DNA of 55,878 nt. It comes from Chlamydiota bacterium (GTDB lineage: Bacteria > Chlamydiota > Chlamydiia > Chlamydiales > SM23-39). This document shows positions 1-55,878 of the stretch, piece after piece (position 1 is the first letter of the stretch; each line of letters opens with the position of its first letter). The translations under genes and the position numbers were made by a program. The notes under the pieces are model-generated. The model was not told where the DNA came from, made no database searches, and saw nothing but the letters and a program-made list of their open reading frames with translations. The stretch lies in contig JBEHXF010000006.1 of the NCBI GenBank assembly GCA_048498835.1, positions 1 to 55,878 of the forward strand, written 5' to 3'.

Positions 1-78
1 GGATGATGATGCCGGTGACGCGCGGATCGGGTTGCAATTCTCTGCGCCCTTGTTCTGGCAGCTCCCTATGTACATAGC

Positions 79-429
79 ATGGTTCAAACAGGCGTTGAAG
101 TGGGTCCTGAAGAGGATACCGATGTTCAAGTTTGGGTAGGTCCAGGCTGGTATTATGGTTACTGGTTCGATTCCGAGTATGAATACAACGACTGGCATGA
201 TCACCACTATTATAATGGGCAGTGGAATCATACAGGCAATCACGGTCAGTGGAACCACGGCCAGTGGAATCATGGTCAGGGGAATCATGGCAACGGTCCT
301 CACGGCGGTGGAGGGCCAGGTGGTGGTGGCGGGGCTCCTGGCGGAGGACCTCATGGTGGAGGCCCTGGCGGCGGTGCCCAAGAGCATCAAGGTGGCGGCC
401 GCAGTGGCGGCGGCGGCCATGGCCGTTAA
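79..429 (+). CDS. Gly/His-rich low-complexity protein (GQWNH repeats, poly-Gly tail); 5' end uncertain
   Basis: ORF with a WYYGYWF aromatic segment, GQWNH/GNH repeats and a Gly-rich tail. The in-frame upstream sequence (19-78) reads like a signal peptide (VAILCALVLAAPYVHS) but has no start codon. Confidence 0.6.
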   Translation: MVQTGVEVGPEEDTDVQVWVGPGWYYGYWFDSEYEYNDWHDHHYYNGQWNHTGNHGQWNHGQWNHGQGNHGNGPHGGGGPGGGGGAPGGGPHGGGPGGGAQEHQGGGRSGGGGHGR

Positions 430-617
430 GTGCGGTAGGTAACGGTTGTTCTTGAGCTAAACTTTTTAGGCGTATGGGGCGCCGGTTTATGGATTCTTTC
501 CTGGGCAACTTTTGCGATGTTTTTATCTAAGTTTGTCGGTTCGTTTTCCCATTTGATTTCTTCAATAACCTTTAAAGTTACTGGATAAGTGGGAGTCGGG
601 CTTTGCAATGCAGTCAT
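426..617 (-). CDS. small hypothetical protein
   Basis: 63-aa ORF that fills the gap between neighbouring genes and is co-oriented with the upstream operon. Confidence 0.45.
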   Translation of the reverse strand: MTALQSPTPTYPVTLKVIEEIKWENEPTNLDKNIAKVAQERIHKPAPHTPKKFSSRTTVTYRT

Positions 618-664
618 ATAGATCTCTTTTTAGGTTTGATGCCTAAGAGATTAACATGCGTTGC

Positions 665-1687
665 TTATTTTTTTACAGGGACCAAACTGCTGAGTAGCTT
701 TTGTTTGTCTACTTTCATCACCCACATCTCATGATCTTGCCGTCCATAGGCAATCCATAAATGTTCGCCCCGGGCGATGAGGCCGCAGGGGAAGACAGCT
801 TGAACTGGTTTCCAGTAATAGGGGTGATTTTCTCCTGAATAAAAACCTTTTGCGACAATGGGTTCTGGACTGATTTGCTTGAGCTCGAAAGGGGGATTGG
901 AGGAGAAGGTATAGGCCCCCATAAAATAGTGAGACATTTTTTCGCCGTTGGATTGGAGCGATTCCATGTCGATCCACGAGTGAAAAATGGAAAGGTATTG
1001 ATCGTCGATTTTGATAGCGGGTGTTCCGCCAGAGAGGCGTCCCCATCGCCAATCGATGTCAGCTTGCGTAATTGCGACCGTTTCACAAGAACCGGTGCCC
1101 AGATAGGGTTGGAAGATGAGGTGGGGATTGAGGCTATAGGCGAGGATCAGGTAGCCGTTGTAATCAAAAGGGACCCAGTTTTTTTCGCGCAGATTCGGAG
1201 TTTCTCCTTGGAATTGGGTGAGGGCATCTCGATTGATGGCATGAAACTCGTTTCCATCGTGAATGAGCTCGGCGACTTGAACGCGAAATCCTTTCTTGCT
1301 GACCTTAGCATCTAGACAGTCGCTATAAACGATGTAGAGTCTGCGGCCGATTTGGATCAGACGCCCATCTTCAGCTCTGCAAGGGACGGAGGAATGGGGA
1401 TCTCGAAGCGTGAGTAGTTGCGGAGGGGAGATCGGGTCAAATTCTTGATTGAGCCAAACGAGCCCAATTTCTGAATTGAATGTCTTTTTATTTCCAGGAA
1501 GGATTCTGAAACTCATCAGAATATTCCCCTCGACTTCGATGAAAGATGGGTTAAAGGCAAAAGGGTAATCGGAAATCGTGATTCGCTTCGTTTCTAGGAC
1601 AAAATTTTGTGGATTTGCCTCTAAGTCGACGAGTGAATCAGCATAGAGGGATAGACCTGCGAACAAACAAAAAAATCGAACGATCAT
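665..1687 (-). CDS. secreted five-bladed beta-propeller glycosidase/mannosyltransferase-like protein (GH130/BMT-like)
   Basis: FNPS, EDGRL, EKNWVPF, GGTP, FHS and YGRQD motifs; signal peptide from MIVRFFCLF (ATG 1687); paralog of 1698..2822 and 50774..51949. Confidence 0.65.
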   Translation of the reverse strand: MIVRFFCLFAGLSLYADSLVDLEANPQNFVLETKRITISDYPFAFNPSFIEVEGNILMSFRILPGNKKTFNSEIGLVWLNQEFDPISPPQLLTLRDPHSSVPCRAEDGRLIQIGRRLYIVYSDCLDAKVSKKGFRVQVAELIHDGNEFHAINRDALTQFQGETPNLREKNWVPFDYNGYLILAYSLNPHLIFQPYLGTGSCETVAITQADIDWRWGRLSGGTPAIKIDDQYLSIFHSWIDMESLQSNGEKMSHYFMGAYTFSSNPPFELKQISPEPIVAKGFYSGENHPYYWKPVQAVFPCGLIARGEHLWIAYGRQDHEMWVMKVDKQKLLSSLVPVKK

Positions 1688-1697
1688 GTTTGCTATC

Positions 1698-2822
1698 TTA
1701 CTTATTTGGTTCAACGGGAACAAGACTTTCTAGTAATTTTTTCACATCGATTTTGACGAGCCAAACTTCGTGATCTTGGCGGCCATAGGAGACCCAGGCC
1801 GTGTCTCCGAGAAGAACGAAACCGCAGGGGAAGACGACTCGTTGGGGTTTCCATGTTTTGCAGGCGGGGCCGTGATAGAATCGCTTGCCAACGATTGGTT
1901 CGGGACTGATCGCTTGAATTTCAAAAGGCGGCTCAGATGAAAAGGTATAAGCACCCATGAAATAATGGAGAATGGTTTTTCCATCTGAATGAACCGTGGG
2001 GAGATTTTTTGAGGAGTGGAAGAAAGCGAGGTATTGATCGCCTATTTTCAGAGCTGGCGTGCCGCCACGCAGCGCGCCCCAGTCCCATTTCATTTTTGCT
2101 TCAGAAGTAGAAAAGGATTCGCAAAATTCAGTGCCGAGCATGGGGCGGAAAATTTTATGCGGATTGATGCTGTAGGCGAGCATGAGTTGATCGCGGTAGG
2201 AAAAAGGGACCCAGTTTTTCTCATTTCGCGTAGGAGACTCACCTTCAAAGTTCATGAAGATATCGGATTTTTCCACATAGAAAGATTGGCCGTCAGAGAG
2301 GATTTCAGCAACGAGCATCCGACGGATTTCCCGATTGATGATCGTTTTGAGGTGATTGTTGTAGACGATGTAGAGGCGATGATTGAAGGAGATGAGGCGA
2401 GGATCTTGCCGTTTCGCGTGACAGTAAGCATCAGTAAAGGGAATGTCGAGGATTTGTCCAGGCCCTATTTGATTGCCATTTTCGTCTAAGCGAACCAGGC
2501 CGATTTGTCCCGCGGAACCGTTGGGACTATAGATACGGAAGCTGAGTAGAAGAGAGCCGTCCCATTCAATGATAGAGGGATTGAAAATGTCTGGAAAGCC
2601 AGGCACCTCAATTCGTTTGGTTTCTAGGACAAAATCTTGGACCATATCCTCCAGATCGAACAGTTTTGGACCATAGATGAGAGAATCGGGAATTTCGGGT
2701 CCTTCTGATATTTCTGTCTCCTCTTCGGTCTCTTCATCGAAATAATCCTTCACACTTTCCCCATAGATTGATGAGGAAAAAACAGAGAGAGCAACTGTGA
2801 GAATGAGACCTAAATTCTTCAT
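1698..2822 (-). CDS. secreted GH130/BMT-like beta-propeller protein
   Basis: FNPS, QDPRL, EKNWVPF, RGGTP, FFHS and YGRQD motifs; signal peptide; tandem paralog of the downstream gene. Confidence 0.65.
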   Translation of the reverse strand: MKNLGLILTVALSVFSSSIYGESVKDYFDEETEEETEISEGPEIPDSLIYGPKLFDLEDMVQDFVLETKRIEVPGFPDIFNPSIIEWDGSLLLSFRIYSPNGSAGQIGLVRLDENGNQIGPGQILDIPFTDAYCHAKRQDPRLISFNHRLYIVYNNHLKTIINREIRRMLVAEILSDGQSFYVEKSDIFMNFEGESPTRNEKNWVPFSYRDQLMLAYSINPHKIFRPMLGTEFCESFSTSEAKMKWDWGALRGGTPALKIGDQYLAFFHSSKNLPTVHSDGKTILHYFMGAYTFSSEPPFEIQAISPEPIVGKRFYHGPACKTWKPQRVVFPCGFVLLGDTAWVSYGRQDHEVWLVKIDVKKLLESLVPVEPNK

Positions 2823-3706
2823 TGCATTCCACTCCTTGGAAGTTGAGTAAATTTAAATGGCGCTGATGGCCATAAATCAAAAGGAAACGATTCATAGAGT
2901 TTCTGCAAATCGCAGACAAAGGGAGATTCTCCGCCCATTTCTAAAGCTTCTTCAATCGACGTCGCATAGCGGAAATTGGGACGGCCTGTTCCGGAGTAAT
3001 AGTCTTGGTATTTAAACATCGGTTCCCGCTCCGTAAAGCGGAGATAACGGGCTGGAATCCCATAGGCTTCAGCGAGAATGACTCCATGGAGAGAACCAGA
3101 AATGACGAACTTGCTATCGAGAATTTTCTCAACCACTTCATACCATGGATCTGTCGGGTAGATCACATTGGGATATTCTGTCTTGGGGAAGAGAGCAGTC
3201 TCTTTGTAATGGGGGATGATGATGTATTCGTAAGTGGGACTTACCTTTGGACGAAATTCGGGAAAGAGGTACGGGAAAAGAAGGGCGGGATCGCCATAAA
3301 CTTCAGGACAGTCGATTTTGAAGTTTTCTTGCAAAAACTGCCTCGTAAGAGGACCTCGAACGGCGCGAACGTCGAGATGGGTAAATTCGTAGTATTTTTT
3401 CTGGAGCGTTTTTCCATTGATCCCCGAACCCCAAATCACATCCCCGTCATAGGCGAAGTAAAAGATTGATCCGAGCGCGAGGAGTTTTTGCTCGCGCGAT
3501 TTCGGCTTTTTTCGGTAATAGCGAACCGGAGAATCGACGATACGCTCCACAATTTTTAAAGAGAGATAATCGCCGAAATTGATCGTTGGATCCTCTCCCC
3601 ACCAAAATAAAGGAAGCCCTTCTTCCAATTGAATCATGGAATAACTAGAGAGAGGAATGAGGGAGATAAGGAGGAAGAGAAGGTGCTTGTAATGTAAAGA
3701 TTTCAT
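2819..3706 (-). CDS. polysaccharide pyruvyltransferase family protein (ExoV-like)
   Basis: NFGD, GSI, WGSG, AVRGPLT, GDPA, IPH, SLHGVILAEAYGIP and FKYQDYY motifs. Confidence 0.85.
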   Translation of the reverse strand: MKSLHYKHLLFLLISLIPLSSYSMIQLEEGLPLFWWGEDPTINFGDYLSLKIVERIVDSPVRYYRKKPKSREQKLLALGSIFYFAYDGDVIWGSGINGKTLQKKYYEFTHLDVRAVRGPLTRQFLQENFKIDCPEVYGDPALLFPYLFPEFRPKVSPTYEYIIIPHYKETALFPKTEYPNVIYPTDPWYEVVEKILDSKFVISGSLHGVILAEAYGIPARYLRFTEREPMFKYQDYYSGTGRPNFRYATSIEEALEMGGESPFVCDLQKLYESFPFDLWPSAPFKFTQLPRSGMQ

Positions 3707-3949
3707 AAATCTAGTTATAGATTTTTCTCGATTTTGGGTTAAGCAAATTATTTAAGAAACTGTAAAGATCTTGCGTTTAAAATTTTTCCTATCATCTGGC
3801 TTTTTACGGAAGAAATTAATAATGAGGCGATTACTCTACAGGATAGGAAGAAAAAAAAACAATCGCGAACCTGCAATGCAATTTGCGTTAAAAAAAAATT
3901 TTAGACAGAATTGGACCTGGGTTTTCACGAATAGAAGGAGACTAAACCT

Positions 3950-4348
3950 ATGTTTCATCAGTATGAATATTCTAAGTACATTGTCTTGCTGGGAAGGGTG
4001 CTCTTTTCCGCGATCTTTATTTTGGCCTCGCTTGGTCACTTCTCTGCTGATACGATTGCTTTTGCCGCAAATCGCGGTGTTCCGATGGCCAATGTTTTGG
4101 TGCCTCTATCTGGATTGCTTGCTTTGCTAGGAGGACTCAGCATTCTTCTCGGTTATCGCGCTCGCATCGGTGCTTGGCTTCTCGTTCTCTTTTTGATTCC
4201 TGTCACGTTTAAAATGCATAATTTTTGGGATATTCCCGATGCAAAAGCGGCGATGATCGAACAGATCATGTTTTTGAAAAACATGTCTATGCTCGGCGGC
4301 GCATTTTTAATCACCTATTTTGGATCGGGCCCACTCAGTTTACGATAA
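3950..4348 (+). CDS. DoxX family membrane protein
   Basis: GRVLFSAIF, GGLSILLGYRAR, HNFW and FLKNMSMLGG; about 4 TM segments. Confidence 0.9.
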   Translation: MFHQYEYSKYIVLLGRVLFSAIFILASLGHFSADTIAFAANRGVPMANVLVPLSGLLALLGGLSILLGYRARIGAWLLVLFLIPVTFKMHNFWDIPDAKAAMIEQIMFLKNMSMLGGAFLITYFGSGPLSLR

Positions 4349-4359
4349 AAATGGGCGAG

Positions 4360-4385
4360 AGGGTTGAGCGTTTTCGCTCAACCCT
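4360..4385. repeat. perfect 11-bp intergenic hairpin (agggttgagcg-tttt-cgctcaaccct)
   Basis: Inverted repeat between doxX and the PAP2 gene. There is no U-tract, so it is more likely an mRNA-stabilising or attenuating stem than a classic terminator. Confidence 0.6.
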
Positions 4386-4399
4386 GCTAAAGTAAAGAG

Positions 4400-5248
4400 A
4401 TGAACATTCCCTTTCATTGCGATCAACTCTGCTGGATGGTTAAACTCACTTCGATTCGGGGCGAGTTTCTAAATCCAATTTTTCTCTTTCTCAATTACTT
4501 CGATACGATTTATTTCAGTCTTTTTGTCATTCCGTTTCTCGCTATCGCTATCTCTTATCGTTGGGGACTTCGCATTTTCTATTTGATAGCTGTAAATTCT
4601 ATGATCAATGGGTGGATGAAGTTTTTATTTGGTTGGCCGCGCCCCTGCACCGATATGCCGGAGATTGGTTTGCTGCTTCCTAAAAGCTTTGGCTTTCCGA
4701 GTGGCGGAGCTCAAACGGCTTTTTTACTCGGAGCTGTATTGATTTACTACTGGCGGACAAGAACCGCCTGGGTGGTTGGGATTGCTTACATTTTAACGAT
4801 TAGTTTTTCTCGCCTCTACTTAGCCGTTCATTATCCTGTCGATATTTTAGGGGGATGGTTTTTTGCTTCGATCCTATTTTTTCTTTTCATTAAAACGCGT
4901 GATCGTATCGAGGCTTCTTTGCGAGGCAAGGGGGCGCTGGCTGTAGTTTTGATTGCAATCGGGTTACCTCTCTTGCTTGCAGGCTTGGCGAAAGAACACA
5001 AGCTGCAATGTGAGATGATCGCTGTGAGCGCCATTGCAATGAGCGCCTATCTCTCGATTCACTTTCAGCTCACTCTTCCCGATCCGAAGAGTCGCCAAGA
5101 GATTCTCCTGAGGGGAGTTTACATCTTCTTGACGGTAGCTTTTCTCGTTTTCTGTACGCATTGGCTTCTTTGTCACATTACGCTTGCTGTAGCGATTTGG
5201 TTTAGTCTTTTGGCAAGTCCCATCTTTCGAGCGATGACAAAGAAATGA
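4400..5248 (+). CDS. PAP2 family phosphatase
   Basis: K-x6-RP, FPSG and SRLYLAVHYPVD motifs; multiple TM segments. The usual PSGH histidine reads PSGG here. Confidence 0.85.
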   Translation: MNIPFHCDQLCWMVKLTSIRGEFLNPIFLFLNYFDTIYFSLFVIPFLAIAISYRWGLRIFYLIAVNSMINGWMKFLFGWPRPCTDMPEIGLLLPKSFGFPSGGAQTAFLLGAVLIYYWRTRTAWVVGIAYILTISFSRLYLAVHYPVDILGGWFFASILFFLFIKTRDRIEASLRGKGALAVVLIAIGLPLLLAGLAKEHKLQCEMIAVSAIAMSAYLSIHFQLTLPDPKSRQEILLRGVYIFLTVAFLVFCTHWLLCHITLAVAIWFSLLASPIFRAMTKK

Positions 5249-5316
5249 TTGATGCTTGCTCAAAAAACTAAACGGGATTAAGGTCTTCACTCCTTGTAAA
5301 CAAATAGGAGTGAAAG

Positions 5317-6432
5317 ATGAGAAAAAATCTTCTGATAACTTTCATCGCAGCTGCTTGTTTTGTGAACGCAAAACAAGACCCATCGCAACTCCAAGAACGA
5401 GTGGAACAATCGACCGAAAAGAAAGTATCGGGCGAATACGGCGCAAAAAATCCAGTTGATCGGGTTTGCGCTTCGAACTATGGCTTTTATGTAACCGCTG
5501 ACTTTCTCTGGTGGAGAGCCGAAAACCAGGGCTTTACTTATGCAATGAGTTTACCTAACAGCCTGTTTAATCATGCGGCAAAATACTTGCGACTCGATCC
5601 TAATTGGGATCCTGGCTTCCGACTGGGAACGGGTTGGAATTCCCACTACGATCATTGGGATCTAGGTCTTGTGTGGACGTGGTATTATAACCATGCAAAA
5701 GAAGAACATAATCAAAATGTGCCAACCGGTTCGGCCGGCGGTTTTTATCCACTCTTCCCAGTTGCCGCTTTGATGGATGGGGAAGGGGGAAATAGCTATC
5801 GAATTGCAAAGGCTCATTATCGACTTACGCACAATGCGATCGATCTGGAATTAGGGCGGTCTCACTTCATGACAAGAGCACTTTCGTTTCGTCCGCATTG
5901 GGGGATTCGAGGAGCTTGGCTCTATCAGAAGTTCAACGATCGGTTTTTAAATCCTCCTACCTTGCCAATGGGAATTACGTCCCAGTCGCTTAAATTAGAA
6001 GCGCATAATGATTACTGGGGGGTAGGACCTCGGGCGGGCTCAGGTGCAACTTGGCATTTGGGAAAAGGCTTTAGCATTGAGGGGCAAATCGCCGCCGCTT
6101 TGCTTTACGGAAATACCGATACGAAGTTCAAATCGGAAATTTTTGCAACACCGACAAGTACAGGTTATGTGGTTGATCAGTACTATCGAGATAGTTTTTC
6201 TCAGTTAGTGCCTACCTTGCAGATGGCTTTAGGCCTCGAATGGGGAATGTGCTCTAAATGTGAGAGATATTTTTATAGTGTAAGTGCGCTTTGGGAAACG
6301 AATTACTGGTGGAATCAGTTCAATGTACCAGTAGCCTTCTCGAATACGCTTTTGACTGCGCCGCTTCCAAATGTCGGCAACCAAGCCGTATCAATGGAAG
6401 GTCTGACAGTCAATGCTCGTTTAGACTTCTAA
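5317..6432 (+). CDS. MOMP-like outer membrane porin (Legionella Lpg1974-like family)
   Basis: Signal peptide; ADFLWWRA, WDPGFRLG, DLELGR and YWGVGPRAG motifs; C-terminal GLTVNARLDF beta-barrel signature. Confidence 0.8.
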   Translation: MRKNLLITFIAAACFVNAKQDPSQLQERVEQSTEKKVSGEYGAKNPVDRVCASNYGFYVTADFLWWRAENQGFTYAMSLPNSLFNHAAKYLRLDPNWDPGFRLGTGWNSHYDHWDLGLVWTWYYNHAKEEHNQNVPTGSAGGFYPLFPVAALMDGEGGNSYRIAKAHYRLTHNAIDLELGRSHFMTRALSFRPHWGIRGAWLYQKFNDRFLNPPTLPMGITSQSLKLEAHNDYWGVGPRAGSGATWHLGKGFSIEGQIAAALLYGNTDTKFKSEIFATPTSTGYVVDQYYRDSFSQLVPTLQMALGLEWGMCSKCERYFYSVSALWETNYWWNQFNVPVAFSNTLLTAPLPNVGNQAVSMEGLTVNARLDF

Positions 6433-6458
6433 AAAAGAGGGGGCTATGCCCCCTTTTC
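6433..6458. terminator. bidirectional intrinsic terminator
   Basis: agggggc-tat-gccccct stem with an A-run on one side and a T-run on the other, between convergent genes. Confidence 0.75.
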
Positions 6459-6461
6459 TCG

Positions 6462-7025
6462 CTAGTTCAGCAAGGCAGCTTTGATCCGATTGATCTGGGG
6501 AACAGAAAAAGAGAAGGGACTTTCATCATTTATCGCGATACACTGAGCAAAAGAACCAAGAATCATGTTTTTTTCATCCAAGTTAGCATAAGCGCAAGCG
6601 AATTCGGCTTCGTCAACCATTAAAGCGGTGCGGGTATCGGGTTTTAAAATCAGTTGGGCAAGCCATTTATTCTCATAAGGTAATATAGGTCTTGCAGTAA
6701 TCACCCATGTTTTCCTCACTTTACTTCCTGGGCGATGAAGGAGTTTATTTTGGTTTTTAAGTAGTTCAATTAGCTCTTTTGCCTTTTCCTTTGTGATACA
6801 CTCAAAATCGCAAGCTTCCAAGCCATTTATATGAGTTTGTTCAAACCAGATTCTGACTCTGCTTTTCTGGAGTTGATAGAATCGTTTTGCTGTTTCTAGT
6901 GGAACTTGTGCGTGGTCAAAATGGAGCACATTATAGCAGTCTATTCCGATTGGAAAGTGGATATTCATCTGTTTTATAAAAATTGGAAGAATTGTAGTTC
7001 GGAGGGAAAGTTTTTGTAAAGGCAA
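6462..7025 (-). CDS. hypothetical protein (start uncertain)
   Basis: 187-aa ORF filling the gap; no recognised motif. Confidence 0.5.
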   Translation of the reverse strand: MPLQKLSLRTTILPIFIKQMNIHFPIGIDCYNVLHFDHAQVPLETAKRFYQLQKSRVRIWFEQTHINGLEACDFECITKEKAKELIELLKNQNKLLHRPGSKVRKTWVITARPILPYENKWLAQLILKPDTRTALMVDEAEFACAYANLDEKNMILGSFAQCIAINDESPFSFSVPQINRIKAALLN

Positions 7026-7112
7026 TCGCTGTTGTAGACAACAAGAGAGTTATGGTGTAAAAACGTTTTTTGATTCAGCGAAGTGATTCTCGCTTATTTT
7101 TAGGACAGTGTG

Positions 7113-8012
7113 ATGAATAGAAAGATCAAAATTGGCCTGCTTGTCTTGCTTTTTGTCGTTTTGGCGTTTGGCGCGACTCTCCTTTTGCAGGGGATCAATG
7201 TTGAAGTATTGAATCCGAAAGGATGGGTAGGAGCGAAGCAAAGAGATCTTTTAGTCTGGTCGACCTACTTAATGTTGCTGATCGTCATTCCTGTGTTTGT
7301 TCTCACTCTTTACATTGTCACCAAATATAAAAAGGGGCGAGGGACGAAGTATGAGCCAAATTGGGATTACAGTTTGCTCGCTGAGTCGCTCTGGTGGGGA
7401 CTCCCTTTTGTGATTGTGACGATTTTGTCTGTTTGGACCTGGACGAGCAGTCATCAACTCGATCCTTTTAAGCCTTTGAGCAAAGAGGTTTCGAATGTGA
7501 AGCCGATACGCATTCAGGTCGTAGCGCTGCAATGGAAGTGGCTTTTCATCTATCCCGAAGAGAAGATCGCCGTAGTCAATTTCGTCCAATTTCCCGAGAA
7601 GACTCCTGTGAATTTTGAGATCACCTCTGATGCTCCCATGAATTCCTTCTGGATTCCACAGTTGGGAGGGCAGGTTTATGCGATGTCAGGTATGACGAGC
7701 AAGCTCCACTTAATCGCAGATGAGACGGGAAATTATGCTGGATCGTCGGCCAATATCAGCGGCGATGGGTTTGCGGGGATGACTTTTGTGGCTAAATCGA
7801 GCACTGAAGCCGATTTTGAGGCATGGGTTGCTGAGGCAAGGCAGTCTCCCACTGTTTTGACTGAGGCAGAGTACAGCAAATTACTTGTGCCGAGTAAGTA
7901 CAATCGGGTGGCTTACTATACGCTCGGGAATGAAAATCTATTTGAACACATTGTGATGAAATACATGGCGCCTATGCCGGGAAAAATGGAAGGTGGTCCA
8001 ATTCATGATTAA
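7113..8012 (+). CDS. cyoA: cytochrome bo3 ubiquinol oxidase subunit II
   Basis: [30 protein letters not shown] and [12 protein letters not shown]; no CuA cysteines, as expected for a quinol oxidase. Confidence 0.95.
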
Positions 8013-10017
8013 TCAACCTTCAAATCTGCAAAAATTGATTTTTGGAAGGCTTACTTGGGATGCCTTTATTCACGACCCGATCGAGATGACTGCCGATTTT
8101 TCGATGTTTTTCGCAGCCATCTTGGTGATCGCTCTATTGACCTACTACAAACGCTGGACCTGGCTTTGGAAGGAGTGGCTCACATCCCTTGATCCGAAGC
8201 GGATTGGGGTGATGTATCTGACGGTGGCGGCTATCATGCTGTTCAAAGGAATCGTCGATGCAGGGATGATGCGCCTTCAACAGGCACTTTCAGTGGGCGA
8301 TTCATTTGGTTATTTGACTGAGAGCCATTTCCAACAGATATTCACAGCGCATGGTACGACGATGATTTTCTTTGTCGGAATGGCTGTTGTGTTCGGGGTA
8401 ATGAATCTGGTTGTCCCCCTTCAAATCGGCGCTCGTGACGTCGCCTACCCGTTCCTAAATTCGCTCGGATTTTGGCTCTTTGTCGTTGGCGCTGTCATGG
8501 TCAATCTATCGCTTGTAATTGGGAATTTTTCCGGCGCTGGATGGCTTGCTTATCCACCCTTGTCTGGCTTGTATTACAACCCAGGTGTTGGGATTGATTA
8601 TTGGATCTGGACGCTGCAGATTGCCGGGGTGGGAAGCTTGATCTCGGGGATTAACTTTTTGGCCACGATCTTGAAGATGCGCTGTCCAGGCATGACTCTG
8701 ATGAAAATGCCGATTTTCATTTGGAGCTGCCTCGGTTGTCTTGTTCTTGTGATTTTTGCCTTTCCTATTTTGACAGCGACGCTCTCTATGCTCGCTTTGG
8801 ATCGCTATTTGGGAATGCACTTTTTTACTTCGAGTCATGGCGGCGATCAAATGATGTACATCAACCTGATTTGGGCCTGGGGCCATCCAGAGGTATACAT
8901 ACTGGTGCTGCCTGCATTCGGGATCTATTCAGAGGTGGTAGCCGCATTTTCTTATAAGCGCTTGTTCGGCTATGTTTCGATGGTTTGGGCTATTGTCGCC
9001 ATCGCATTCCTCTCTTTTATCGTTTGGCTGCACCACTTCTTTACGATGGGGGCGGGGGCTAACGTCAATGCCTTTTTTGGCATCATGACGATGCTCATCG
9101 CTGTGCCGACAGGTGTAAAAGTCTTCAACTGGCTTTTCACCATGTTTCGAGGCCAAGTTCACTTGACCACACCCATGCTTTGGTTTTTGGGCTTTATCAC
9201 CACGTTTACGATTGGGGGAATGGCAGGCGTCTTGATGTCAATTCCAGCAGTCGATTTCCAAGTACACAACAGCTTATTTTTGATTGCCCACTTCCACTCC
9301 GTCATAATTGGGGGAGTCTTGTTTGGGCTCTTTTCGGGGGTGGCTTACTGGTTTCCAAAAATTTTCGGTTTTACCTTGAATGAGCGACTGGGTAAATATG
9401 CCTTTTGGTTCTGGTTTGTCGGATTTTTAGTCGCTTTCATTCCGCTCTATCTATTGGGCCTGATGGGAGTCACCCGCCGTCTAGACCATTTCAGTAATCC
9501 GGAGTGGAAACCCTTGCTTGTTTTTGCCGGGATGGGAGTTGTTCTAATCGCGATTGGAATCATGTTTCAGGTTGCACAGTTTATCGTCAGCGTATTACAG
9601 CGCAAGAAACACATGGATACGACAGGCGATCCTTGGAATGGGAGAACGCTGGAGTGGTCAACCGTATCGCCCGCGCCCATTTACAACTTCGCTATCATTC
9701 CAGAGGTACACGAGAGAGATCCGTTTTGGGAAATGAAGCAAGCGGGAGCCCTTGTCCACAAAAAGCCCCATTATGAACCGATTCACATGCCGAAAAACTC
9801 AGGATCGGGATTGATCATCGCTATCTTTGCATTTTTATTCGGATTTGGTTTGACCTGGTATATGTGGTGGCTCGCTGCAATCGGATTTATTGGTGCAGTA
9901 GGCTTTTTAATTCATCGCCTGGTTGATGACGATACTGATTATTATATCCCTGTAGAAGAGATTGAAAAAATCGAAGCAGAACATCCACACCATAAGAAGT
10001 ACTCATGGAACACGTAA
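8005..10017 (+). CDS. cyoB: cytochrome bo3 ubiquinol oxidase subunit I
   Basis: [27 protein letters not shown] and AHFH heme-copper ligands. Confidence 0.97.
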
Positions 10018-10613
10018 AAACTCACCGGCTCGATTTCCCTGACCCGCAACAAGATCTCTATTCCAAGACTCTTTTTGGGTTTTGGATGTATGTGATGACC
10101 GATTGCCTTTTATTCGGCACTCTTTTTGCGACCTACGCCGTTCTTCATAACAACACCTATGGGGGACCGCCGGCAAGAGAGCTATTCGATATGCGCGCCG
10201 TTTTAGCTGAAACCATGGCGCTGCTATTGAGCAGCTTCACATGCGGGATGGCGATGTTGGACGCCTATAAGAAGCAAAAAGGGAAAGTTCTCGCTTGGTT
10301 TTTCGTTACTTTTCTCTTGGGCGCCACTTTTCTTGGCTTAGAACTGAATGAATTTTTTCATCTGGCTCGAGAGGGGAATAGCTGGGAGAGAAGCGGCTTT
10401 TTATCGAGCTTTTTCACGCTGGTTGGGACGCATGGATGCCACATCACAGTCGGTCTTATTTGGATGGCAGTGATGATGGGAGTGATCTTTTTTAGAGGTC
10501 TCACTGATTCGACGATGCGGCGATTGGCTTGCTTAAGACTCTTTTGGCACTTTCTCGACGTCGTTTGGATCTTTATTTTCACCTTTGTCTATTTAATGGG
10601 AGCTATCGGATGA
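10005..10613 (+). CDS. cyoC: cytochrome bo3 ubiquinol oxidase subunit III
   Basis: [24 protein letters not shown] and FWHFLDVVW. Confidence 0.95.
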
Positions 10614-10936
10614 GTCATCAACCCCCCATTCCCCGAGAGGGAACGCTCAAGACCTATTGGCTAGGTCTCTTTCTTTGCGTTGCTTTAACCCTGGCCGCTT
10701 ATTACATAGTGGTAGAAAGGGCGTTTTCTCGAACGACTCTGTTATGGGCTGTGACACTCCTCGCGATTGTTCAGTTTTTTGTTCAGATGTTTCTCTTCCT
10801 CCATCTGGGCCAAGAGAAAAGGCCCCATTGGAATACGCTTCTTTTTCTTTCCATGGCGATGATTTTGGGAATCATCGTGGGGGGATCTCTTTGGATCATG
10901 TATAATTTAGATTACCGCATGATGGTCATGGAATGA
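10610..10936 (+). CDS. cyoD: cytochrome bo3 ubiquinol oxidase subunit IV
   Basis: FLHLG and GSLWIMYNL; ATGA overlap with cyoC places the start at 10610. Confidence 0.92.
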   Translation: MSHQPPIPREGTLKTYWLGLFLCVALTLAAYYIVVERAFSRTTLLWAVTLLAIVQFFVQMFLFLHLGQEKRPHWNTLLFLSMAMILGIIVGGSLWIMYNLDYRMMVME

Positions 10937-11775
10937 TCAAGACCTATTATTATCTGACCAAACCTGGCATCATCATGGGAAATGTGGTCACCACAGCAGG
11001 GGGCTTTGCCCTTGCGTCGCGAGGTACTTTCGATCCATGGCTGTTTTTAGCGACCCTAGTGGGTCTGGCGCTTGTAATTGGCTCAGCGGGCGTATTTAAC
11101 AACTATCTCGATCGAGAAATCGATCGGAAAATGGACCGGACAAAACACCGAGCCTTAGCGCAGGGCCTTATTTCTGGCCGAAACGCGCTCTATTTTGGTT
11201 CGATTTTGGTCGTCTTGGGGATTTTGCTCTTAGTTCTCTATACCAATTGGCTAACGGCAGCGATTGCTCTTTTCGGCTTTCTCACCTATGTGATCCTTTA
11301 CGGCATTTTAAAGCGGCGTACGGTTCACGGAACCTTAATTGGCAGCATTGCTGGTGCAGTTCCTCCCGTTATTGGCTATTGTGCGGTAAGCAACCGCCTA
11401 GATATAGCCGCGTGGATCCTCTTTCTCATCATGGTTCTGTGGCAAATGCCCCACTTTTTTGCGATTGCCATCTATCGATTACAAGACTACACAGCAGCGT
11501 CGATTCCCGTTCTGCCCGTTGTAAGAGGATCGCATGTTGCAAAGATTCACATGCTTTTCTACACGATCGCCTTTCTCATGGCCACCTTGCTCTTAACCTT
11601 CTTCGGTTATACGGGAAATCTTTATCTGGTTGTCGCGCTATTACTCGGACTTGGTTGGATTGGTCTATCGATCTGGGGCTTTTCTTGCAAAAACGATACC
11701 CAATGGGCTCGCCACATGTTTCGCTATTCTTTACTAGTGATCATGGGAGTCTTTGCCTTCATGGCGATTGATTAG
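10933..11775 (+). CDS. cyoE: protoheme IX farnesyltransferase (heme O synthase)
   Basis: LTKPGI, NNYLDREIDRKMDRTKHR and WQMPHFFAIA. Confidence 0.95.
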   Translation: MIKTYYYLTKPGIIMGNVVTTAGGFALASRGTFDPWLFLATLVGLALVIGSAGVFNNYLDREIDRKMDRTKHRALAQGLISGRNALYFGSILVVLGILLLVLYTNWLTAAIALFGFLTYVILYGILKRRTVHGTLIGSIAGAVPPVIGYCAVSNRLDIAAWILFLIMVLWQMPHFFAIAIYRLQDYTAASIPVLPVVRGSHVAKIHMLFYTIAFLMATLLLTFFGYTGNLYLVVALLLGLGWIGLSIWGFSCKNDTQWARHMFRYSLLVIMGVFAFMAID

Positions 11776-13778
11776 TATAGATCATGATCAAAATTGCCAT
11801 TTCCTGGCTGCTCAATAAAGGATGAACGAAAATCATCGAGTGTCAATTGTTGAGAATGTTCGATATTCTGAAGAGGATTTGGTATCTCGGAGTGCATTGG
11901 ATCGTTTATCTCAGAAAGCAAGCGGTTAAAAGGTTGTTGATCTAAGTTATTTGATGGGGGAAGCGGGTTATAAGGTCGGTCAGCTGAATCTGCGGTTTGG
12001 AAATCAACATGTTCAAAAGAATTCGGTATCCCAGATTGCATCGGATCTTCTCTCTCTAAAAGCAAAGGATCTAAAGGTTGTTGATCTAAATCATTTGATG
12101 GGGGAAGGGTAATAGAAGGCTCTTGTGCTGCAGGATTGTCAACTTGATAAGCCATTTGAGGCTGAGGCTGATTAGAAGGAATTTCTTGTGCGTATACTGG
12201 ATAAGCCATCCCATGGGGATAAGCAGGTTGAGGCATTATTCTGTTTGAGAATGGATAAGGCCCATAAATTGCAGGATTGACAACTTGGTAAGCCATTTCT
12301 GGCTGAGGCTGATTAAAAGGAATTCCTTGTGCGTATACTGGATAAGCCATCGCATGGGGATAAGCAGCTTGAGGCATTATTCTGTTTAAGAATGGATAAG
12401 GCCCATAAATTGCAGGATTGACAACTTGGTAAGCCATTTCTGGCTGAGGCTGATTAAAAGAAATTCCTTGTGCGTATACTGGATAAGCCATAGCAAGGGG
12501 ATGGGCAGCTTGAGGTATTACACTAGTTGAGGAGGAAAGTGTAATATAAGGCCCATAAGCTGCTGAATCGATAACTTGATAATCCATGTGTTGCTGCGAA
12601 TAATTAGAAGCGTTTGCTTGAGAGTGCACTTGAGCGCTTCCTCGCATTGTCGTAAAAGACTGTGCGTCCATTCCTTGTAAAGGAATAGAATGAACAACTC
12701 TAGCTACCAAGGCGTGTTGCGGGCGATCTAGGCTTGAGGTCTCTGCTTGGCGTTGTGAAGGGCCTCCTAACAGAACGGTTCCTGCCCTTCTTTTTTTTGT
12801 TTGCGGACGATTCTTTATCTGAGCAGAATGTGGGTAAGGGAGATAAAAATCTTCCATTTCCCGCAAATTTGCATCCAATTCTATGCTTTCTTCATGTATT
12901 GGATCCTCGACATCTTCCCATTCGACTGTTAAAGCGATCTTTATTCCTTGGATTACTAATGACTGTTCGAAGTCATCTTTTTGTTGTGTTGTGGCATTCG
13001 TCTGAACGAGACATACTTTATTCAATTGCCGATCAGGGTATTTTTGATGCCATAATTTTAGTATGTTGGATAATGATTCTAGATCAGGCTTGTGAAGAGT
13101 CAGTGATTGCAATTTTGGACAGTCGAGAATGAATTTATAATTACGATAAACTATAGCTTTTGTGGATAGTTTCTCGATATTTTCAAAAGGATAGCTGGAA
13201 TCAAATCCTAGGGAAAAGCAGCTCAGAGTCAATTTTCGAACTTTGGAGAATGTACTTAAAATTTTTTCAAGACATTTATGGGAATATTCCGCATAGAACT
13301 TTTTATTTTTATCTCTTCTTTCTGGAGGCTTGGAATGTAGGGTCATTTCTTGAACTGAATTATGACTCTTTTCCAAAGTAAAATTTAGGAGCATTCCAGG
13401 GATCGGAACTTTGTCAAAAATCAGATGATGAATGGGACGCTGGACTTGTGGATCAGTATACGAAAGATGTGACCATTTTATTCCTGAAAATGTCATCGAT
13501 TCAATGGGAATATTGCTATTTCCAGATAAAAGATTAAGAGCTTTATTACTTAAGGAAAATTCTTTAAAGGTATAATCAACTGGAGGTTCCTTTTCAATTT
13601 TATGAAGAATGGATTGAGCAAGTTCAGAAGTATTCTCTGCTTGATCGGAAAAATCATCAGTATTATGTAGCCCTTTTAAATGACATACGGGTCCATATGT
13701 ATCTAACTTTGATGGATCTCCGCTAACAGTAAGGGATTGATCTCTAAATGCAAAATGTAGGCTGGATTCTATGGTCAT
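11772..13778 (-). CDS. orphan effector-like protein: LRR-like N-terminal half, basic NLS-like patch, Tyr/Pro/Gln tandem repeats, acidic tail
   Basis: 668-aa ORF with LxxLxL periodicity, TKKRR and internal repeats; AT-rich. Confidence 0.7.
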   Translation of the reverse strand: MTIESSLHFAFRDQSLTVSGDPSKLDTYGPVCHLKGLHNTDDFSDQAENTSELAQSILHKIEKEPPVDYTFKEFSLSNKALNLLSGNSNIPIESMTFSGIKWSHLSYTDPQVQRPIHHLIFDKVPIPGMLLNFTLEKSHNSVQEMTLHSKPPERRDKNKKFYAEYSHKCLEKILSTFSKVRKLTLSCFSLGFDSSYPFENIEKLSTKAIVYRNYKFILDCPKLQSLTLHKPDLESLSNILKLWHQKYPDRQLNKVCLVQTNATTQQKDDFEQSLVIQGIKIALTVEWEDVEDPIHEESIELDANLREMEDFYLPYPHSAQIKNRPQTKKRRAGTVLLGGPSQRQAETSSLDRPQHALVARVVHSIPLQGMDAQSFTTMRGSAQVHSQANASNYSQQHMDYQVIDSAAYGPYITLSSSTSVIPQAAHPLAMAYPVYAQGISFNQPQPEMAYQVVNPAIYGPYPFLNRIMPQAAYPHAMAYPVYAQGIPFNQPQPEMAYQVVNPAIYGPYPFSNRIMPQPAYPHGMAYPVYAQEIPSNQPQPQMAYQVDNPAAQEPSITLPPSNDLDQQPLDPLLLEREDPMQSGIPNSFEHVDFQTADSADRPYNPLPPSNNLDQQPFNRLLSEINDPMHSEIPNPLQNIEHSQQLTLDDFRSSFIEQPGNGNFDHDLY
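11880..12560 (-). repeat. coding tandem repeats: three 141-bp units and two 144-bp units
   Basis: gcgtatactggataagccat at 12190, 12331 and 12472 (period 141); aggttgttgatctaa at 11931 and 12075 (period 144). Confidence 0.9.
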
Positions 13779-13945
13779 GTTTTTTCTTTTCTAAGCTTAA
13801 ATAGAGTTTTTTGTTTTTATATTATATATTATTTACTTATTTATTGTATATTAATTGAATTTTGTGAATTTCTGTTTTAGATATTTATAAGCAATATCGG
13901 GATGGTAGTCCTAAATAGGCAAAACTGCCTTTTTAGGAGCTTTGG

Positions 13946-13970
13946 AGGGTGTTCTGTAATGAATTTTCAA
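13946..13970 (+). repeat. isolated end of the MITE-like element
   Basis: 22/25 identical to the reverse complement of 52850..52874. Confidence 0.6.
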
Positions 13971-13982
13971 GAAATTAGCTAC

Positions 13983-15344
13983 TTAAATGGGGCCAAGTGT
14001 TTGAATCGAGAAACATCGATTTCCCTGATAATATTGGGGAATAACGTAAAAAGTTATTGTCTGGCTGATAGGACGCACTGAGGACGAATTCTCAGATAAA
14101 GGGGCGACTTTCCTTTTTTTACTCTTTTTTCTTTCTTGTATTACGTCAGTTTGGACTGCCGCTTGATGACTTCTCTTAGGTATTTGACTTTGGGAGATGG
14201 GGCTTAGGTGGGAAGAAAACGAAAATCTGGGAGTTGAGATCAATCCTTGCGGAGTGGTGTGTAAAACATGATCTATTTCCAAGCGATTTGTCAGTGAAAA
14301 AGAGGGCGAATAAAGGGATAAAGGTAGGGGATCTGGGAAGGAACCGAGTGCACTCAATGGAAGGATCGGACTAGAGGGGATTTTAGGGACAGGTGGATAG
14401 AGCTTGTTGTTAATCCAGTAAGGAACTTCAAAAGTGGTATCTTGGTGGGAATTAAAGGCGGGTATTTGGAGTGGAGGCAATTTTGTTTCAATCGTCGATC
14501 GAACTTTTTGCCTGAATTGGGTTAATTGATTTTGGACCTCGGGAGGGATTGAATCATCGTGTCGGCAAATGATGTGTAGCCTCTTATTTGGATCCATTGC
14601 TTCCCATTTTTTGACCGCAGTCTCAAGGGAATGTAGGCCGATTTCTTTTAGATCTAAAATGAGGGTTTTTAAATCAGGAAAAGAAGCAAGAAAGTCGTAA
14701 TCTTCAATGATCTCGGCATCAATCGTGAGCTGCTCAATGCCAGGAAAACTTGGTCTTATTATTTCCCGTTTTGAGTTCGTACTGCTTAAAGATTTAAATG
14801 CACTGCATGCGATAGTAAGATCTGTTACCGCAGTGCAAGAGCGGAGGATGATCTGCAGATCTCCAATCAAAGTATAAAAGGATGCAGGTTTTGGCAGAGC
14901 AAGTCGCTCTGAAATGGAGATTTTTTTGGGAAAGCGCGAAGTATTTTTAAGACCGTAAGTGAAAAAAGTCTTAGAAAGTTTTGTATCCAATAGATGGAGT
15001 TCTTCTATTTCGGTTTCTAACTGTTGTTCGTCTTTTATTCGCCGGTGAACAGTGCACTTACGAAGAGTTAAAGAGGAGGCTGGAGCTGAAGGATTTTGTC
15101 GATTTTCTAAGAGGATCCGAAGTCCATTTAAATTGATGGTGAGATGTTCGAGTACGTAATCGGTAATGGGGTGTTGGTTTATTACTTCAAGGAGTCTATT
15201 GGCACAAGGTTTACCCAGAGCAACTAGATCATTTTTGAGGCCGCTATCGAGTTGGGAAGTGTGATACGTTTCGTCGCCTGTTAAAGAAAGGGTAGAGCCT
15301 CGAATTTCAGCATGGATTGGACGTGTTGGAGGTTGTATGGACAT
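13983..15344 (-). CDS. orphan effector-like protein: LRR-like region, Pro/Ser-rich tail, NLS-like KKSKKRKV
   Basis: 453-aa ORF; architecture and N-terminal L(S/T)(L/V)(T/S)GD resemble the neighbouring 11772..13778. Confidence 0.7.
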   Translation of the reverse strand: MSIQPPTRPIHAEIRGSTLSLTGDETYHTSQLDSGLKNDLVALGKPCANRLLEVINQHPITDYVLEHLTINLNGLRILLENRQNPSAPASSLTLRKCTVHRRIKDEQQLETEIEELHLLDTKLSKTFFTYGLKNTSRFPKKISISERLALPKPASFYTLIGDLQIILRSCTAVTDLTIACSAFKSLSSTNSKREIIRPSFPGIEQLTIDAEIIEDYDFLASFPDLKTLILDLKEIGLHSLETAVKKWEAMDPNKRLHIICRHDDSIPPEVQNQLTQFRQKVRSTIETKLPPLQIPAFNSHQDTTFEVPYWINNKLYPPVPKIPSSPILPLSALGSFPDPLPLSLYSPSFSLTNRLEIDHVLHTTPQGLISTPRFSFSSHLSPISQSQIPKRSHQAAVQTDVIQERKKSKKRKVAPLSENSSSVRPISQTITFYVIPQYYQGNRCFSIQTLGPI

Positions 15345-15358
15345 GTCACCACCCTTTT

Positions 15359-15384
15359 TTTAAGCATTATAAATAATGCTTAAA
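15359..15384. promoter_or_regulatory. 12-bp inverted repeat (tttaagcattat-aa-ataatgcttaaa); candidate operator or terminator
   Basis: Perfect arms; lies 15-40 bp upstream of the 15344 start and just downstream of the small lipoprotein gene. Confidence 0.45.
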
Positions 15385-15409
15385 GTTTAAGGGTAGAAAA
15401 GTCATTTAT

Positions 15410-15583
15410 TTAAATTTTGCAAAATTTAAAGCAGCACTCGGAGCAACACCCACACTTTTCATGAGGTCTTACTTCCGTTCTGTCGCATTCTGGACAGCAG
15501 CCGCAATTGTAGATCGTTCGCGGTTTATCCATGCATGAGTTTAAGCAGGTCAGCGTTAGAATAAAGAGAAAAAGGCGCATCAT
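15410..15583 (-). CDS. small cysteine-rich lipoprotein (57 aa; not in the ORF track)
   Basis: Hand translation: MMRLFLFILTLTCLNSCMDKPRTIYNCGCCPECDRTEVRPHEKCGCCSECCFKFCKI*. Lipobox-like LNSC; CGCCxEC twice; starts 7 bp after the tpsA stop. Confidence 0.8.
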   Translation of the reverse strand: MMRLFLFILTLTCLNSCMDKPRTIYNCGCCPECDRTEVRPHEKCGCCSECCFKFCKI

Positions 15584-15590
15584 ACTTCTC

Positions 15591-18500
15591 TTATGGTTGT
15601 GTGGGGATTTGATCTAAGTTAAACCAATCGCTGGCTGGGCGAGCTCGTCTTTCATTCCTGTGTTCGCGATCGCTCACTTGACCTACGTAAACCCAATGAT
15701 AAGGAGGCCAGTAGATCGGCAAGTTATCGGTGAGTTCTGCGAGCGCCGTGTTGAGGAGATAAATGTTATCGAGGCGCAAATCGGTATTGTCGGGAACGGG
15801 AACGGGTACGGCAAGGGGATTGTAGTTGAGAACGTAGCCGCCCGCTGCTGGATTGCCTAATTTTAGATCGGCCTGGGTGAACGAAAAGACGCCGATGGTT
15901 GCAACCGCTCGATCGCCTGGACTTTCTGTGGGAGTTTGGGAGAGTGAAACGCTAGCGGGTGAAATGATGCAAGTATTCGGATCGGTGACTAAATCGCCGT
16001 CTGAATTTAAAATATCCGCAGGCAGTTGTAGATAGACGTTGATCGTATCGGCATCAATTGAGATAGGACCTGTTGCAACGATATCGCCAACTTGTGCAAG
16101 TTTAAACATTCCTGTGCTGCAATCGATTGTCACAGAACCATAGACAGTTAATGCTTCATTATTGCCGATTCCTAAAATATCTGCTGTGATGGAGACGTTG
16201 CCACCACTTGGATTTCCAGTAATTGTAGCCGTTTTGGGAACAGCGGTGCGGTTTGCTGTTAGGACAACGGATGCTGGCGTTGAAATCGGACCATTCAAAA
16301 CGATGATGCCATCGGGAATTCCATCCGTTGTGTTCGAAGTAACTTGCAGGGACACATCGGAAGTACTGATGATCGTAGCAACCTTGATTCCTCCCTCTGT
16401 TGATACGGCATCAAAGCCTGCGCCGCCAAAAGATGGGCTAATGTTGATATCTCCTGATGTGAGAAGGTCAGCAGCTCCTGAAATGGTTCCAGTTCCAGTG
16501 ATGTCCAAACTACTTATAGCTACATGCAAGCTATTTATGATTCCACCGCCTAGATCGATGGTGAGACCAAATGCTCCGGTGATGGTTTCTGGGATGCTCA
16601 ATATTCCAGAGCCTTCATTGATTGTTGCTCCATTTGCAACAAGAGTGGGTGTTGGATCAAAAGTGATGTCTCCGCTATTAGCTTCAATCGTGCAGCTTCC
16701 TAATAAGAGCTCGTTGGCAGAGTTCCCGCTGAACAGGAGATCCCCCGATCCAGTACAGCCAACGGTCGCTCCTAACTCGATGCGGCTTGTGTCAGAGCCG
16801 GAAAGATCGAGCGTTAAATCGCCATTCACTGTGGTTACGTGAACACCTGCGCCGCTGATGAATATGGCGTAGGTATCTCCAGTTCCCGTTAGATCGATGT
16901 TATTTGAACCCGTGGCCGTAATATCGGTGCTGTTTGCAATCAAGCAGCCGATGCTGGTGGTCCCGGTTCCACTTGTACCGGTGATATCGATTGGGCCTCC
17001 GCTAATTGAAGCGTTGGTTCCCACAGCATAAAAGCCGTAGTTCAAACCTGTTCCGCTTCCTGTTCCACCTTGCGCATCGATGATTAAATTGGACGCTTGT
17101 AGAGCCGAATCATTCAGGAAAAAGCCGTAATTATTGATAGAGGTACTCGTTCCGCCGTCTGCAGAGACATTGAGGGTGCCCCCAGTAACGGTCAGAGGAG
17201 CGTCTACACTCATTCCAATGTTTCCACCCGAACTACCGCTGCCACCAGCAGCAATAATATTGATCGCATTAGATGGGTTTGTGCCTAATAGAGTCCATGT
17301 AGCGAGCGAGTCGATGATTTGGACTCCATGATGTTCTCCTCCGGTTCCATTCCCCCCCTGACCTTGAAGCGCTATCTGGTTCAGAGTTCCCATTCCCCCT
17401 TGACCTAAAGTGAGCGTTCCGCCCGATATCACGAGGCCGCTATTTCCTGTAGTCGCATTGGCGTTATTGCCTCCGCCAAAACCTTGCAGGTTTAAAGTCC
17501 CTCCGTCACCTGACACTGTGATATCAGTGTCTGTCAAAGTAAGGCCAACTTGACCACTGACAGCGCCAGAAGCAATGGTTGCTTTGCCGATTAAAATAAT
17601 TGAACTGAAGGATTCAAGTGTACATCCATCGAGCAAAATGCCGCCCAATCTCAAGGAAGATGGATCAGCAATGATGGAGCTGGTTATCATCTCAGAGCCA
17701 ATAGTGGAGTCAACCGCATTTAAAGAGTAGGTTTGGCCCGTCCCGCCATTGCCCAGTGTGTCAAATGATATGCTCGTTCCTGTTAGAGTCGCTGTATTAA
17801 GCCGAGTTCCAATCAATCCTGTAACTCTATCATCGAAGGTGATACTTCCCATCGGGGCGTTAATGGTTGCTTGATCGACAAAAACACCGCTGGCAAAGGA
17901 AGCAGTTCCCATGAGTCCTGAAAATAGGATATTCCCCTTAGTGGCTTCGACTCCACCTGTAGAGCTAATATGGACCCCATTTCCACCAGTTAAGCCAGAG
18001 GTGCCTCGAATAAAAATATCGCCATTATCGCAAGTAACGGTTGCATTGATTGCCACCCCATCAAAGGAAGCGCTTACGGCAGAGATTCCTTGAATTTGAA
18101 TATCTTGTGAGTTTGGCGCAGAGCCTGCAACGTGGATTGATGCGTTAATGATTACATTTAGAGCTGAGGTAATCGTTAACGTTGAAGGAGCCACAGAAGT
18201 TGTCAAAATGGCTCCATTGACTGTGATCGTGCTGTCAGCTTCTAGAGTCAAAGTATTGTGTGTCCAACTGCCATCTGCAAGAGCAGTTGTTCCGGCATCA
18301 ATCGTGATTAGCCCCGTTCCCCCAGTTCCTGGTCCCGTAGCGATCGATATATTCCCCATATTCAGGTTCGTGACGAGGTCATCTCCATTGATGTTGCACG
18401 GAGTTGTTCCTCCAGAATAAGGGGGAGGCATCATCATAAATCCGGAAGTGGGAGCGTTACTGATGGTAATGTCGTTAGGATCCAAGAGAAGAGTCCCTGA

Positions 18501-19709
18501 TTTTCCAAAGGGAGCTCGTCGATCGACGAAGGAATGAAATTCGAGCGCGTGGCCAGAAATTTCTACAAAGCCGCCGTCTCCTCCAACGGGGCCGCCGCGG
18601 GCGCTGATTTTTCCCGAAGAGCGAGTGGTGTGATCGGACCAAATGATGACTCTTCCGCCATCTCCATTTTCTAAAGCGTCAGCTTTGATGGTTGATTGTG
18701 GTGAGACAAAGGTGATTTCCGCATTTTTGATGTCGGGATTTTTTCCTTGGAAATCGCCGCCGACCAAAAGGGTTCCGCCACCTGTTTTGCCAGAGATATC
18801 GATTTGCGCTTCACCTAAAATGCCTACTTTATCGCCGAGAATGTGGATGTTACCGCCGATGCCTGATTCATTTTTTGCATAGAGTTTTCCGCCATCGAGT
18901 TCGGAAATGCCTTCGTCGGCTACGAGATAGATACGCCCTCCTTCAGAACGGAGAGCGAGAGCTTCGATTTCGCCCGTTGAGTGAATGGCTTTTGCATACG
19001 GATTTGCCCCCGCTACAAGTTCGGCGCTGAGTGCTTGAATTTTGCCTGAGTGGTCGATCGCTGCCCCTTCTTGCGCAGGGCCATCGCTGGTGGAGGCGCG
19101 GATAAAAGCACGGCGGGCTCCTGCGGGTTTAAGGAGAATTTCGATTCCAGAAGCAAGAGTAACGGCTCCATTTGGAGCTTCGATCGATCCTTTATTTTCG
19201 ACTGTGCGGCCGATGAGAGTGATGTCTCCAGACGCAGAGCGGATCGTGCCAAGGTTGATGATTCCTTTGCTTGAACCTGTGTCTAGGAATAGATGGTCGT
19301 TACGATGGAGAAAATCCTCATCGAGGAGGTCTAGAGTCGATGCGACAAAGCCAGCAGTGTCGATACGCCCTTCGGGCCCAATAAAGACTCCGCTTGGGTT
19401 GACGAGATAGACGCGTCCATTGGAAGAGAGGAGACCCATGATTCGGCTCTCTTGTCCTCCTATAACACGGTTGAGAACGGCTGATTTGGATCCAGCTAGC
19501 TGAAAACGGACTGTTTCACTTTTGTCGACAGAGAATTGATCCCAATGGATAATCGCTTTTTCACCGCCGCGAATGGTGGTTGTTCCTGCTCCGTCATGGG
19601 TAGGTGGAGAGGCGTCGCCGGATATGAGTTTAAATCCTTCGGGTGCAGCGTAGAGGAGGGAAGATCCCATCCAGCAAGAAAGAGCTATCCATTTCATCCA
19701 TCGTTCCAT
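15591..19709 (-). CDS. two-partner secretion exoprotein (TpsA), filamentous haemagglutinin N-terminal domain
   Basis: Signal peptide; TPS motifs IIHWDQF, LNRVIG, NGRVYLVNPSGV, GGFVEISG and GTLLLDP; long Gly/Thr/Ser beta-helix-type body; start refined to MERW (19709). Confidence 0.9.
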   Translation of the reverse strand: MERWMKWIALSCWMGSSLLYAAPEGFKLISGDASPPTHDGAGTTTIRGGEKAIIHWDQFSVDKSETVRFQLAGSKSAVLNRVIGGQESRIMGLLSSNGRVYLVNPSGVFIGPEGRIDTAGFVASTLDLLDEDFLHRNDHLFLDTGSSKGIINLGTIRSASGDITLIGRTVENKGSIEAPNGAVTLASGIEILLKPAGARRAFIRASTSDGPAQEGAAIDHSGKIQALSAELVAGANPYAKAIHSTGEIEALALRSEGGRIYLVADEGISELDGGKLYAKNESGIGGNIHILGDKVGILGEAQIDISGKTGGGTLLVGGDFQGKNPDIKNAEITFVSPQSTIKADALENGDGGRVIIWSDHTTRSSGKISARGGPVGGDGGFVEISGHALEFHSFVDRRAPFGKSGTLLLDPNDITISNAPTSGFMMMPPPYSGGTTPCNINGDDLVTNLNMGNISIATGPGTGGTGLITIDAGTTALADGSWTHNTLTLEADSTITVNGAILTTSVAPSTLTITSALNVIINASIHVAGSAPNSQDIQIQGISAVSASFDGVAINATVTCDNGDIFIRGTSGLTGGNGVHISSTGGVEATKGNILFSGLMGTASFASGVFVDQATINAPMGSITFDDRVTGLIGTRLNTATLTGTSISFDTLGNGGTGQTYSLNAVDSTIGSEMITSSIIADPSSLRLGGILLDGCTLESFSSIILIGKATIASGAVSGQVGLTLTDTDITVSGDGGTLNLQGFGGGNNANATTGNSGLVISGGTLTLGQGGMGTLNQIALQGQGGNGTGGEHHGVQIIDSLATWTLLGTNPSNAINIIAAGGSGSSGGNIGMSVDAPLTVTGGTLNVSADGGTSTSINNYGFFLNDSALQASNLIIDAQGGTGSGTGLNYGFYAVGTNASISGGPIDITGTSGTGTTSIGCLIANSTDITATGSNNIDLTGTGDTYAIFISGAGVHVTTVNGDLTLDLSGSDTSRIELGATVGCTGSGDLLFSGNSANELLLGSCTIEANSGDITFDPTPTLVANGATINEGSGILSIPETITGAFGLTIDLGGGIINSLHVAISSLDITGTGTISGAADLLTSGDINISPSFGGAGFDAVSTEGGIKVATIISTSDVSLQVTSNTTDGIPDGIIVLNGPISTPASVVLTANRTAVPKTATITGNPSGGNVSITADILGIGNNEALTVYGSVTIDCSTGMFKLAQVGDIVATGPISIDADTINVYLQLPADILNSDGDLVTDPNTCIISPASVSLSQTPTESPGDRAVATIGVFSFTQADLKLGNPAAGGYVLNYNPLAVPVPVPDNTDLRLDNIYLLNTALAELTDNLPIYWPPYHWVYVGQVSDREHRNERRARPASDWFNLDQIPTQP

Positions 19710-19723
19710 GACTTTCTTTCCTG

Positions 19724-21721
19724 TTATATTGCTACATTGAATGCAAAGTGAATCATACTCCAGCCGCCCGTGAAAAAGTCTTCGGTATGGCATTTAATAC
19801 CCCAATCGAATCGAGCTGAGACATAAGAATCATAGTTATAACGAAGTCCTGGTCCCGCTCCTAAGAGGTAGCCAGTTCTCGGCTCTCCTGGGCTTGTGGT
19901 ATGGTTGCGAATCCATCCATAATCGATAAAGAGCACGCCTTGGAGAGCATCTTTTTTCTTCTTTCGAGAAAAGACAGCGGCAAACGGAGTTCGTATTTCT
20001 GCGTTCGCGTTGAAGGCATAGTCGCCGTTTAATTGCCGTTCGTCGTATCCGCGAACTGTTTCGTATCCGCCCATTCCGTATTGCTCGGTGGCAAGAAGGC
20101 TTTTAGAAGAAATTTGGCCGCGCGCCCAGAGAGTCAGGCTGAAATCGCGAGGGAGGTATTGAAGATAGCGAATCGATCCTCTGGCGTAAACGTACTTCAC
20201 TTTTGCTCCAGGGCGTAAGGCATTGTAGTCGGCGTTTGTCTGGTCTGGGAGGAATTTCGCTGGCGACCAGAAGACTTCCGCTTCCCAATCAATGCGAGAA
20301 TATCTCGCATCAAAGGTGCCGTTAGCTACCCCGACTAATTGAGCTAATTTTACCGTTGCGTTGCTCGGCTCAATTTCAAAAAGCGGGTTGAATTGGATGA
20401 CGTTATTCATCGTCTTGTAATCAAACCCAAAAGAAATATCGGTGTGAGATCGACCAGAGGGGGTAAGAGGAACCGTATAGCGCAAAGAAGCTTGGCCACT
20501 TCTACCGTGATTTGAGCTAGTTTCAGCAGCGAGATCGGCGTGAACCCAAGAATAGCCACCATACATATTGAGGACGTGGAGCCAGGGGAGCATGGCAATG
20601 TATTGTCCCGTATGGGCTTGTAGTTTGCTGAAGTTTGTCGAAGCTGTGTATTGGTAATTCATGACATGGTTTAAATTGAATACTCGACCAATCGAGAAGC
20701 CTGAATAGAGTCTTTCGCGATGGGTTGGCAGCACGCCAGTATTGTCAAAGCCTACATAGGCTCGACCGGGAAAGCGACTTTCGACCAGGAAATCGATATC
20801 AGTTGTGCCTGGAACGCTTCCTGGATAATAGATTGCATCGACTCGACGAAACGGATTGCGATTTAAAAAATCTACGCCTTGTTCAATTTTATTCACATCC
20901 ACTCGATCACCGGGACGGAAGGGGACCGATCGCTCGATCAGCGAATAGCTCGTATAGCAATCTTCTTGCACATGGATCGTTCCAACTCGGCTTTCAATGA
21001 CCAAAACTTGGAGTACTCCATCTGTGATGTCTTGCCTTGGGACGATCACTTCGACAAACGGTCTTCCTTCCTTGGTGTAATAGCGTTGGATGATCTCTTT
21101 AATTTCTAAGATGGCTTCTTTGTGAAAAGGTGCGCCCCAAGTATAAGGTTGGAGATCGCTGAGTAATTGGGTATACCCACCTGGAACATCGAGGCCGATG
21201 ATTTCAACGCCGCTGAAATTCTCTTGTTCTTTTGCATCGAGCATGTATTCTTTTGAACTGACTAGAACGACTCCTCTGCCTCCAGGAGTTTGGAAGAGGG
21301 GCTTTTTCTCTGGGCATTCGCAGGATGGATGAGAGTGAGCGGAGACAGCTTCTTCTGATGCTTGCACCTCTAAGGCGGGCTCTTCGACGGCAAGTTGGGT
21401 CTCTTCTGCAACTTGTTCTTCAAATGCCGGTTCTTCGGCAGCGAAATCTTCTACGGCTAGTGGAGACTCTTCAGTAGTAGATTCTTCCACTGCAAGCTGA
21501 GATTCTTGTTCATCAAGTGCAGGTTCTTCAGCGGCGAGCTGAGCTTCTTCCAAGATCTCTTCTAAAACCGGCTCTTCTGAAGCAACTTGAGCTTCTTCAG
21601 CGCTTGGTATTTCTGATGTTTTTTCAATGAGAAGTTCCGTTTGAGCGGATAAGGGGGAGAGAAAGGAGACAAAGCAGATCGCAATCGAAAGGAGCGGTTT
21701 TTTTCGGCTGAAGTCTTTCAT
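19724..21721 (-). CDS. ShlB/FhaC/HecB family two-partner secretion transporter (TpsB)
   Basis: POTRA-like PRQDITDGVLQVLVIE, DNTG, TVRGY loop-6 motif, FIDYG and GAGPGLRY; acidic N-terminal repeats. Confidence 0.9.
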   Translation of the reverse strand: MKDFSRKKPLLSIAICFVSFLSPLSAQTELLIEKTSEIPSAEEAQVASEEPVLEEILEEAQLAAEEPALDEQESQLAVEESTTEESPLAVEDFAAEEPAFEEQVAEETQLAVEEPALEVQASEEAVSAHSHPSCECPEKKPLFQTPGGRGVVLVSSKEYMLDAKEQENFSGVEIIGLDVPGGYTQLLSDLQPYTWGAPFHKEAILEIKEIIQRYYTKEGRPFVEVIVPRQDITDGVLQVLVIESRVGTIHVQEDCYTSYSLIERSVPFRPGDRVDVNKIEQGVDFLNRNPFRRVDAIYYPGSVPGTTDIDFLVESRFPGRAYVGFDNTGVLPTHRERLYSGFSIGRVFNLNHVMNYQYTASTNFSKLQAHTGQYIAMLPWLHVLNMYGGYSWVHADLAAETSSNHGRSGQASLRYTVPLTPSGRSHTDISFGFDYKTMNNVIQFNPLFEIEPSNATVKLAQLVGVANGTFDARYSRIDWEAEVFWSPAKFLPDQTNADYNALRPGAKVKYVYARGSIRYLQYLPRDFSLTLWARGQISSKSLLATEQYGMGGYETVRGYDERQLNGDYAFNANAEIRTPFAAVFSRKKKKDALQGVLFIDYGWIRNHTTSPGEPRTGYLLGAGPGLRYNYDSYVSARFDWGIKCHTEDFFTGGWSMIHFAFNVAI

Positions 21722-21792
21722 GGATGCTCGTGTAAAATTGATCCTCCTCTTGATACTGGAAAAAAAGAAAAAAAGCAAAAAAATATTTAAAA

Positions 21793-22431
21793 CTAGAGGC
21801 GTCTTTCGATAGGAACGAACTGTTGGACGTAAGGGTTGTAGGCGAACATTTCAGCTGTAGCAATTTTGAAAAACCAACCATGCAGACGTAGTGTGCCGGA
21901 GTCAAGTTTCGCTTTTACAGCAGGATAAGTGTGGAGGTTTTCAAGAGCAAATAGGACATTCTCTTCTGCGGCGGCTGTCGCTCTCTCTTCTGGATCGATG
22001 AGGTGAGTATAGTTATGCTCGATGATATTTCGGACGGGCGAGGCCACCTCGAGCCACTTTTCTAAATGAGGCATAGAAGAGTTCGTTGGAAGACCATTGA
22101 GGAGAGCGCTCATTGCCCCGCAAAGCGAGTGGCCGCATACAACCACATCTCCCACGCCAAGCGTTTCGATGGCAAACTCAATGGCTGCGGCCGTTGAATT
22201 GATGCTACCAGTTGGATCTGCGGGCGGTACAATATTGCCCACGTTCTTAACTACGAAGAGATCTCCAGGTTTACTCTGCGTGATCAATTCAGCTAAAACG
22301 CGTGAGTCGCTACAGGTGATAAATAAAGTGTGAGGGTTTTGTCCCTCACGCGAGAGTCGGCAAAAGAGCTCTTCATACCGGCCAAGCTCATTTTCCCTGA
22401 ATTTATGAATGCCCTGAATCAACTTTAGCAT
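21793..22431 (-). CDS. beta-class carbonic anhydrase
   Basis: GQNP, CSDSR, PGDLFVVKNVGN and CGHSLCGAM zinc ligands. Confidence 0.95.
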   Translation of the reverse strand: MLKLIQGIHKFRENELGRYEELFCRLSREGQNPHTLFITCSDSRVLAELITQSKPGDLFVVKNVGNIVPPADPTGSINSTAAAIEFAIETLGVGDVVVCGHSLCGAMSALLNGLPTNSSMPHLEKWLEVASPVRNIIEHNYTHLIDPEERATAAAEENVLFALENLHTYPAVKAKLDSGTLRLHGWFFKIATAEMFAYNPYVQQFVPIERRL

Positions 22432-22504
22432 GATAACAAAACTCCCAGTACACATTTAGCCACGATTGTGAAAAATCAGGCAAGAGAGAGTTTTAATATA
22501 CAGG

Positions 22505-22909
22505 TTAGCCACCGAGGCGGGGTTGCTTCGTCGTTTTTAAATCAAAATTGCTTTTTTTGCTTTTTTTGAAGTCTTTTGGATGTATGTGAACGATGGGCAC
22601 TGGAATCGTACGATATAAATTGCCTACCATACGACATTTTAAGCGATTGAATACTTCTTGCGCTGATTGAAGAGGTCTGTTCCAGGTATCTGTCTGAAGC
22701 GCAGTAAACCCTCTCACTAAACTCTTATCTTTTGCCTGCTTAGGAACCCCCATGTATTTTTCTATTCCATCCATGCAAAGAAGTAGCTCTCTTTCCGCCG
22801 CAGCTATATTTTCCATATTTTCGAACTCAAAACAAACTGCCTTTCGTTTATCGCAAAAATAAATTCTTTGCAGGCCTATCACATCGGCTTCGATGAATGT
22901 TGTCGTCAT
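22505..22909 (-). CDS. hypothetical protein
   Basis: 134-aa ORF with an AGGAG RBS and a basic C-terminus. Confidence 0.6.
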   Translation of the reverse strand: MTTTFIEADVIGLQRIYFCDKRKAVCFEFENMENIAAAERELLLCMDGIEKYMGVPKQAKDKSLVRGFTALQTDTWNRPLQSAQEVFNRLKCRMVGNLYRTIPVPIVHIHPKDFKKSKKSNFDLKTTKQPRLGG

Positions 22910-23086
22910 GTTAGCTCCTGGTTAAGGATGTGTAAAGAAAGCAAGTTACGCGGTTAAAGGGTTTTATGGCAACCTTTAAAATTCCCTTTTTTTCTTATTT
23001 TCTGTTTATTATAATTGTTTGAATTGTATTTAATTAATTACTCAAATTTAGTAATTATAATAATAAGAGTTAGTGTAGGGGGAATA

Positions 23087-23317
23087 ATGAAGAGAGAGCA
23101 ATTTGAGCGCAAGTGGCACGAAATCAAATTGAAGATTCAAGACAAATGGGAAAAACTCACCGATGCAGATATTGCCCAAATCAATGGGAAGTATGACCAT
23201 CTCTCTTCTAAACTCCAGAAAAAGTATGGCTTAGAAAAAGAACAAGCTGAGCAAGAAATCGATGGTTGGGAAGGTCCAGCTGGTGGCCAGACCTACTTTT
23301 GGCGAGAAGATCAGTAA
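23087..23317 (+). CDS. CsbD/YjbJ family stress protein
   Basis: KWHEIK, KWEKLTDAD and LQKKYG; RBS before ATG 23087. Confidence 0.88.
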   Translation: MKREQFERKWHEIKLKIQDKWEKLTDADIAQINGKYDHLSSKLQKKYGLEKEQAEQEIDGWEGPAGGQTYFWREDQ

Positions 23318-23320
23318 TCG

Positions 23321-24334
23321 CTAGAAGGGGAAAGCGACGGAAAATTCTTGTGGTTCAGCTATAGCTGCTCGAGTTGCCCATGCAGCGCTTGCCATCAGGA
23401 TGAAATCGTACCAAGTGTGGAGGGCTACACTTTCTTGCAACGAGTGGTTTTTGTGTGTGAGCCAACCGCAATAAGCACCTACGACTGTGATGAGAGGAAG
23501 GCTGAAGGTGTAATAACCAGTTCGTCTATCTGCAGGCAAGAGTAGAGCGTTTGGGATGTGCGCAGCGCTAAAGATGAGAGAGGATAGAGTAATGGCGCCC
23601 CAAGGTGGAAGATATTCAGCCAATGCTGATTGAATGCCGCCGCGATATAAGGCCTCTTCGCCAATTCCAATTGGAAGAGCTGCAATTGGTGCAAGCGAAA
23701 GGTGGCCGGCAGAGGCTGTCTGGTTGCTTATTAAAGATAAGTAGCCCACTCCTACGCCCATCGCTAAAAGACCTAATGTGCCCCCCCAAACTTCTGGTTT
23801 TTTAATGATGCTCCAGCGGAAAGGGGCTGCGGTAAGGTCGGCGAGGCTATCTGTAGGCATAGCGTAGTGATAACCTTCTTGGTGGTTGAAAACGCGAGCG
23901 TCGCGATAGGCAGCGTAGATGCCATAAATCCAAGCCGATTGAGCGGCGATCAGGCTAGAAAATCGGACTGAGCCGTTTAATTGTGGTGTAGCGAAGAGTC
24001 CAACACCGGCTCCCGTGCCGGTGAAAAGTCCGCCAGCCGTTCTCATATCACCTAAATAGACGTGGCCAAGTCCAGGGACCATTCCGGAGAGCGTCACAGC
24101 CCAAAAAGGACTTTTGCGAGGTAATTCAAAATGGGGTGTGGGAATTTCGATCGGTTCGATCGGAGTTATGTCAAGAGTGAGAGGAGCTTGAAGAACGGAT
24201 CCCGGATCAAGTGCGGCGATCTCATCAGGAAATTTCTGATCGAGAGCGAGCTGCTCAATCTCGGGATTGGTTTCTTCAAAGGGGGCGCCATAGATCAGAG
24301 AAGTAGAACATAAAATGGTTAATAAACTTCTCAT
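23321..24334 (-). CDS. CPBP (Abi/CAAX) intramembrane metalloprotease family protein
   Basis: EEALYRG, FSAAH and ALHTWYD motifs; N-terminal PGLGHVYLG. Confidence 0.85.
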   Translation of the reverse strand: MRSLLTILCSTSLIYGAPFEETNPEIEQLALDQKFPDEIAALDPGSVLQAPLTLDITPIEPIEIPTPHFELPRKSPFWAVTLSGMVPGLGHVYLGDMRTAGGLFTGTGAGVGLFATPQLNGSVRFSSLIAAQSAWIYGIYAAYRDARVFNHQEGYHYAMPTDSLADLTAAPFRWSIIKKPEVWGGTLGLLAMGVGVGYLSLISNQTASAGHLSLAPIAALPIGIGEEALYRGGIQSALAEYLPPWGAITLSSLIFSAAHIPNALLLPADRRTGYYTFSLPLITVVGAYCGWLTHKNHSLQESVALHTWYDFILMASAAWATRAAIAEPQEFSVAFPF

Positions 24335-24359
24335 ATGACCCCCAATTAAACGGTAAAGC

Positions 24360-25529
24360 TTATACCGCTACGGTGATTTTTTTCAACGAAGTATAGAGTC
24401 GATAGAGCGGTTTAATCACTGCATCGATCCTTTTCAACTTCAAAAATTTATCGTCTTGCAATTCCAACTTTGTCTCTTCACGGGTCAAGAGAGTGTCCAT
24501 GTTGGACAGTTCTTGATCGCGTTTAAAGGCTTTCCAGTTGTTATACAACGCAGCAAGGCAGAAGTAGATCGTAATGGCGATCGCTCCTTTAAGTTCCATC
24601 TCTTTTACATCCACTCGGTTTAGGTAGAAGTAGAGATCGTATTGTCCCATTTGCTGGGCGAGCTTTGGTGCTCCTTCCAAGTAAACGAAGAGCGAGCTGA
24701 AGACCCCGAATAAAGTGGGGATCAGGGACAGAACGATCGATCGAAAATTAGACGTAATCCACCACCCCATATCGACGCGTGGTTGATAGGAAGCGTCGGC
24801 GAGTTTCGTGAGAATCTGCGTCGCTGCTTGCTTGTTCTTTCCCTGATCTTCAGCTAGAGCGGCAAGAAGTAAAAATCTTGCTTGGTCAAGCTCTGTGGTG
24901 AAGAGGAGCGAAAAAGGTCCTTTTTCGTCGAGTTCTCGGACGACTTTGTCTGCTTGGTTTAGCCAGTTTAAGCAAACTTCATGGTCATTGAGCTCATTAC
25001 TAGGGCGCTCGACAGCTTCAATCCCTTTGATGTTCATTTCTGTGAGCATCTGATCGAGCTCTCGGATTTTTTCTCTGATCTCTACCGATCGTTTGTGGTT
25101 GAGTTCAGTTAAAATATTCAATTCGACGGTTTTGATTCTCTCTTTTTCAACAGCTTCTTTTGCTGTATTTTTAGTCATTTTATAGTTCTCGTAGCCCACG
25201 AAGGCGCCAAGCGCAATGCAGGAGGAGAGAATGCCGTAGAAAAAAGAGGCAGAATTGGTGTGGAAGCCGGTAAAGGCGCTTACCCCCATCCAGGCTCCTA
25301 ATGTGGCCGTTAAGACTGTATTCAATACGGCCGTGATGCTTCCTAAAAATTCAGTTTTATCGGCGTCGACTGCTTTCTTGCTTTCAGAGTCGATTTTGCC
25401 TAACTGGAATAGCTCAGAAACTTCTTGGTTCGAAAGCCATTTCTTTAAATGCTCTTTTCCTTTTTTAACGTGTTTTTGCAGGAGTAGCAATTCAATGGGT
25501 GTCAGTTGTTCTAATGTCTGGTTCAACAT
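24360..25529 (-). CDS. membrane protein with paired hydrophobic hairpins and coiled coils (Inc-like architecture)
   Basis: Two bilobed hydrophobic segments, each followed by a charged helical stretch; GGAGG RBS before ATG 25529. Confidence 0.65.
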   Translation of the reverse strand: MLNQTLEQLTPIELLLLQKHVKKGKEHLKKWLSNQEVSELFQLGKIDSESKKAVDADKTEFLGSITAVLNTVLTATLGAWMGVSAFTGFHTNSASFFYGILSSCIALGAFVGYENYKMTKNTAKEAVEKERIKTVELNILTELNHKRSVEIREKIRELDQMLTEMNIKGIEAVERPSNELNDHEVCLNWLNQADKVVRELDEKGPFSLLFTTELDQARFLLLAALAEDQGKNKQAATQILTKLADASYQPRVDMGWWITSNFRSIVLSLIPTLFGVFSSLFVYLEGAPKLAQQMGQYDLYFYLNRVDVKEMELKGAIAITIYFCLAALYNNWKAFKRDQELSNMDTLLTREETKLELQDDKFLKLKRIDAVIKPLYRLYTSLKKITVAV

Positions 25530-25615
25530 GGTTACCTCCATTAAAATGTTTATTTCTCTCAGCGATATTTTCGTTGAGAGAGGTAAGATAATACTCATGG
25601 GATTTTATGGATAGG

Positions 25616-26083
25616 CTATTCTGCGCTACTCGGTCCATAGGGAGGGGGGACTGTGATTCCCTGTTCCCCAATCGCTTGGATGGTATCGGCGACAAAGTCG
25701 GGGACAAGAGCATTTGTCCTTTGTAAAACGGCGTTGACGATCGTTTTATCTTGCTGAGGAAAAATCGCATGAAAACGCGGGTCATCTGCTTTGAGATGAA
25801 GAATTTCATGTTGCTGAAAAGAAGTGAATATTCGGCTTGAAACTTCGCCGATGATGGTTCTTTTTAACGCATTTACATACTGAGGTGAGACAGAACGCCA
25901 AACCGATTCTTGTAGAGGAGGAGAAAACTTGGCGTTTGCTCTCTTTTCTAACCCTTCCATCACCCCTCCAAACAAGGCGCTAAGCGCCTGTTCGGGAAGT
26001 TCTGTGTGGCCGATGAGCTGATTGGCCAATGTGCATTTATGGATCGCATGGGCCACGTGTGCTGCTTGAACGGAATAGGTCAT
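25616..26083 (-). CDS. hypothetical protein
   Basis: 155-aa ORF with an ATGA overlap to the upstream gene. Confidence 0.65.
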   Translation of the reverse strand: MTYSVQAAHVAHAIHKCTLANQLIGHTELPEQALSALFGGVMEGLEKRANAKFSPPLQESVWRSVSPQYVNALKRTIIGEVSSRIFTSFQQHEILHLKADDPRFHAIFPQQDKTIVNAVLQRTNALVPDFVADTIQAIGEQGITVPPPYGPSSAE

Positions 26084-27639
26084 GATTTTGTTCCTGTCGG
26101 ATAAACGTTACCCTCTGGATCAATTTCCCAATCTTGATTCAGTTGCTCGGCATCTGTCTTGGCTATGCCAGCTGCTTTATTGAAATTGAGCGGGATTTGT
26201 GGGTTTGCCTTTCCATTAGCAAGCATTTGCTTATGTTGCTCAAGGACTCGAGAGAGGAAGGGCAATCCTTTGATCACCGCTTGCTCCAGCTTCTCTTCTT
26301 TTGTAGAGCCGAGCTTCGGATTATTCGCGAGATTCACTAACACGGCGGGCATGTAGGTCGGGGTGCGTCCATTTTCCGGGGAATCGAGCTGGGCGATGAT
26401 TTTTTCTCGCTCTTCGTTGCCAAGCTTAAGAACAGCCTCTTTCAGCAGACGCCCTTCTTCCGGTTTAAAGAGGCGAAGCATCGCTCCCATGCGCGTGAGC
26501 GCTCGATCAATCCGCTCGGTTCCGTCGAGGCCAAGCCAGCCGGCTCTGAGATTGAGGTAATGATCGTAGGCGTCTTGCTCGGTTTTTGCAGGATCTGCGA
26601 GCACTTTGCAAGCTTCAGCCACGCCTTGCATTGCTTGGTGGGCTTGCTCCGTGTAAACAAGAGAGGAGTGTTTGTTGACATGTCCTAATGCGCCAGCTAC
26701 ATCGCATAAGTGGATGAACCAATCGAAGGAAAGAGCTGTGGGTGAGGCGGCCACTCCACTTTGTTTGAGTTTCGTGAACATGTTTGGTCCACCTTCAATG
26801 TGGGTCATGTGACCATAATGAGCTAGATTGGCCGTTTCACTCAGCAATTTGCGAGCGGCAGCGGGGAGTTTAGCAAATGTGGGGCAAAGCTCGGGGTGAT
26901 CGACGAGAATTTTCATCGCTTCACCGTGAAAATCATCATGATCAGGAGCAGTCGCGCCATAGGGCTTGAAAATTTCTCGCGCTTTTTCGCTTTTGCCCAT
27001 ATCGCCAAGCACTAACGCAGCTTCCATCGCTTGTCTCATTTCAATTTCGGACAAGCCGCCGACTTTGGATTGGAGGAGTTTGACCCCTTCCGCATGGAGT
27101 TTATCGAAGCTCTCTTTCGAGAGTTTTACTTGGACTCCCTGGGCCTTCGTAAAATCTCCATAGGCTTTTTCGCTGCCGTCGAGAATCAGTTGCAGGCAAT
27201 GGAGAGTCATCAATGTTCGGTCGAATTCAATAAACGTTTGTCCAAATAGCTGCTGCGAATAGGGCTCTTCCGCTAACGGTTGGCCTTCTTCTGTTTTCCT
27301 GACGTTTGCGTTTGCCAGCCAGGAAATTTCTGGATACTTCTCCACTGAGCTTCGAACCCAATCGATCCCTTCGAGAGCTGTCACAGGAGTTTCTTGAGCT
27401 TGGATGAAAAGTGGAGCAGCTAGAAGAGCTCCCGCTAGAAGAAAGGGAGTGAGATAGCGTATTTTATTCATGGTGGATCCTCCGGTGTGATGAGAATAAA
27501 AGCGGGCATGACTAAACCCTCCTCGATCAAATCGAGGAAATGTTGGGCAATGAAAACGACTTGTTAGGACGGTATATCGCGATGGTATTGAGGGGACAAA
27601 TGGAACTCGTCGGTAAAGCGAACTCGTTATTCGTAACAT
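26080..27639 (-). CDS. exported hypothetical protein with His/Asp metal-binding-like motifs; alternative start at 27471
   Basis: GDMGK, DHDDFH, HYGHMTHIEG and HLCDVAGALGH; RBS-like sequences before both ATG 27639 and ATG 27471. Confidence 0.75.
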   Translation of the reverse strand: MLRITSSLYRRVPFVPSIPSRYTVLTSRFHCPTFPRFDRGGFSHARFYSHHTGGSTMNKIRYLTPFLLAGALLAAPLFIQAQETPVTALEGIDWVRSSVEKYPEISWLANANVRKTEEGQPLAEEPYSQQLFGQTFIEFDRTLMTLHCLQLILDGSEKAYGDFTKAQGVQVKLSKESFDKLHAEGVKLLQSKVGGLSEIEMRQAMEAALVLGDMGKSEKAREIFKPYGATAPDHDDFHGEAMKILVDHPELCPTFAKLPAAARKLLSETANLAHYGHMTHIEGGPNMFTKLKQSGVAASPTALSFDWFIHLCDVAGALGHVNKHSSLVYTEQAHQAMQGVAEACKVLADPAKTEQDAYDHYLNLRAGWLGLDGTERIDRALTRMGAMLRLFKPEEGRLLKEAVLKLGNEEREKIIAQLDSPENGRTPTYMPAVLVNLANNPKLGSTKEEKLEQAVIKGLPFLSRVLEQHKQMLANGKANPQIPLNFNKAAGIAKTDAEQLNQDWEIDPEGNVYPTGTKS

Positions 27640-27744
27640 AAGATGATCCTTTTAAAAGCGGCAAGTACTCTAGCAAAAAGGGTGAATTTTTCTCACCTCT
27701 GTGTTGACTGTAAAATTAAAAATAATAGATAGTATTCAAACTAA

Positions 27745-28605
27745 ATGAAAAATACAGTCAAAGCAGCACTTTTTCTTCCTCGTCAACTTTTGCGTTTGGC
27801 AAAATATTTGCTTGCGGATCGAGAGTCCAAACTCTATGAGCGGATGGAACCAAACTTGCCTGATGAGAGAACCGTTTTAGAGCACATTCGTCGATACACT
27901 CTTGCTTCTAACTGGGTTCAAAATAAGGTGGTTTTAGATCTCGCTTGTGGAGAAGGGTATGGTTCATCGATGTTAGCGGCTCGAGCGAAGGAGGTCATCG
28001 GCATCGATCTTTGCAAGGAAACGATTGCTGCAGCAACTAGGAAATATGCGAAAAACCATCTCACTTTTGAAGTGGGATCGATGACTCACTTTCCGTTTAA
28101 TGGAGGGAAAACTTTTGATGTCATTGTCTGCTTTGAAGCGTTGGAACACATCCAAGAGCATGAGGAGTGTTTTAGTGAGATAAAAAGACACTTAAAACCC
28201 GGGGGATTGCTGATTCTTTCGACCCCAAATCGCCCCGTTTATTCACCACCCGGCGGTAATCAAAATCCATTCCATTTCAAAGAACTCGATTACGAGGAGC
28301 TTCAAACTTTATTCGGTCGCTATTTTCGCCATTTTCAGTGCTTTGGACAACAAACATATCTCTTTTCAAACATCTACCCGCTCGATGGTTCCCCCAACTG
28401 CTTTTTAGACGATGTGCTAAAAGATCCTCATCCGCCCTATTTCTTTTGCCTCGGTTCAGATGAGGTGATTCAGATCGAAAAAAATTATCATCCAGATCCT
28501 CGATTTCCCGATTGGATGCCACCGCCCGCTCCGCCTCAAACTAATAAAGCAAAGTTGCGTGAGCGGTTGAGCAAGTGGAAGAAGAGTTTTCTGAAAAGCC
28601 AATAG
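27745..28605 (+). CDS. class I SAM-dependent methyltransferase
   Basis: EHIRRY, VLDLACGEGYG, FEALEH, LKPGGLLILSTPN and NPFH. Confidence 0.92.
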   Translation: MKNTVKAALFLPRQLLRLAKYLLADRESKLYERMEPNLPDERTVLEHIRRYTLASNWVQNKVVLDLACGEGYGSSMLAARAKEVIGIDLCKETIAAATRKYAKNHLTFEVGSMTHFPFNGGKTFDVIVCFEALEHIQEHEECFSEIKRHLKPGGLLILSTPNRPVYSPPGGNQNPFHFKELDYEELQTLFGRYFRHFQCFGQQTYLFSNIYPLDGSPNCFLDDVLKDPHPPYFFCLGSDEVIQIEKNYHPDPRFPDWMPPPAPPQTNKAKLRERLSKWKKSFLKSQ

Positions 28606-29489
28606 AGAGCGAGGTGGAGCATCGGCCAGGTTGATCCCCGGTTGAGGCAATATCGATACCAAGCAGCGCTTTTCATCCGCCCTTTGCTCCGAGCTGTGTA
28701 TTCTCGCCGCTCGAGAGGAGATGGGATTGTTCGTTTTAGTTGATCCAATATGTTGGAAGGGATCGGGGCATTGAACGTGACAATCAAAAATTCGATCGCG
28801 TGCGTGAGTGATAAGGTTCTATGAGCAGTTTTGGCAAGCCAGAAGAGCCGCTCCCAATCGATCTCTTGCTTTAAGAGAGTGAGGGAATCGGCAATCCACT
28901 GAATCGTTGAGGGCCGAACACAACTATGAAAGAATAGATCGGTTGGGCCTGGATCAGTGTGGCAGGAAGTCCAATGAAGGGTTATTTTCGCCCCATCTTC
29001 TCTCGTATAATCTACAAGGTCCCATCGCGCTAGGTGTTCTCGCTTGTTTGGATTAAAGTTAGCTAAACTGGAGCGATAGCCGAGTGATCGGAGTTGCGTA
29101 TCTGCCGGGCTCACTTGCTCTTTAGAAATAAGGAGGTCAATCTGCTGGATTCGTTGCGCTGCACGATCTTGATAATAGGGGTTCATTGCCATTTCTTTTA
29201 GGAAGAATAATGGCCCAAGCGTTGTTTGCAATTGGGTTACCGTAGACTCAGTTTGTTTAATAAAAAGCTGATTGGCGACCCACGTTTGTCGATAGACTCC
29301 TAGGCATCTTGAGAAAATAGGATCCGATGTCTCTAGGTCTTTTCGGCGCAGGACGAGTAGAGGCAAAAGTTGATGGCTAGCTGAATCAATCTGATCAAAA
29401 TCTACTTGTTTTAGCCACTTATTCCACGCATCATCTCCGGGAAAAAGGGCCGCCTTTAAAAGAAGGATTTGCTCAGGTGTAGGATCCAC
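28536..29489 (-). CDS. nucleotidyltransferase family protein (NTP_transf_5-like), possibly degenerate
   Basis: LK..M..YY......R..QIDLL, TLHW, WIAD and IDWERL. The family's usual KG and DxD positions read KE and QxD here. Confidence 0.7.
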   Translation of the reverse strand: MDPTPEQILLLKAALFPGDDAWNKWLKQVDFDQIDSASHQLLPLLVLRRKDLETSDPIFSRCLGVYRQTWVANQLFIKQTESTVTQLQTTLGPLFFLKEMAMNPYYQDRAAQRIQQIDLLISKEQVSPADTQLRSLGYRSSLANFNPNKREHLARWDLVDYTREDGAKITLHWTSCHTDPGPTDLFFHSCVRPSTIQWIADSLTLLKQEIDWERLFWLAKTAHRTLSLTHAIEFLIVTFNAPIPSNILDQLKRTIPSPLERREYTARSKGRMKSAAWYRYCLNRGSTWPMLHLALYWLFRKLFFHLLNRSRNFALLV

Positions 29490-30162
29490 AAGATTCTCGT
29501 CTTTTGAGGGCAGCTTTCACGATTTTGAGATATTCGAGCCTTGTATTTTGTTCTCTAATTCCGATGTTGTTTCCGTGAATTCTCCTCCGAAAGACGGTAT
29601 CGGATAGCATTACATGTTTCATTCCCGCTTCAGTAGCCCGCATATACCAGTCAATGAAAAGACCGATGGGATTTTTCTCATTCATGAAACCCACTTTTTC
29701 GAACGTAGCTTTTCGAAAAAGACCTGCGGCGGCTAAATATCCGGGGGAACTACCGGGAGGACAGCGCCATTTTTCTCGGATTTGATCCGGAAGTGCAGGA
29801 CAGATGAATTGTTCTACATGGCCAAATACCATGTCTAAGTGGGGGGTGGATTGGAGATGAGCCACTTGCGAAGCAATTTTATGTGGATAGTAGAGATCGT
29901 CTGCATCCAAAAACGAGATGTAATCACCTGTTGCTTCGCGGATGCCTCGATTTTGAGTTGCGGGTTGTCCCTGATTGTCTTGATGGAACGATCGTATGAA
30001 GGGCGCATACTTGTTGATTATGGCTCGTGTGTTATCGGTAGATCCATCATTGATGATGAGGAGTTCTAGGTGAGGATAGGTCTGTGCCAGGACGCTCTCA
30101 ATAGCGGCCTCCAGGTACTTTTCTCCATTATAAACAGCGATAATTATGCTAACTGTAGACAT
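29473..30162 (-). CDS. glycosyltransferase family 2
   Basis: VSIIIAVYNGEKYL, INDGSTD, FLDADD and RRRIHGNN. Confidence 0.92.
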   Translation of the reverse strand: MSTVSIIIAVYNGEKYLEAAIESVLAQTYPHLELLIINDGSTDNTRAIINKYAPFIRSFHQDNQGQPATQNRGIREATGDYISFLDADDLYYPHKIASQVAHLQSTPHLDMVFGHVEQFICPALPDQIREKWRCPPGSSPGYLAAAGLFRKATFEKVGFMNEKNPIGLFIDWYMRATEAGMKHVMLSDTVFRRRIHGNNIGIREQNTRLEYLKIVKAALKRRESCGSYT

Positions 30163-31250
30163 TGGGTAAACAGTTCCTCGTATTGGTTGAGATTTTCTTC
30201 CAGATGAAAGGTTTTTTTTGCCCAATCTTGAGCGTTTTTGCCCATTTGCTCTGTTTTGTGGGGATTGGAAAGAAGCAATTGCATGGCTTCGAAAAAAGCT
30301 GAGGGGTCTTGAGGAGTTACTAAAAGTCCTCTTTCTCCATGACAAACAATTTCTGGCAATCCGCCGATGTTGGATGCGATGACGGGCCGTCCCATCTGCA
30401 TGGATTCTAGCGCGACCAGTCCAAACCCTTCATAAATGGAGGGCATGACAACGAGAGTAGATTGGTTGATGACTGAATAAATCGCCTCGCTATCTCTCAG
30501 CAACCCGCCTGTGAATGTGACGGAACTTCGCAAGCCCAGTTGATCGAGTCGGTGTTCTAAGTAGGGACGCTCGGCTCCTTCTCCAGCGATGATGAGACGG
30601 GCAGGAGATCCGCTCTGTTTTAATAGAGAAAACGCTTCGACTCCTGTATCGAATCCTTTTTCATAAGAGAGCCGGCCTAAGAAGAGGATAGTGGGAGGAG
30701 AAAAAGGGAGGGGAGATGGCTCTAGGGTGGGCATTTTGATGCCGTAATAGATCATTTTGATTTTATCTTTGTGATCGGGCAAATCGTTTTCCATCGTTAT
30801 TTGTCCCCATTTCGATGCGCAGCAAAGCTGATCGATCTGAGAGCAAATTTGTCTAGTGATCTGAGGAACGTCGCCATTGTAATAAGGAGAATGGATGGTG
30901 GCGACGACAGGAATAGGAAAGAGTTGGCGGAAGAGTAAAAACCCAAATGCGCTTCCATTAGCTAGGGTATTTAAATAGAGGACGTCAGGTTGAAATTCGC
31001 GCGCGATTTGGGTTAGCGATTCTTTGATGGCTCCGATCAATTTAAGATTTCTGTTTTTCAATATGGAGTCGAAATCGAAACGTTTAATCGTCGTGTTTTG
31101 ATAGATTTCTGGCTCGTTTTCGCCACCTTTTTGTGCAATGACAAGACAGCGATGGCCTCTTTTCTCCATTCCTTCAACAAATTGTAGAATTTGAGTCTCT
31201 ACGCCGCCAATGCAGGGCCAAAATCGATCAGACCAGAGCAAAATGTTCAT
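30144..31250 (-). CDS. glycosyltransferase family 4
   Basis: GGVE, GRLSYEKG, EGFGLVALE and GGLPE. Confidence 0.92.
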   Translation of the reverse strand: MNILLWSDRFWPCIGGVETQILQFVEGMEKRGHRCLVIAQKGGENEPEIYQNTTIKRFDFDSILKNRNLKLIGAIKESLTQIAREFQPDVLYLNTLANGSAFGFLLFRQLFPIPVVATIHSPYYNGDVPQITRQICSQIDQLCCASKWGQITMENDLPDHKDKIKMIYYGIKMPTLEPSPLPFSPPTILFLGRLSYEKGFDTGVEAFSLLKQSGSPARLIIAGEGAERPYLEHRLDQLGLRSSVTFTGGLLRDSEAIYSVINQSTLVVMPSIYEGFGLVALESMQMGRPVIASNIGGLPEIVCHGERGLLVTPQDPSAFFEAMQLLLSNPHKTEQMGKNAQDWAKKTFHLEENLNQYEELFTQCLQLA

Positions 31251-32328
31251 ACACTTTCTCATATTGACGTAAGTTTTTTTGTTGGGAGAAATCGAGAGCT
31301 CTGTTTCTTCCTTCTTTTCCCATTCTAATTCCCTCTTCAGGGTGCGTCAGAATTTCCTCAATTGCATGGGCGAGAGCAATTGGATCGTGAGGGGGGACTA
31401 GGAGGCCTGTTTCACCGTGTGAAACGATTTCTGGCAGTCCTCCTACGTTGGAGGCGATGACTGGTCGCTCCATTTGGAGAGCTTCCAGCGCGACGAGTCC
31501 GAATGATTCAAAATAAGAGGGGACTAAGACGATGCTTGCCTGATTGATGAAAGTGGGGATGTGGTCCATTGAGATCGAACCTACAAATTCTACCGATTCA
31601 GAGAGGTGAAGATCTTTGGTCAGCTGTCTCAATCTCGATTCTTCAAAGCCATTTCCGATGATGCGTAGACGTGCGTCAGGTCTTCTTTTTTTTAGGTGTG
31701 CTAAAGCTTGTATCGCCGTATCGAATCCCTTTTCTATGCTCAATCTGCCAACAACTAGAAGGATTGGTGGGAAAAAATGGAGAGGAGAAGGGGGTATTTT
31801 GGGGAGGGGCAATCCGTTGTAGATGAGGTGCAGCTTCTCTTTCACTTGGGGCACCAGTTTTTCTAATTCCCGAAGGACCCATTTAGATACGCAGCAAATG
31901 GCATCGACTTGGAGGCAGATTTTTTCGACTAAGGAGAAAGGGGGTTTTTGATAGTAGAGAGGAGAGTGAACCGTGAGGATGACAGGCATGTGGAATTTTC
32001 TTCTAAAAATAGAAAAGACGAAGGAACTCGTTCCGATGCATTGATTCAAGTGGACGATGTCGGGGGCAAAGTGTTGGATTAGCTTATTGAGATAAGCTTC
32101 GATTTTACTGAGTTGGTTCAGCGCCTTACTTTCGATGATTCCTTTAAAGTCGAAGCGTTTGATTGGAATATTTCGATACGTCTCTTCTTCTGGTTGTTGG
32201 GGATCCAGTTGTGCGATGACGAATGGAACGTGACCATTTTCTAGAAGACTTTCGACGAAGCGAAGGGCTTGCGTTTCAATCCCGCCGATTCGAGGCCAAA
32301 ATCCATCGGTCCAAAACAAGATTTTCAT
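31228..32328 (-). CDS. glycosyltransferase family 4
   Basis: GGIE, GRLSIEKG, ESFGLVALE and GGLPE; paralog of the next gene; ATGA overlap with the kinase gene. Confidence 0.92.
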   Translation of the reverse strand: MKILFWTDGFWPRIGGIETQALRFVESLLENGHVPFVIAQLDPQQPEEETYRNIPIKRFDFKGIIESKALNQLSKIEAYLNKLIQHFAPDIVHLNQCIGTSSFVFSIFRRKFHMPVILTVHSPLYYQKPPFSLVEKICLQVDAICCVSKWVLRELEKLVPQVKEKLHLIYNGLPLPKIPPSPLHFFPPILLVVGRLSIEKGFDTAIQALAHLKKRRPDARLRIIGNGFEESRLRQLTKDLHLSESVEFVGSISMDHIPTFINQASIVLVPSYFESFGLVALEALQMERPVIASNVGGLPEIVSHGETGLLVPPHDPIALAHAIEEILTHPEEGIRMGKEGRNRALDFSQQKNLRQYEKVYEHFALV

Positions 32329-33326
32329 AAGATTTTTTCGATCCATTTTGGAGCTTGGGTCAGATCTGCTCCTAAGTGGAGCCGATAGCAGGGGAGACTT
32401 TCGGCTACTTTTTTCAGGTGATGAAAGACGGGGGGACCGGTATGGGTGAGTTGCCATAGAGTCGAGGCCGTCAGGGGTGCGAGAACCTCATGGGAAGCGA
32501 TCGGCTCTAGCCAGCTCTCTTGATCTGGTTCAATCTGCAAGGAAAGAATTGCTTTTAAGGGTGAGCTCAACAAGATTTTTTGCGGCTGAAAGGTGTGGTG
32601 ATAGAAAAACGCCTTTTCTTTTTCGCTGCGCCAAGTGTTAGCGACATGCGCTTTGAGCTCAGGGAACCATTGAAGCGTTCGCTCTTCGATCTTGGCTGAG
32701 TTATAGATGCTGTGGACTTGAAGAGGGGACTTATTTCCGACTAAACAATAATCTTCGCCGAGGTATTGCATTCCCGCTTTCATGCAAGAGAGAGAGGTAG
32801 TTGATTTCCCTGACCCACTTTTCCCAGCCATTAATACGGCCCCCTGGGGATAGCCAACGGCTGCTGCATGGGTCAATTGGAACCCTTTTGTCTGGAGCCA
32901 CCAATGGAAGAGCAACTGGAAGGGAGAGCCTCCAATCCACCACGGTAATTTAGTTTGGATTCGATAGAGAGCGAGGTTCCTTTCTTTGTCAAAGAGATGG
33001 AGCACTTGAGTGTGAATATCGGCGACCGTGTAGAATCGGTCTGTGTTGTATCCGGTCACCTCTCCTCGCATGGCGCGTGAAACATAAGGCCAAGAGATAG
33101 GTGAATCATTCCAGATACAAATGGTGAAATCCACCGATTCTGAAGCTTCTATTCGGAGATGCTCTAAGGCAGGCCCCAAGCGATTGACTAAATCGATACT
33201 GGCAAAATGCAAGCAGATGACAAAACCCGCTAAGCGGTAATAGCTCTTGTATTCACCTTTCTCGGTGCTGGAGAGGAAATGGTGATAACATTCATCGAAG
33301 AAAAGCTGCGGCTGATCTTCTTTCAT
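32325..33326 (-). CDS. HPr-kinase-related P-loop serine kinase
   Basis: HAAAV, Walker A GKSGSGKST and YLGEDY. Confidence 0.85.
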   Translation of the reverse strand: MKEDQPQLFFDECYHHFLSSTEKGEYKSYYRLAGFVICLHFASIDLVNRLGPALEHLRIEASESVDFTICIWNDSPISWPYVSRAMRGEVTGYNTDRFYTVADIHTQVLHLFDKERNLALYRIQTKLPWWIGGSPFQLLFHWWLQTKGFQLTHAAAVGYPQGAVLMAGKSGSGKSTTSLSCMKAGMQYLGEDYCLVGNKSPLQVHSIYNSAKIEERTLQWFPELKAHVANTWRSEKEKAFFYHHTFQPQKILLSSPLKAILSLQIEPDQESWLEPIASHEVLAPLTASTLWQLTHTGPPVFHHLKKVAESLPCYRLHLGADLTQAPKWIEKIL

Positions 33327-33742
33327 CGAGTTGGGGATGTTTCGGGCCAGCCAGCTTCGGTCACTTCGTGAATCGGATCGATTAAGAGTAGATTTTGAAC
33401 ATCGGTATAAGTCTGCATTCTAGGGGGAATATAGTCTCCATCTTGGAAGATGATTTGCGGGGCCGATTCGTCAGGTACGCATAGTTCAATTAATTCCGCT
33501 TCGAGCAGCTGATCAATGAAAGAGCGAATGTCGCAAGAGACGTTTACCAAGTCCTGTTTGTAGTGCGAGGCAATGAGTAGAGTGATTTGTTGCAGAGGAA
33601 TCTGTTTTTCGATCAATTGCCAAATGTCTTTGGCAACATGGAGGAGGGCATAATAGTTGCCCGTATTGAAATCGATCACAATGACCTCTGTGTTGAGGAC
33701 TTCATAAACGACCCGGGATCGCTGAATGGAATAAGCTATCAT
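33323..33742 (-). CDS. PqqD/RRE-domain protein with a C-terminal leader/core-like extension
   Basis: EVIVIDFNTGNYYAL, IWQLI and DIRSFIDQLLEAELI (RRE pattern), followed by YIPPRMQTYTDVQNLLLIDPIHEVTEAGWP. Confidence 0.85.
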   Translation of the reverse strand: MIAYSIQRSRVVYEVLNTEVIVIDFNTGNYYALLHVAKDIWQLIEKQIPLQQITLLIASHYKQDLVNVSCDIRSFIDQLLEAELIELCVPDESAPQIIFQDGDYIPPRMQTYTDVQNLLLIDPIHEVTEAGWPETSPTR

Positions 33743-33811
33743 GAAATATCTCGATTTTCAAAAAATTCCCTCTTGGTATAGCTGAAATGTGTTCGAATGT
33801 AAAATACAATT

Positions 33812-34537
33812 TTAGCTGAGGGAAGATGCCGCAAAATTTGCATGGATTTTGCGTCTTTGAATTTCTTTTTCGATCGAGGTAATTCTATTGCTTTCCAGAG
33901 GATGTCCTTGCAAAACATAATAGATAAATGCGTTGGTAATTGCTTTGGCTTGTTCGTAGAGGGTGATTGCAGAAGACCATTCTGTAGCTCGTAGCTGGCT
34001 TTTCATTTGGAAAAATTCGATACCTCCTTGTAATTCTTCTAGAGTTGCCTGTTCGCAAGCGAATGCATCGGCTCTTCTCTCTGCGATCATCCCTTCAAAT
34101 ACCTGTGTGGTGATTCTCATGATAACATACGCGTGATAGATCATGGGGAGGGGGAAAAAAATATGCGCTACGATCAGTACGATTAAATCTATGACCGTAT
34201 GCATCTGAGAGTCTCGATGATGGATGTGGCCGCATTCGTGAAGAAGGATGAATCGTTGCGACGCTTCTTTTAGATTTCGGAGGGCGGCATTTACGACGAC
34301 GACATGTCGAGAGGCTAAAGTAGTAAAAGTGTAGGCAGAAGGTCGAGACTCAAGTCCTTTATTTTCCTCAAGCAAAACGAAGGTTTCAGGAAAAGGGCGA
34401 TTGCCGGGCAGGGGAATAATTTGTCCCCAGCAACTTTGCTGCTGATCATTGGGTAAACTCGTTTCTAAATAGCCATATTTAGAGGCGTTTAGCAGGAATA
34501 CAAAACTGGTGGTTAACGGATCGATGTTTGAAAGCAT
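33812..34537 (-). CDS. M48/M56-like membrane zinc metallopeptidase
   Basis: HECGH (HExxH), TM hairpin, ERRAD, and HP....R. Confidence 0.75.
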   Translation of the reverse strand: MLSNIDPLTTSFVFLLNASKYGYLETSLPNDQQQSCWGQIIPLPGNRPFPETFVLLEENKGLESRPSAYTFTTLASRHVVVVNAALRNLKEASQRFILLHECGHIHHRDSQMHTVIDLIVLIVAHIFFPLPMIYHAYVIMRITTQVFEGMIAERRADAFACEQATLEELQGGIEFFQMKSQLRATEWSSAITLYEQAKAITNAFIYYVLQGHPLESNRITSIEKEIQRRKIHANFAASSLS

Positions 34538-34649
34538 AAGTCGTTCTTTTTTAGCCGCGTAAATTTATCTTTTAATGAACTTTTGGTCAAGAAGTGTGTT
34601 GAAATAATTCTTGAATAAAGTTTTTTCTTGTCGTAGGATGTCTCTCCTT

Positions 34650-35675
34650 ATGCGCATGATCATCTTTCTTTTTATCTTAGCTGGGGTTGGATTTGCACAA
34701 GAGCGCTTGTCGTCGCCTCAGCCAATATTGATTACAGGCGTTGCTGGCTTCATCGGCTTTCATACAGCAAGAGAAGCCAATCGACGTGGCTATCAGGTAG
34801 TGGGATTTGATCATTTCAATGATTACTATGATCCGGCCCTTAAAATGCGAAGAGCGGAACTTTTGAAAAAGGAGGGAATCGAGGTCTTGACGGCCGATTT
34901 GTGTGATTTCGAGCGAATCCGAGAGATTTTTGAAGCTCGCGATTGGGTAGGAGTGATTCATTTAGCGGGGCAAGCAGGCGTTCGAGCGTCCGTTGATAGT
35001 CCACAAACTTATATTGAATCCAATATCGTCGGGAGTTGGTTCCTCTTTGAGCTCAATCGAAAGAAAAAAATTCCGATCGTATTAGCCTCTTCCTCCTCTG
35101 TCTATGGCGATCAGGATTCTGGGTCTTTTTCAGAATTTGATAGGACGGACGAGCCTCTTTCACTTTATGCAGCCACCAAAAAATCGGTGGAGATGATTGC
35201 TCACTCTTATCATGCCGTTCATGGAATGCCAATCACGTGTCTTCGCTTTTTTAGCGTTTATGGCCCTTGGGGACGTCCTGATATGGCTTATTACTCCTTT
35301 GCGCGCAATATCGCCAAGGGCGTGCCGATTACTGTCTATGGGCAGGGAGCGCTTTTAAGAGATATGACCTACGTAGATGATGTTGTGCAGGGCATTTTCC
35401 TGAGTTTAGAGCAATGTTCAGGCTATCGGATTTACAATCTCGGTTGCTCAGAACCTCGTTCTGTCGCTGAGTTAATCTTTGAATTAGAACGATCGCTTGG
35501 TATTCCAGCTCGCCAAATCTATGCTGAAAAACCGAATGCGGATGCTCTTCGCACCCATGCCGATATTTCTAAATCGGAGGCTGAATTGGGATATCACCCG
35601 ACAGTTTCGCTCCGAGAGGGAATTGAACGCTTTGTCGCTTGGTTTCGCGAATACGAACCAGAGGTGTTTCGATGA
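34650..35675 (+). CDS. NAD-dependent epimerase (UDP-glucuronate 4-epimerase-like) with signal peptide
   Basis: GVAGFIG, HLAGQAGVR, ASSSSVYG, YAATKK and VYGPWGRPDMA. Confidence 0.9.
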   Translation: MRMIIFLFILAGVGFAQERLSSPQPILITGVAGFIGFHTAREANRRGYQVVGFDHFNDYYDPALKMRRAELLKKEGIEVLTADLCDFERIREIFEARDWVGVIHLAGQAGVRASVDSPQTYIESNIVGSWFLFELNRKKKIPIVLASSSSVYGDQDSGSFSEFDRTDEPLSLYAATKKSVEMIAHSYHAVHGMPITCLRFFSVYGPWGRPDMAYYSFARNIAKGVPITVYGQGALLRDMTYVDDVVQGIFLSLEQCSGYRIYNLGCSEPRSVAELIFELERSLGIPARQIYAEKPNADALRTHADISKSEAELGYHPTVSLREGIERFVAWFREYEPEVFR

Positions 35676-36544
35676 TTCGTTATTTTTTTCTACTTATTCT
35701 TGCTTTATCGGTTTTTGGGCAAGAGCGACACTACTTGAGTATTTGTACGATTTTCCAAAATGAAGCTCCCTATTTAAAAGAATGGATTGAATATCACCGG
35801 CTGATGGGAGTTTCTCATTTTTATCTTTATAACAATCGAAGCGAAGATCACTTTCGAGAAGTATTGGCTCCTTATGTTGAGCAAGGAATTGCCGAGCTAA
35901 AAGATTGGCCCCCTTTTGCAGTCGATTTAAGCCGAGAGCAAACGCTTCAGGAATGGAGGCAGTATCAACCCGCAGCCTATAATGATTGCATACAAAGCTG
36001 CTCTTCCGATTGGTTGGCTGTGATCGATGTGGATGAGTTCATTGTTCCGATGAAACACCCGGATTTGTTGGCCTATTTATCGACATTTGATCGACAAGAA
36101 GAGATCGGGGGGATTCGGATCAATTGGCAAATTTATGGCACATCAAAACTTCCCAACATTCCAGAGGGCCAGCTTCTCATTGAAAGCTTGCTGTGGAAGG
36201 CGAAGCCCGATTATTTTAAAAACCAGATGGTCAAGTTAATCGTTCGCCCGAAAGCGATTCGGAAGATGATGGTCCATTATGCCGAATATAAAGAAGGGTA
36301 TTCTTCTTGGCCTAATTACAGTGGACGGTCGCAGCCTCCTCTCTGGATTGATGAGATCCGTATCAATCATTATTGGACCCGCGCGGAAGACTTTTTCTAT
36401 TCAGTAAAGGGCGGAAGACTCTTAAAAAAACATGAGGAGAAATACCAAGAGGTGGTGGATCGCGATGCAAAGGACTTAAATCTGATATATGACCCGCTAT
36501 TACTTCCCCTCGCTCCAAGACTTAAAGAGATCCTTCGATATTAG
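35672..36544 (+). CDS. glycosyltransferase family 92-like protein
   Basis: NEAPYLKEWIEYH, HFYLYNN, IDVDEF and INHYWTR. Confidence 0.85.
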   Translation: MIRYFFLLILALSVFGQERHYLSICTIFQNEAPYLKEWIEYHRLMGVSHFYLYNNRSEDHFREVLAPYVEQGIAELKDWPPFAVDLSREQTLQEWRQYQPAAYNDCIQSCSSDWLAVIDVDEFIVPMKHPDLLAYLSTFDRQEEIGGIRINWQIYGTSKLPNIPEGQLLIESLLWKAKPDYFKNQMVKLIVRPKAIRKMMVHYAEYKEGYSSWPNYSGRSQPPLWIDEIRINHYWTRAEDFFYSVKGGRLLKKHEEKYQEVVDRDAKDLNLIYDPLLLPLAPRLKEILRY

Positions 36545-37310
36545 CCTTGTATTGCTTGAGGTATGGTTCCCAAAGATGGGGATAATGGGCTTGAATAGCA
36601 GCATCGATATCTTGAATATAGGGCATTGGAATTTGTTTTGAGTGATAGTCGAGATCTTTCCCTTTTGAATGAGAGCCGCCGGTGCTGATGTGTTGTTCAT
36701 GATAGGAATCAAGAGTCTGCTCGCTCACCATACGCAGGTATTCTTCGTTCAAAAAATCGGGCATGATTTCTCCCAAGAAAGCGACCATTTTAGCCACTTG
36801 CTCAACGGGGTTTGCTAAGAGGTCTTCATAACGAATCAATAATCTATGTTCAGGTTCCCATTGATCATAGAGCGATAGATTGGCTATATAGTGTTTGACT
36901 ACTTCTTTATTTTGTAAAAATAGGTCTCGATATTCCTCAGCACTATTATAACTTAACACCCTTCGATGGATACATTCGCGATAATTTCTTAAAATAAATA
37001 AAAGTTTATTGCCATTTTTATTCATTCCATCTAGTTTTTCGGCGTGATGAGTTCTAAAGAGGGGTAGTTTGGAATAATCGAGAGAAATGCCAAGTCGATT
37101 ATTGGAGGTTACAGAACGATTGATTTGATCCATAAACCAAATTGGTTTATTGGTGGCTGCCTGAATGTAACAAGAGGCTAAATTTGTTCCAGATCGGGGA
37201 AAGGTGAGTAAAAATTGCTGGTTCATCTCTGCTAAGGAAACTGGATGAGGCAATGCACTGAATCCCTGGATTGTAAAGAAGAGACAGAGGATGTGTGTGA
37301 ACCGTTTCAT
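36522..37310 (-). CDS. sulfotransferase domain protein
   Basis: TFPRSGTN (5'-PSB loop), ILRNYRE and RYEDL. Confidence 0.8.
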   Translation of the reverse strand: MKRFTHILCLFFTIQGFSALPHPVSLAEMNQQFLLTFPRSGTNLASCYIQAATNKPIWFMDQINRSVTSNNRLGISLDYSKLPLFRTHHAEKLDGMNKNGNKLLFILRNYRECIHRRVLSYNSAEEYRDLFLQNKEVVKHYIANLSLYDQWEPEHRLLIRYEDLLANPVEQVAKMVAFLGEIMPDFLNEEYLRMVSEQTLDSYHEQHISTGGSHSKGKDLDYHSKQIPMPYIQDIDAAIQAHYPHLWEPYLKQYKANIEGSL

Positions 37311-37315
37311 GCAGC

Positions 37316-38167
37316 TTACCAGTTGTTATCTTGTTCATATCCTAAGTCAATCAAGGCCTGTCCTAGCCTTCTTTTGAAAGCATCCTTGTGCATCGGTTTA
37401 AAGAATGATTTCCACGCTCCTATTTTACCCTCACGGAAGGTGCTTTGGTAATCTTTAAAGTCTTTCTTTCCAAAGGGATTATCTGTGTTGCCGTATAGAT
37501 GGAGCGCTAGACTTTCAATTTCATTGTCAGAGAAAAACACACCGATGTGATTCGCGATCTTTCGCAGCGTTTGAAGTTGTTTTTCTCTCTCTCCACCTCC
37601 CTCAACGCCAATGAGGTCTTCATAGCGGCAAATCAAGATAGCCGGATTAGATGATAAATACACGGCTTGGTGAGCTACCTTTTGCAACCCGAGTTGAAGG
37701 TTGATTTTAGGGGGCTGTAATTCATATTCCTGCTCGATGACAAAGAGGAGTTGTTGATCAAAGTCTAGCTCTTTAAAGGCAGCTAATTTTTGGGGAAAAT
37801 TGGTAAACTCTGGCCAGGTTCCCTTTAAAATTTGGTGCACGATAGAGACACTCACATCGCGTAAATCGCGGATGCCGAGAATTTGTTTTACGGGCGAGTT
37901 GGAATAGTAGGTGAGGAGGCTTTCCGATAAGACGCAATGAGTATAGGGGAATTGGCTTTGGTTATACCACTCTGCAAGCGAAGGGGATGTCGTATGCCAG
38001 GCGGGAGTGAAGCCCGTCATAAAATGCAGCGTTTTGATCAGAAGATGAGACCCGGCTTTGGGAACGGTAAAGAGGGCAAAAGGTTCTGGGCGAGAGTCCT
38101 GGACTTGGTAAGCTCCAAGCTTAGCAATGAGGAAGCACAGAAGAAGGGATAGCCCCTTTTTGTTCAT
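37316..38167 (-). CDS. sulfotransferase domain protein
   Basis: TVPKAGSHL, IRDLRDVSVS, RYEDL and FREGKIGAWK. Confidence 0.85.
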   Translation of the reverse strand: MNKKGLSLLLCFLIAKLGAYQVQDSRPEPFALFTVPKAGSHLLIKTLHFMTGFTPAWHTTSPSLAEWYNQSQFPYTHCVLSESLLTYYSNSPVKQILGIRDLRDVSVSIVHQILKGTWPEFTNFPQKLAAFKELDFDQQLLFVIEQEYELQPPKINLQLGLQKVAHQAVYLSSNPAILICRYEDLIGVEGGGEREKQLQTLRKIANHIGVFFSDNEIESLALHLYGNTDNPFGKKDFKDYQSTFREGKIGAWKSFFKPMHKDAFKRRLGQALIDLGYEQDNNW

Positions 38168-39968
38168 ATTTTCTAACCCTTCTTTGATGCACCAACACGG
38201 CGCTTGTAATGAGGAGTAGCAAACTCAAAACGAAAAGGTTGAATTTTAGAACGTTGTGACAAATTTTTGAAAGAGAATTGATTTGATTTTTTAGACTGTC
38301 GGGAATTTGATAGTGCCGTACTTCTGGCAATTCTTTGAGCCAACTGTTATCCCATTGGTGATTGGCAAAGAGAAAATGGTGATCTTGAAGAGATTGTACG
38401 ATTCGCTTCGGATATTTATCGGGGAAAACAGCCGCTGCCGGAAAGATCAAGATATTTTCGGTTCCATTTAGCTCATTGATCGCGTCGTGAAAGCTATCAA
38501 ACGTCCGAATCAATGTCCGCAATAAAGAGGAAATTCGGTCGTTATACGGAAGCATCTGATCGGCATCCTCCCATCGCTCATGAATTTTCTCCATTGTATT
38601 TAGTAAGACTGGGTGTTTGGATTTAGAACCGATTAAACAGTTCGTGATAATCACCTCTTTTTTATAGAGAGGGCTTGGATGAAGTGGTTCAAGAGAGGCA
38701 AAGAGAGAAAGGTGTCCGCAAAGGGGCGAAAAGGTGCGGTAACATTCAATATCGTGGTCGACGTAGATGCCACCTTCTTGGTACAAAATCTCATAGCGAA
38801 GGAGATCGGAGCGCTCGCCCCAATTTTGTGCCTTTGGGTAAAGAGATCCGATATGAGGCATTTGTAATTCAGAAAACAGATGTTTTTCCATCCCTTCAAC
38901 GGGAACTTCTCGAGCCAAATCGTCGGTCCAAAACTTAAAAACCCAGTTGGGGTGAAATGCTTTCCAACTCAAGATGTTTTTAATCGATTTTTCAGGAAAG
39001 GGATTTTTCCCTCCCCAAATGAAATGAATGACATGCGGAATTTCAATTTTTTGGGTTGGCTGAGTTAGTTGCTGAAATGAGGTTGAAAACAATTGATGGC
39101 AGAGTTGGATGCATTGTTCGTCTTCATCACCGAGTGGTTTAGCTTTCAGTCGATTCCATTGATAAAAAAGGTTGGTTTGTTTCGCCTTCTTTATTTGGAG
39201 AGATTTGAAAGTGGGATAGAGAAGAGCGAGTGCTACGCAGAATGAACCGAATTGAACAATTCTAAAGAATTGTTTTTTTTTCATTTTTGAGAATAAAAAG
39301 ACGAGCAGCGCTCCGTTAATCAAAATTAGGCCCGCGATTGCGCCGCTCACTTTTAAGGCTCGAGAGAGCGATTTTGTCAACCTGTGACTCGTCCAGTGTT
39401 TCTCAATGAGAGCGCCTTGGATTTTGCAGTGTTCAGTTGTTAGATTAGGGTATTTTTGAAATCGCTTAAAACAAACCCCGGATTGATCAAGAGGAGAGAT
39501 TTGAGTCGTGAAAACTTGATCGGGCAGGATAAAATCGGCGGGTAAAATGTTGTTTTTTAGTCCTTTATAACGAGGCGCTGCGCCCTCAATCGAACAGAGA
39601 TCCGAGGAGATAAAATGATCGTATTGATAGGTGAGAAAATTGAGAGATTTACAAGCTAACATATCAGGGTGGATCCACACTCCCCCTTCTTGAAAGAGAA
39701 TTTCCTGTTTTAGTTCCTCCAGATCAACCTTTGCTGGATGGATTTTACAAATTTTGACATCCTTGAGAGAACATTTGGCATTGGTCCATACCTTAAATGT
39801 CCAATGAGGATGAGCCATTTGCCAGCTCTTAATCGATTCGACTTCTTCTTTAGATAGCGGTTGTGGATCGAGATGAATCCAATGGAACGTTGGAGGAATT
39901 TTTCTACTTGAAGTGCACTCTCCCTGAAAGATGAGAGCAAGTAGAAAAATAAAGATCCATTTGGTCAT
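38121..39968 (-). CDS. membrane-anchored protein with tandem GT32-like (DXD) glycosyltransferase domains
   Basis: IPPTFHWIH..SW...HP.W..K.W, and a second IPHVIHFIW..SWK..HPNW..SDLLRYEILYQEGGIYVDHD; central and C-terminal TM segments. Confidence 0.8.
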   Translation of the reverse strand: MTKWIFIFLLALIFQGECTSSRKIPPTFHWIHLDPQPLSKEEVESIKSWQMAHPHWTFKVWTNAKCSLKDVKICKIHPAKVDLEELKQEILFQEGGVWIHPDMLACKSLNFLTYQYDHFISSDLCSIEGAAPRYKGLKNNILPADFILPDQVFTTQISPLDQSGVCFKRFQKYPNLTTEHCKIQGALIEKHWTSHRLTKSLSRALKVSGAIAGLILINGALLVFLFSKMKKKQFFRIVQFGSFCVALALLYPTFKSLQIKKAKQTNLFYQWNRLKAKPLGDEDEQCIQLCHQLFSTSFQQLTQPTQKIEIPHVIHFIWGGKNPFPEKSIKNILSWKAFHPNWVFKFWTDDLAREVPVEGMEKHLFSELQMPHIGSLYPKAQNWGERSDLLRYEILYQEGGIYVDHDIECYRTFSPLCGHLSLFASLEPLHPSPLYKKEVIITNCLIGSKSKHPVLLNTMEKIHERWEDADQMLPYNDRISSLLRTLIRTFDSFHDAINELNGTENILIFPAAAVFPDKYPKRIVQSLQDHHFLFANHQWDNSWLKELPEVRHYQIPDSLKNQINSLSKICHNVLKFNLFVLSLLLLITSAVLVHQRRVRKYEQKGAIPSSVLPHC

Positions 39969-40043
39969 TTCGCTCTCTTGGCCGACGTTTGGGCGGATGT
40001 GCGAAGTGTACCGAAAATCGCGCTTAAATTTCCATCTATGAAT

Positions 40044-41051
40044 CTATTTTTTTCGATAGAAACGTAGATGACCTCCATCTTCAGGAAACTGATCGAGAAT
40101 AATCGTATTTGTGCTGTGTTTGGGAGAGATTCCTTTTTCGCCAATGTGGGCGACGCGATTCACTGTTGTTTGAAGACGGGTATAGCCGGCAAGCCAGATA
40201 GAAAAGGAGGTGATTTGATCTTGATTCATTGGAATCTCTCCATTCGGCGACCAACTTTTCACCCAGTAAATAGAATTCCACTGTGGAGAGTCAAATTGCG
40301 AAAGGATGGCTTTGCGATCATGCGATTTTGCCGTTTTTTGAATCCACTTCTGGTAGTCAAGAAAGGTTGGGCCATTTTTGGGTTTGGACCTCGCTCGTTG
40401 GTATTCTTCTCTACCCAATAAAGGGTCGATAAAGGTCTCATAAGTTGATAATAGAGGGCGAATGTCCTCCCAGACATGTCTTCGTAGCGCATAGGTGACC
40501 ATCGTCCAATGAGGAGTTACTTCGCGCACCTGAGACAAGATCGCTTGTTTTTCTTTTCGACTGAGTCGGCAATTAGACCAAAGTTGGACAGTGCCAATGT
40601 TCGTGTATCGTTCATGAGCCCAATCATCTAAGCTGAGAAGAGTTTCGAAATAGCGATTCGAGAGAAGGAGATCTTCTTCTAACACAACGATTCGATCGAA
40701 GTGACACCAATCAAAGAGAAAGCGTTTAGAATCGATATGATTTTTCGGACAGCCATAATTGATTTCTCTGGCAATCACGTGTTTGTTTTGAATGGGGGAA
40801 GCATTGATTAAAGCCCAGTTTTCAGCTTGCTCTTGGGGAGCTCCGCCATCGAGGAAAAAGAAGAATGGAAGAGTTTGCGATTCTGGATTTTGAGCAATTG
40901 AATCCAATAACTGTTTGAAGTAATGGGGACGATTATAGGCAACCACAGCAACGGCTGTCCCATGTCCTGTTTTTTTGGCATAGTCAAAATAGGCAGAGTC
41001 ATAACCGAATAAATAAACACACGCTACTAGGAACGCTATTGTAAGTCTCAT
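40044..41051 (-). CDS. GT-A fold glycosyltransferase
   Basis: VAYNRPHY, FLDG, LEEDL and RVAHIG. Confidence 0.75.
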   Translation of the reverse strand: MRLTIAFLVACVYLFGYDSAYFDYAKKTGHGTAVAVVAYNRPHYFKQLLDSIAQNPESQTLPFFFFLDGGAPQEQAENWALINASPIQNKHVIAREINYGCPKNHIDSKRFLFDWCHFDRIVVLEEDLLLSNRYFETLLSLDDWAHERYTNIGTVQLWSNCRLSRKEKQAILSQVREVTPHWTMVTYALRRHVWEDIRPLLSTYETFIDPLLGREEYQRARSKPKNGPTFLDYQKWIQKTAKSHDRKAILSQFDSPQWNSIYWVKSWSPNGEIPMNQDQITSFSIWLAGYTRLQTTVNRVAHIGEKGISPKHSTNTIILDQFPEDGGHLRFYRKK

Positions 41052-42376
41052 TGCTGCCGTCCGACGTTGATCAGTTCAAATCCTTGCTCTTTTGCGTATG
41101 CAGGAGGAAATAAGTTTTTAAAATCTGCTATTTTCCGTTCGCCGACAAGCAATGCTATTTTTGCCAAATCGAGATTTTTGATTTGAGTCGATTCATTGAG
41201 CACGATGAGACATTCAGTTGCTTTTGCGGCTTCGTAGGGGCAATTGAAGCACTGGATTTGTGGGAAAAACTTTTGTAAAAGTGGCAAGGCGTGCGGATCA
41301 TATGCGCGGATCGTGTGGCCTTGATCTAAGAGACTCTGGATAATGGAAAGAGCAGGAGCATGACGAAGATCATCTGTATTTGCCTTAAAAGCTGCACCTA
41401 AAATAGCGATTTCTTTTGGCTTTTCGCCGATAAATTGAGTCAATCGCTCGATTGTTCCCTGAAGATGTTGCTGATTGGAGGCGATAGCCTGATGCGCTAG
41501 CGTGGAAAATAGGCCGTGATCTTCAAAAATTCTCGACAAGCCCAGCGTATCTTTTGGTAGGCAGGAGCCTCCATAGCCGCAGCCCGGCTTTAAGTCTTTG
41601 GTAGGCAAGATGATCTCACTTCCCGCTATTCCGCGAGCTACCGTTTCGATATCGGCTGAGAAAATATTGCAGAGGCGGCTGAGCTCATTGATGTAGGAAA
41701 CTCGAATTGCCGAAAATCCATTCCAGCCATACTTGATTAATTCAGCTGTTTCCGGAGTTGTTTCGATCACATCGATGAGGGGATTGCCATCGATCAAAGG
41801 TTGGTATAATGCTTTAAGCGGCTCTCCCTGCTCTAAAAAGCGGGCTCCAATGACAACGGGATTGCGAGATTCAAGATCGGCAATGGCCGATCCTTCTCTC
41901 ATAAATTCGGGGTTATAAACGAGGTGTATCTGTTGATTATTTTTTAGTCGCTCTTCCAATGATGCAATAGATCCGGGTGAAACCGTACTCTTAATACAAA
42001 CCGTGCGGGGAGTCAGGGGCATTTCAGCGATTCGATCCAATACATGCGCGATCGCAGTCAAATCGCATCGCCCTTTTGCATCGGGCGGAGTTCCGACACA
42101 GATAAAGAGCAGTGGAACATTCTCGAGGGCTTTTAGCTCTGTTGTAAAGAGGACATTTGTTTGAAAGAGCTCCTGCAGGCCAGGTTCGTAAATAGGCAAA
42201 ATACCCTTTTTCAAGGAATCGATTTTCCCTTGATCAACGTCGACGCAAATGACTTGATGCCCCCACTTTGCGAGCATTCCACTCAAGACTAGGCCCACAT
42301 AGCCAGAGCCCACCACTCCAATGGTTTCGGCCTGAATGGCTACACAAAACAAAAGCCAAAAAAAGACCTTTTTCAT
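41048..42376 (-). CDS. ugd: UDP-glucose/GDP-mannose dehydrogenase with signal peptide
   Basis: GSGYVG, CVGTP, KSTV, NPEFMREG, GYGGSCLPKD and AFKANTDDLR. Confidence 0.9.
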   Translation of the reverse strand: MKKVFFWLLFCVAIQAETIGVVGSGYVGLVLSGMLAKWGHQVICVDVDQGKIDSLKKGILPIYEPGLQELFQTNVLFTTELKALENVPLLFICVGTPPDAKGRCDLTAIAHVLDRIAEMPLTPRTVCIKSTVSPGSIASLEERLKNNQQIHLVYNPEFMREGSAIADLESRNPVVIGARFLEQGEPLKALYQPLIDGNPLIDVIETTPETAELIKYGWNGFSAIRVSYINELSRLCNIFSADIETVARGIAGSEIILPTKDLKPGCGYGGSCLPKDTLGLSRIFEDHGLFSTLAHQAIASNQQHLQGTIERLTQFIGEKPKEIAILGAAFKANTDDLRHAPALSIIQSLLDQGHTIRAYDPHALPLLQKFFPQIQCFNCPYEAAKATECLIVLNESTQIKNLDLAKIALLVGERKIADFKNLFPPAYAKEQGFELINVGRQQ

Positions 42377-43356
42377 GGAGTTACCCGATAAATGGTCAAT
42401 TTATCATCGCCATAGTTGCTCACCCCCAAATACTGTCCATCTGGAGAAAAGCTAAGTCCATGTGGAAAGCTCAGTTGCGCACCAGGATTTTGAAGGACAA
42501 TAGCAGGTGTTCCAAGCGTGCCCGATAAAGGATCGAACGTCATACGGTAAACACAATCTCCATTTTGATCAGTTGTATAGACAGCCGTTTGGGCTGGGTG
42601 GATGGCAATTCCTTCGTTGCTTCCATTCAAGACCTGCATGCTCACTGGCTTTTTTCCAACATTTCCATTCGCAGAATTGAAGTGATAGACGGCCACTCTG
42701 CCTTTCATAATCGGATCGGATAAGCCGGCATTCAATCCATAGGCAATGACTAAAAACCGATTGTCCGATGTAAAGCTTAGCGCCTTCGGTTTTATATTTT
42801 TTATCGAGATCGGTCTCGACTCAACTAATCTTAGTTCCGATTCTTTTATCTGGTAAATATTCAATCTGCCCGGTTCGCCGATCGTTACGCAGGCGAAATA
42901 AGATCCGTCCGGAGAAAAGGCTCCGTCATGCACGATCTGATCAGCTTCATCGGAAGAAACAGCAAGAGGCTCTGTTGCTGTCACTTGATAAAGAGTGATG
43001 ATTTTCATCCCCGTAATGGCCAGAAGAGAGCCGTCTGGTGAGAAAATCACCCGCTCGGGATTTTTCATCCCATTCCCTTTTATTGAACAGCGGCTAATCG
43101 ATTGGATTTCTCTTCCATCGAACTTCAAAAACCAAAGCATGTGATCGAGGAGATTGACGCTAGCTAAATACGACCCATCGGGCGACCACTTAATATCGCT
43201 ACTGGTTGCGTAGCGGCTTCGATGGCCAAGTCTTAAAGGCTTACCTGTTGGATGAGTGAGATAAGAATCGGGAAAGGCATACACGCTGATGGGTTCAGAG
43301 GAGATGTTCTCCGCTTGTAAACTAAAGCTAAGAAGCGCAATGATGAGCCATTTCAT
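42373..43356 (-). CDS. secreted beta-propeller (lactonase-like) protein
   Basis: Repeated (W/F)SPDG blades, FPHGLSFSPDG and a signal peptide. Confidence 0.75.
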   Translation of the reverse strand: MKWLIIALLSFSLQAENISSEPISVYAFPDSYLTHPTGKPLRLGHRSRYATSSDIKWSPDGSYLASVNLLDHMLWFLKFDGREIQSISRCSIKGNGMKNPERVIFSPDGSLLAITGMKIITLYQVTATEPLAVSSDEADQIVHDGAFSPDGSYFACVTIGEPGRLNIYQIKESELRLVESRPISIKNIKPKALSFTSDNRFLVIAYGLNAGLSDPIMKGRVAVYHFNSANGNVGKKPVSMQVLNGSNEGIAIHPAQTAVYTTDQNGDCVYRMTFDPLSGTLGTPAIVLQNPGAQLSFPHGLSFSPDGQYLGVSNYGDDKLTIYRVTP

Positions 43357-43443
43357 AATGGGAAAGCATGTTATTGAAAAATTTGCATATATTTCAATAA
43401 ATATTTAAAAATAGTGATCGCCCTGTCAGAAAAAAATAGACCC

Positions 43444-44211
43444 ATGCGAATTTTACTTCTATTTCCTATCTTTCTCTTTGGCGTCTCTGATCAGTATGCT
43501 TTTCGCGCCGTTGATCCCATCCTGCCTATCGATCAATTGCAATTCGAAAACGACTATAGTCCAATCAATGCGCACGCAAAGGGGATGTCCAACATTTTCT
43601 ACCTAAAGCCTCTCTTGAGAATTGATCCGAATCGCTGGATCAAGCTCTACCAAGGAATGCGCTTTCAATTTCAACTCCTCTCTACCCCTCATTCCTCTAC
43701 AACTCATCAAACCACAAACCTAGGCGACACCCAATGGTTTGATCTTTTTCTTTGGACGGGCAAGTGGTGGGAAGTGGGGATTGGCCCCATGGCCATTTTC
43801 CCCACAGCTCTAAGCTCCTCCACAGGCCAAGGGAAATGGCAATTGGGTCCTGCCTTTGGTTTCTTGTTGCAACTGCATAAAACCCAGCTCGGCCTGCTCG
43901 CGCAAAATCCAATTTCCTTTGCGGGCAATTCCCATCGACCCGATCAAAATTATCTCCTCTTCCAACCCTATTTTTTTCAACACCTGGGCCGGGGATGGTA
44001 TCTCATTTCTAATCCTCAATGGACTCTCGACTGGCTTCATCACAATTACAAAATTCCACTCAATTTTGGTGCGGGAAGAGTGTTTGGGATTGGCCAGCAG
44101 ATGTTCAGCGTCAATTTACGCGCTGAGGGGATGGCTTATGAAAGCGCCCGCGGCTACGTTCCCGAATTCACCCTTCAACTATTCTTCAGCCCTCTTTTTG
44201 AAAGAGAGTGA
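43444..44211 (+). CDS. putative outer-membrane beta-barrel protein
   Basis: LGD, GIGP..FPTA...TGQGKWQLGP and PLNFGAGRVF; amphipathic strands. Confidence 0.6.
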   Translation: MRILLLFPIFLFGVSDQYAFRAVDPILPIDQLQFENDYSPINAHAKGMSNIFYLKPLLRIDPNRWIKLYQGMRFQFQLLSTPHSSTTHQTTNLGDTQWFDLFLWTGKWWEVGIGPMAIFPTALSSSTGQGKWQLGPAFGFLLQLHKTQLGLLAQNPISFAGNSHRPDQNYLLFQPYFFQHLGRGWYLISNPQWTLDWLHHNYKIPLNFGAGRVFGIGQQMFSVNLRAEGMAYESARGYVPEFTLQLFFSPLFERE

Positions 44212-44301
44212 ACGCTTTTCATTTCACGGTTTGATCTTGTTCTAAGTCTTTAAAAATAAGGTCCTTAAAAAATTCTAGAAAAATTCCTGTTTTTGACTTA
44301 G

Positions 44302-44340
44302 CTGTTCAATATTTCTGTCTGTTCAATATATATTGAACAG
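44302..44340. promoter_or_regulatory. candidate antitoxin operator
   Basis: Perfect 22-bp palindrome ctgttcaatatatattgaacag (44319-44340) plus an extra half-site ctgttcaatat (44302-44312), just upstream of the HTH antitoxin gene. Confidence 0.7.
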
Positions 44341-44368
44341 TGTAATATAGCGAACAGAAGGGGGCGAA

Positions 44369-45091
44369 ATGAAAGGTCGTTTTCTAGTAAGTTCCAATGA
44401 AGATCCAGCAGAAGGGAATGTCTATGCAGACAAGTCTTCCCTTGTCCTTGACTGGCTACTTCGAGAAGGGATTGCCAAAGAAAGCTTCTCATTGAGAGAA
44501 GTTGCTAAAGAAGCGGGCGTAAGCCTTGGTCTAGTTCAACGTGTTTTTAATATTCTAGTAATGAAAGGACTTCTGCAAGTTGAAGGAGTAAGAACTGCCA
44601 AGAGATTTTTCTTTAACAAACCAAAAGAGCTTCTAGAAAGCTGGCTAGAGCACTATAGCATCGTGAAAAAATGCAAAGTCAGAACCTATCGTTCAGCTCT
44701 TTCGGATAAGTCAGAATGGTTCAAGGCTTTAAAGAAATCTGGACTTGGAGCTGACGTGATCTTGGCGCTTCATTCAGCAGCCGAAGCACTTAAGTTTAAG
44801 AATACCAATCTGGAAGGCCTAGAATTGTATGTCCTTGACCCTTCGATTAGAGCGAAATTGGAAAATGCTTTGCAATTAGAGCCTCAAGAAAGAGGGTATG
44901 AGGTTTTGTTGATCGAACCTTACTACAAAATGTTACTCAAGCAAAATAGAAAGGATGGTAAAGAAATTGGCATTTGCCCGCTTCTCCTTACCTTTTTAGA
45001 CCTTTACCATTTCCCTCTACGAGGACAAGAGCAAGCAGAATTTATAGCAAGTCGAGCCCCAGCGCTGAAACGCATCTATAAAAAACCTTAA
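44369..45091 (+). CDS. type IV toxin-antitoxin AbiEi-like antitoxin (wHTH regulator)
   Basis: SLREVAKEAGVSLGLVQR HTH, ELLESW and LLTFLDLY..P.RGQEQAE. Confidence 0.8.
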   Translation: MKGRFLVSSNEDPAEGNVYADKSSLVLDWLLREGIAKESFSLREVAKEAGVSLGLVQRVFNILVMKGLLQVEGVRTAKRFFFNKPKELLESWLEHYSIVKKCKVRTYRSALSDKSEWFKALKKSGLGADVILALHSAAEALKFKNTNLEGLELYVLDPSIRAKLENALQLEPQERGYEVLLIEPYYKMLLKQNRKDGKEIGICPLLLTFLDLYHFPLRGQEQAEFIASRAPALKRIYKKP

Positions 45092-45097
45092 GATCAA

Positions 45098-45883
45098 ATG
45101 AAACAGATTCAAGAAGACAAGATCATTTCAGAATTTTTAAAGTCACTGGGACCATGGGGAGAGTTCGTTGTTATCGGAGGTGGTTTTGCTCTTTTTATTT
45201 ACAAGCTTTATCTCGCCGATCCCAAGCTCGAGAATCTCCCTGTTGGAACGCGAGATATTGATTCCTTAATTCCCAGAAAAGTCCCTGAGATTTCTAAAAA
45301 GAACATCGCCAAATGTCTCAATGAAGCGGGTTTTATTCATGTCTTTAAAGATGTCGATATTCCTGCGACAGAAAGTTTTGTAAAAGAGATCGATGGCGTA
45401 GAAGTAGAAATCGAATTCTTGACCGATTCAGCCACCCGCGAGGATAAGAATAAAAATGTCGTGATTGCAGGGATTGTTGCTCAGCCATTGAGCTACTTGA
45501 GCTTAAGCCTGCAAACGACAATGGCATTTCGAACCTATTCAGGAGAAGCGGGAAAAGTCGTCTCACCTGGGGCATGGATTTTTCATAAAGGACTTACTTT
45601 TACCAGGCGGAAAAGCTCGTCAAAGATGTTTAAGGATCTCTATGGGATCTGGTACGTAGCCACGCAGTTGGGAGATTTTTCTGATCAAACGCTTGCCGAG
45701 TTTGCTTTCCTCTCTAAACAGCACCCCAAATGGCAGCAGACATTTCAAAAGCAATTGTCCAACTGGATGAATCAAGCTTCTCCCACTGAATGGTCTAAAC
45801 TGGAGGCTCAAGACCCATCTGGAAAGCTAAAAAAACTAGGCTTTGAACGATCTGTGAAGATGCTTGTTACGAGCAGAATATAG
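45098..45883 (+). CDS. AbiEii-like (GSU2403-type) nucleotidyltransferase toxin
   Basis: VVIGGFA, GTRDID, IEFL and HK.....R....K..KD; 6 bp downstream of the antitoxin gene. Confidence 0.8.
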   Translation: MKQIQEDKIISEFLKSLGPWGEFVVIGGGFALFIYKLYLADPKLENLPVGTRDIDSLIPRKVPEISKKNIAKCLNEAGFIHVFKDVDIPATESFVKEIDGVEVEIEFLTDSATREDKNKNVVIAGIVAQPLSYLSLSLQTTMAFRTYSGEAGKVVSPGAWIFHKGLTFTRRKSSSKMFKDLYGIWYVATQLGDFSDQTLAEFAFLSKQHPKWQQTFQKQLSNWMNQASPTEWSKLEAQDPSGKLKKLGFERSVKMLVTSRI

Positions 45884-46144
45884 TAAAGAAGGTAACTAAG
45901 AGGATTGGTTAGTTAACTCAGTGACCGACTATTTCCTTGTGAATTAAGAAGTTCGGTGCTTTTTTTGTTTTTTCATCACTAACGCCATTTTTCGTTCCAC
46001 TGTTTGCACTAGAATCCAATCATTTACAACTAAATTCCTGCTACAACAATAGCAGCAAGCTTGGAGCAGAAAAAAAGCCTAGAGAAGACAGAACAGAAGC
46101 CGCATCGGCGCATTCCTCTGCCCGCAATTTTTGCGGTGCAAAAT

Positions 46145-46191
46145 TTGGGGCAGGCTGGACTTGAACCAGCGACCGACGGGTTATGAGTCCG
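46145..46191 (-). repeat. att direct repeat (3' 47 bp of the tRNA)
   Basis: Identical to 50583..50629. Confidence 0.95.
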
Positions 46192-46328
46192 TCTTTTTGC
46201 CTCACTGGTCATCTCTGACCATCTGTTCACATCACTATGGTACAAAGACTTAAGTGTTGTAGTCAATTGAAGAAAGTTGTTGTCAGCTGACACGAATAGG
46301 GCCTCACTGTGCCGCCAGTGTGCCTTGA

Positions 46329-46357
46329 TTGAAGGGAGCTCAAGGATCGTGTATACT
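46329..46357 (+). promoter_or_regulatory. sigma70-type promoter candidate for the island genes
   Basis: TTGAAG-N17-TATACT upstream of ATG 46425. Confidence 0.5.
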
Positions 46358-46424
46358 GTAGGCTCGTAAGCTGGATTTTCTAACTGTTCCAGTAGTTCCA
46401 TTATAAAAGAAAAAAGAGAAGAGC

Positions 46425-49343
46425 ATGAGTCGATATGTAGTCTTTGATTTAGACGAGTTAACAGCCTTGAGATTTCAAGATTTATGCAATGCACTTTTGC
46501 TCAAGCATTTTAGTCAGCTTATAGATTCTATGGTAAGGCCTGGGAGAGACGGTCAATGTGATGGTAAATCGGAAATGCTCCCAGTCCACTACGCCGACTT
46601 ATTTAAAGAACCCCTTGCCTACCGGGCTCCTAATGGGCAGGAGACTTTGTGGGTGTTTCAATGCAAACATACGCAAGCGGAAGATGAAAAGTCCAGGCAA
46701 AACGCTGTCCTCCAAGCGCTGCAAGATGAGATCAAAAAATGGGAGAAAAAAATCAAACGCCCAACTCACTATATTTTGTTAACGAACGTGAATTTACGGA
46801 ATTCTAATCGTGAAAAAATTATTGACAAAGGTCGGAAGTTTTTCGGCCATTTTGATCTTTGGCATGAACCTAAAATTTCTGGGTTTATCTCTGACAATTC
46901 CGCATTTCAAAAAGCATATTTTCCAAATAGACTGAGTAATCTTGATATTGCAACGCTCGCATTGGCAATGGAAAGGGCAGAGAAGGTGATTGAAAAGGCT
47001 GATAGGCAGGCATCTGATGACGGAATAGATCCACTCAAACTTAACGAATATGATACCAAAGCATCGGTCCAAGCGTTAGTGGACTATGAGATTCGGTTCT
47101 ACAAAGCAAATCAATCTTTTAGCCAGGCACTTCAATTATCTGAGACGTATCGGAAGTGTCCAAATGAATGGACTGCTTACTCCTACATAGCAAAGAGCGA
47201 TGGAATCTTAACTCTTTCTGAAAATATCGAAGGAATTAAATGGCTGAATAGTTTGATTGCACGCAATGAAGTCAAAGTTGAAGAGTGGTCTCGATTTCTC
47301 GGAGAAGAAGTAACGCGTGGCGATATCGTCATGGTATTGAAGTGCAATCCAGACGCGCTCTCTCAGCTGTCCGTTTGTTTAGATGCAATTTTTAACATAA
47401 TCTCTTCTGCAACCCCTGCCTATGTGCAGGTGGATAGATACCTAAGGGATATAGAGTCAAAAATTCTACGTGATCTACGGGAAAGCAAGATTCAAGACGT
47501 GCAAGATGGATTGCGGCAGCTTTACCGTATGCGTCAAAGCTATGCTGCCGCTAAGGCGGAATATTCAAGTGCTTTCTATCCTAATGCACGTACCCTGGCA
47601 GGGAAACCTATGGTTGGGTGGGATTTCCTCAATTTATGGGGAAATGTTTTCAGAAATATTTACGATGTTGCATTAGGCGAAAAAATGCCCGACGCGATTT
47701 ATGAATTGCTGTGGTCTATTCCTTTTGTAGCTTGTGGTGATGCGATTAGGCAAAGGCGTAGCAGAGAAGCCCTTAAGCTGGATTTAGAAGTTCTTAAAGT
47801 CCCATTGGGCGCAGTCGTTAAAGAAAAGAACTCTGACTTCTTAACAATGTTCTTGGACAAACTAGAAAATCTTGCACAAGAGCTTTCTGATACTGACGTT
47901 AATATCGAGTTACCGTCTCAAGCGGAGTGGGCTATTGCTATTGCCTCTGAGTTAACGCGATATATTGCAGATTTGGGCTGGCTTTCTCTGTCTCAAAAAA
48001 TTCCACAATTGCCTCTAGACCAGCTGGAAAGATTTCTCGGACTAGCTACCTCCCTCTCTTTTGATTCCTTGTTACACAAATCTGGCTCGGCTTTAAAAGA
48101 TAGTTATCTCATACGGAAAGAGTCTCAGAATGCGCTTGGCATGTTAAAGAGGGAGTACATATTTGCCTGGGCAACTTTTTCCTGGTCACGAGAACGCGAG
48201 CTGGGCTCTTATGATCCAGCTATTGCCATACGATTATTAAGACAGTTAAAAATGTCAGACGTTGTGACTTTCTATAGCAGCAATAAATTCGCCAGGAGCG
48301 GTTGGATTACGGAATGGTTCATTCCATACGGTAAGCGCATAGATTGGTCTTTAGCGATAGATCATGATGTGAGAGAAGCTCTACAATTAGCAGCTTTAAT
48401 TTTACCCATCGAGGTCAAAGATTTTAGCGGTCTTATTGAATTAGCGGATCGGTCATGGTCTAAGACATTCTTAGAAGAAATGCAAAAGCTATCTACTCAA
48501 CTGACTTCCAGAGGATTAGAAATCGATTATCCGCAACGCCTTACAGTTCTGGAAGAAGCCATTTCTTGGCAAGAATCTCATTTGAAGGCTTTGTTGGCTA
48601 AGCAACCATTATGCGAACGAAGAGTTGATGAAGTACGCGAAGAGTTCAAGGAAAGGCTTCTGCCCAAAAGCAAAGAGGGGGTTCTCTACTCTATAGCAAA
48701 TATCGGCAGTCGTCCCGATCTTAAACCAACTCATGCTGTAGGGCCCTACTTCCTAGAGAACAAGAGCTATTTCGTGGATCAATTAGGTTCTGTCTCTTAT
48801 TTGAATAACGGGATTGGGGATAACTGTGCCAATTTACTTAATGTGCAGAGAGAACAGTTGCTTGTTGAGTCTGCAAAAAAATCTGCTGTCATGAAAGAAT
48901 ACGATCTTAGTAAATTAGAAGGAATGCTGAAAGAAATCAGTGAATTATATAAATCCGACTATTACATAATTGTTTCGCAAAGCATGCTGCCACAATTTAT
49001 GGATTCACCTCAATTTCACCCTAGAAAAGCTGGGGAAAATAGACAGTTTTATGGAACGATTGGCGCATTACGTGTAGTATCTTCTGGTGAATTACAACAT
49101 GGAGAAATACTTATCGTGCCTCATCTAGGTTTTGTTTGGTATGCAGATAAAAAAGTGACGGATCTGAATATTGCCCTAATTGATAAAAATTCAGCACTAG
49201 GAAAACGAATTGTTGAGGCCAATCCAGACATCTCTTTGGAAGAGAGTGTCTTGCTTGATGGAAGAGAAAGGGGAGTGATGGTTATCCATACTAATGTCTC
49301 TTGTTGGCATTATAAAGAGCTCTCTCAAGATAGCGTACAATAG
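46425..49343 (+). CDS. large protein with an N-terminal restriction-endonuclease-like (Mrr-type) domain; putative defence protein
   Basis: FQDLCNALL, GRDGQCDG, WVFQCKH and YILLTN; helical middle region; no Walker A motif seen. Confidence 0.75.
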   Translation: MSRYVVFDLDELTALRFQDLCNALLLKHFSQLIDSMVRPGRDGQCDGKSEMLPVHYADLFKEPLAYRAPNGQETLWVFQCKHTQAEDEKSRQNAVLQALQDEIKKWEKKIKRPTHYILLTNVNLRNSNREKIIDKGRKFFGHFDLWHEPKISGFISDNSAFQKAYFPNRLSNLDIATLALAMERAEKVIEKADRQASDDGIDPLKLNEYDTKASVQALVDYEIRFYKANQSFSQALQLSETYRKCPNEWTAYSYIAKSDGILTLSENIEGIKWLNSLIARNEVKVEEWSRFLGEEVTRGDIVMVLKCNPDALSQLSVCLDAIFNIISSATPAYVQVDRYLRDIESKILRDLRESKIQDVQDGLRQLYRMRQSYAAAKAEYSSAFYPNARTLAGKPMVGWDFLNLWGNVFRNIYDVALGEKMPDAIYELLWSIPFVACGDAIRQRRSREALKLDLEVLKVPLGAVVKEKNSDFLTMFLDKLENLAQELSDTDVNIELPSQAEWAIAIASELTRYIADLGWLSLSQKIPQLPLDQLERFLGLATSLSFDSLLHKSGSALKDSYLIRKESQNALGMLKREYIFAWATFSWSRERELGSYDPAIAIRLLRQLKMSDVVTFYSSNKFARSGWITEWFIPYGKRIDWSLAIDHDVREALQLAALILPIEVKDFSGLIELADRSWSKTFLEEMQKLSTQLTSRGLEIDYPQRLTVLEEAISWQESHLKALLAKQPLCERRVDEVREEFKERLLPKSKEGVLYSIANIGSRPDLKPTHAVGPYFLENKSYFVDQLGSVSYLNNGIGDNCANLLNVQREQLLVESAKKSAVMKEYDLSKLEGMLKEISELYKSDYYIIVSQSMLPQFMDSPQFHPRKAGENRQFYGTIGALRVVSSGELQHGEILIVPHLGFVWYADKKVTDLNIALIDKNSALGKRIVEANPDISLEESVLLDGRERGVMVIHTNVSCWHYKELSQDSVQ

Positions 49344-49378
49344 ATCTGGGTGCTCAATATTCAAAAGAGTCAATCAAC

Positions 49379-50281
49379 ATGAAATCAATAAAACTGCCCT
49401 TTGGCCTAAATGAAGATAACGTTTTTGTTCATATTGCTGATGTAGAAAGTGGCAAAAAATGCAGCTGTGTTTGTCCAGATTGCGGATCTCCGCTGATTGC
49501 AAGCAAGGGTATCAAAAACCAGCATCACTTCAAACATGTTGCTGTTAAGGAATGTGAAGGCGAAAGTGCAGTCCATCGGGCAGCCAAACAAATTATAATG
49601 GAAAGAAAACGAATAACGCTCCCGAGATGCGTGGTGAGCGTCTCGAGAAGGGACTCGAGGGGAATAAAACATACCGAGCAGAAAGTCCTTGTAGAGGATG
49701 GAAAGATTATAAACTTTGATTCTGTACAAGAAGAAAAAGAGCTACATGGGGTCAGGGCCGACATTCTAGCGCAGAAAGGGGATACACAGCTCATTGTTGA
49801 AATTTTTTATCGTCATAAGGTGGATGATCAAAAGCGTAAAAAAATAGTCGATGCCAACGTATCTTCTATAGAAATCAACCTATCCGATCTGACACCAGAA
49901 AATGTCAAAGATTGGGAAACTTTTTGGACATATCTCAACAATCCGCAGCATATTCAATGGTTGCATAACGCCAAAGCTCTTCACTTTAACTCAGAGCTTG
50001 AGAAGCAATTAGCAACAAAGATCCAAGAGCAAGAAGCTAAATATAAGCAGGAAGCAGAAATTGCGGAAGAAAAACGAATGAAACAGATGTCTGCACATTC
50101 TTTGAATGATTTGAGGGGATCACAGAGCAAGCAATATTCAGAACCTAGTAGCCGACTTCTTTTAATGAGTAGACCGCCTTTGCGGAGAGCTCCTCCGCCT
50201 ATTGACCAGGTACGCGTGTCTCCAGGAAAGCTCAAGAGAAATCAGAATCAATCCTTTGGTCGTAAAAAATTCAGATTTTAA
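49379..50281 (+). CDS. CoiA-like protein (Zn ribbon plus PD-(D/E)XK nuclease)
   Basis: CVCPDCGSPL, HHFKH, ESAVHRAAK and RADIL..IVEIFYRHKVD. Confidence 0.8.
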   Translation: MKSIKLPFGLNEDNVFVHIADVESGKKCSCVCPDCGSPLIASKGIKNQHHFKHVAVKECEGESAVHRAAKQIIMERKRITLPRCVVSVSRRDSRGIKHTEQKVLVEDGKIINFDSVQEEKELHGVRADILAQKGDTQLIVEIFYRHKVDDQKRKKIVDANVSSIEINLSDLTPENVKDWETFWTYLNNPQHIQWLHNAKALHFNSELEKQLATKIQEQEAKYKQEAEIAEEKRMKQMSAHSLNDLRGSQSKQYSEPSSRLLLMSRPPLRRAPPPIDQVRVSPGKLKRNQNQSFGRKKFRF

Positions 50282-50432
50282 ATCCAGCTGAGGATCTATC
50301 ACTCTTAATAAGCCTTAAAAAAGTGAAAGCTCTTTTTTCCTGCTTACGGACCAGATCGAATCCGATTTTAGTGAGTGTCTCTTCAAAGGCGTCAAATTTC
50401 TGAAACCGCAAAGTTGTTTCTGCTATCCAATC
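50271..50432 (-). pseudogene. 3' remnant of a gene, resembling the C-terminus of an Rrp8-like methyltransferase
   Basis: Start-less open frame DWIAETTLRFQKFDAFEETLTKIGFDLVRKQEKRAFTFLRLIKSDRSSAGFKI*. Confidence 0.5.
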
Positions 50433-50583
50433 CTATTAGTTTGAGTGAACAGAAGGTCTGCTGGGACGAGCTGCTACACATAGGGTCTTATTGTGCCTTA
50501 TAAGTGCCACAGAGCATTTTACGAGTCAATGGGGTGGCTTGCGTTTGCTTGTAACCTATTGTGGAACAGTATCTTAAAGATAT

Positions 50584-50656
50584 TGGGGCAGGCTGGACTT
50601 GAACCAGCGACCGACGGGTTATGAGTCCGCTGCTCTAACCATTGAGCTACTGCCCC
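50584..50656 (-). tRNA. tRNA with CAT anticodon (probably Ile2/lysidine type, otherwise elongator Met); CCA not encoded
   Basis: GGGGCAG/CTGCCCC acceptor stem, GCTC/GAGC D-stem, CT-CAT-AA loop, GCTGG-TTCAAGT-CCAGC T-arm; G1-C72 is paired, so it is not an initiator tRNA. Confidence 0.95.
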
Positions 50657-50669
50657 TCAAAGGGTAATG

Positions 50670-50698
50670 AGATTAACCGATGAAACAACTCTTGGCAA
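50670..50698 (-). promoter_or_regulatory. tRNA promoter candidate
   Basis: TTGCCA-N17-TAATCT on the minus strand, upstream of the tRNA. Confidence 0.5.
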
Positions 50699-50773
50699 GG
50701 GGGGAAGCAAAAAGTGGGGGGCTTAAAGGGTGAACTTGACTTTTTGAAAAAATTGCCTATACTCTTTCCCTCT

Positions 50774-51949
50774 ATGAAATATCCTTCATTGAGTCACACG
50801 CTCGTAATTGTTCAGTTTTTTCTCGTTTGCTATTTCCTTTATGCCACTCAAGATCTGAGAAAAAAAAGCGCAAAATATGACAAAAGACAGACTGCTATTT
50901 TGTTGAGAAACGAAGCGCTAAATCGAGAAATCTTTTTAGCTCTTGAAAAACAAGCGGGAAGTCGAACTTTTCCTCCTCAAATCAAACATCTGCCTTTTGC
51001 TGACGAAGAGGGAATGATTCTCGGTGTGCGCGAGGTGGATATTCCCGGGGTTGTTGCACCTTATAATGCCTCCTTGATTAAGGAAGAGGGGAAGTATCAC
51101 CTTTTTTTTCGTTATGATGTACCTGTAATTGGCAACGAAGAAGTGCCCTTTAAGACGAGCATCGGCCACGTGGAGTTAGATGGCGATTTTCAACCTCTTG
51201 CCCCTTATACGAAAATTGATACGCGAAGCGATTTTTCAGAAGATCCCCGGGTTTTGTGGAATGATGGCAAGTGTTTGCTAGTTTACAATGATATTGTAGT
51301 TGATTTTCCCAAAGCCAGGGGCATTCGAAGCGCTGTCTATGACCTAAAAACGAAAGAAGTGGAGTCAATTACTGCTTTTGAGCGGCGAAAATTTAAGATA
51401 GAGAAAAACTGGATGCCTTTTGTGGTTGATGGAAAAGGTCTTCATTTTGTCTATACCATTAGCCCTCATGAGGTTTGTCACCAGAGTCCTTCTAGTACTA
51501 AAATGCGGTCGTTGAATTCGAATGTGATTGAAGAATTGACGGATAGGGATTGGAGCTTGATGTGGGGCAGGCCACGGGGAGGTACTCCGCCTCAGCTTGT
51601 CGATGGTGAATATCTCAGCTTTTTTCACAGCATGTTTGAAGATGCCATGGGATTTGTCTGGTATGTGATGGGCGCTTATACTTTTGAACCAGTCGCTCCC
51701 TATCGTATTACGAAGATTTCTTCCCATCCCATTCTTTTTAAAGGGATCTTTGATGCGGCGCACAAACACACGGCAAATCCGAAAATTCGGTGTCTCTATC
51801 CTTCGGGCTTCGTTCTTGAAGAGCGAGATGGAAGGGAAGTTTTGCAGGTTTCGTGTGGAGAAAACGATTCAATAACGAAAATCATCACTTTTGACAAAGA
51901 AGCACTCTTTCAATCTTTGAAAGCGGTCGATAAAAAAAATAAACTTTAA
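50774..51949 (+). CDS. membrane-anchored GH130/BMT-like beta-propeller protein
   Basis: YNAS, EDPR, EKNWMPF, RGGTP, FFHS and GEND; N-terminal TM; TTGACT-N16-TATACT at 50736-50763. Confidence 0.65.
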   Translation: MKYPSLSHTLVIVQFFLVCYFLYATQDLRKKSAKYDKRQTAILLRNEALNREIFLALEKQAGSRTFPPQIKHLPFADEEGMILGVREVDIPGVVAPYNASLIKEEGKYHLFFRYDVPVIGNEEVPFKTSIGHVELDGDFQPLAPYTKIDTRSDFSEDPRVLWNDGKCLLVYNDIVVDFPKARGIRSAVYDLKTKEVESITAFERRKFKIEKNWMPFVVDGKGLHFVYTISPHEVCHQSPSSTKMRSLNSNVIEELTDRDWSLMWGRPRGGTPPQLVDGEYLSFFHSMFEDAMGFVWYVMGAYTFEPVAPYRITKISSHPILFKGIFDAAHKHTANPKIRCLYPSGFVLEERDGREVLQVSCGENDSITKIITFDKEALFQSLKAVDKKNKL

Positions 51950-51956
51950 GGAAATC

Positions 51957-52655
51957 ATGAAGCAGTTCTTTATTCCTCTTCTCTTGCCGGTTTTTTGTGC
52001 AACTTCTCTTAACGCTGACGTGTCCGCGCCAGAGCAGCAATTCCTCTCTCAAAATATTGAGAAGGCAAAATGGAAAGCATTGATGGCCATGGATGAATTA
52101 GAAGGATGGTGCACAAAGCATAAGGCTACAGTTTTAATGGATTTGATCGCTGCTGTGCATCCTAAGGTGATTGTGGAGGTCGGGGTGTGGGGTGGAAAGT
52201 CGCTGATTCCCATGGCCTTTGCGGTAAAAAAAGTATCGAATGGCATGGCGTATGGGATTGATCCTTGGAGTAGCGTCGAATCGGCGAAAGAAATGGAAGG
52301 GGTAAATAAGGATTGGTGGAGTAAAGTCGATCACGAAGCGATCTATCAAGGTTTGGTAGAAAAAATTTCCAAATTTAAGCTCGGCAATTCGATTACCTTG
52401 ATTAGAAAAACATCGGAAAAGGCCGATCCCATTGAGAATATCGACATTTTGCATATCGATGGCAATCATTCTGAAAAAACCTCTTTTTATGATGTAACGA
52501 AATGGGCGCCTCTTGTTCGCAGTGGTGGCTTCATTGTTTTTGATGATATCACGTGGGGAACCACAACACGTGCAGTGGATTGGTTAAATAATCATTGCGA
52601 AAAAGTGATGGAATACCGTGAAGATAGCGTTTGGGGAATCTGGCGCAAACCTTAA
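51957..52655 (+). CDS. class I SAM-dependent methyltransferase (Methyltransf_24-like) with signal peptide
   Basis: VEVGVWGGKS, GIDPW, LHIDGNH and GGFIVFDD. Confidence 0.88.
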   Translation: MKQFFIPLLLPVFCATSLNADVSAPEQQFLSQNIEKAKWKALMAMDELEGWCTKHKATVLMDLIAAVHPKVIVEVGVWGGKSLIPMAFAVKKVSNGMAYGIDPWSSVESAKEMEGVNKDWWSKVDHEAIYQGLVEKISKFKLGNSITLIRKTSEKADPIENIDILHIDGNHSEKTSFYDVTKWAPLVRSGGFIVFDDITWGTTTRAVDWLNNHCEKVMEYREDSVWGIWRKP

Positions 52656-52656
52656 G

Positions 52657-52874
52657 AGGGTGTTCTGTGTAACATTCTTAAATAATTAGAGATAAAAAAT
52701 ATCAGCGCAGAGAAAAAGCAGAGGCGCTGAGACGCAGAGTGCAACCGAAAAGAGAATCATTTCTTTTTTCTCTGCGTCTCTGCGTTCTCTGCCAGCGCGT
52801 TTCGCGCTCTCTGCGCTGATATTTTTCTTCCTCATCTCCTCAACCTGAATTGAAGATTCATTGTAGAACACCCT
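52657..52874. mobile_element. MITE/REP-like palindromic element
   Basis: 10-bp terminal inverted repeat AGGGTGTTCT; internal 19-bp IR (52695-52713 / 52808-52826) and 11-bp IR (52729-52739 / 52770-52780). Confidence 0.7.
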
Positions 52875-52911
52875 TTCAGGCAGCTGAATCAGCTGCCTTT
52901 CAAGATAATCT

Positions 52912-53835
52912 CTATTGATAATTTGGCGATCCGTTATCTGAGGATGCTCGTGGCTGAGTAGATACCACATCGTCCAGGACGGTATAGAGATTGATTTTAG
53001 GTGGAAAATAGAATTCCATATCATAGGGAAGGAAGAGGTGGTACTGCTTGAAAAAGTCTAAAATCTTTTTCATGCCACTTCTTCGCACAATCACCGAATA
53101 GGAGCCGTAACGTAGCCCAATTTTTCTAAAATCTTTGCTAATCTTTTTTCTCACATAAAGTCTATTAGGATTGGGAGGCGTAAAATTGGGGCGTAGGGCG
53201 AATCCTCGGCATTCGACATATTGTCCTTGTTGGTCTTTAGTGTCTTGGTCGGTGAATAGTAAATCCCACTTTTGTTTTCCCACTTGCTCATCCAATCGTT
53301 CAATCAACTCCGACATCAGGTGGGGATTTTGAATGACTTCAATATCGTCTTCCATCACCCAAATAGTCTCATAACCTGAATCGTAGGCATCTTGAAGAAC
53401 AGAGAGATGACTGAGAATAATGCCAATGGCTCCCCGAGACATACAATGGCAAAAGTAATTTCTTCCAACGACCTGCATTACCTCATGATGAGGTAGGAAA
53501 TTTCCATCGGGTAGATAAGCTGTGCCCCAAAGGGTTTTGGTGAAGCTCGGCTCATATTTGACGCCTAAATCGTTGACAGCTTCTAAAGAAAGCTCCCAAC
53601 CATTTACTGCTGAAAATCGGTAGGGATGGATCCCATAAGGGAGAAGCTCTTGGACAGAGTGAGCCCATTTTTCTGGTCTTTGATCGAGATTGATCACATA
53701 GATAAAATCGACGTTTTTTACTTGCTGGGTTGGAATTTCAGATTTATCAGGAGCTGGTTTGAAGTAGCTCTGTAGATCAGCCTCTAAATGAAAGAACGAT
53801 AGGGTGAAAAGGGTCAGAAAATGTATTTTTTTCAC
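52912..53835 (-). CDS. glycosyltransferase family 25
   Basis: YVINLDQRPEK, RFSAVNG, LSH and MEDD; GTG start with an AAGGA RBS; signal peptide. Confidence 0.88.
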   Translation of the reverse strand: MKKIHFLTLFTLSFFHLEADLQSYFKPAPDKSEIPTQQVKNVDFIYVINLDQRPEKWAHSVQELLPYGIHPYRFSAVNGWELSLEAVNDLGVKYEPSFTKTLWGTAYLPDGNFLPHHEVMQVVGRNYFCHCMSRGAIGIILSHLSVLQDAYDSGYETIWVMEDDIEVIQNPHLMSELIERLDEQVGKQKWDLLFTDQDTKDQQGQYVECRGFALRPNFTPPNPNRLYVRKKISKDFRKIGLRYGSYSVIVRRSGMKKILDFFKQYHLFLPYDMEFYFPPKINLYTVLDDVVSTQPRASSDNGSPNYQ

Positions 53836-53921
53836 TTGTTTTCCTTTTTGAAATTTAAAAATTTTGCAAGGAAGACATTTCTTTTGCAATAAATTGTTTT
53901 TGAGCTTGAAAATACTGCGAG

Positions 53922-54665
53922 ATGTTTTATGCCTATCTAGTCTGTTTTCTCTTTTGTCTTCTAAATGTGGAAGCTGTGAAGTTGATTCCCACTCATAGTC
54001 GCTCTCATAACTTTCAGATTATTCAACCCCATGATGTAGGGGCTAATTACCAACTTTTAAAACTCGCTGACGAGGTGTTTAGAAAGCACGATATCATTTA
54101 TTGGGCATGGGGAGGAACGTTATTAGGAGCCGTTCGTCATGGGGGATTTATTCCTTGGGACTTTGATACCGATGTGTGCATTTATAAAATGGATGAGCAA
54201 AAATTGCTCGAATGTGCTGCTGATTTTGCTTTTTTTGACGTTCATATTTTAGCCGATCCAGAATGGGAAAATCACTATCGATTAAAACGGCTATATGAAG
54301 AGAAGGAAGTATTTGGCCACGTCGATGTCTTCATGATGAAGAATATCGAGGGGAAAATTCACTATATTTATAAGCCTAGAGAGCAAAATAACCACTTTTT
54401 TCTTCCTGTGGAAGTGGCTCGTTTTGTTCGCATTCCCTTCGGCCCCATCACCATTACAGCTCCACATGATTATATGAGTTATCTCTATCGCGGGTATGGC
54501 TCAGATGGCATGGAAGTTGCTGAAATCATGTACACAAAGAATCCGAGGTCGGGAAGGGATTATCCTAGGTTTAGAATCAAAAACTTCAAGCCTGCCATCT
54601 ATGAAGTGATCTACAAAGAGATCCCTTTGGATGACACGCCTCTATTTCCCGACTCAGTGCGGTAA
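53922..54665 (+). CDS. LicD family phosphotransferase
   Basis: GGTLLGAVRHGGFIPWDFDTD, VDVF, FGP and YG. Confidence 0.9.
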   Translation: MFYAYLVCFLFCLLNVEAVKLIPTHSRSHNFQIIQPHDVGANYQLLKLADEVFRKHDIIYWAWGGTLLGAVRHGGFIPWDFDTDVCIYKMDEQKLLECAADFAFFDVHILADPEWENHYRLKRLYEEKEVFGHVDVFMMKNIEGKIHYIYKPREQNNHFFLPVEVARFVRIPFGPITITAPHDYMSYLYRGYGSDGMEVAEIMYTKNPRSGRDYPRFRIKNFKPAIYEVIYKEIPLDDTPLFPDSVR

Positions 54666-55628
54666 AAGATAAGGTGGCGAAGAAGTGTCTGTGATTGGGA
54701 CTTTTACTCGCTTATAGCGCATTTCCGTTGCATGGTTGTGCCAAAGGTAGGCTGCGATTTTCCAGTCGGCACCGTATTCTCGGCTTAATATGTTTTCATA
54801 ATTTCTCGGAGCAGGAATGGTCAATGGTCCGAAGGGGAGAAAAAGGGGAGGCATTTTGAGTTCTTTGGGTTCTAGCCACCACTCGTTGTAAAGATCGCTT
54901 CGGGGGTAGGTTCGCGAAACAATGCGGATCTTTCCCTGAAGTTTGTTGACGGTGAAGATATCTAGGAAAGGGTACTTCCAAGGATAGGCCGAACCGTTTT
55001 CTGCGTAAATCGGCTCTCCATTTTTGGGGAATATTTTGTAGAAGTAATCAGAATAGATGTAGAGCTGAAGCCCTTGTCGATCGAGTAAGTTGGCTAAGTG
55101 TTCTAATCGGAGTCTGTCTCGGACGTGGATGATGATGTCGAGGTCGTCATCCCAGGGAATCATCCCTTGGTGGCGGGCAGCTCCTAAAAGAGTTCCTGAG
55201 ATTGCCCAAAAAGGGATGTTTTGGTCCTTTAATGTATTGGAGACGGTCTCCATTAAGCGGTAAAATAGGCCGCGCGTTTCTGGCGAGATGCAGGGCAAAT
55301 CGGCATCGGTTGTGGGAGTCGAGGCAATTTTGTCTTGTAGAGTTTGCAATGCTACAGTCGATGTTTGATTGAGATGGATCGAGTCATAGAAAAAACGGGC
55401 TGCAAACATCTCTAAATTCGCAACGGGGGAACTCAAAACGATTAGATGGGTTTGATTCAGTGTGTCGATTGCCTGAATCTGAGTGGCCATCTCTTCTTCG
55501 GTTCCTTCGATCTCAACTGCGTCGATTTCTCGAGTGAGTTCTTGCGCCTTGAAATCGCACTGTTCTCCTAAAGTAATCAATAAGCGCGGCGTAAGCGCGG
55601 CAAGAAAAAACAAAAAGGAATAGATCAT
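54654..55628 (-). CDS. LicD family phosphotransferase
   Basis: GTLLGAARHQGMIPWDDDLD, LDIF, FGP and YGADW. Confidence 0.9.
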   Translation of the reverse strand: MIYSFLFFLAALTPRLLITLGEQCDFKAQELTREIDAVEIEGTEEEMATQIQAIDTLNQTHLIVLSSPVANLEMFAARFFYDSIHLNQTSTVALQTLQDKIASTPTTDADLPCISPETRGLFYRLMETVSNTLKDQNIPFWAISGTLLGAARHQGMIPWDDDLDIIIHVRDRLRLEHLANLLDRQGLQLYIYSDYFYKIFPKNGEPIYAENGSAYPWKYPFLDIFTVNKLQGKIRIVSRTYPRSDLYNEWWLEPKELKMPPLFLPFGPLTIPAPRNYENILSREYGADWKIAAYLWHNHATEMRYKRVKVPITDTSSPPYLLPH

Positions 55629-55655
55629 TGGCGAAGAAGAGTGCCAGAAGTGTGT

Positions 55656-55878
55656 TTAGTTTGTAAAGCTGGGTTTGGAGAGAAAGCTGAGGAGAAGAAG
55701 AGCGAAAAGACCGAGGAGGATGTAGCCCATGCAGCCGAAAGCGTCATTGAGGGCGAGAGAGGTGGCTTGGGTATTGAGGAGGATGTCGAGTTGCTCGGTG
55801 GCTTGGGGTTTTGTGAGGCCAAAGATTTGGGTCGCGCGGAAAGAAACGAGTCGGGACACAGTCCTCATTTCGAGTATT
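55656..55878 (-). CDS. C-terminal fragment of a probable DHA2/EmrB-type MFS transporter (runs off the window edge)
   Basis: QATSLALNDAF followed by a final TM helix. Confidence 0.55.
   Translation of the reverse strand, partial: ILEMRTVSRLVSFRATQIFGLTKPQATEQLDILLNTQATSLALNDAFGCMGYILLGLFALLLLSFLSKPSFTN

Follow-up and report, generated by a model that had tools for sequence, protein, structure and literature searches.

Export-type leaders on nucleotide-sugar, glycosyltransferase and sulfation enzymes suggest a possible host-fed glycan pathway outside the cytoplasm of an uncultured Chlamydia relative

Results

In the window, by which we mean the whole 55,878-nucleotide stretch of Chlamydiota DNA analysed here, ten of ten consecutive genes (34611-44211) begin with a short, positively charged, hydrophobic N-terminal leader, and eight more glycan genes elsewhere in the window do so as well. 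Sequence comparisons support the view that these leaders are real, translated, export-type and kept across homologs. We consider it about evenly balanced whether they are Sec-type export signals for enzymes that, fed by the host, build and sulfate a glycan in the periplasm or the inclusion lumen; export, cleavage, compartment, substrates and product are all inferred. If this reading is true, host metabolites are the raw material from which this uncultured Chlamydia relative assembles a sulfated, acidic sugar coat beyond its cytoplasm. The block contains the following features.

34611-35675, plus strand: NAD-dependent SDR epimerase with leader (Pfam Epimerase, E 4e-51)
35639-36544, plus strand: GT92 glycosyltransferase with leader (Pfam Glyco_transf_92, 110.8 bits; likely start 35672)
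36522-37310, minus strand: Sulfotransfer_1 sulfotransferase with leader (Pfam, 42 bits against a cut-off of 22)
37316-38167, minus strand: Sulfotransfer_1 sulfotransferase with leader (Pfam, 26.5 bits against a cut-off of 22)
38121-39968, minus strand: GT32 protein of 615 aa with leader (Pfam Gly_transf_sug, E 1.1e-16)
40044-41051, minus strand: GT-A glycosyltransferase with leader and a GnT-I/MGAT2-like fold, third member of a conserved trio
41048-42376, minus strand: UDP-glucose 6-dehydrogenase, UGDH (three UGDH Pfam domains; NCBIfam NDP-sugDHase, 348 bits against a cut-off of 189.8)
42373-43356, minus strand: seven-bladed lactonase-like beta-propeller with leader (Pfam Lactonase, E 3.1e-10), which opens the minus-strand operon and belongs to the conserved trio
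43414-44211, plus strand: leader-bearing protein without family, divergent from the operon (likely start 43444)

All leaders were called with a deliberately permissive home-made rule based on hydropathy and charge. Of 1778 ORFs in the genome, this rule flagged 481 when any start within the first 60 codons was admitted and 290 when the longest start was used. With the former rate, 0.27, ten in ten would arise by chance with a probability of about 2e-6 if genes were independent, an assumption that does not hold within an operon. The rule flags too much (it also picked out the Rossmann N-termini of leaderless UGDH paralogs), so the background rate is inflated. Adjoining GT2, methyltransferase and two GT4 genes (27745-32457) bear no leader and serve as an internal negative control. 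The earlier note, made from the sequence alone, had described leaders on normally cytoplasmic sugar and sulfate enzymes with intact catalytic motifs; the ORFs and Pfam families agree with that description, the leaders are confirmed, and the motifs GSCLPKD and YAATK are present.

The leader of UGDH is only 16 residues long and abuts the first Rossmann strand (MKKVFFWLLFCVAIQAETIGVVGSGYVG), with a predicted cut after residue 16. Its start is fixed by the overlap of its ATG with the TGA stop of the upstream propeller gene (ATGA), and starting at the next in-frame GTG codons would cost the protein its first Rossmann strand. Leaders were found in 28 of 116 full-length UGDH matches. The 86 leaderless homologs without exception keep 5-6 residues ahead of GxGYVG, and in an unrooted tree built with the leaders trimmed one branch has all of them on the same side. 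By these sequence criteria the enzyme is a member of a leader-bearing subfamily, in whose nearest representatives the entire N-terminal extension amounts to 15-16 residues. Conserved cysteines specific to this clade (mean 10.8 per protein versus 5.9) are compatible with life in an oxidising compartment. UGDH uses two NAD+ per turnover and relies on a catalytic cysteine; we know of no extracytoplasmic UGDH, and none was found in the literature searched.

The same genome displays a split between putative compartments. UGDH and the epimerase have leaderless paralogs (UGDH on contigs C54 and C1; the epimerase at C16:10309-11274, 46% identity), whereas GT92, the sulfotransferases and APS kinase were found only in leader-bearing form. 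All three GT92 copies carry leaders, as do 105 of the 120 best GT92 homologs and all six sulfotransferases found in the genome (four Sulfotransfer_1, one Sulfotransfer_2 and one Sulfotransfer_4), among them paralogs of the 37316-38167 and 36522-37310 proteins at C15:17636-18481 and C44:8298-9164, respectively. APS kinase is a single-copy, leader-bearing fusion protein with an NMNAT-like C-terminal domain; leaders are present in 21 of its 25 nearest homologs and in none of the more distant two-domain homologs. No canonical ATP sulfurylase was found in the genome, so that APS synthesis would rest on a putative role of the NMNAT-like domain. The epimerase, which probably acts as a UDP-glucuronate 4-epimerase (best solved relatives 5u4q, 6zl6 and MoeE5, 6kv9), starts at 34611, 34638 or 34653, and its n-region carries no positive charge at the shortest start.

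The AF2 model of the GT-A enzyme (pLDDT 91.7), whose gene start overlaps the UGDH stop, gave 1foa (GnT-I), 5ggf (POMGNT1) and 5vcs (MGAT2) as best Foldseek matches, with E-values of about 1e-9 to 1e-8 and TM-scores of about 0.5. Leaders are concentrated near this protein, with 29 of 41 among its nearest 45 representatives versus 8 of 90 among the next 105. According to a hydropathy scan, the GT32 protein consists of the leader, a GT32-like domain, a hydrophobic hairpin, a second GT32 domain (DXD) and a C-terminal transmembrane segment; the charges flanking its internal membrane segments are ambiguous as to topology. The divergent 43414-44211 protein has no match in Pfam or NCBIfam. A feature-based atlas places it near "Transporter" clusters, one with PF13557 on 13% of its members, and as a lead we note that it is possibly an outer-membrane channel.

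Further glycan genes lie towards both ends of the window.

665-1723, minus strand: GH130-like five-bladed propeller with leader (Pfam Glyco_hydro_130, 23.7 bits, below the cut-off of 26)
1698-2822, minus strand: GH130-like five-bladed propeller with leader (Pfam Glyco_hydro_130, 36.9 bits), 49% identical to the preceding protein
2819-3706, minus strand: polysaccharide pyruvyl transferase with leader (Pfam PS_pyruv_trans, 58.7 bits); leader-bearing paralog at C60:1391-2206
50714-51949, plus strand: third GH130-like paralog, 26.5% identical over 332 aligned residues to the 665-1723 protein, with no Pfam match
51957-52655, plus strand: SAM-dependent methyltransferase with leader (Pfam Methyltransf_24, 63.1 bits); leader-bearing paralogs on C19 and C7
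52912-53889, minus strand: GT25 glycosyltransferase with leader (Pfam Glyco_transf_25, 39 bits; likely start 53835)
53922-54665, plus strand, and 54654-55628, minus strand: two LicD-family genes (Pfam LicD, 73.9 and 69.7 bits)

Both LicD proteins have hydrophobic N-termini whose n-regions lack positive charge, which makes their leader call weaker. Leader-UGDH is also held by three other Chlamydiota genomes (of 400), and in all three the propeller, UGDH and glycosyltransferase trio occurs together, each member leader-bearing. Outside the phylum, eight genes in a row bear leaders at a Dependentiae locus (L099), among them those for UGDH, two GT2 enzymes, a GT4 enzyme and acetyl-CoA synthetase.

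Discussion

In the pathway that we propose, the leaders would carry the catalytic domains across the inner membrane of this environmental chlamydia, and the enzymes would be active in the periplasm, in the lumen of the host-derived vacuole, or in both. Exported UGDH would convert host-derived UDP-glucose and NAD+ to UDP-glucuronate, part of which the exported epimerase would turn into UDP-galacturonate. The GnT-I-like GT-A, GT92, GT32, GT25 and LicD proteins would then lengthen a glycan attached to an acceptor at the surface or in the lumen, and the sulfotransferases would add sulfate from PAPS, which the leader-bearing APS-kinase fusion protein could supply in the same compartment at the expense of host ATP. 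The leaderless UGDH and epimerase would be kept in the cytoplasm for conventional envelope synthesis. That the product would be a sulfated uronic-acid glycan is suggested by gene content; the cluster shows no obvious acceptor, flippase or ligase.

The earlier note had likewise proposed an exported glycan pathway, and its main objection was that metabolites such as NAD+ are normally lacking in a bacterial periplasm. The export-type and conserved character of the leaders stood, but the premise, for NAD+ and ATP, had to be corrected. The genome encodes at least four full NTT/TLC nucleotide importers, a protein family in which NTT4 of Protochlamydia imports NAD(H) (PMC3831814). Because such importers take up what is present in the periplasm, ATP and NAD+ from the host must get there; the premise is inapplicable here and the objection is removed. 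Cofactor supply outside the cytoplasm is plausible on this evidence. A genome search with Pfam for nucleotide-sugar or PAPS transporters gave nothing above the cut-offs (best 24.2 bits against a cut-off of 27).

The abundance of UDP-sugars, PAPS, SAM, NAD+, ATP and CoA in the host would also suit secreted effectors that leave the cell by Sec and then type II secretion or outer-membrane vesicles. Such effectors would make no bacterial glycan and would remodel molecules of the host, working in its cytosol or on its glycoconjugates at the membrane of the vacuole. We regard this as unlikely, although it is the alternative that survives best. The genome has two secretins, of which the 776 aa one could be part of a type II system, and a Sec-dependent chlamydial HtrA has been reported in the host cytosol (PMC3107777). 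Other leader-bearing proteins of the genome (a GNAT acetyltransferase, acireductone dioxygenase, AdoMet decarboxylase, a CPT-like kinase and FAD enzymes) need ordinary metabolites of the cytosol, the Dependentiae locus includes a leader-bearing acetyl-CoA synthetase, and leader-bearing GT90, GINT1-like and 2OG-oxygenase genes resemble those of host secretory-pathway enzymes. Predicted signal sequences on 44% of CDS in the cultured Dependentiae member Chromulinavorax destructans, an obligate intracellular energy parasite with ATP import, point the same way (PMC6561590). However, UGDH, the epimerase and APS kinase would be redundant where the host cytosol already has UDP-GlcA and PAPS, and both the several membrane segments of the GT32 protein and the possible outer-membrane channel gene adjoining the operon (a lead only) argue for a cell-bound pathway.

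The physical properties of the leaders bear on whether the domains cross the membrane at all. Bacterial glycan enzymes frequently work at the cytoplasmic membrane face, where every cofactor is within reach, and uncleaved anchors could tether the catalytic domains there as a conventional glycan-assembly complex. We judge this quite improbable. Of the leaders, 26 of 28 in UGDH and 90 of 99 in GT92 have a net positive n-region, the charge after the hydrophobic stretch is equal or lower in 15 of 17 window leaders examined, and an acidic residue usually lies beyond the uncharged stretch; by the positive-inside rule, this pattern predicts the opposite orientation. With a median of 14-16 residues (11-16 among the core operon genes), the uncharged stretch is not long enough to span the membrane stably, and the UGDH extension enters the first Rossmann strand without a linker. 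A small-residue -3/-1 site is found in 28 of 28 UGDH and 98 of 99 GT92 leaders by a permissive test. Tethering can draw on the 20 of 99 GT92 leaders with an uncharged stretch of at least 19 residues, and on the GH130-like paralog at 50714-51949, whose 24-residue stretch is flanked by charges of +1 before and +4 after and which is probably a reverse anchor leaving its domain in the cytoplasm. Yet if the leader-bearing enzymes faced the cytoplasm as well, the presence of leaderless UGDH and epimerase paralogs would be difficult to account for, and the 23 window ORFs scanned include no flippase, polymerase or initiating transferase. In length and charge the leaders match cleavable Sec signals rather than cytoplasm-facing anchors. 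The anchor reading raised in the earlier note is disfavoured, with the 50714-51949 protein as an exception.

It is hardly credible, and largely refuted, that the leaders are mis-called starts, which automatic calls on metagenome proteins could produce, or relics of eukaryotic signal anchors that no longer direct anything, as the GT92, GT32, GT25, LicD, sulfotransferase and GnT-like families typical of eukaryotic secretory pathways might suggest: bacterial-type UGDH and APS kinase, cytosolic in eukaryotes, bear the same kind of leader, the leaderless neighbour genes argue against a compositional effect, and the UGDH start is set by ATGA coupling. Near homologs of UGDH, GT92, GT-A and APS kinase vary in leader sequence and keep its kind, while distant homologs begin at the domain; over 40-60% identity the sequence drifts freely while charge, hydrophobicity and length stay constant, which indicates selection on the leaders. 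Homolog starts are themselves automatic gene calls on metagenome contigs. The possibility named in the earlier note, that the true starts lie downstream, is disfavoured by the ATGA overlap and by leader conservation among UGDH, GT92 and APS kinase homologs.

The closest precedent for the proposed host-fed pathway is glycogen synthesis in the Chlamydia trachomatis inclusion, where host UDP-glucose is imported into the vacuole and secreted enzymes make luminal glycogen (Gehre et al. 2016, PMC4829429). In both cases cytoplasmic-type carbohydrate enzymes would act outside the chlamydial cytoplasm on host UDP-glucose, although the C. trachomatis case is experimental and the present one is predicted from genes. 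The export route differs (type 3 secretion versus Sec-type leaders), as does the product, since our gene set suggests a uronic-acid, sulfated, methylated and pyruvylated heteroglycan instead of glycogen. Here, in contrast to C. trachomatis, cofactor-consuming, donor-making enzymes (UGDH, the epimerase and APS kinase) are included. The Dependentiae locus resembles the present genome in bearing leaders on UGDH, glycosyltransferases and acetyl-CoA synthetase; the C. destructans paper treats proteases, nucleases and ankyrin proteins, has no instance of the word stem "glycos" in its main text and describes no exported nucleotide-sugar pathway (Deeg et al. 2019, PMC6561590).

The "Golgi-like" flavour noted earlier holds. 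As in the eukaryotic Golgi/ER, GT92, GT32, GT25, LicD/fukutin-like, Sulfotransfer_1/2 and GnT-I/MGAT2-like domains sit behind an N-terminal hydrophobic targeting segment, and the GT-A enzyme is nearest to Golgi GnT-I, POMGNT1 and MGAT2. In plants, NAD-bound SDR nucleotide-sugar enzymes facing the secretory lumen exist. Unlike the eukaryotic arrangement, however, the genes form a bacterial operon with overlaps, the leaders are short and cleavable-looking (eukaryotic type II anchors span 17-22 residues), UGDH and APS kinase, cytosolic in eukaryotes, bear leaders, and no SLC35-type nucleotide-sugar or PAPS transporter exceeds the Pfam cut-offs.

Conventional capsule and O-antigen loci similarly cluster UGDH, uronate epimerase, several glycosyltransferases and tailoring enzymes; their UGDH and glycosyltransferases are cytoplasmic, and export follows by Wzx/Wzy or an ABC system. 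In contrast to such loci, the present cluster lacks a flippase, polymerase, ABC exporter and initiating phosphoglycosyl transferase, nearly every enzyme bears an export-type leader, and leaderless UGDH and epimerase paralogs are kept in the same genome.

Genomic setting and enzyme identities

The window is an entire 55.9-kb contig of a 1.97-Mb genome (88 contigs, 97% complete) that fits an environmental chlamydia, since the window encodes a cytochrome o oxidase, a two-partner secretion pair and a MOMP-like porin, and the genome at least four full NTT/TLC nucleotide importers. Ten genes stand in a row at 34611-44211 (the core block), among them the following:

34611-35675, plus strand, SDR epimerase
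35639-36544, plus strand, GT92 glycosyltransferase
36522-37310, minus strand, Sulfotransfer_1 sulfotransferase
37316-38167, minus strand, Sulfotransfer_1 sulfotransferase
38121-39968, minus strand, two-domain GT32 glycosyltransferase
40044-41051, minus strand, GT-A glycosyltransferase
41048-42376, minus strand, UDP-glucose dehydrogenase (UGDH)
42373-43356, minus strand, lactonase-like propeller
43414-44211, plus strand, OMP-like protein of no Pfam family

The minus-strand genes form a tightly packed operon, toward which the epimerase and GT92 genes converge and from whose start the OMP-like gene diverges. Elsewhere, the window holds a pyruvyltransferase, three GH130-like paralogs, a Methyltransf_24 protein, a GT25 and two LicD proteins. 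A Pfam scan of 23 window ORFs returned no initiating transferase, flippase/polymerase or ABC exporter.

On its family scores (PF03721, 162 bits; PF00984, 80.5; PF03720, 80.7; TIGR03026, 348 against a cut-off of 189.8), the protein at 41048-42376 is assigned to the UDP-glucose 6-dehydrogenases, and it contains GGSCLPKD; the epimerase contains both GxxGxxG and YxxxK. The best solved relatives of the epimerase were 5u4q, the 6zl6 family and MoeE5, the latter two of which we take to be UDP-GlcA 4-epimerases; no NCBIfam equivalog matched it at its cut-off. GT92 scored 110.8 bits against PF01697 (cut-off 23) and the sulfotransferase pair 42 and 26.5 bits against PF00685 (cut-off 22), with no solved relative of the 37316-38167 protein at E <= 0.01. 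The best Foldseek matches of the GT-A protein were of GnT-I/MGAT2 (GT13/GT16) type (E 1.7e-9 to 5e-8, TM about 0.5, identity 11-17%), and its PF05060 score of 18.6 bits lay under the cut-off of 27; it is predicted, from its modelled structure, to be a GT-A enzyme of the GnT-I/MGAT2 fold and is not classed as a family member.

Hydrophobic leaders on the glycan enzymes

The earlier note had reported that these normally cytoplasmic enzymes begin with hydrophobic, Sec-like N-termini, and we saw such leaders throughout the core block and on the pyruvyltransferase, GH130-like, Methyltransf_24, GT25 and LicD proteins. Leaders were called with a permissive home-made test together with hydropathy and charge rules of thumb. 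The test flagged 10 of 10 core-block genes and 481 of the 1778 ORFs in the genome, a background rate that is inflated because the test over-calls, flagging also the Rossmann N-termini of leaderless paralogs. The neighbouring cluster at 27745-32457 (GT2, two GT4 and a methyltransferase) lacks leaders, so base composition does not account for them. The UGDH start codon shares an ATGA with the stop codon of the preceding gene, which fixes where UGDH begins; each of the later in-frame start codons would either retain part of the leader or delete the first Rossmann strand. In its full extent (27745-33742), the leaderless cluster also encodes a 317-aa protein, an HPr-kinase-like P-loop protein (32325-33326) and a PqqD-type peptide-binding protein (33323-33742; NCBIfam lasso_PqqD, 39.6 bits, under its cut-off).

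Conservation of the leaders among homologs

Homolog conservation is the strongest evidence for the leaders. Among the best 120 UGDH homologs, 28 of the 116 full-length proteins carried a hydrophobic extension of 11-88 residues before GxGYVG, and 86 full-length homologs began directly at the strand. In an unrooted tree computed with the leaders trimmed and five fragments omitted (P0011, P0016, P0026, P0045 and P0082), a single branch set off the 86 leaderless proteins, and the leader-bearing proteins filled the remainder. It is this unrooted split, and only this, that points to a single gain or loss of the UGDH leader. Under midpoint rooting, the leader-bearing UGDHs do not all group together: 22 plus P0018 form a clade, and 6 others form a grade. 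Identity between the leader-bearing UGDH and the ordinary UGDHs of 40 relatives was at most 38%, and when the UGDH alignment was used to scan representative genomes, the matches listed were generic UGDHs, with no member of the leader clade among them.

Leaders also recur among homologs of three other enzymes. GT92 homologs carried one in 105 of 120 cases, and the GT-A protein in 29 of 41 among its nearest 45 representatives versus 8 of 90 among the next 105, of which 36 lacked an extension and 29 had a long soluble N-terminal domain. For the APS kinase encoded elsewhere in the genome, 21 of the 25 nearest homologs bore a leader, and farther homologs comprised the same two domains without one. 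The leaders were alike in charge, hydrophobicity and length and shared no common sequence; signal peptides evolve in this manner, keeping their properties and not their sequence. Leader-bearing UGDHs were also richer in cysteine than leaderless ones by a factor of about two (mean 10.8 versus 5.9 per protein). Four to five of these cysteines are conserved and clade-specific; in the window protein they occupy positions 93, 104, (106), 127 and 389, which in leaderless UGDHs are taken by Ala, Ala, Leu, Val and Ala, respectively. These extra cysteines would suit an oxidising compartment, a point that is only suggestive.

Type and orientation of the signal

A net n-region charge of at least +1 was found in 26 of 28 UGDH leaders and 90 of 99 GT92 leaders. 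In the window, it was +1 or +2 in nine proteins, from GT92 through the OMP-like protein, and 0 in both LicDs, in the 665-1723 protein and in the epimerase when its shortest start is used. The uncharged stretch spanned 11-16 residues in eight of nine core proteins and 24, polar residues included, in ST1; its median was 14 in UGDH and 16 in GT92 leaders, with 19 or more residues in 5 of 28 and 20 of 99, respectively. This stretch usually ended at an acidic residue, and a small neutral -3/-1 site was present in all 28 UGDH leaders and in 98 of 99 GT92 leaders, by a rule permissive enough to make this weak evidence.

These properties bear on the weaker of the two rival explanations, namely that the leaders are membrane anchors facing the cytoplasm. 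By the positive-inside rule, a rule-of-thumb prediction, the domains would face out, not in. In the nearest UGDHs, the extension totals 15-16 residues and is directly joined to the fold (MKKVFFWLLFCVAIQAETIGVVGSGYVG), so that an uncleaved span would put the first UGDH strand inside the membrane. Exceptions were the GH130-like protein at 50714-51949, which has the look of a reverse anchor, and the LicD leaders, whose n-regions carry no positive charge; the internal membrane segments of GT32 are flanked by positive charges on both sides. Other signal types were rejected by eye: lipoprotein ([LVI][ASTVI][GAS]C box absent from the right position), Tat (no RR motif), type 3 (N-termini strongly hydrophobic) and Inc-type bilobed (stretches of 11-16 rather than 40-60 residues).

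Leaderless paralogs and further leader-bearing enzymes

The genome encodes leaderless UGDH copies on contigs C54 and C1 alongside the leader-bearing UGDH, and contig C16 carries a leaderless epimerase 46% identical to the leader-bearing one. Because both forms coexist in a single genome, such pairs lend themselves to clean experiments on the compartment question. Leaders were present on all copies of GT92 (three), sulfotransferases (six, of three Pfam families), pyruvyltransferases (two) and Methyltransf_24 proteins (four). The sole APS kinase carries its leader directly before the P-loop, is followed by an NMNAT-like nucleotidyltransferase domain, and adjoins a further leader-bearing sulfotransferase on contig C15. 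A Pfam search of the genome for ATP sulfurylase returned nothing canonical above cut-offs; the fusion protein might act as a compact PAPS synthase, or it might make NAD+. Leaderless and reversed-domain-order versions of it occur in other phyla, some named Omnitrophota and Woesearchaeota.

Twenty further leader-bearing ORFs, which were hand-picked, include two FAD enzymes, an Fe/Mn SOD and, of the enzymes listed below, GT90, the GINT1-like protein, the 2OG oxygenase, the CPT-like kinase, the GNAT and acireductone dioxygenase. The additional listed types are usually cytoplasmic or eukaryotic-secretory.

Leader-bearing enzymes elsewhere in the genome, by contig and position
C15:15725-16693 (L180:5226-6194 in the extracted locus), minus strand, APS kinase with NMNAT-like domain
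C15:10928-11365, AdoMet decarboxylase
C20:21038-21628, acireductone dioxygenase
C41:3006-3671, GNAT acetyltransferase
C9:32090-32755, chloramphenicol-phosphotransferase (CPT)-like kinase
C60:725-1387, 2OG-Fe(II) oxygenase
C18:22763-23821, GT90
C17:10656-11480, GINT1-like protein

Distribution

The leader-bearing UGDH was found in 4 of 400 Chlamydiota genomes, distributed over four families, and always adjoined a propeller and a glycosyltransferase that both bear leaders, the latter a GT-A homolog in two genomes and a GT2 in one. In one relative (G341:C4; L097:11475-12526), the GT-A homolog beside the leader-bearing UGDH is split into ORFs of 94 and 256 aa, which may reflect a frameshift or a pseudogene. 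The leader-bearing APS kinase occurred in 8 of 201 genomes, six of them among the 23 of one family, which includes a MAG labelled Simkaniaceae; the GT92 family occurred in 76 of 200 Chlamydiota genomes versus 0 of 14 control genomes. A locus of candidate division TM6 (Dependentiae) has eight leader-bearing genes in a row (LBTY01000011.1, L099:6484-16757, plus strand), in the order two of unknown family, GT2, UGDH, GT2, GT4, one of unknown family and, last, an acetyl-CoA synthetase of the AMP-forming type, an enzyme that requires ATP and CoA. A genome scan with the TM6 protein returned its own locus as the sole close relative.

A possible host-fed pathway outside the cytoplasm

The earlier note's objection that nucleotide sugars and NAD+ are not normally available in the periplasm, which can be extended to ATP, does not hold for energy parasites. 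For NTT carriers of the inner membrane, the periplasm is the source of ATP and, in Protochlamydia, of NAD(H) (PMC3831814), and in C. trachomatis host UDP-glucose is imported into the vacuole, where secreted enzymes make luminal glycogen (PMC4829429). NTT supply and this UDP-glucose import lead us to interpret these enzymes as an exported pathway fed by the host, in which exported UGDH would convert UDP-Glc to UDP-GlcA and the epimerase would turn part of the latter into UDP-GalA. The GnT-I-like GT-A enzyme, GT92, GT32, GT25 and LicD would extend a glycan, which would then be sulfated, methylated and pyruvylated. What we infer here comprises export, cleavage, compartment, acceptor and product alike. 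The main rival explanation holds that the proteins are effectors whose final destination is the host cytosol. Returning to the host-fed pathway, we regard it as a serious, if somewhat doubtful, possibility that in at least two phyla (Chlamydiota and Dependentiae) some obligate intracellular bacteria have relocated an entire line for making donors and building glycans from the cytoplasm to a host-fed space outside it, with UGDH, uronate epimerase, PAPS-forming kinase, 'Golgi'-family glycosyltransferases, sulfotransferases and methyltransferases, as a counterpart of the Golgi lumen running on stolen ATP, NAD+, SAM and UDP-glucose.

The known kind to which this pathway would belong is the host-fed extracytoplasmic carbohydrate metabolism of chlamydiae. 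Its closest precedent is the luminal glycogen of C. trachomatis, although the glycogen pathway there uses type 3 secretion, yields another product and lacks donor-making enzymes. The eukaryotic Golgi resembles the window set in its enzyme families and N-terminal targeting, whereas eukaryotic UGDH and APS kinase are cytosolic and no nucleotide-sugar transporter was detected in the window genome: the search for a nucleotide-sugar/PAPS antiporter proposed in the earlier note gave a best PF04142 score of 24.2 bits, under the cut-off of 27, and no PF03151 match. Wzx/Wzy and ABC polysaccharide loci differ in having an initiating transferase and a flippase/polymerase or exporter, none of which turned up among the 23 window ORFs scanned. 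For Dependentiae, a large signal-peptide complement has been published, with glycosylation unmentioned in the main text (PMC6561590). Within an incomplete coverage of the Chlamydiae and Dependentiae literature, we found no account of nucleotide-sugar or PAPS enzymes that carry leaders.

The finding is of interest because it is conserved, extends over two phyla and is directly testable. Bacterial nucleotide-sugar glycan synthesis and PAPS-dependent sulfation are, by textbook rule, cytoplasmic, and this rule would be broken for energy parasites if the enzymes act outside the cytoplasm. The periplasm or vacuole would then be a metabolically active, host-fed compartment, as proposed for C. trachomatis glycogen by Gehre et al. 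(2016; PMC4829429). The pathway, if real, would also give a genetic basis for chlamydia-made sulfated, uronic-acid (glycosaminoglycan-like) material. A 2000 report on such chlamydial material concerned C. trachomatis (cited in PMC2229832); the family with GT92 in 0 of 28 genomes and the leader-bearing APS kinase in 0 of 29 showed no sign of these genes. The C. trachomatis material serves as context and not as explanation.

Other features of the contig

An AbiEi-like antitoxin and an NTP_transf_8 nucleotidyltransferase form a pair at 44369-45883, followed by proteins of 972 and 300 aa (to 50281), and the stretch 44369-50281 may be a defence or mobile island that splits the glycan genes. Two paralogs of 668 and 453 aa (11772-15344) have alike N-terminal regions and repetitive Pro/Gln-rich tails. 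The two-partner secretion pair (15591-21778), judged by eye from translations, consists of a 684-aa TpsB-like transporter, which contains an acidic repeat region, and a 1400-aa passenger resembling filamentous haemagglutinin.
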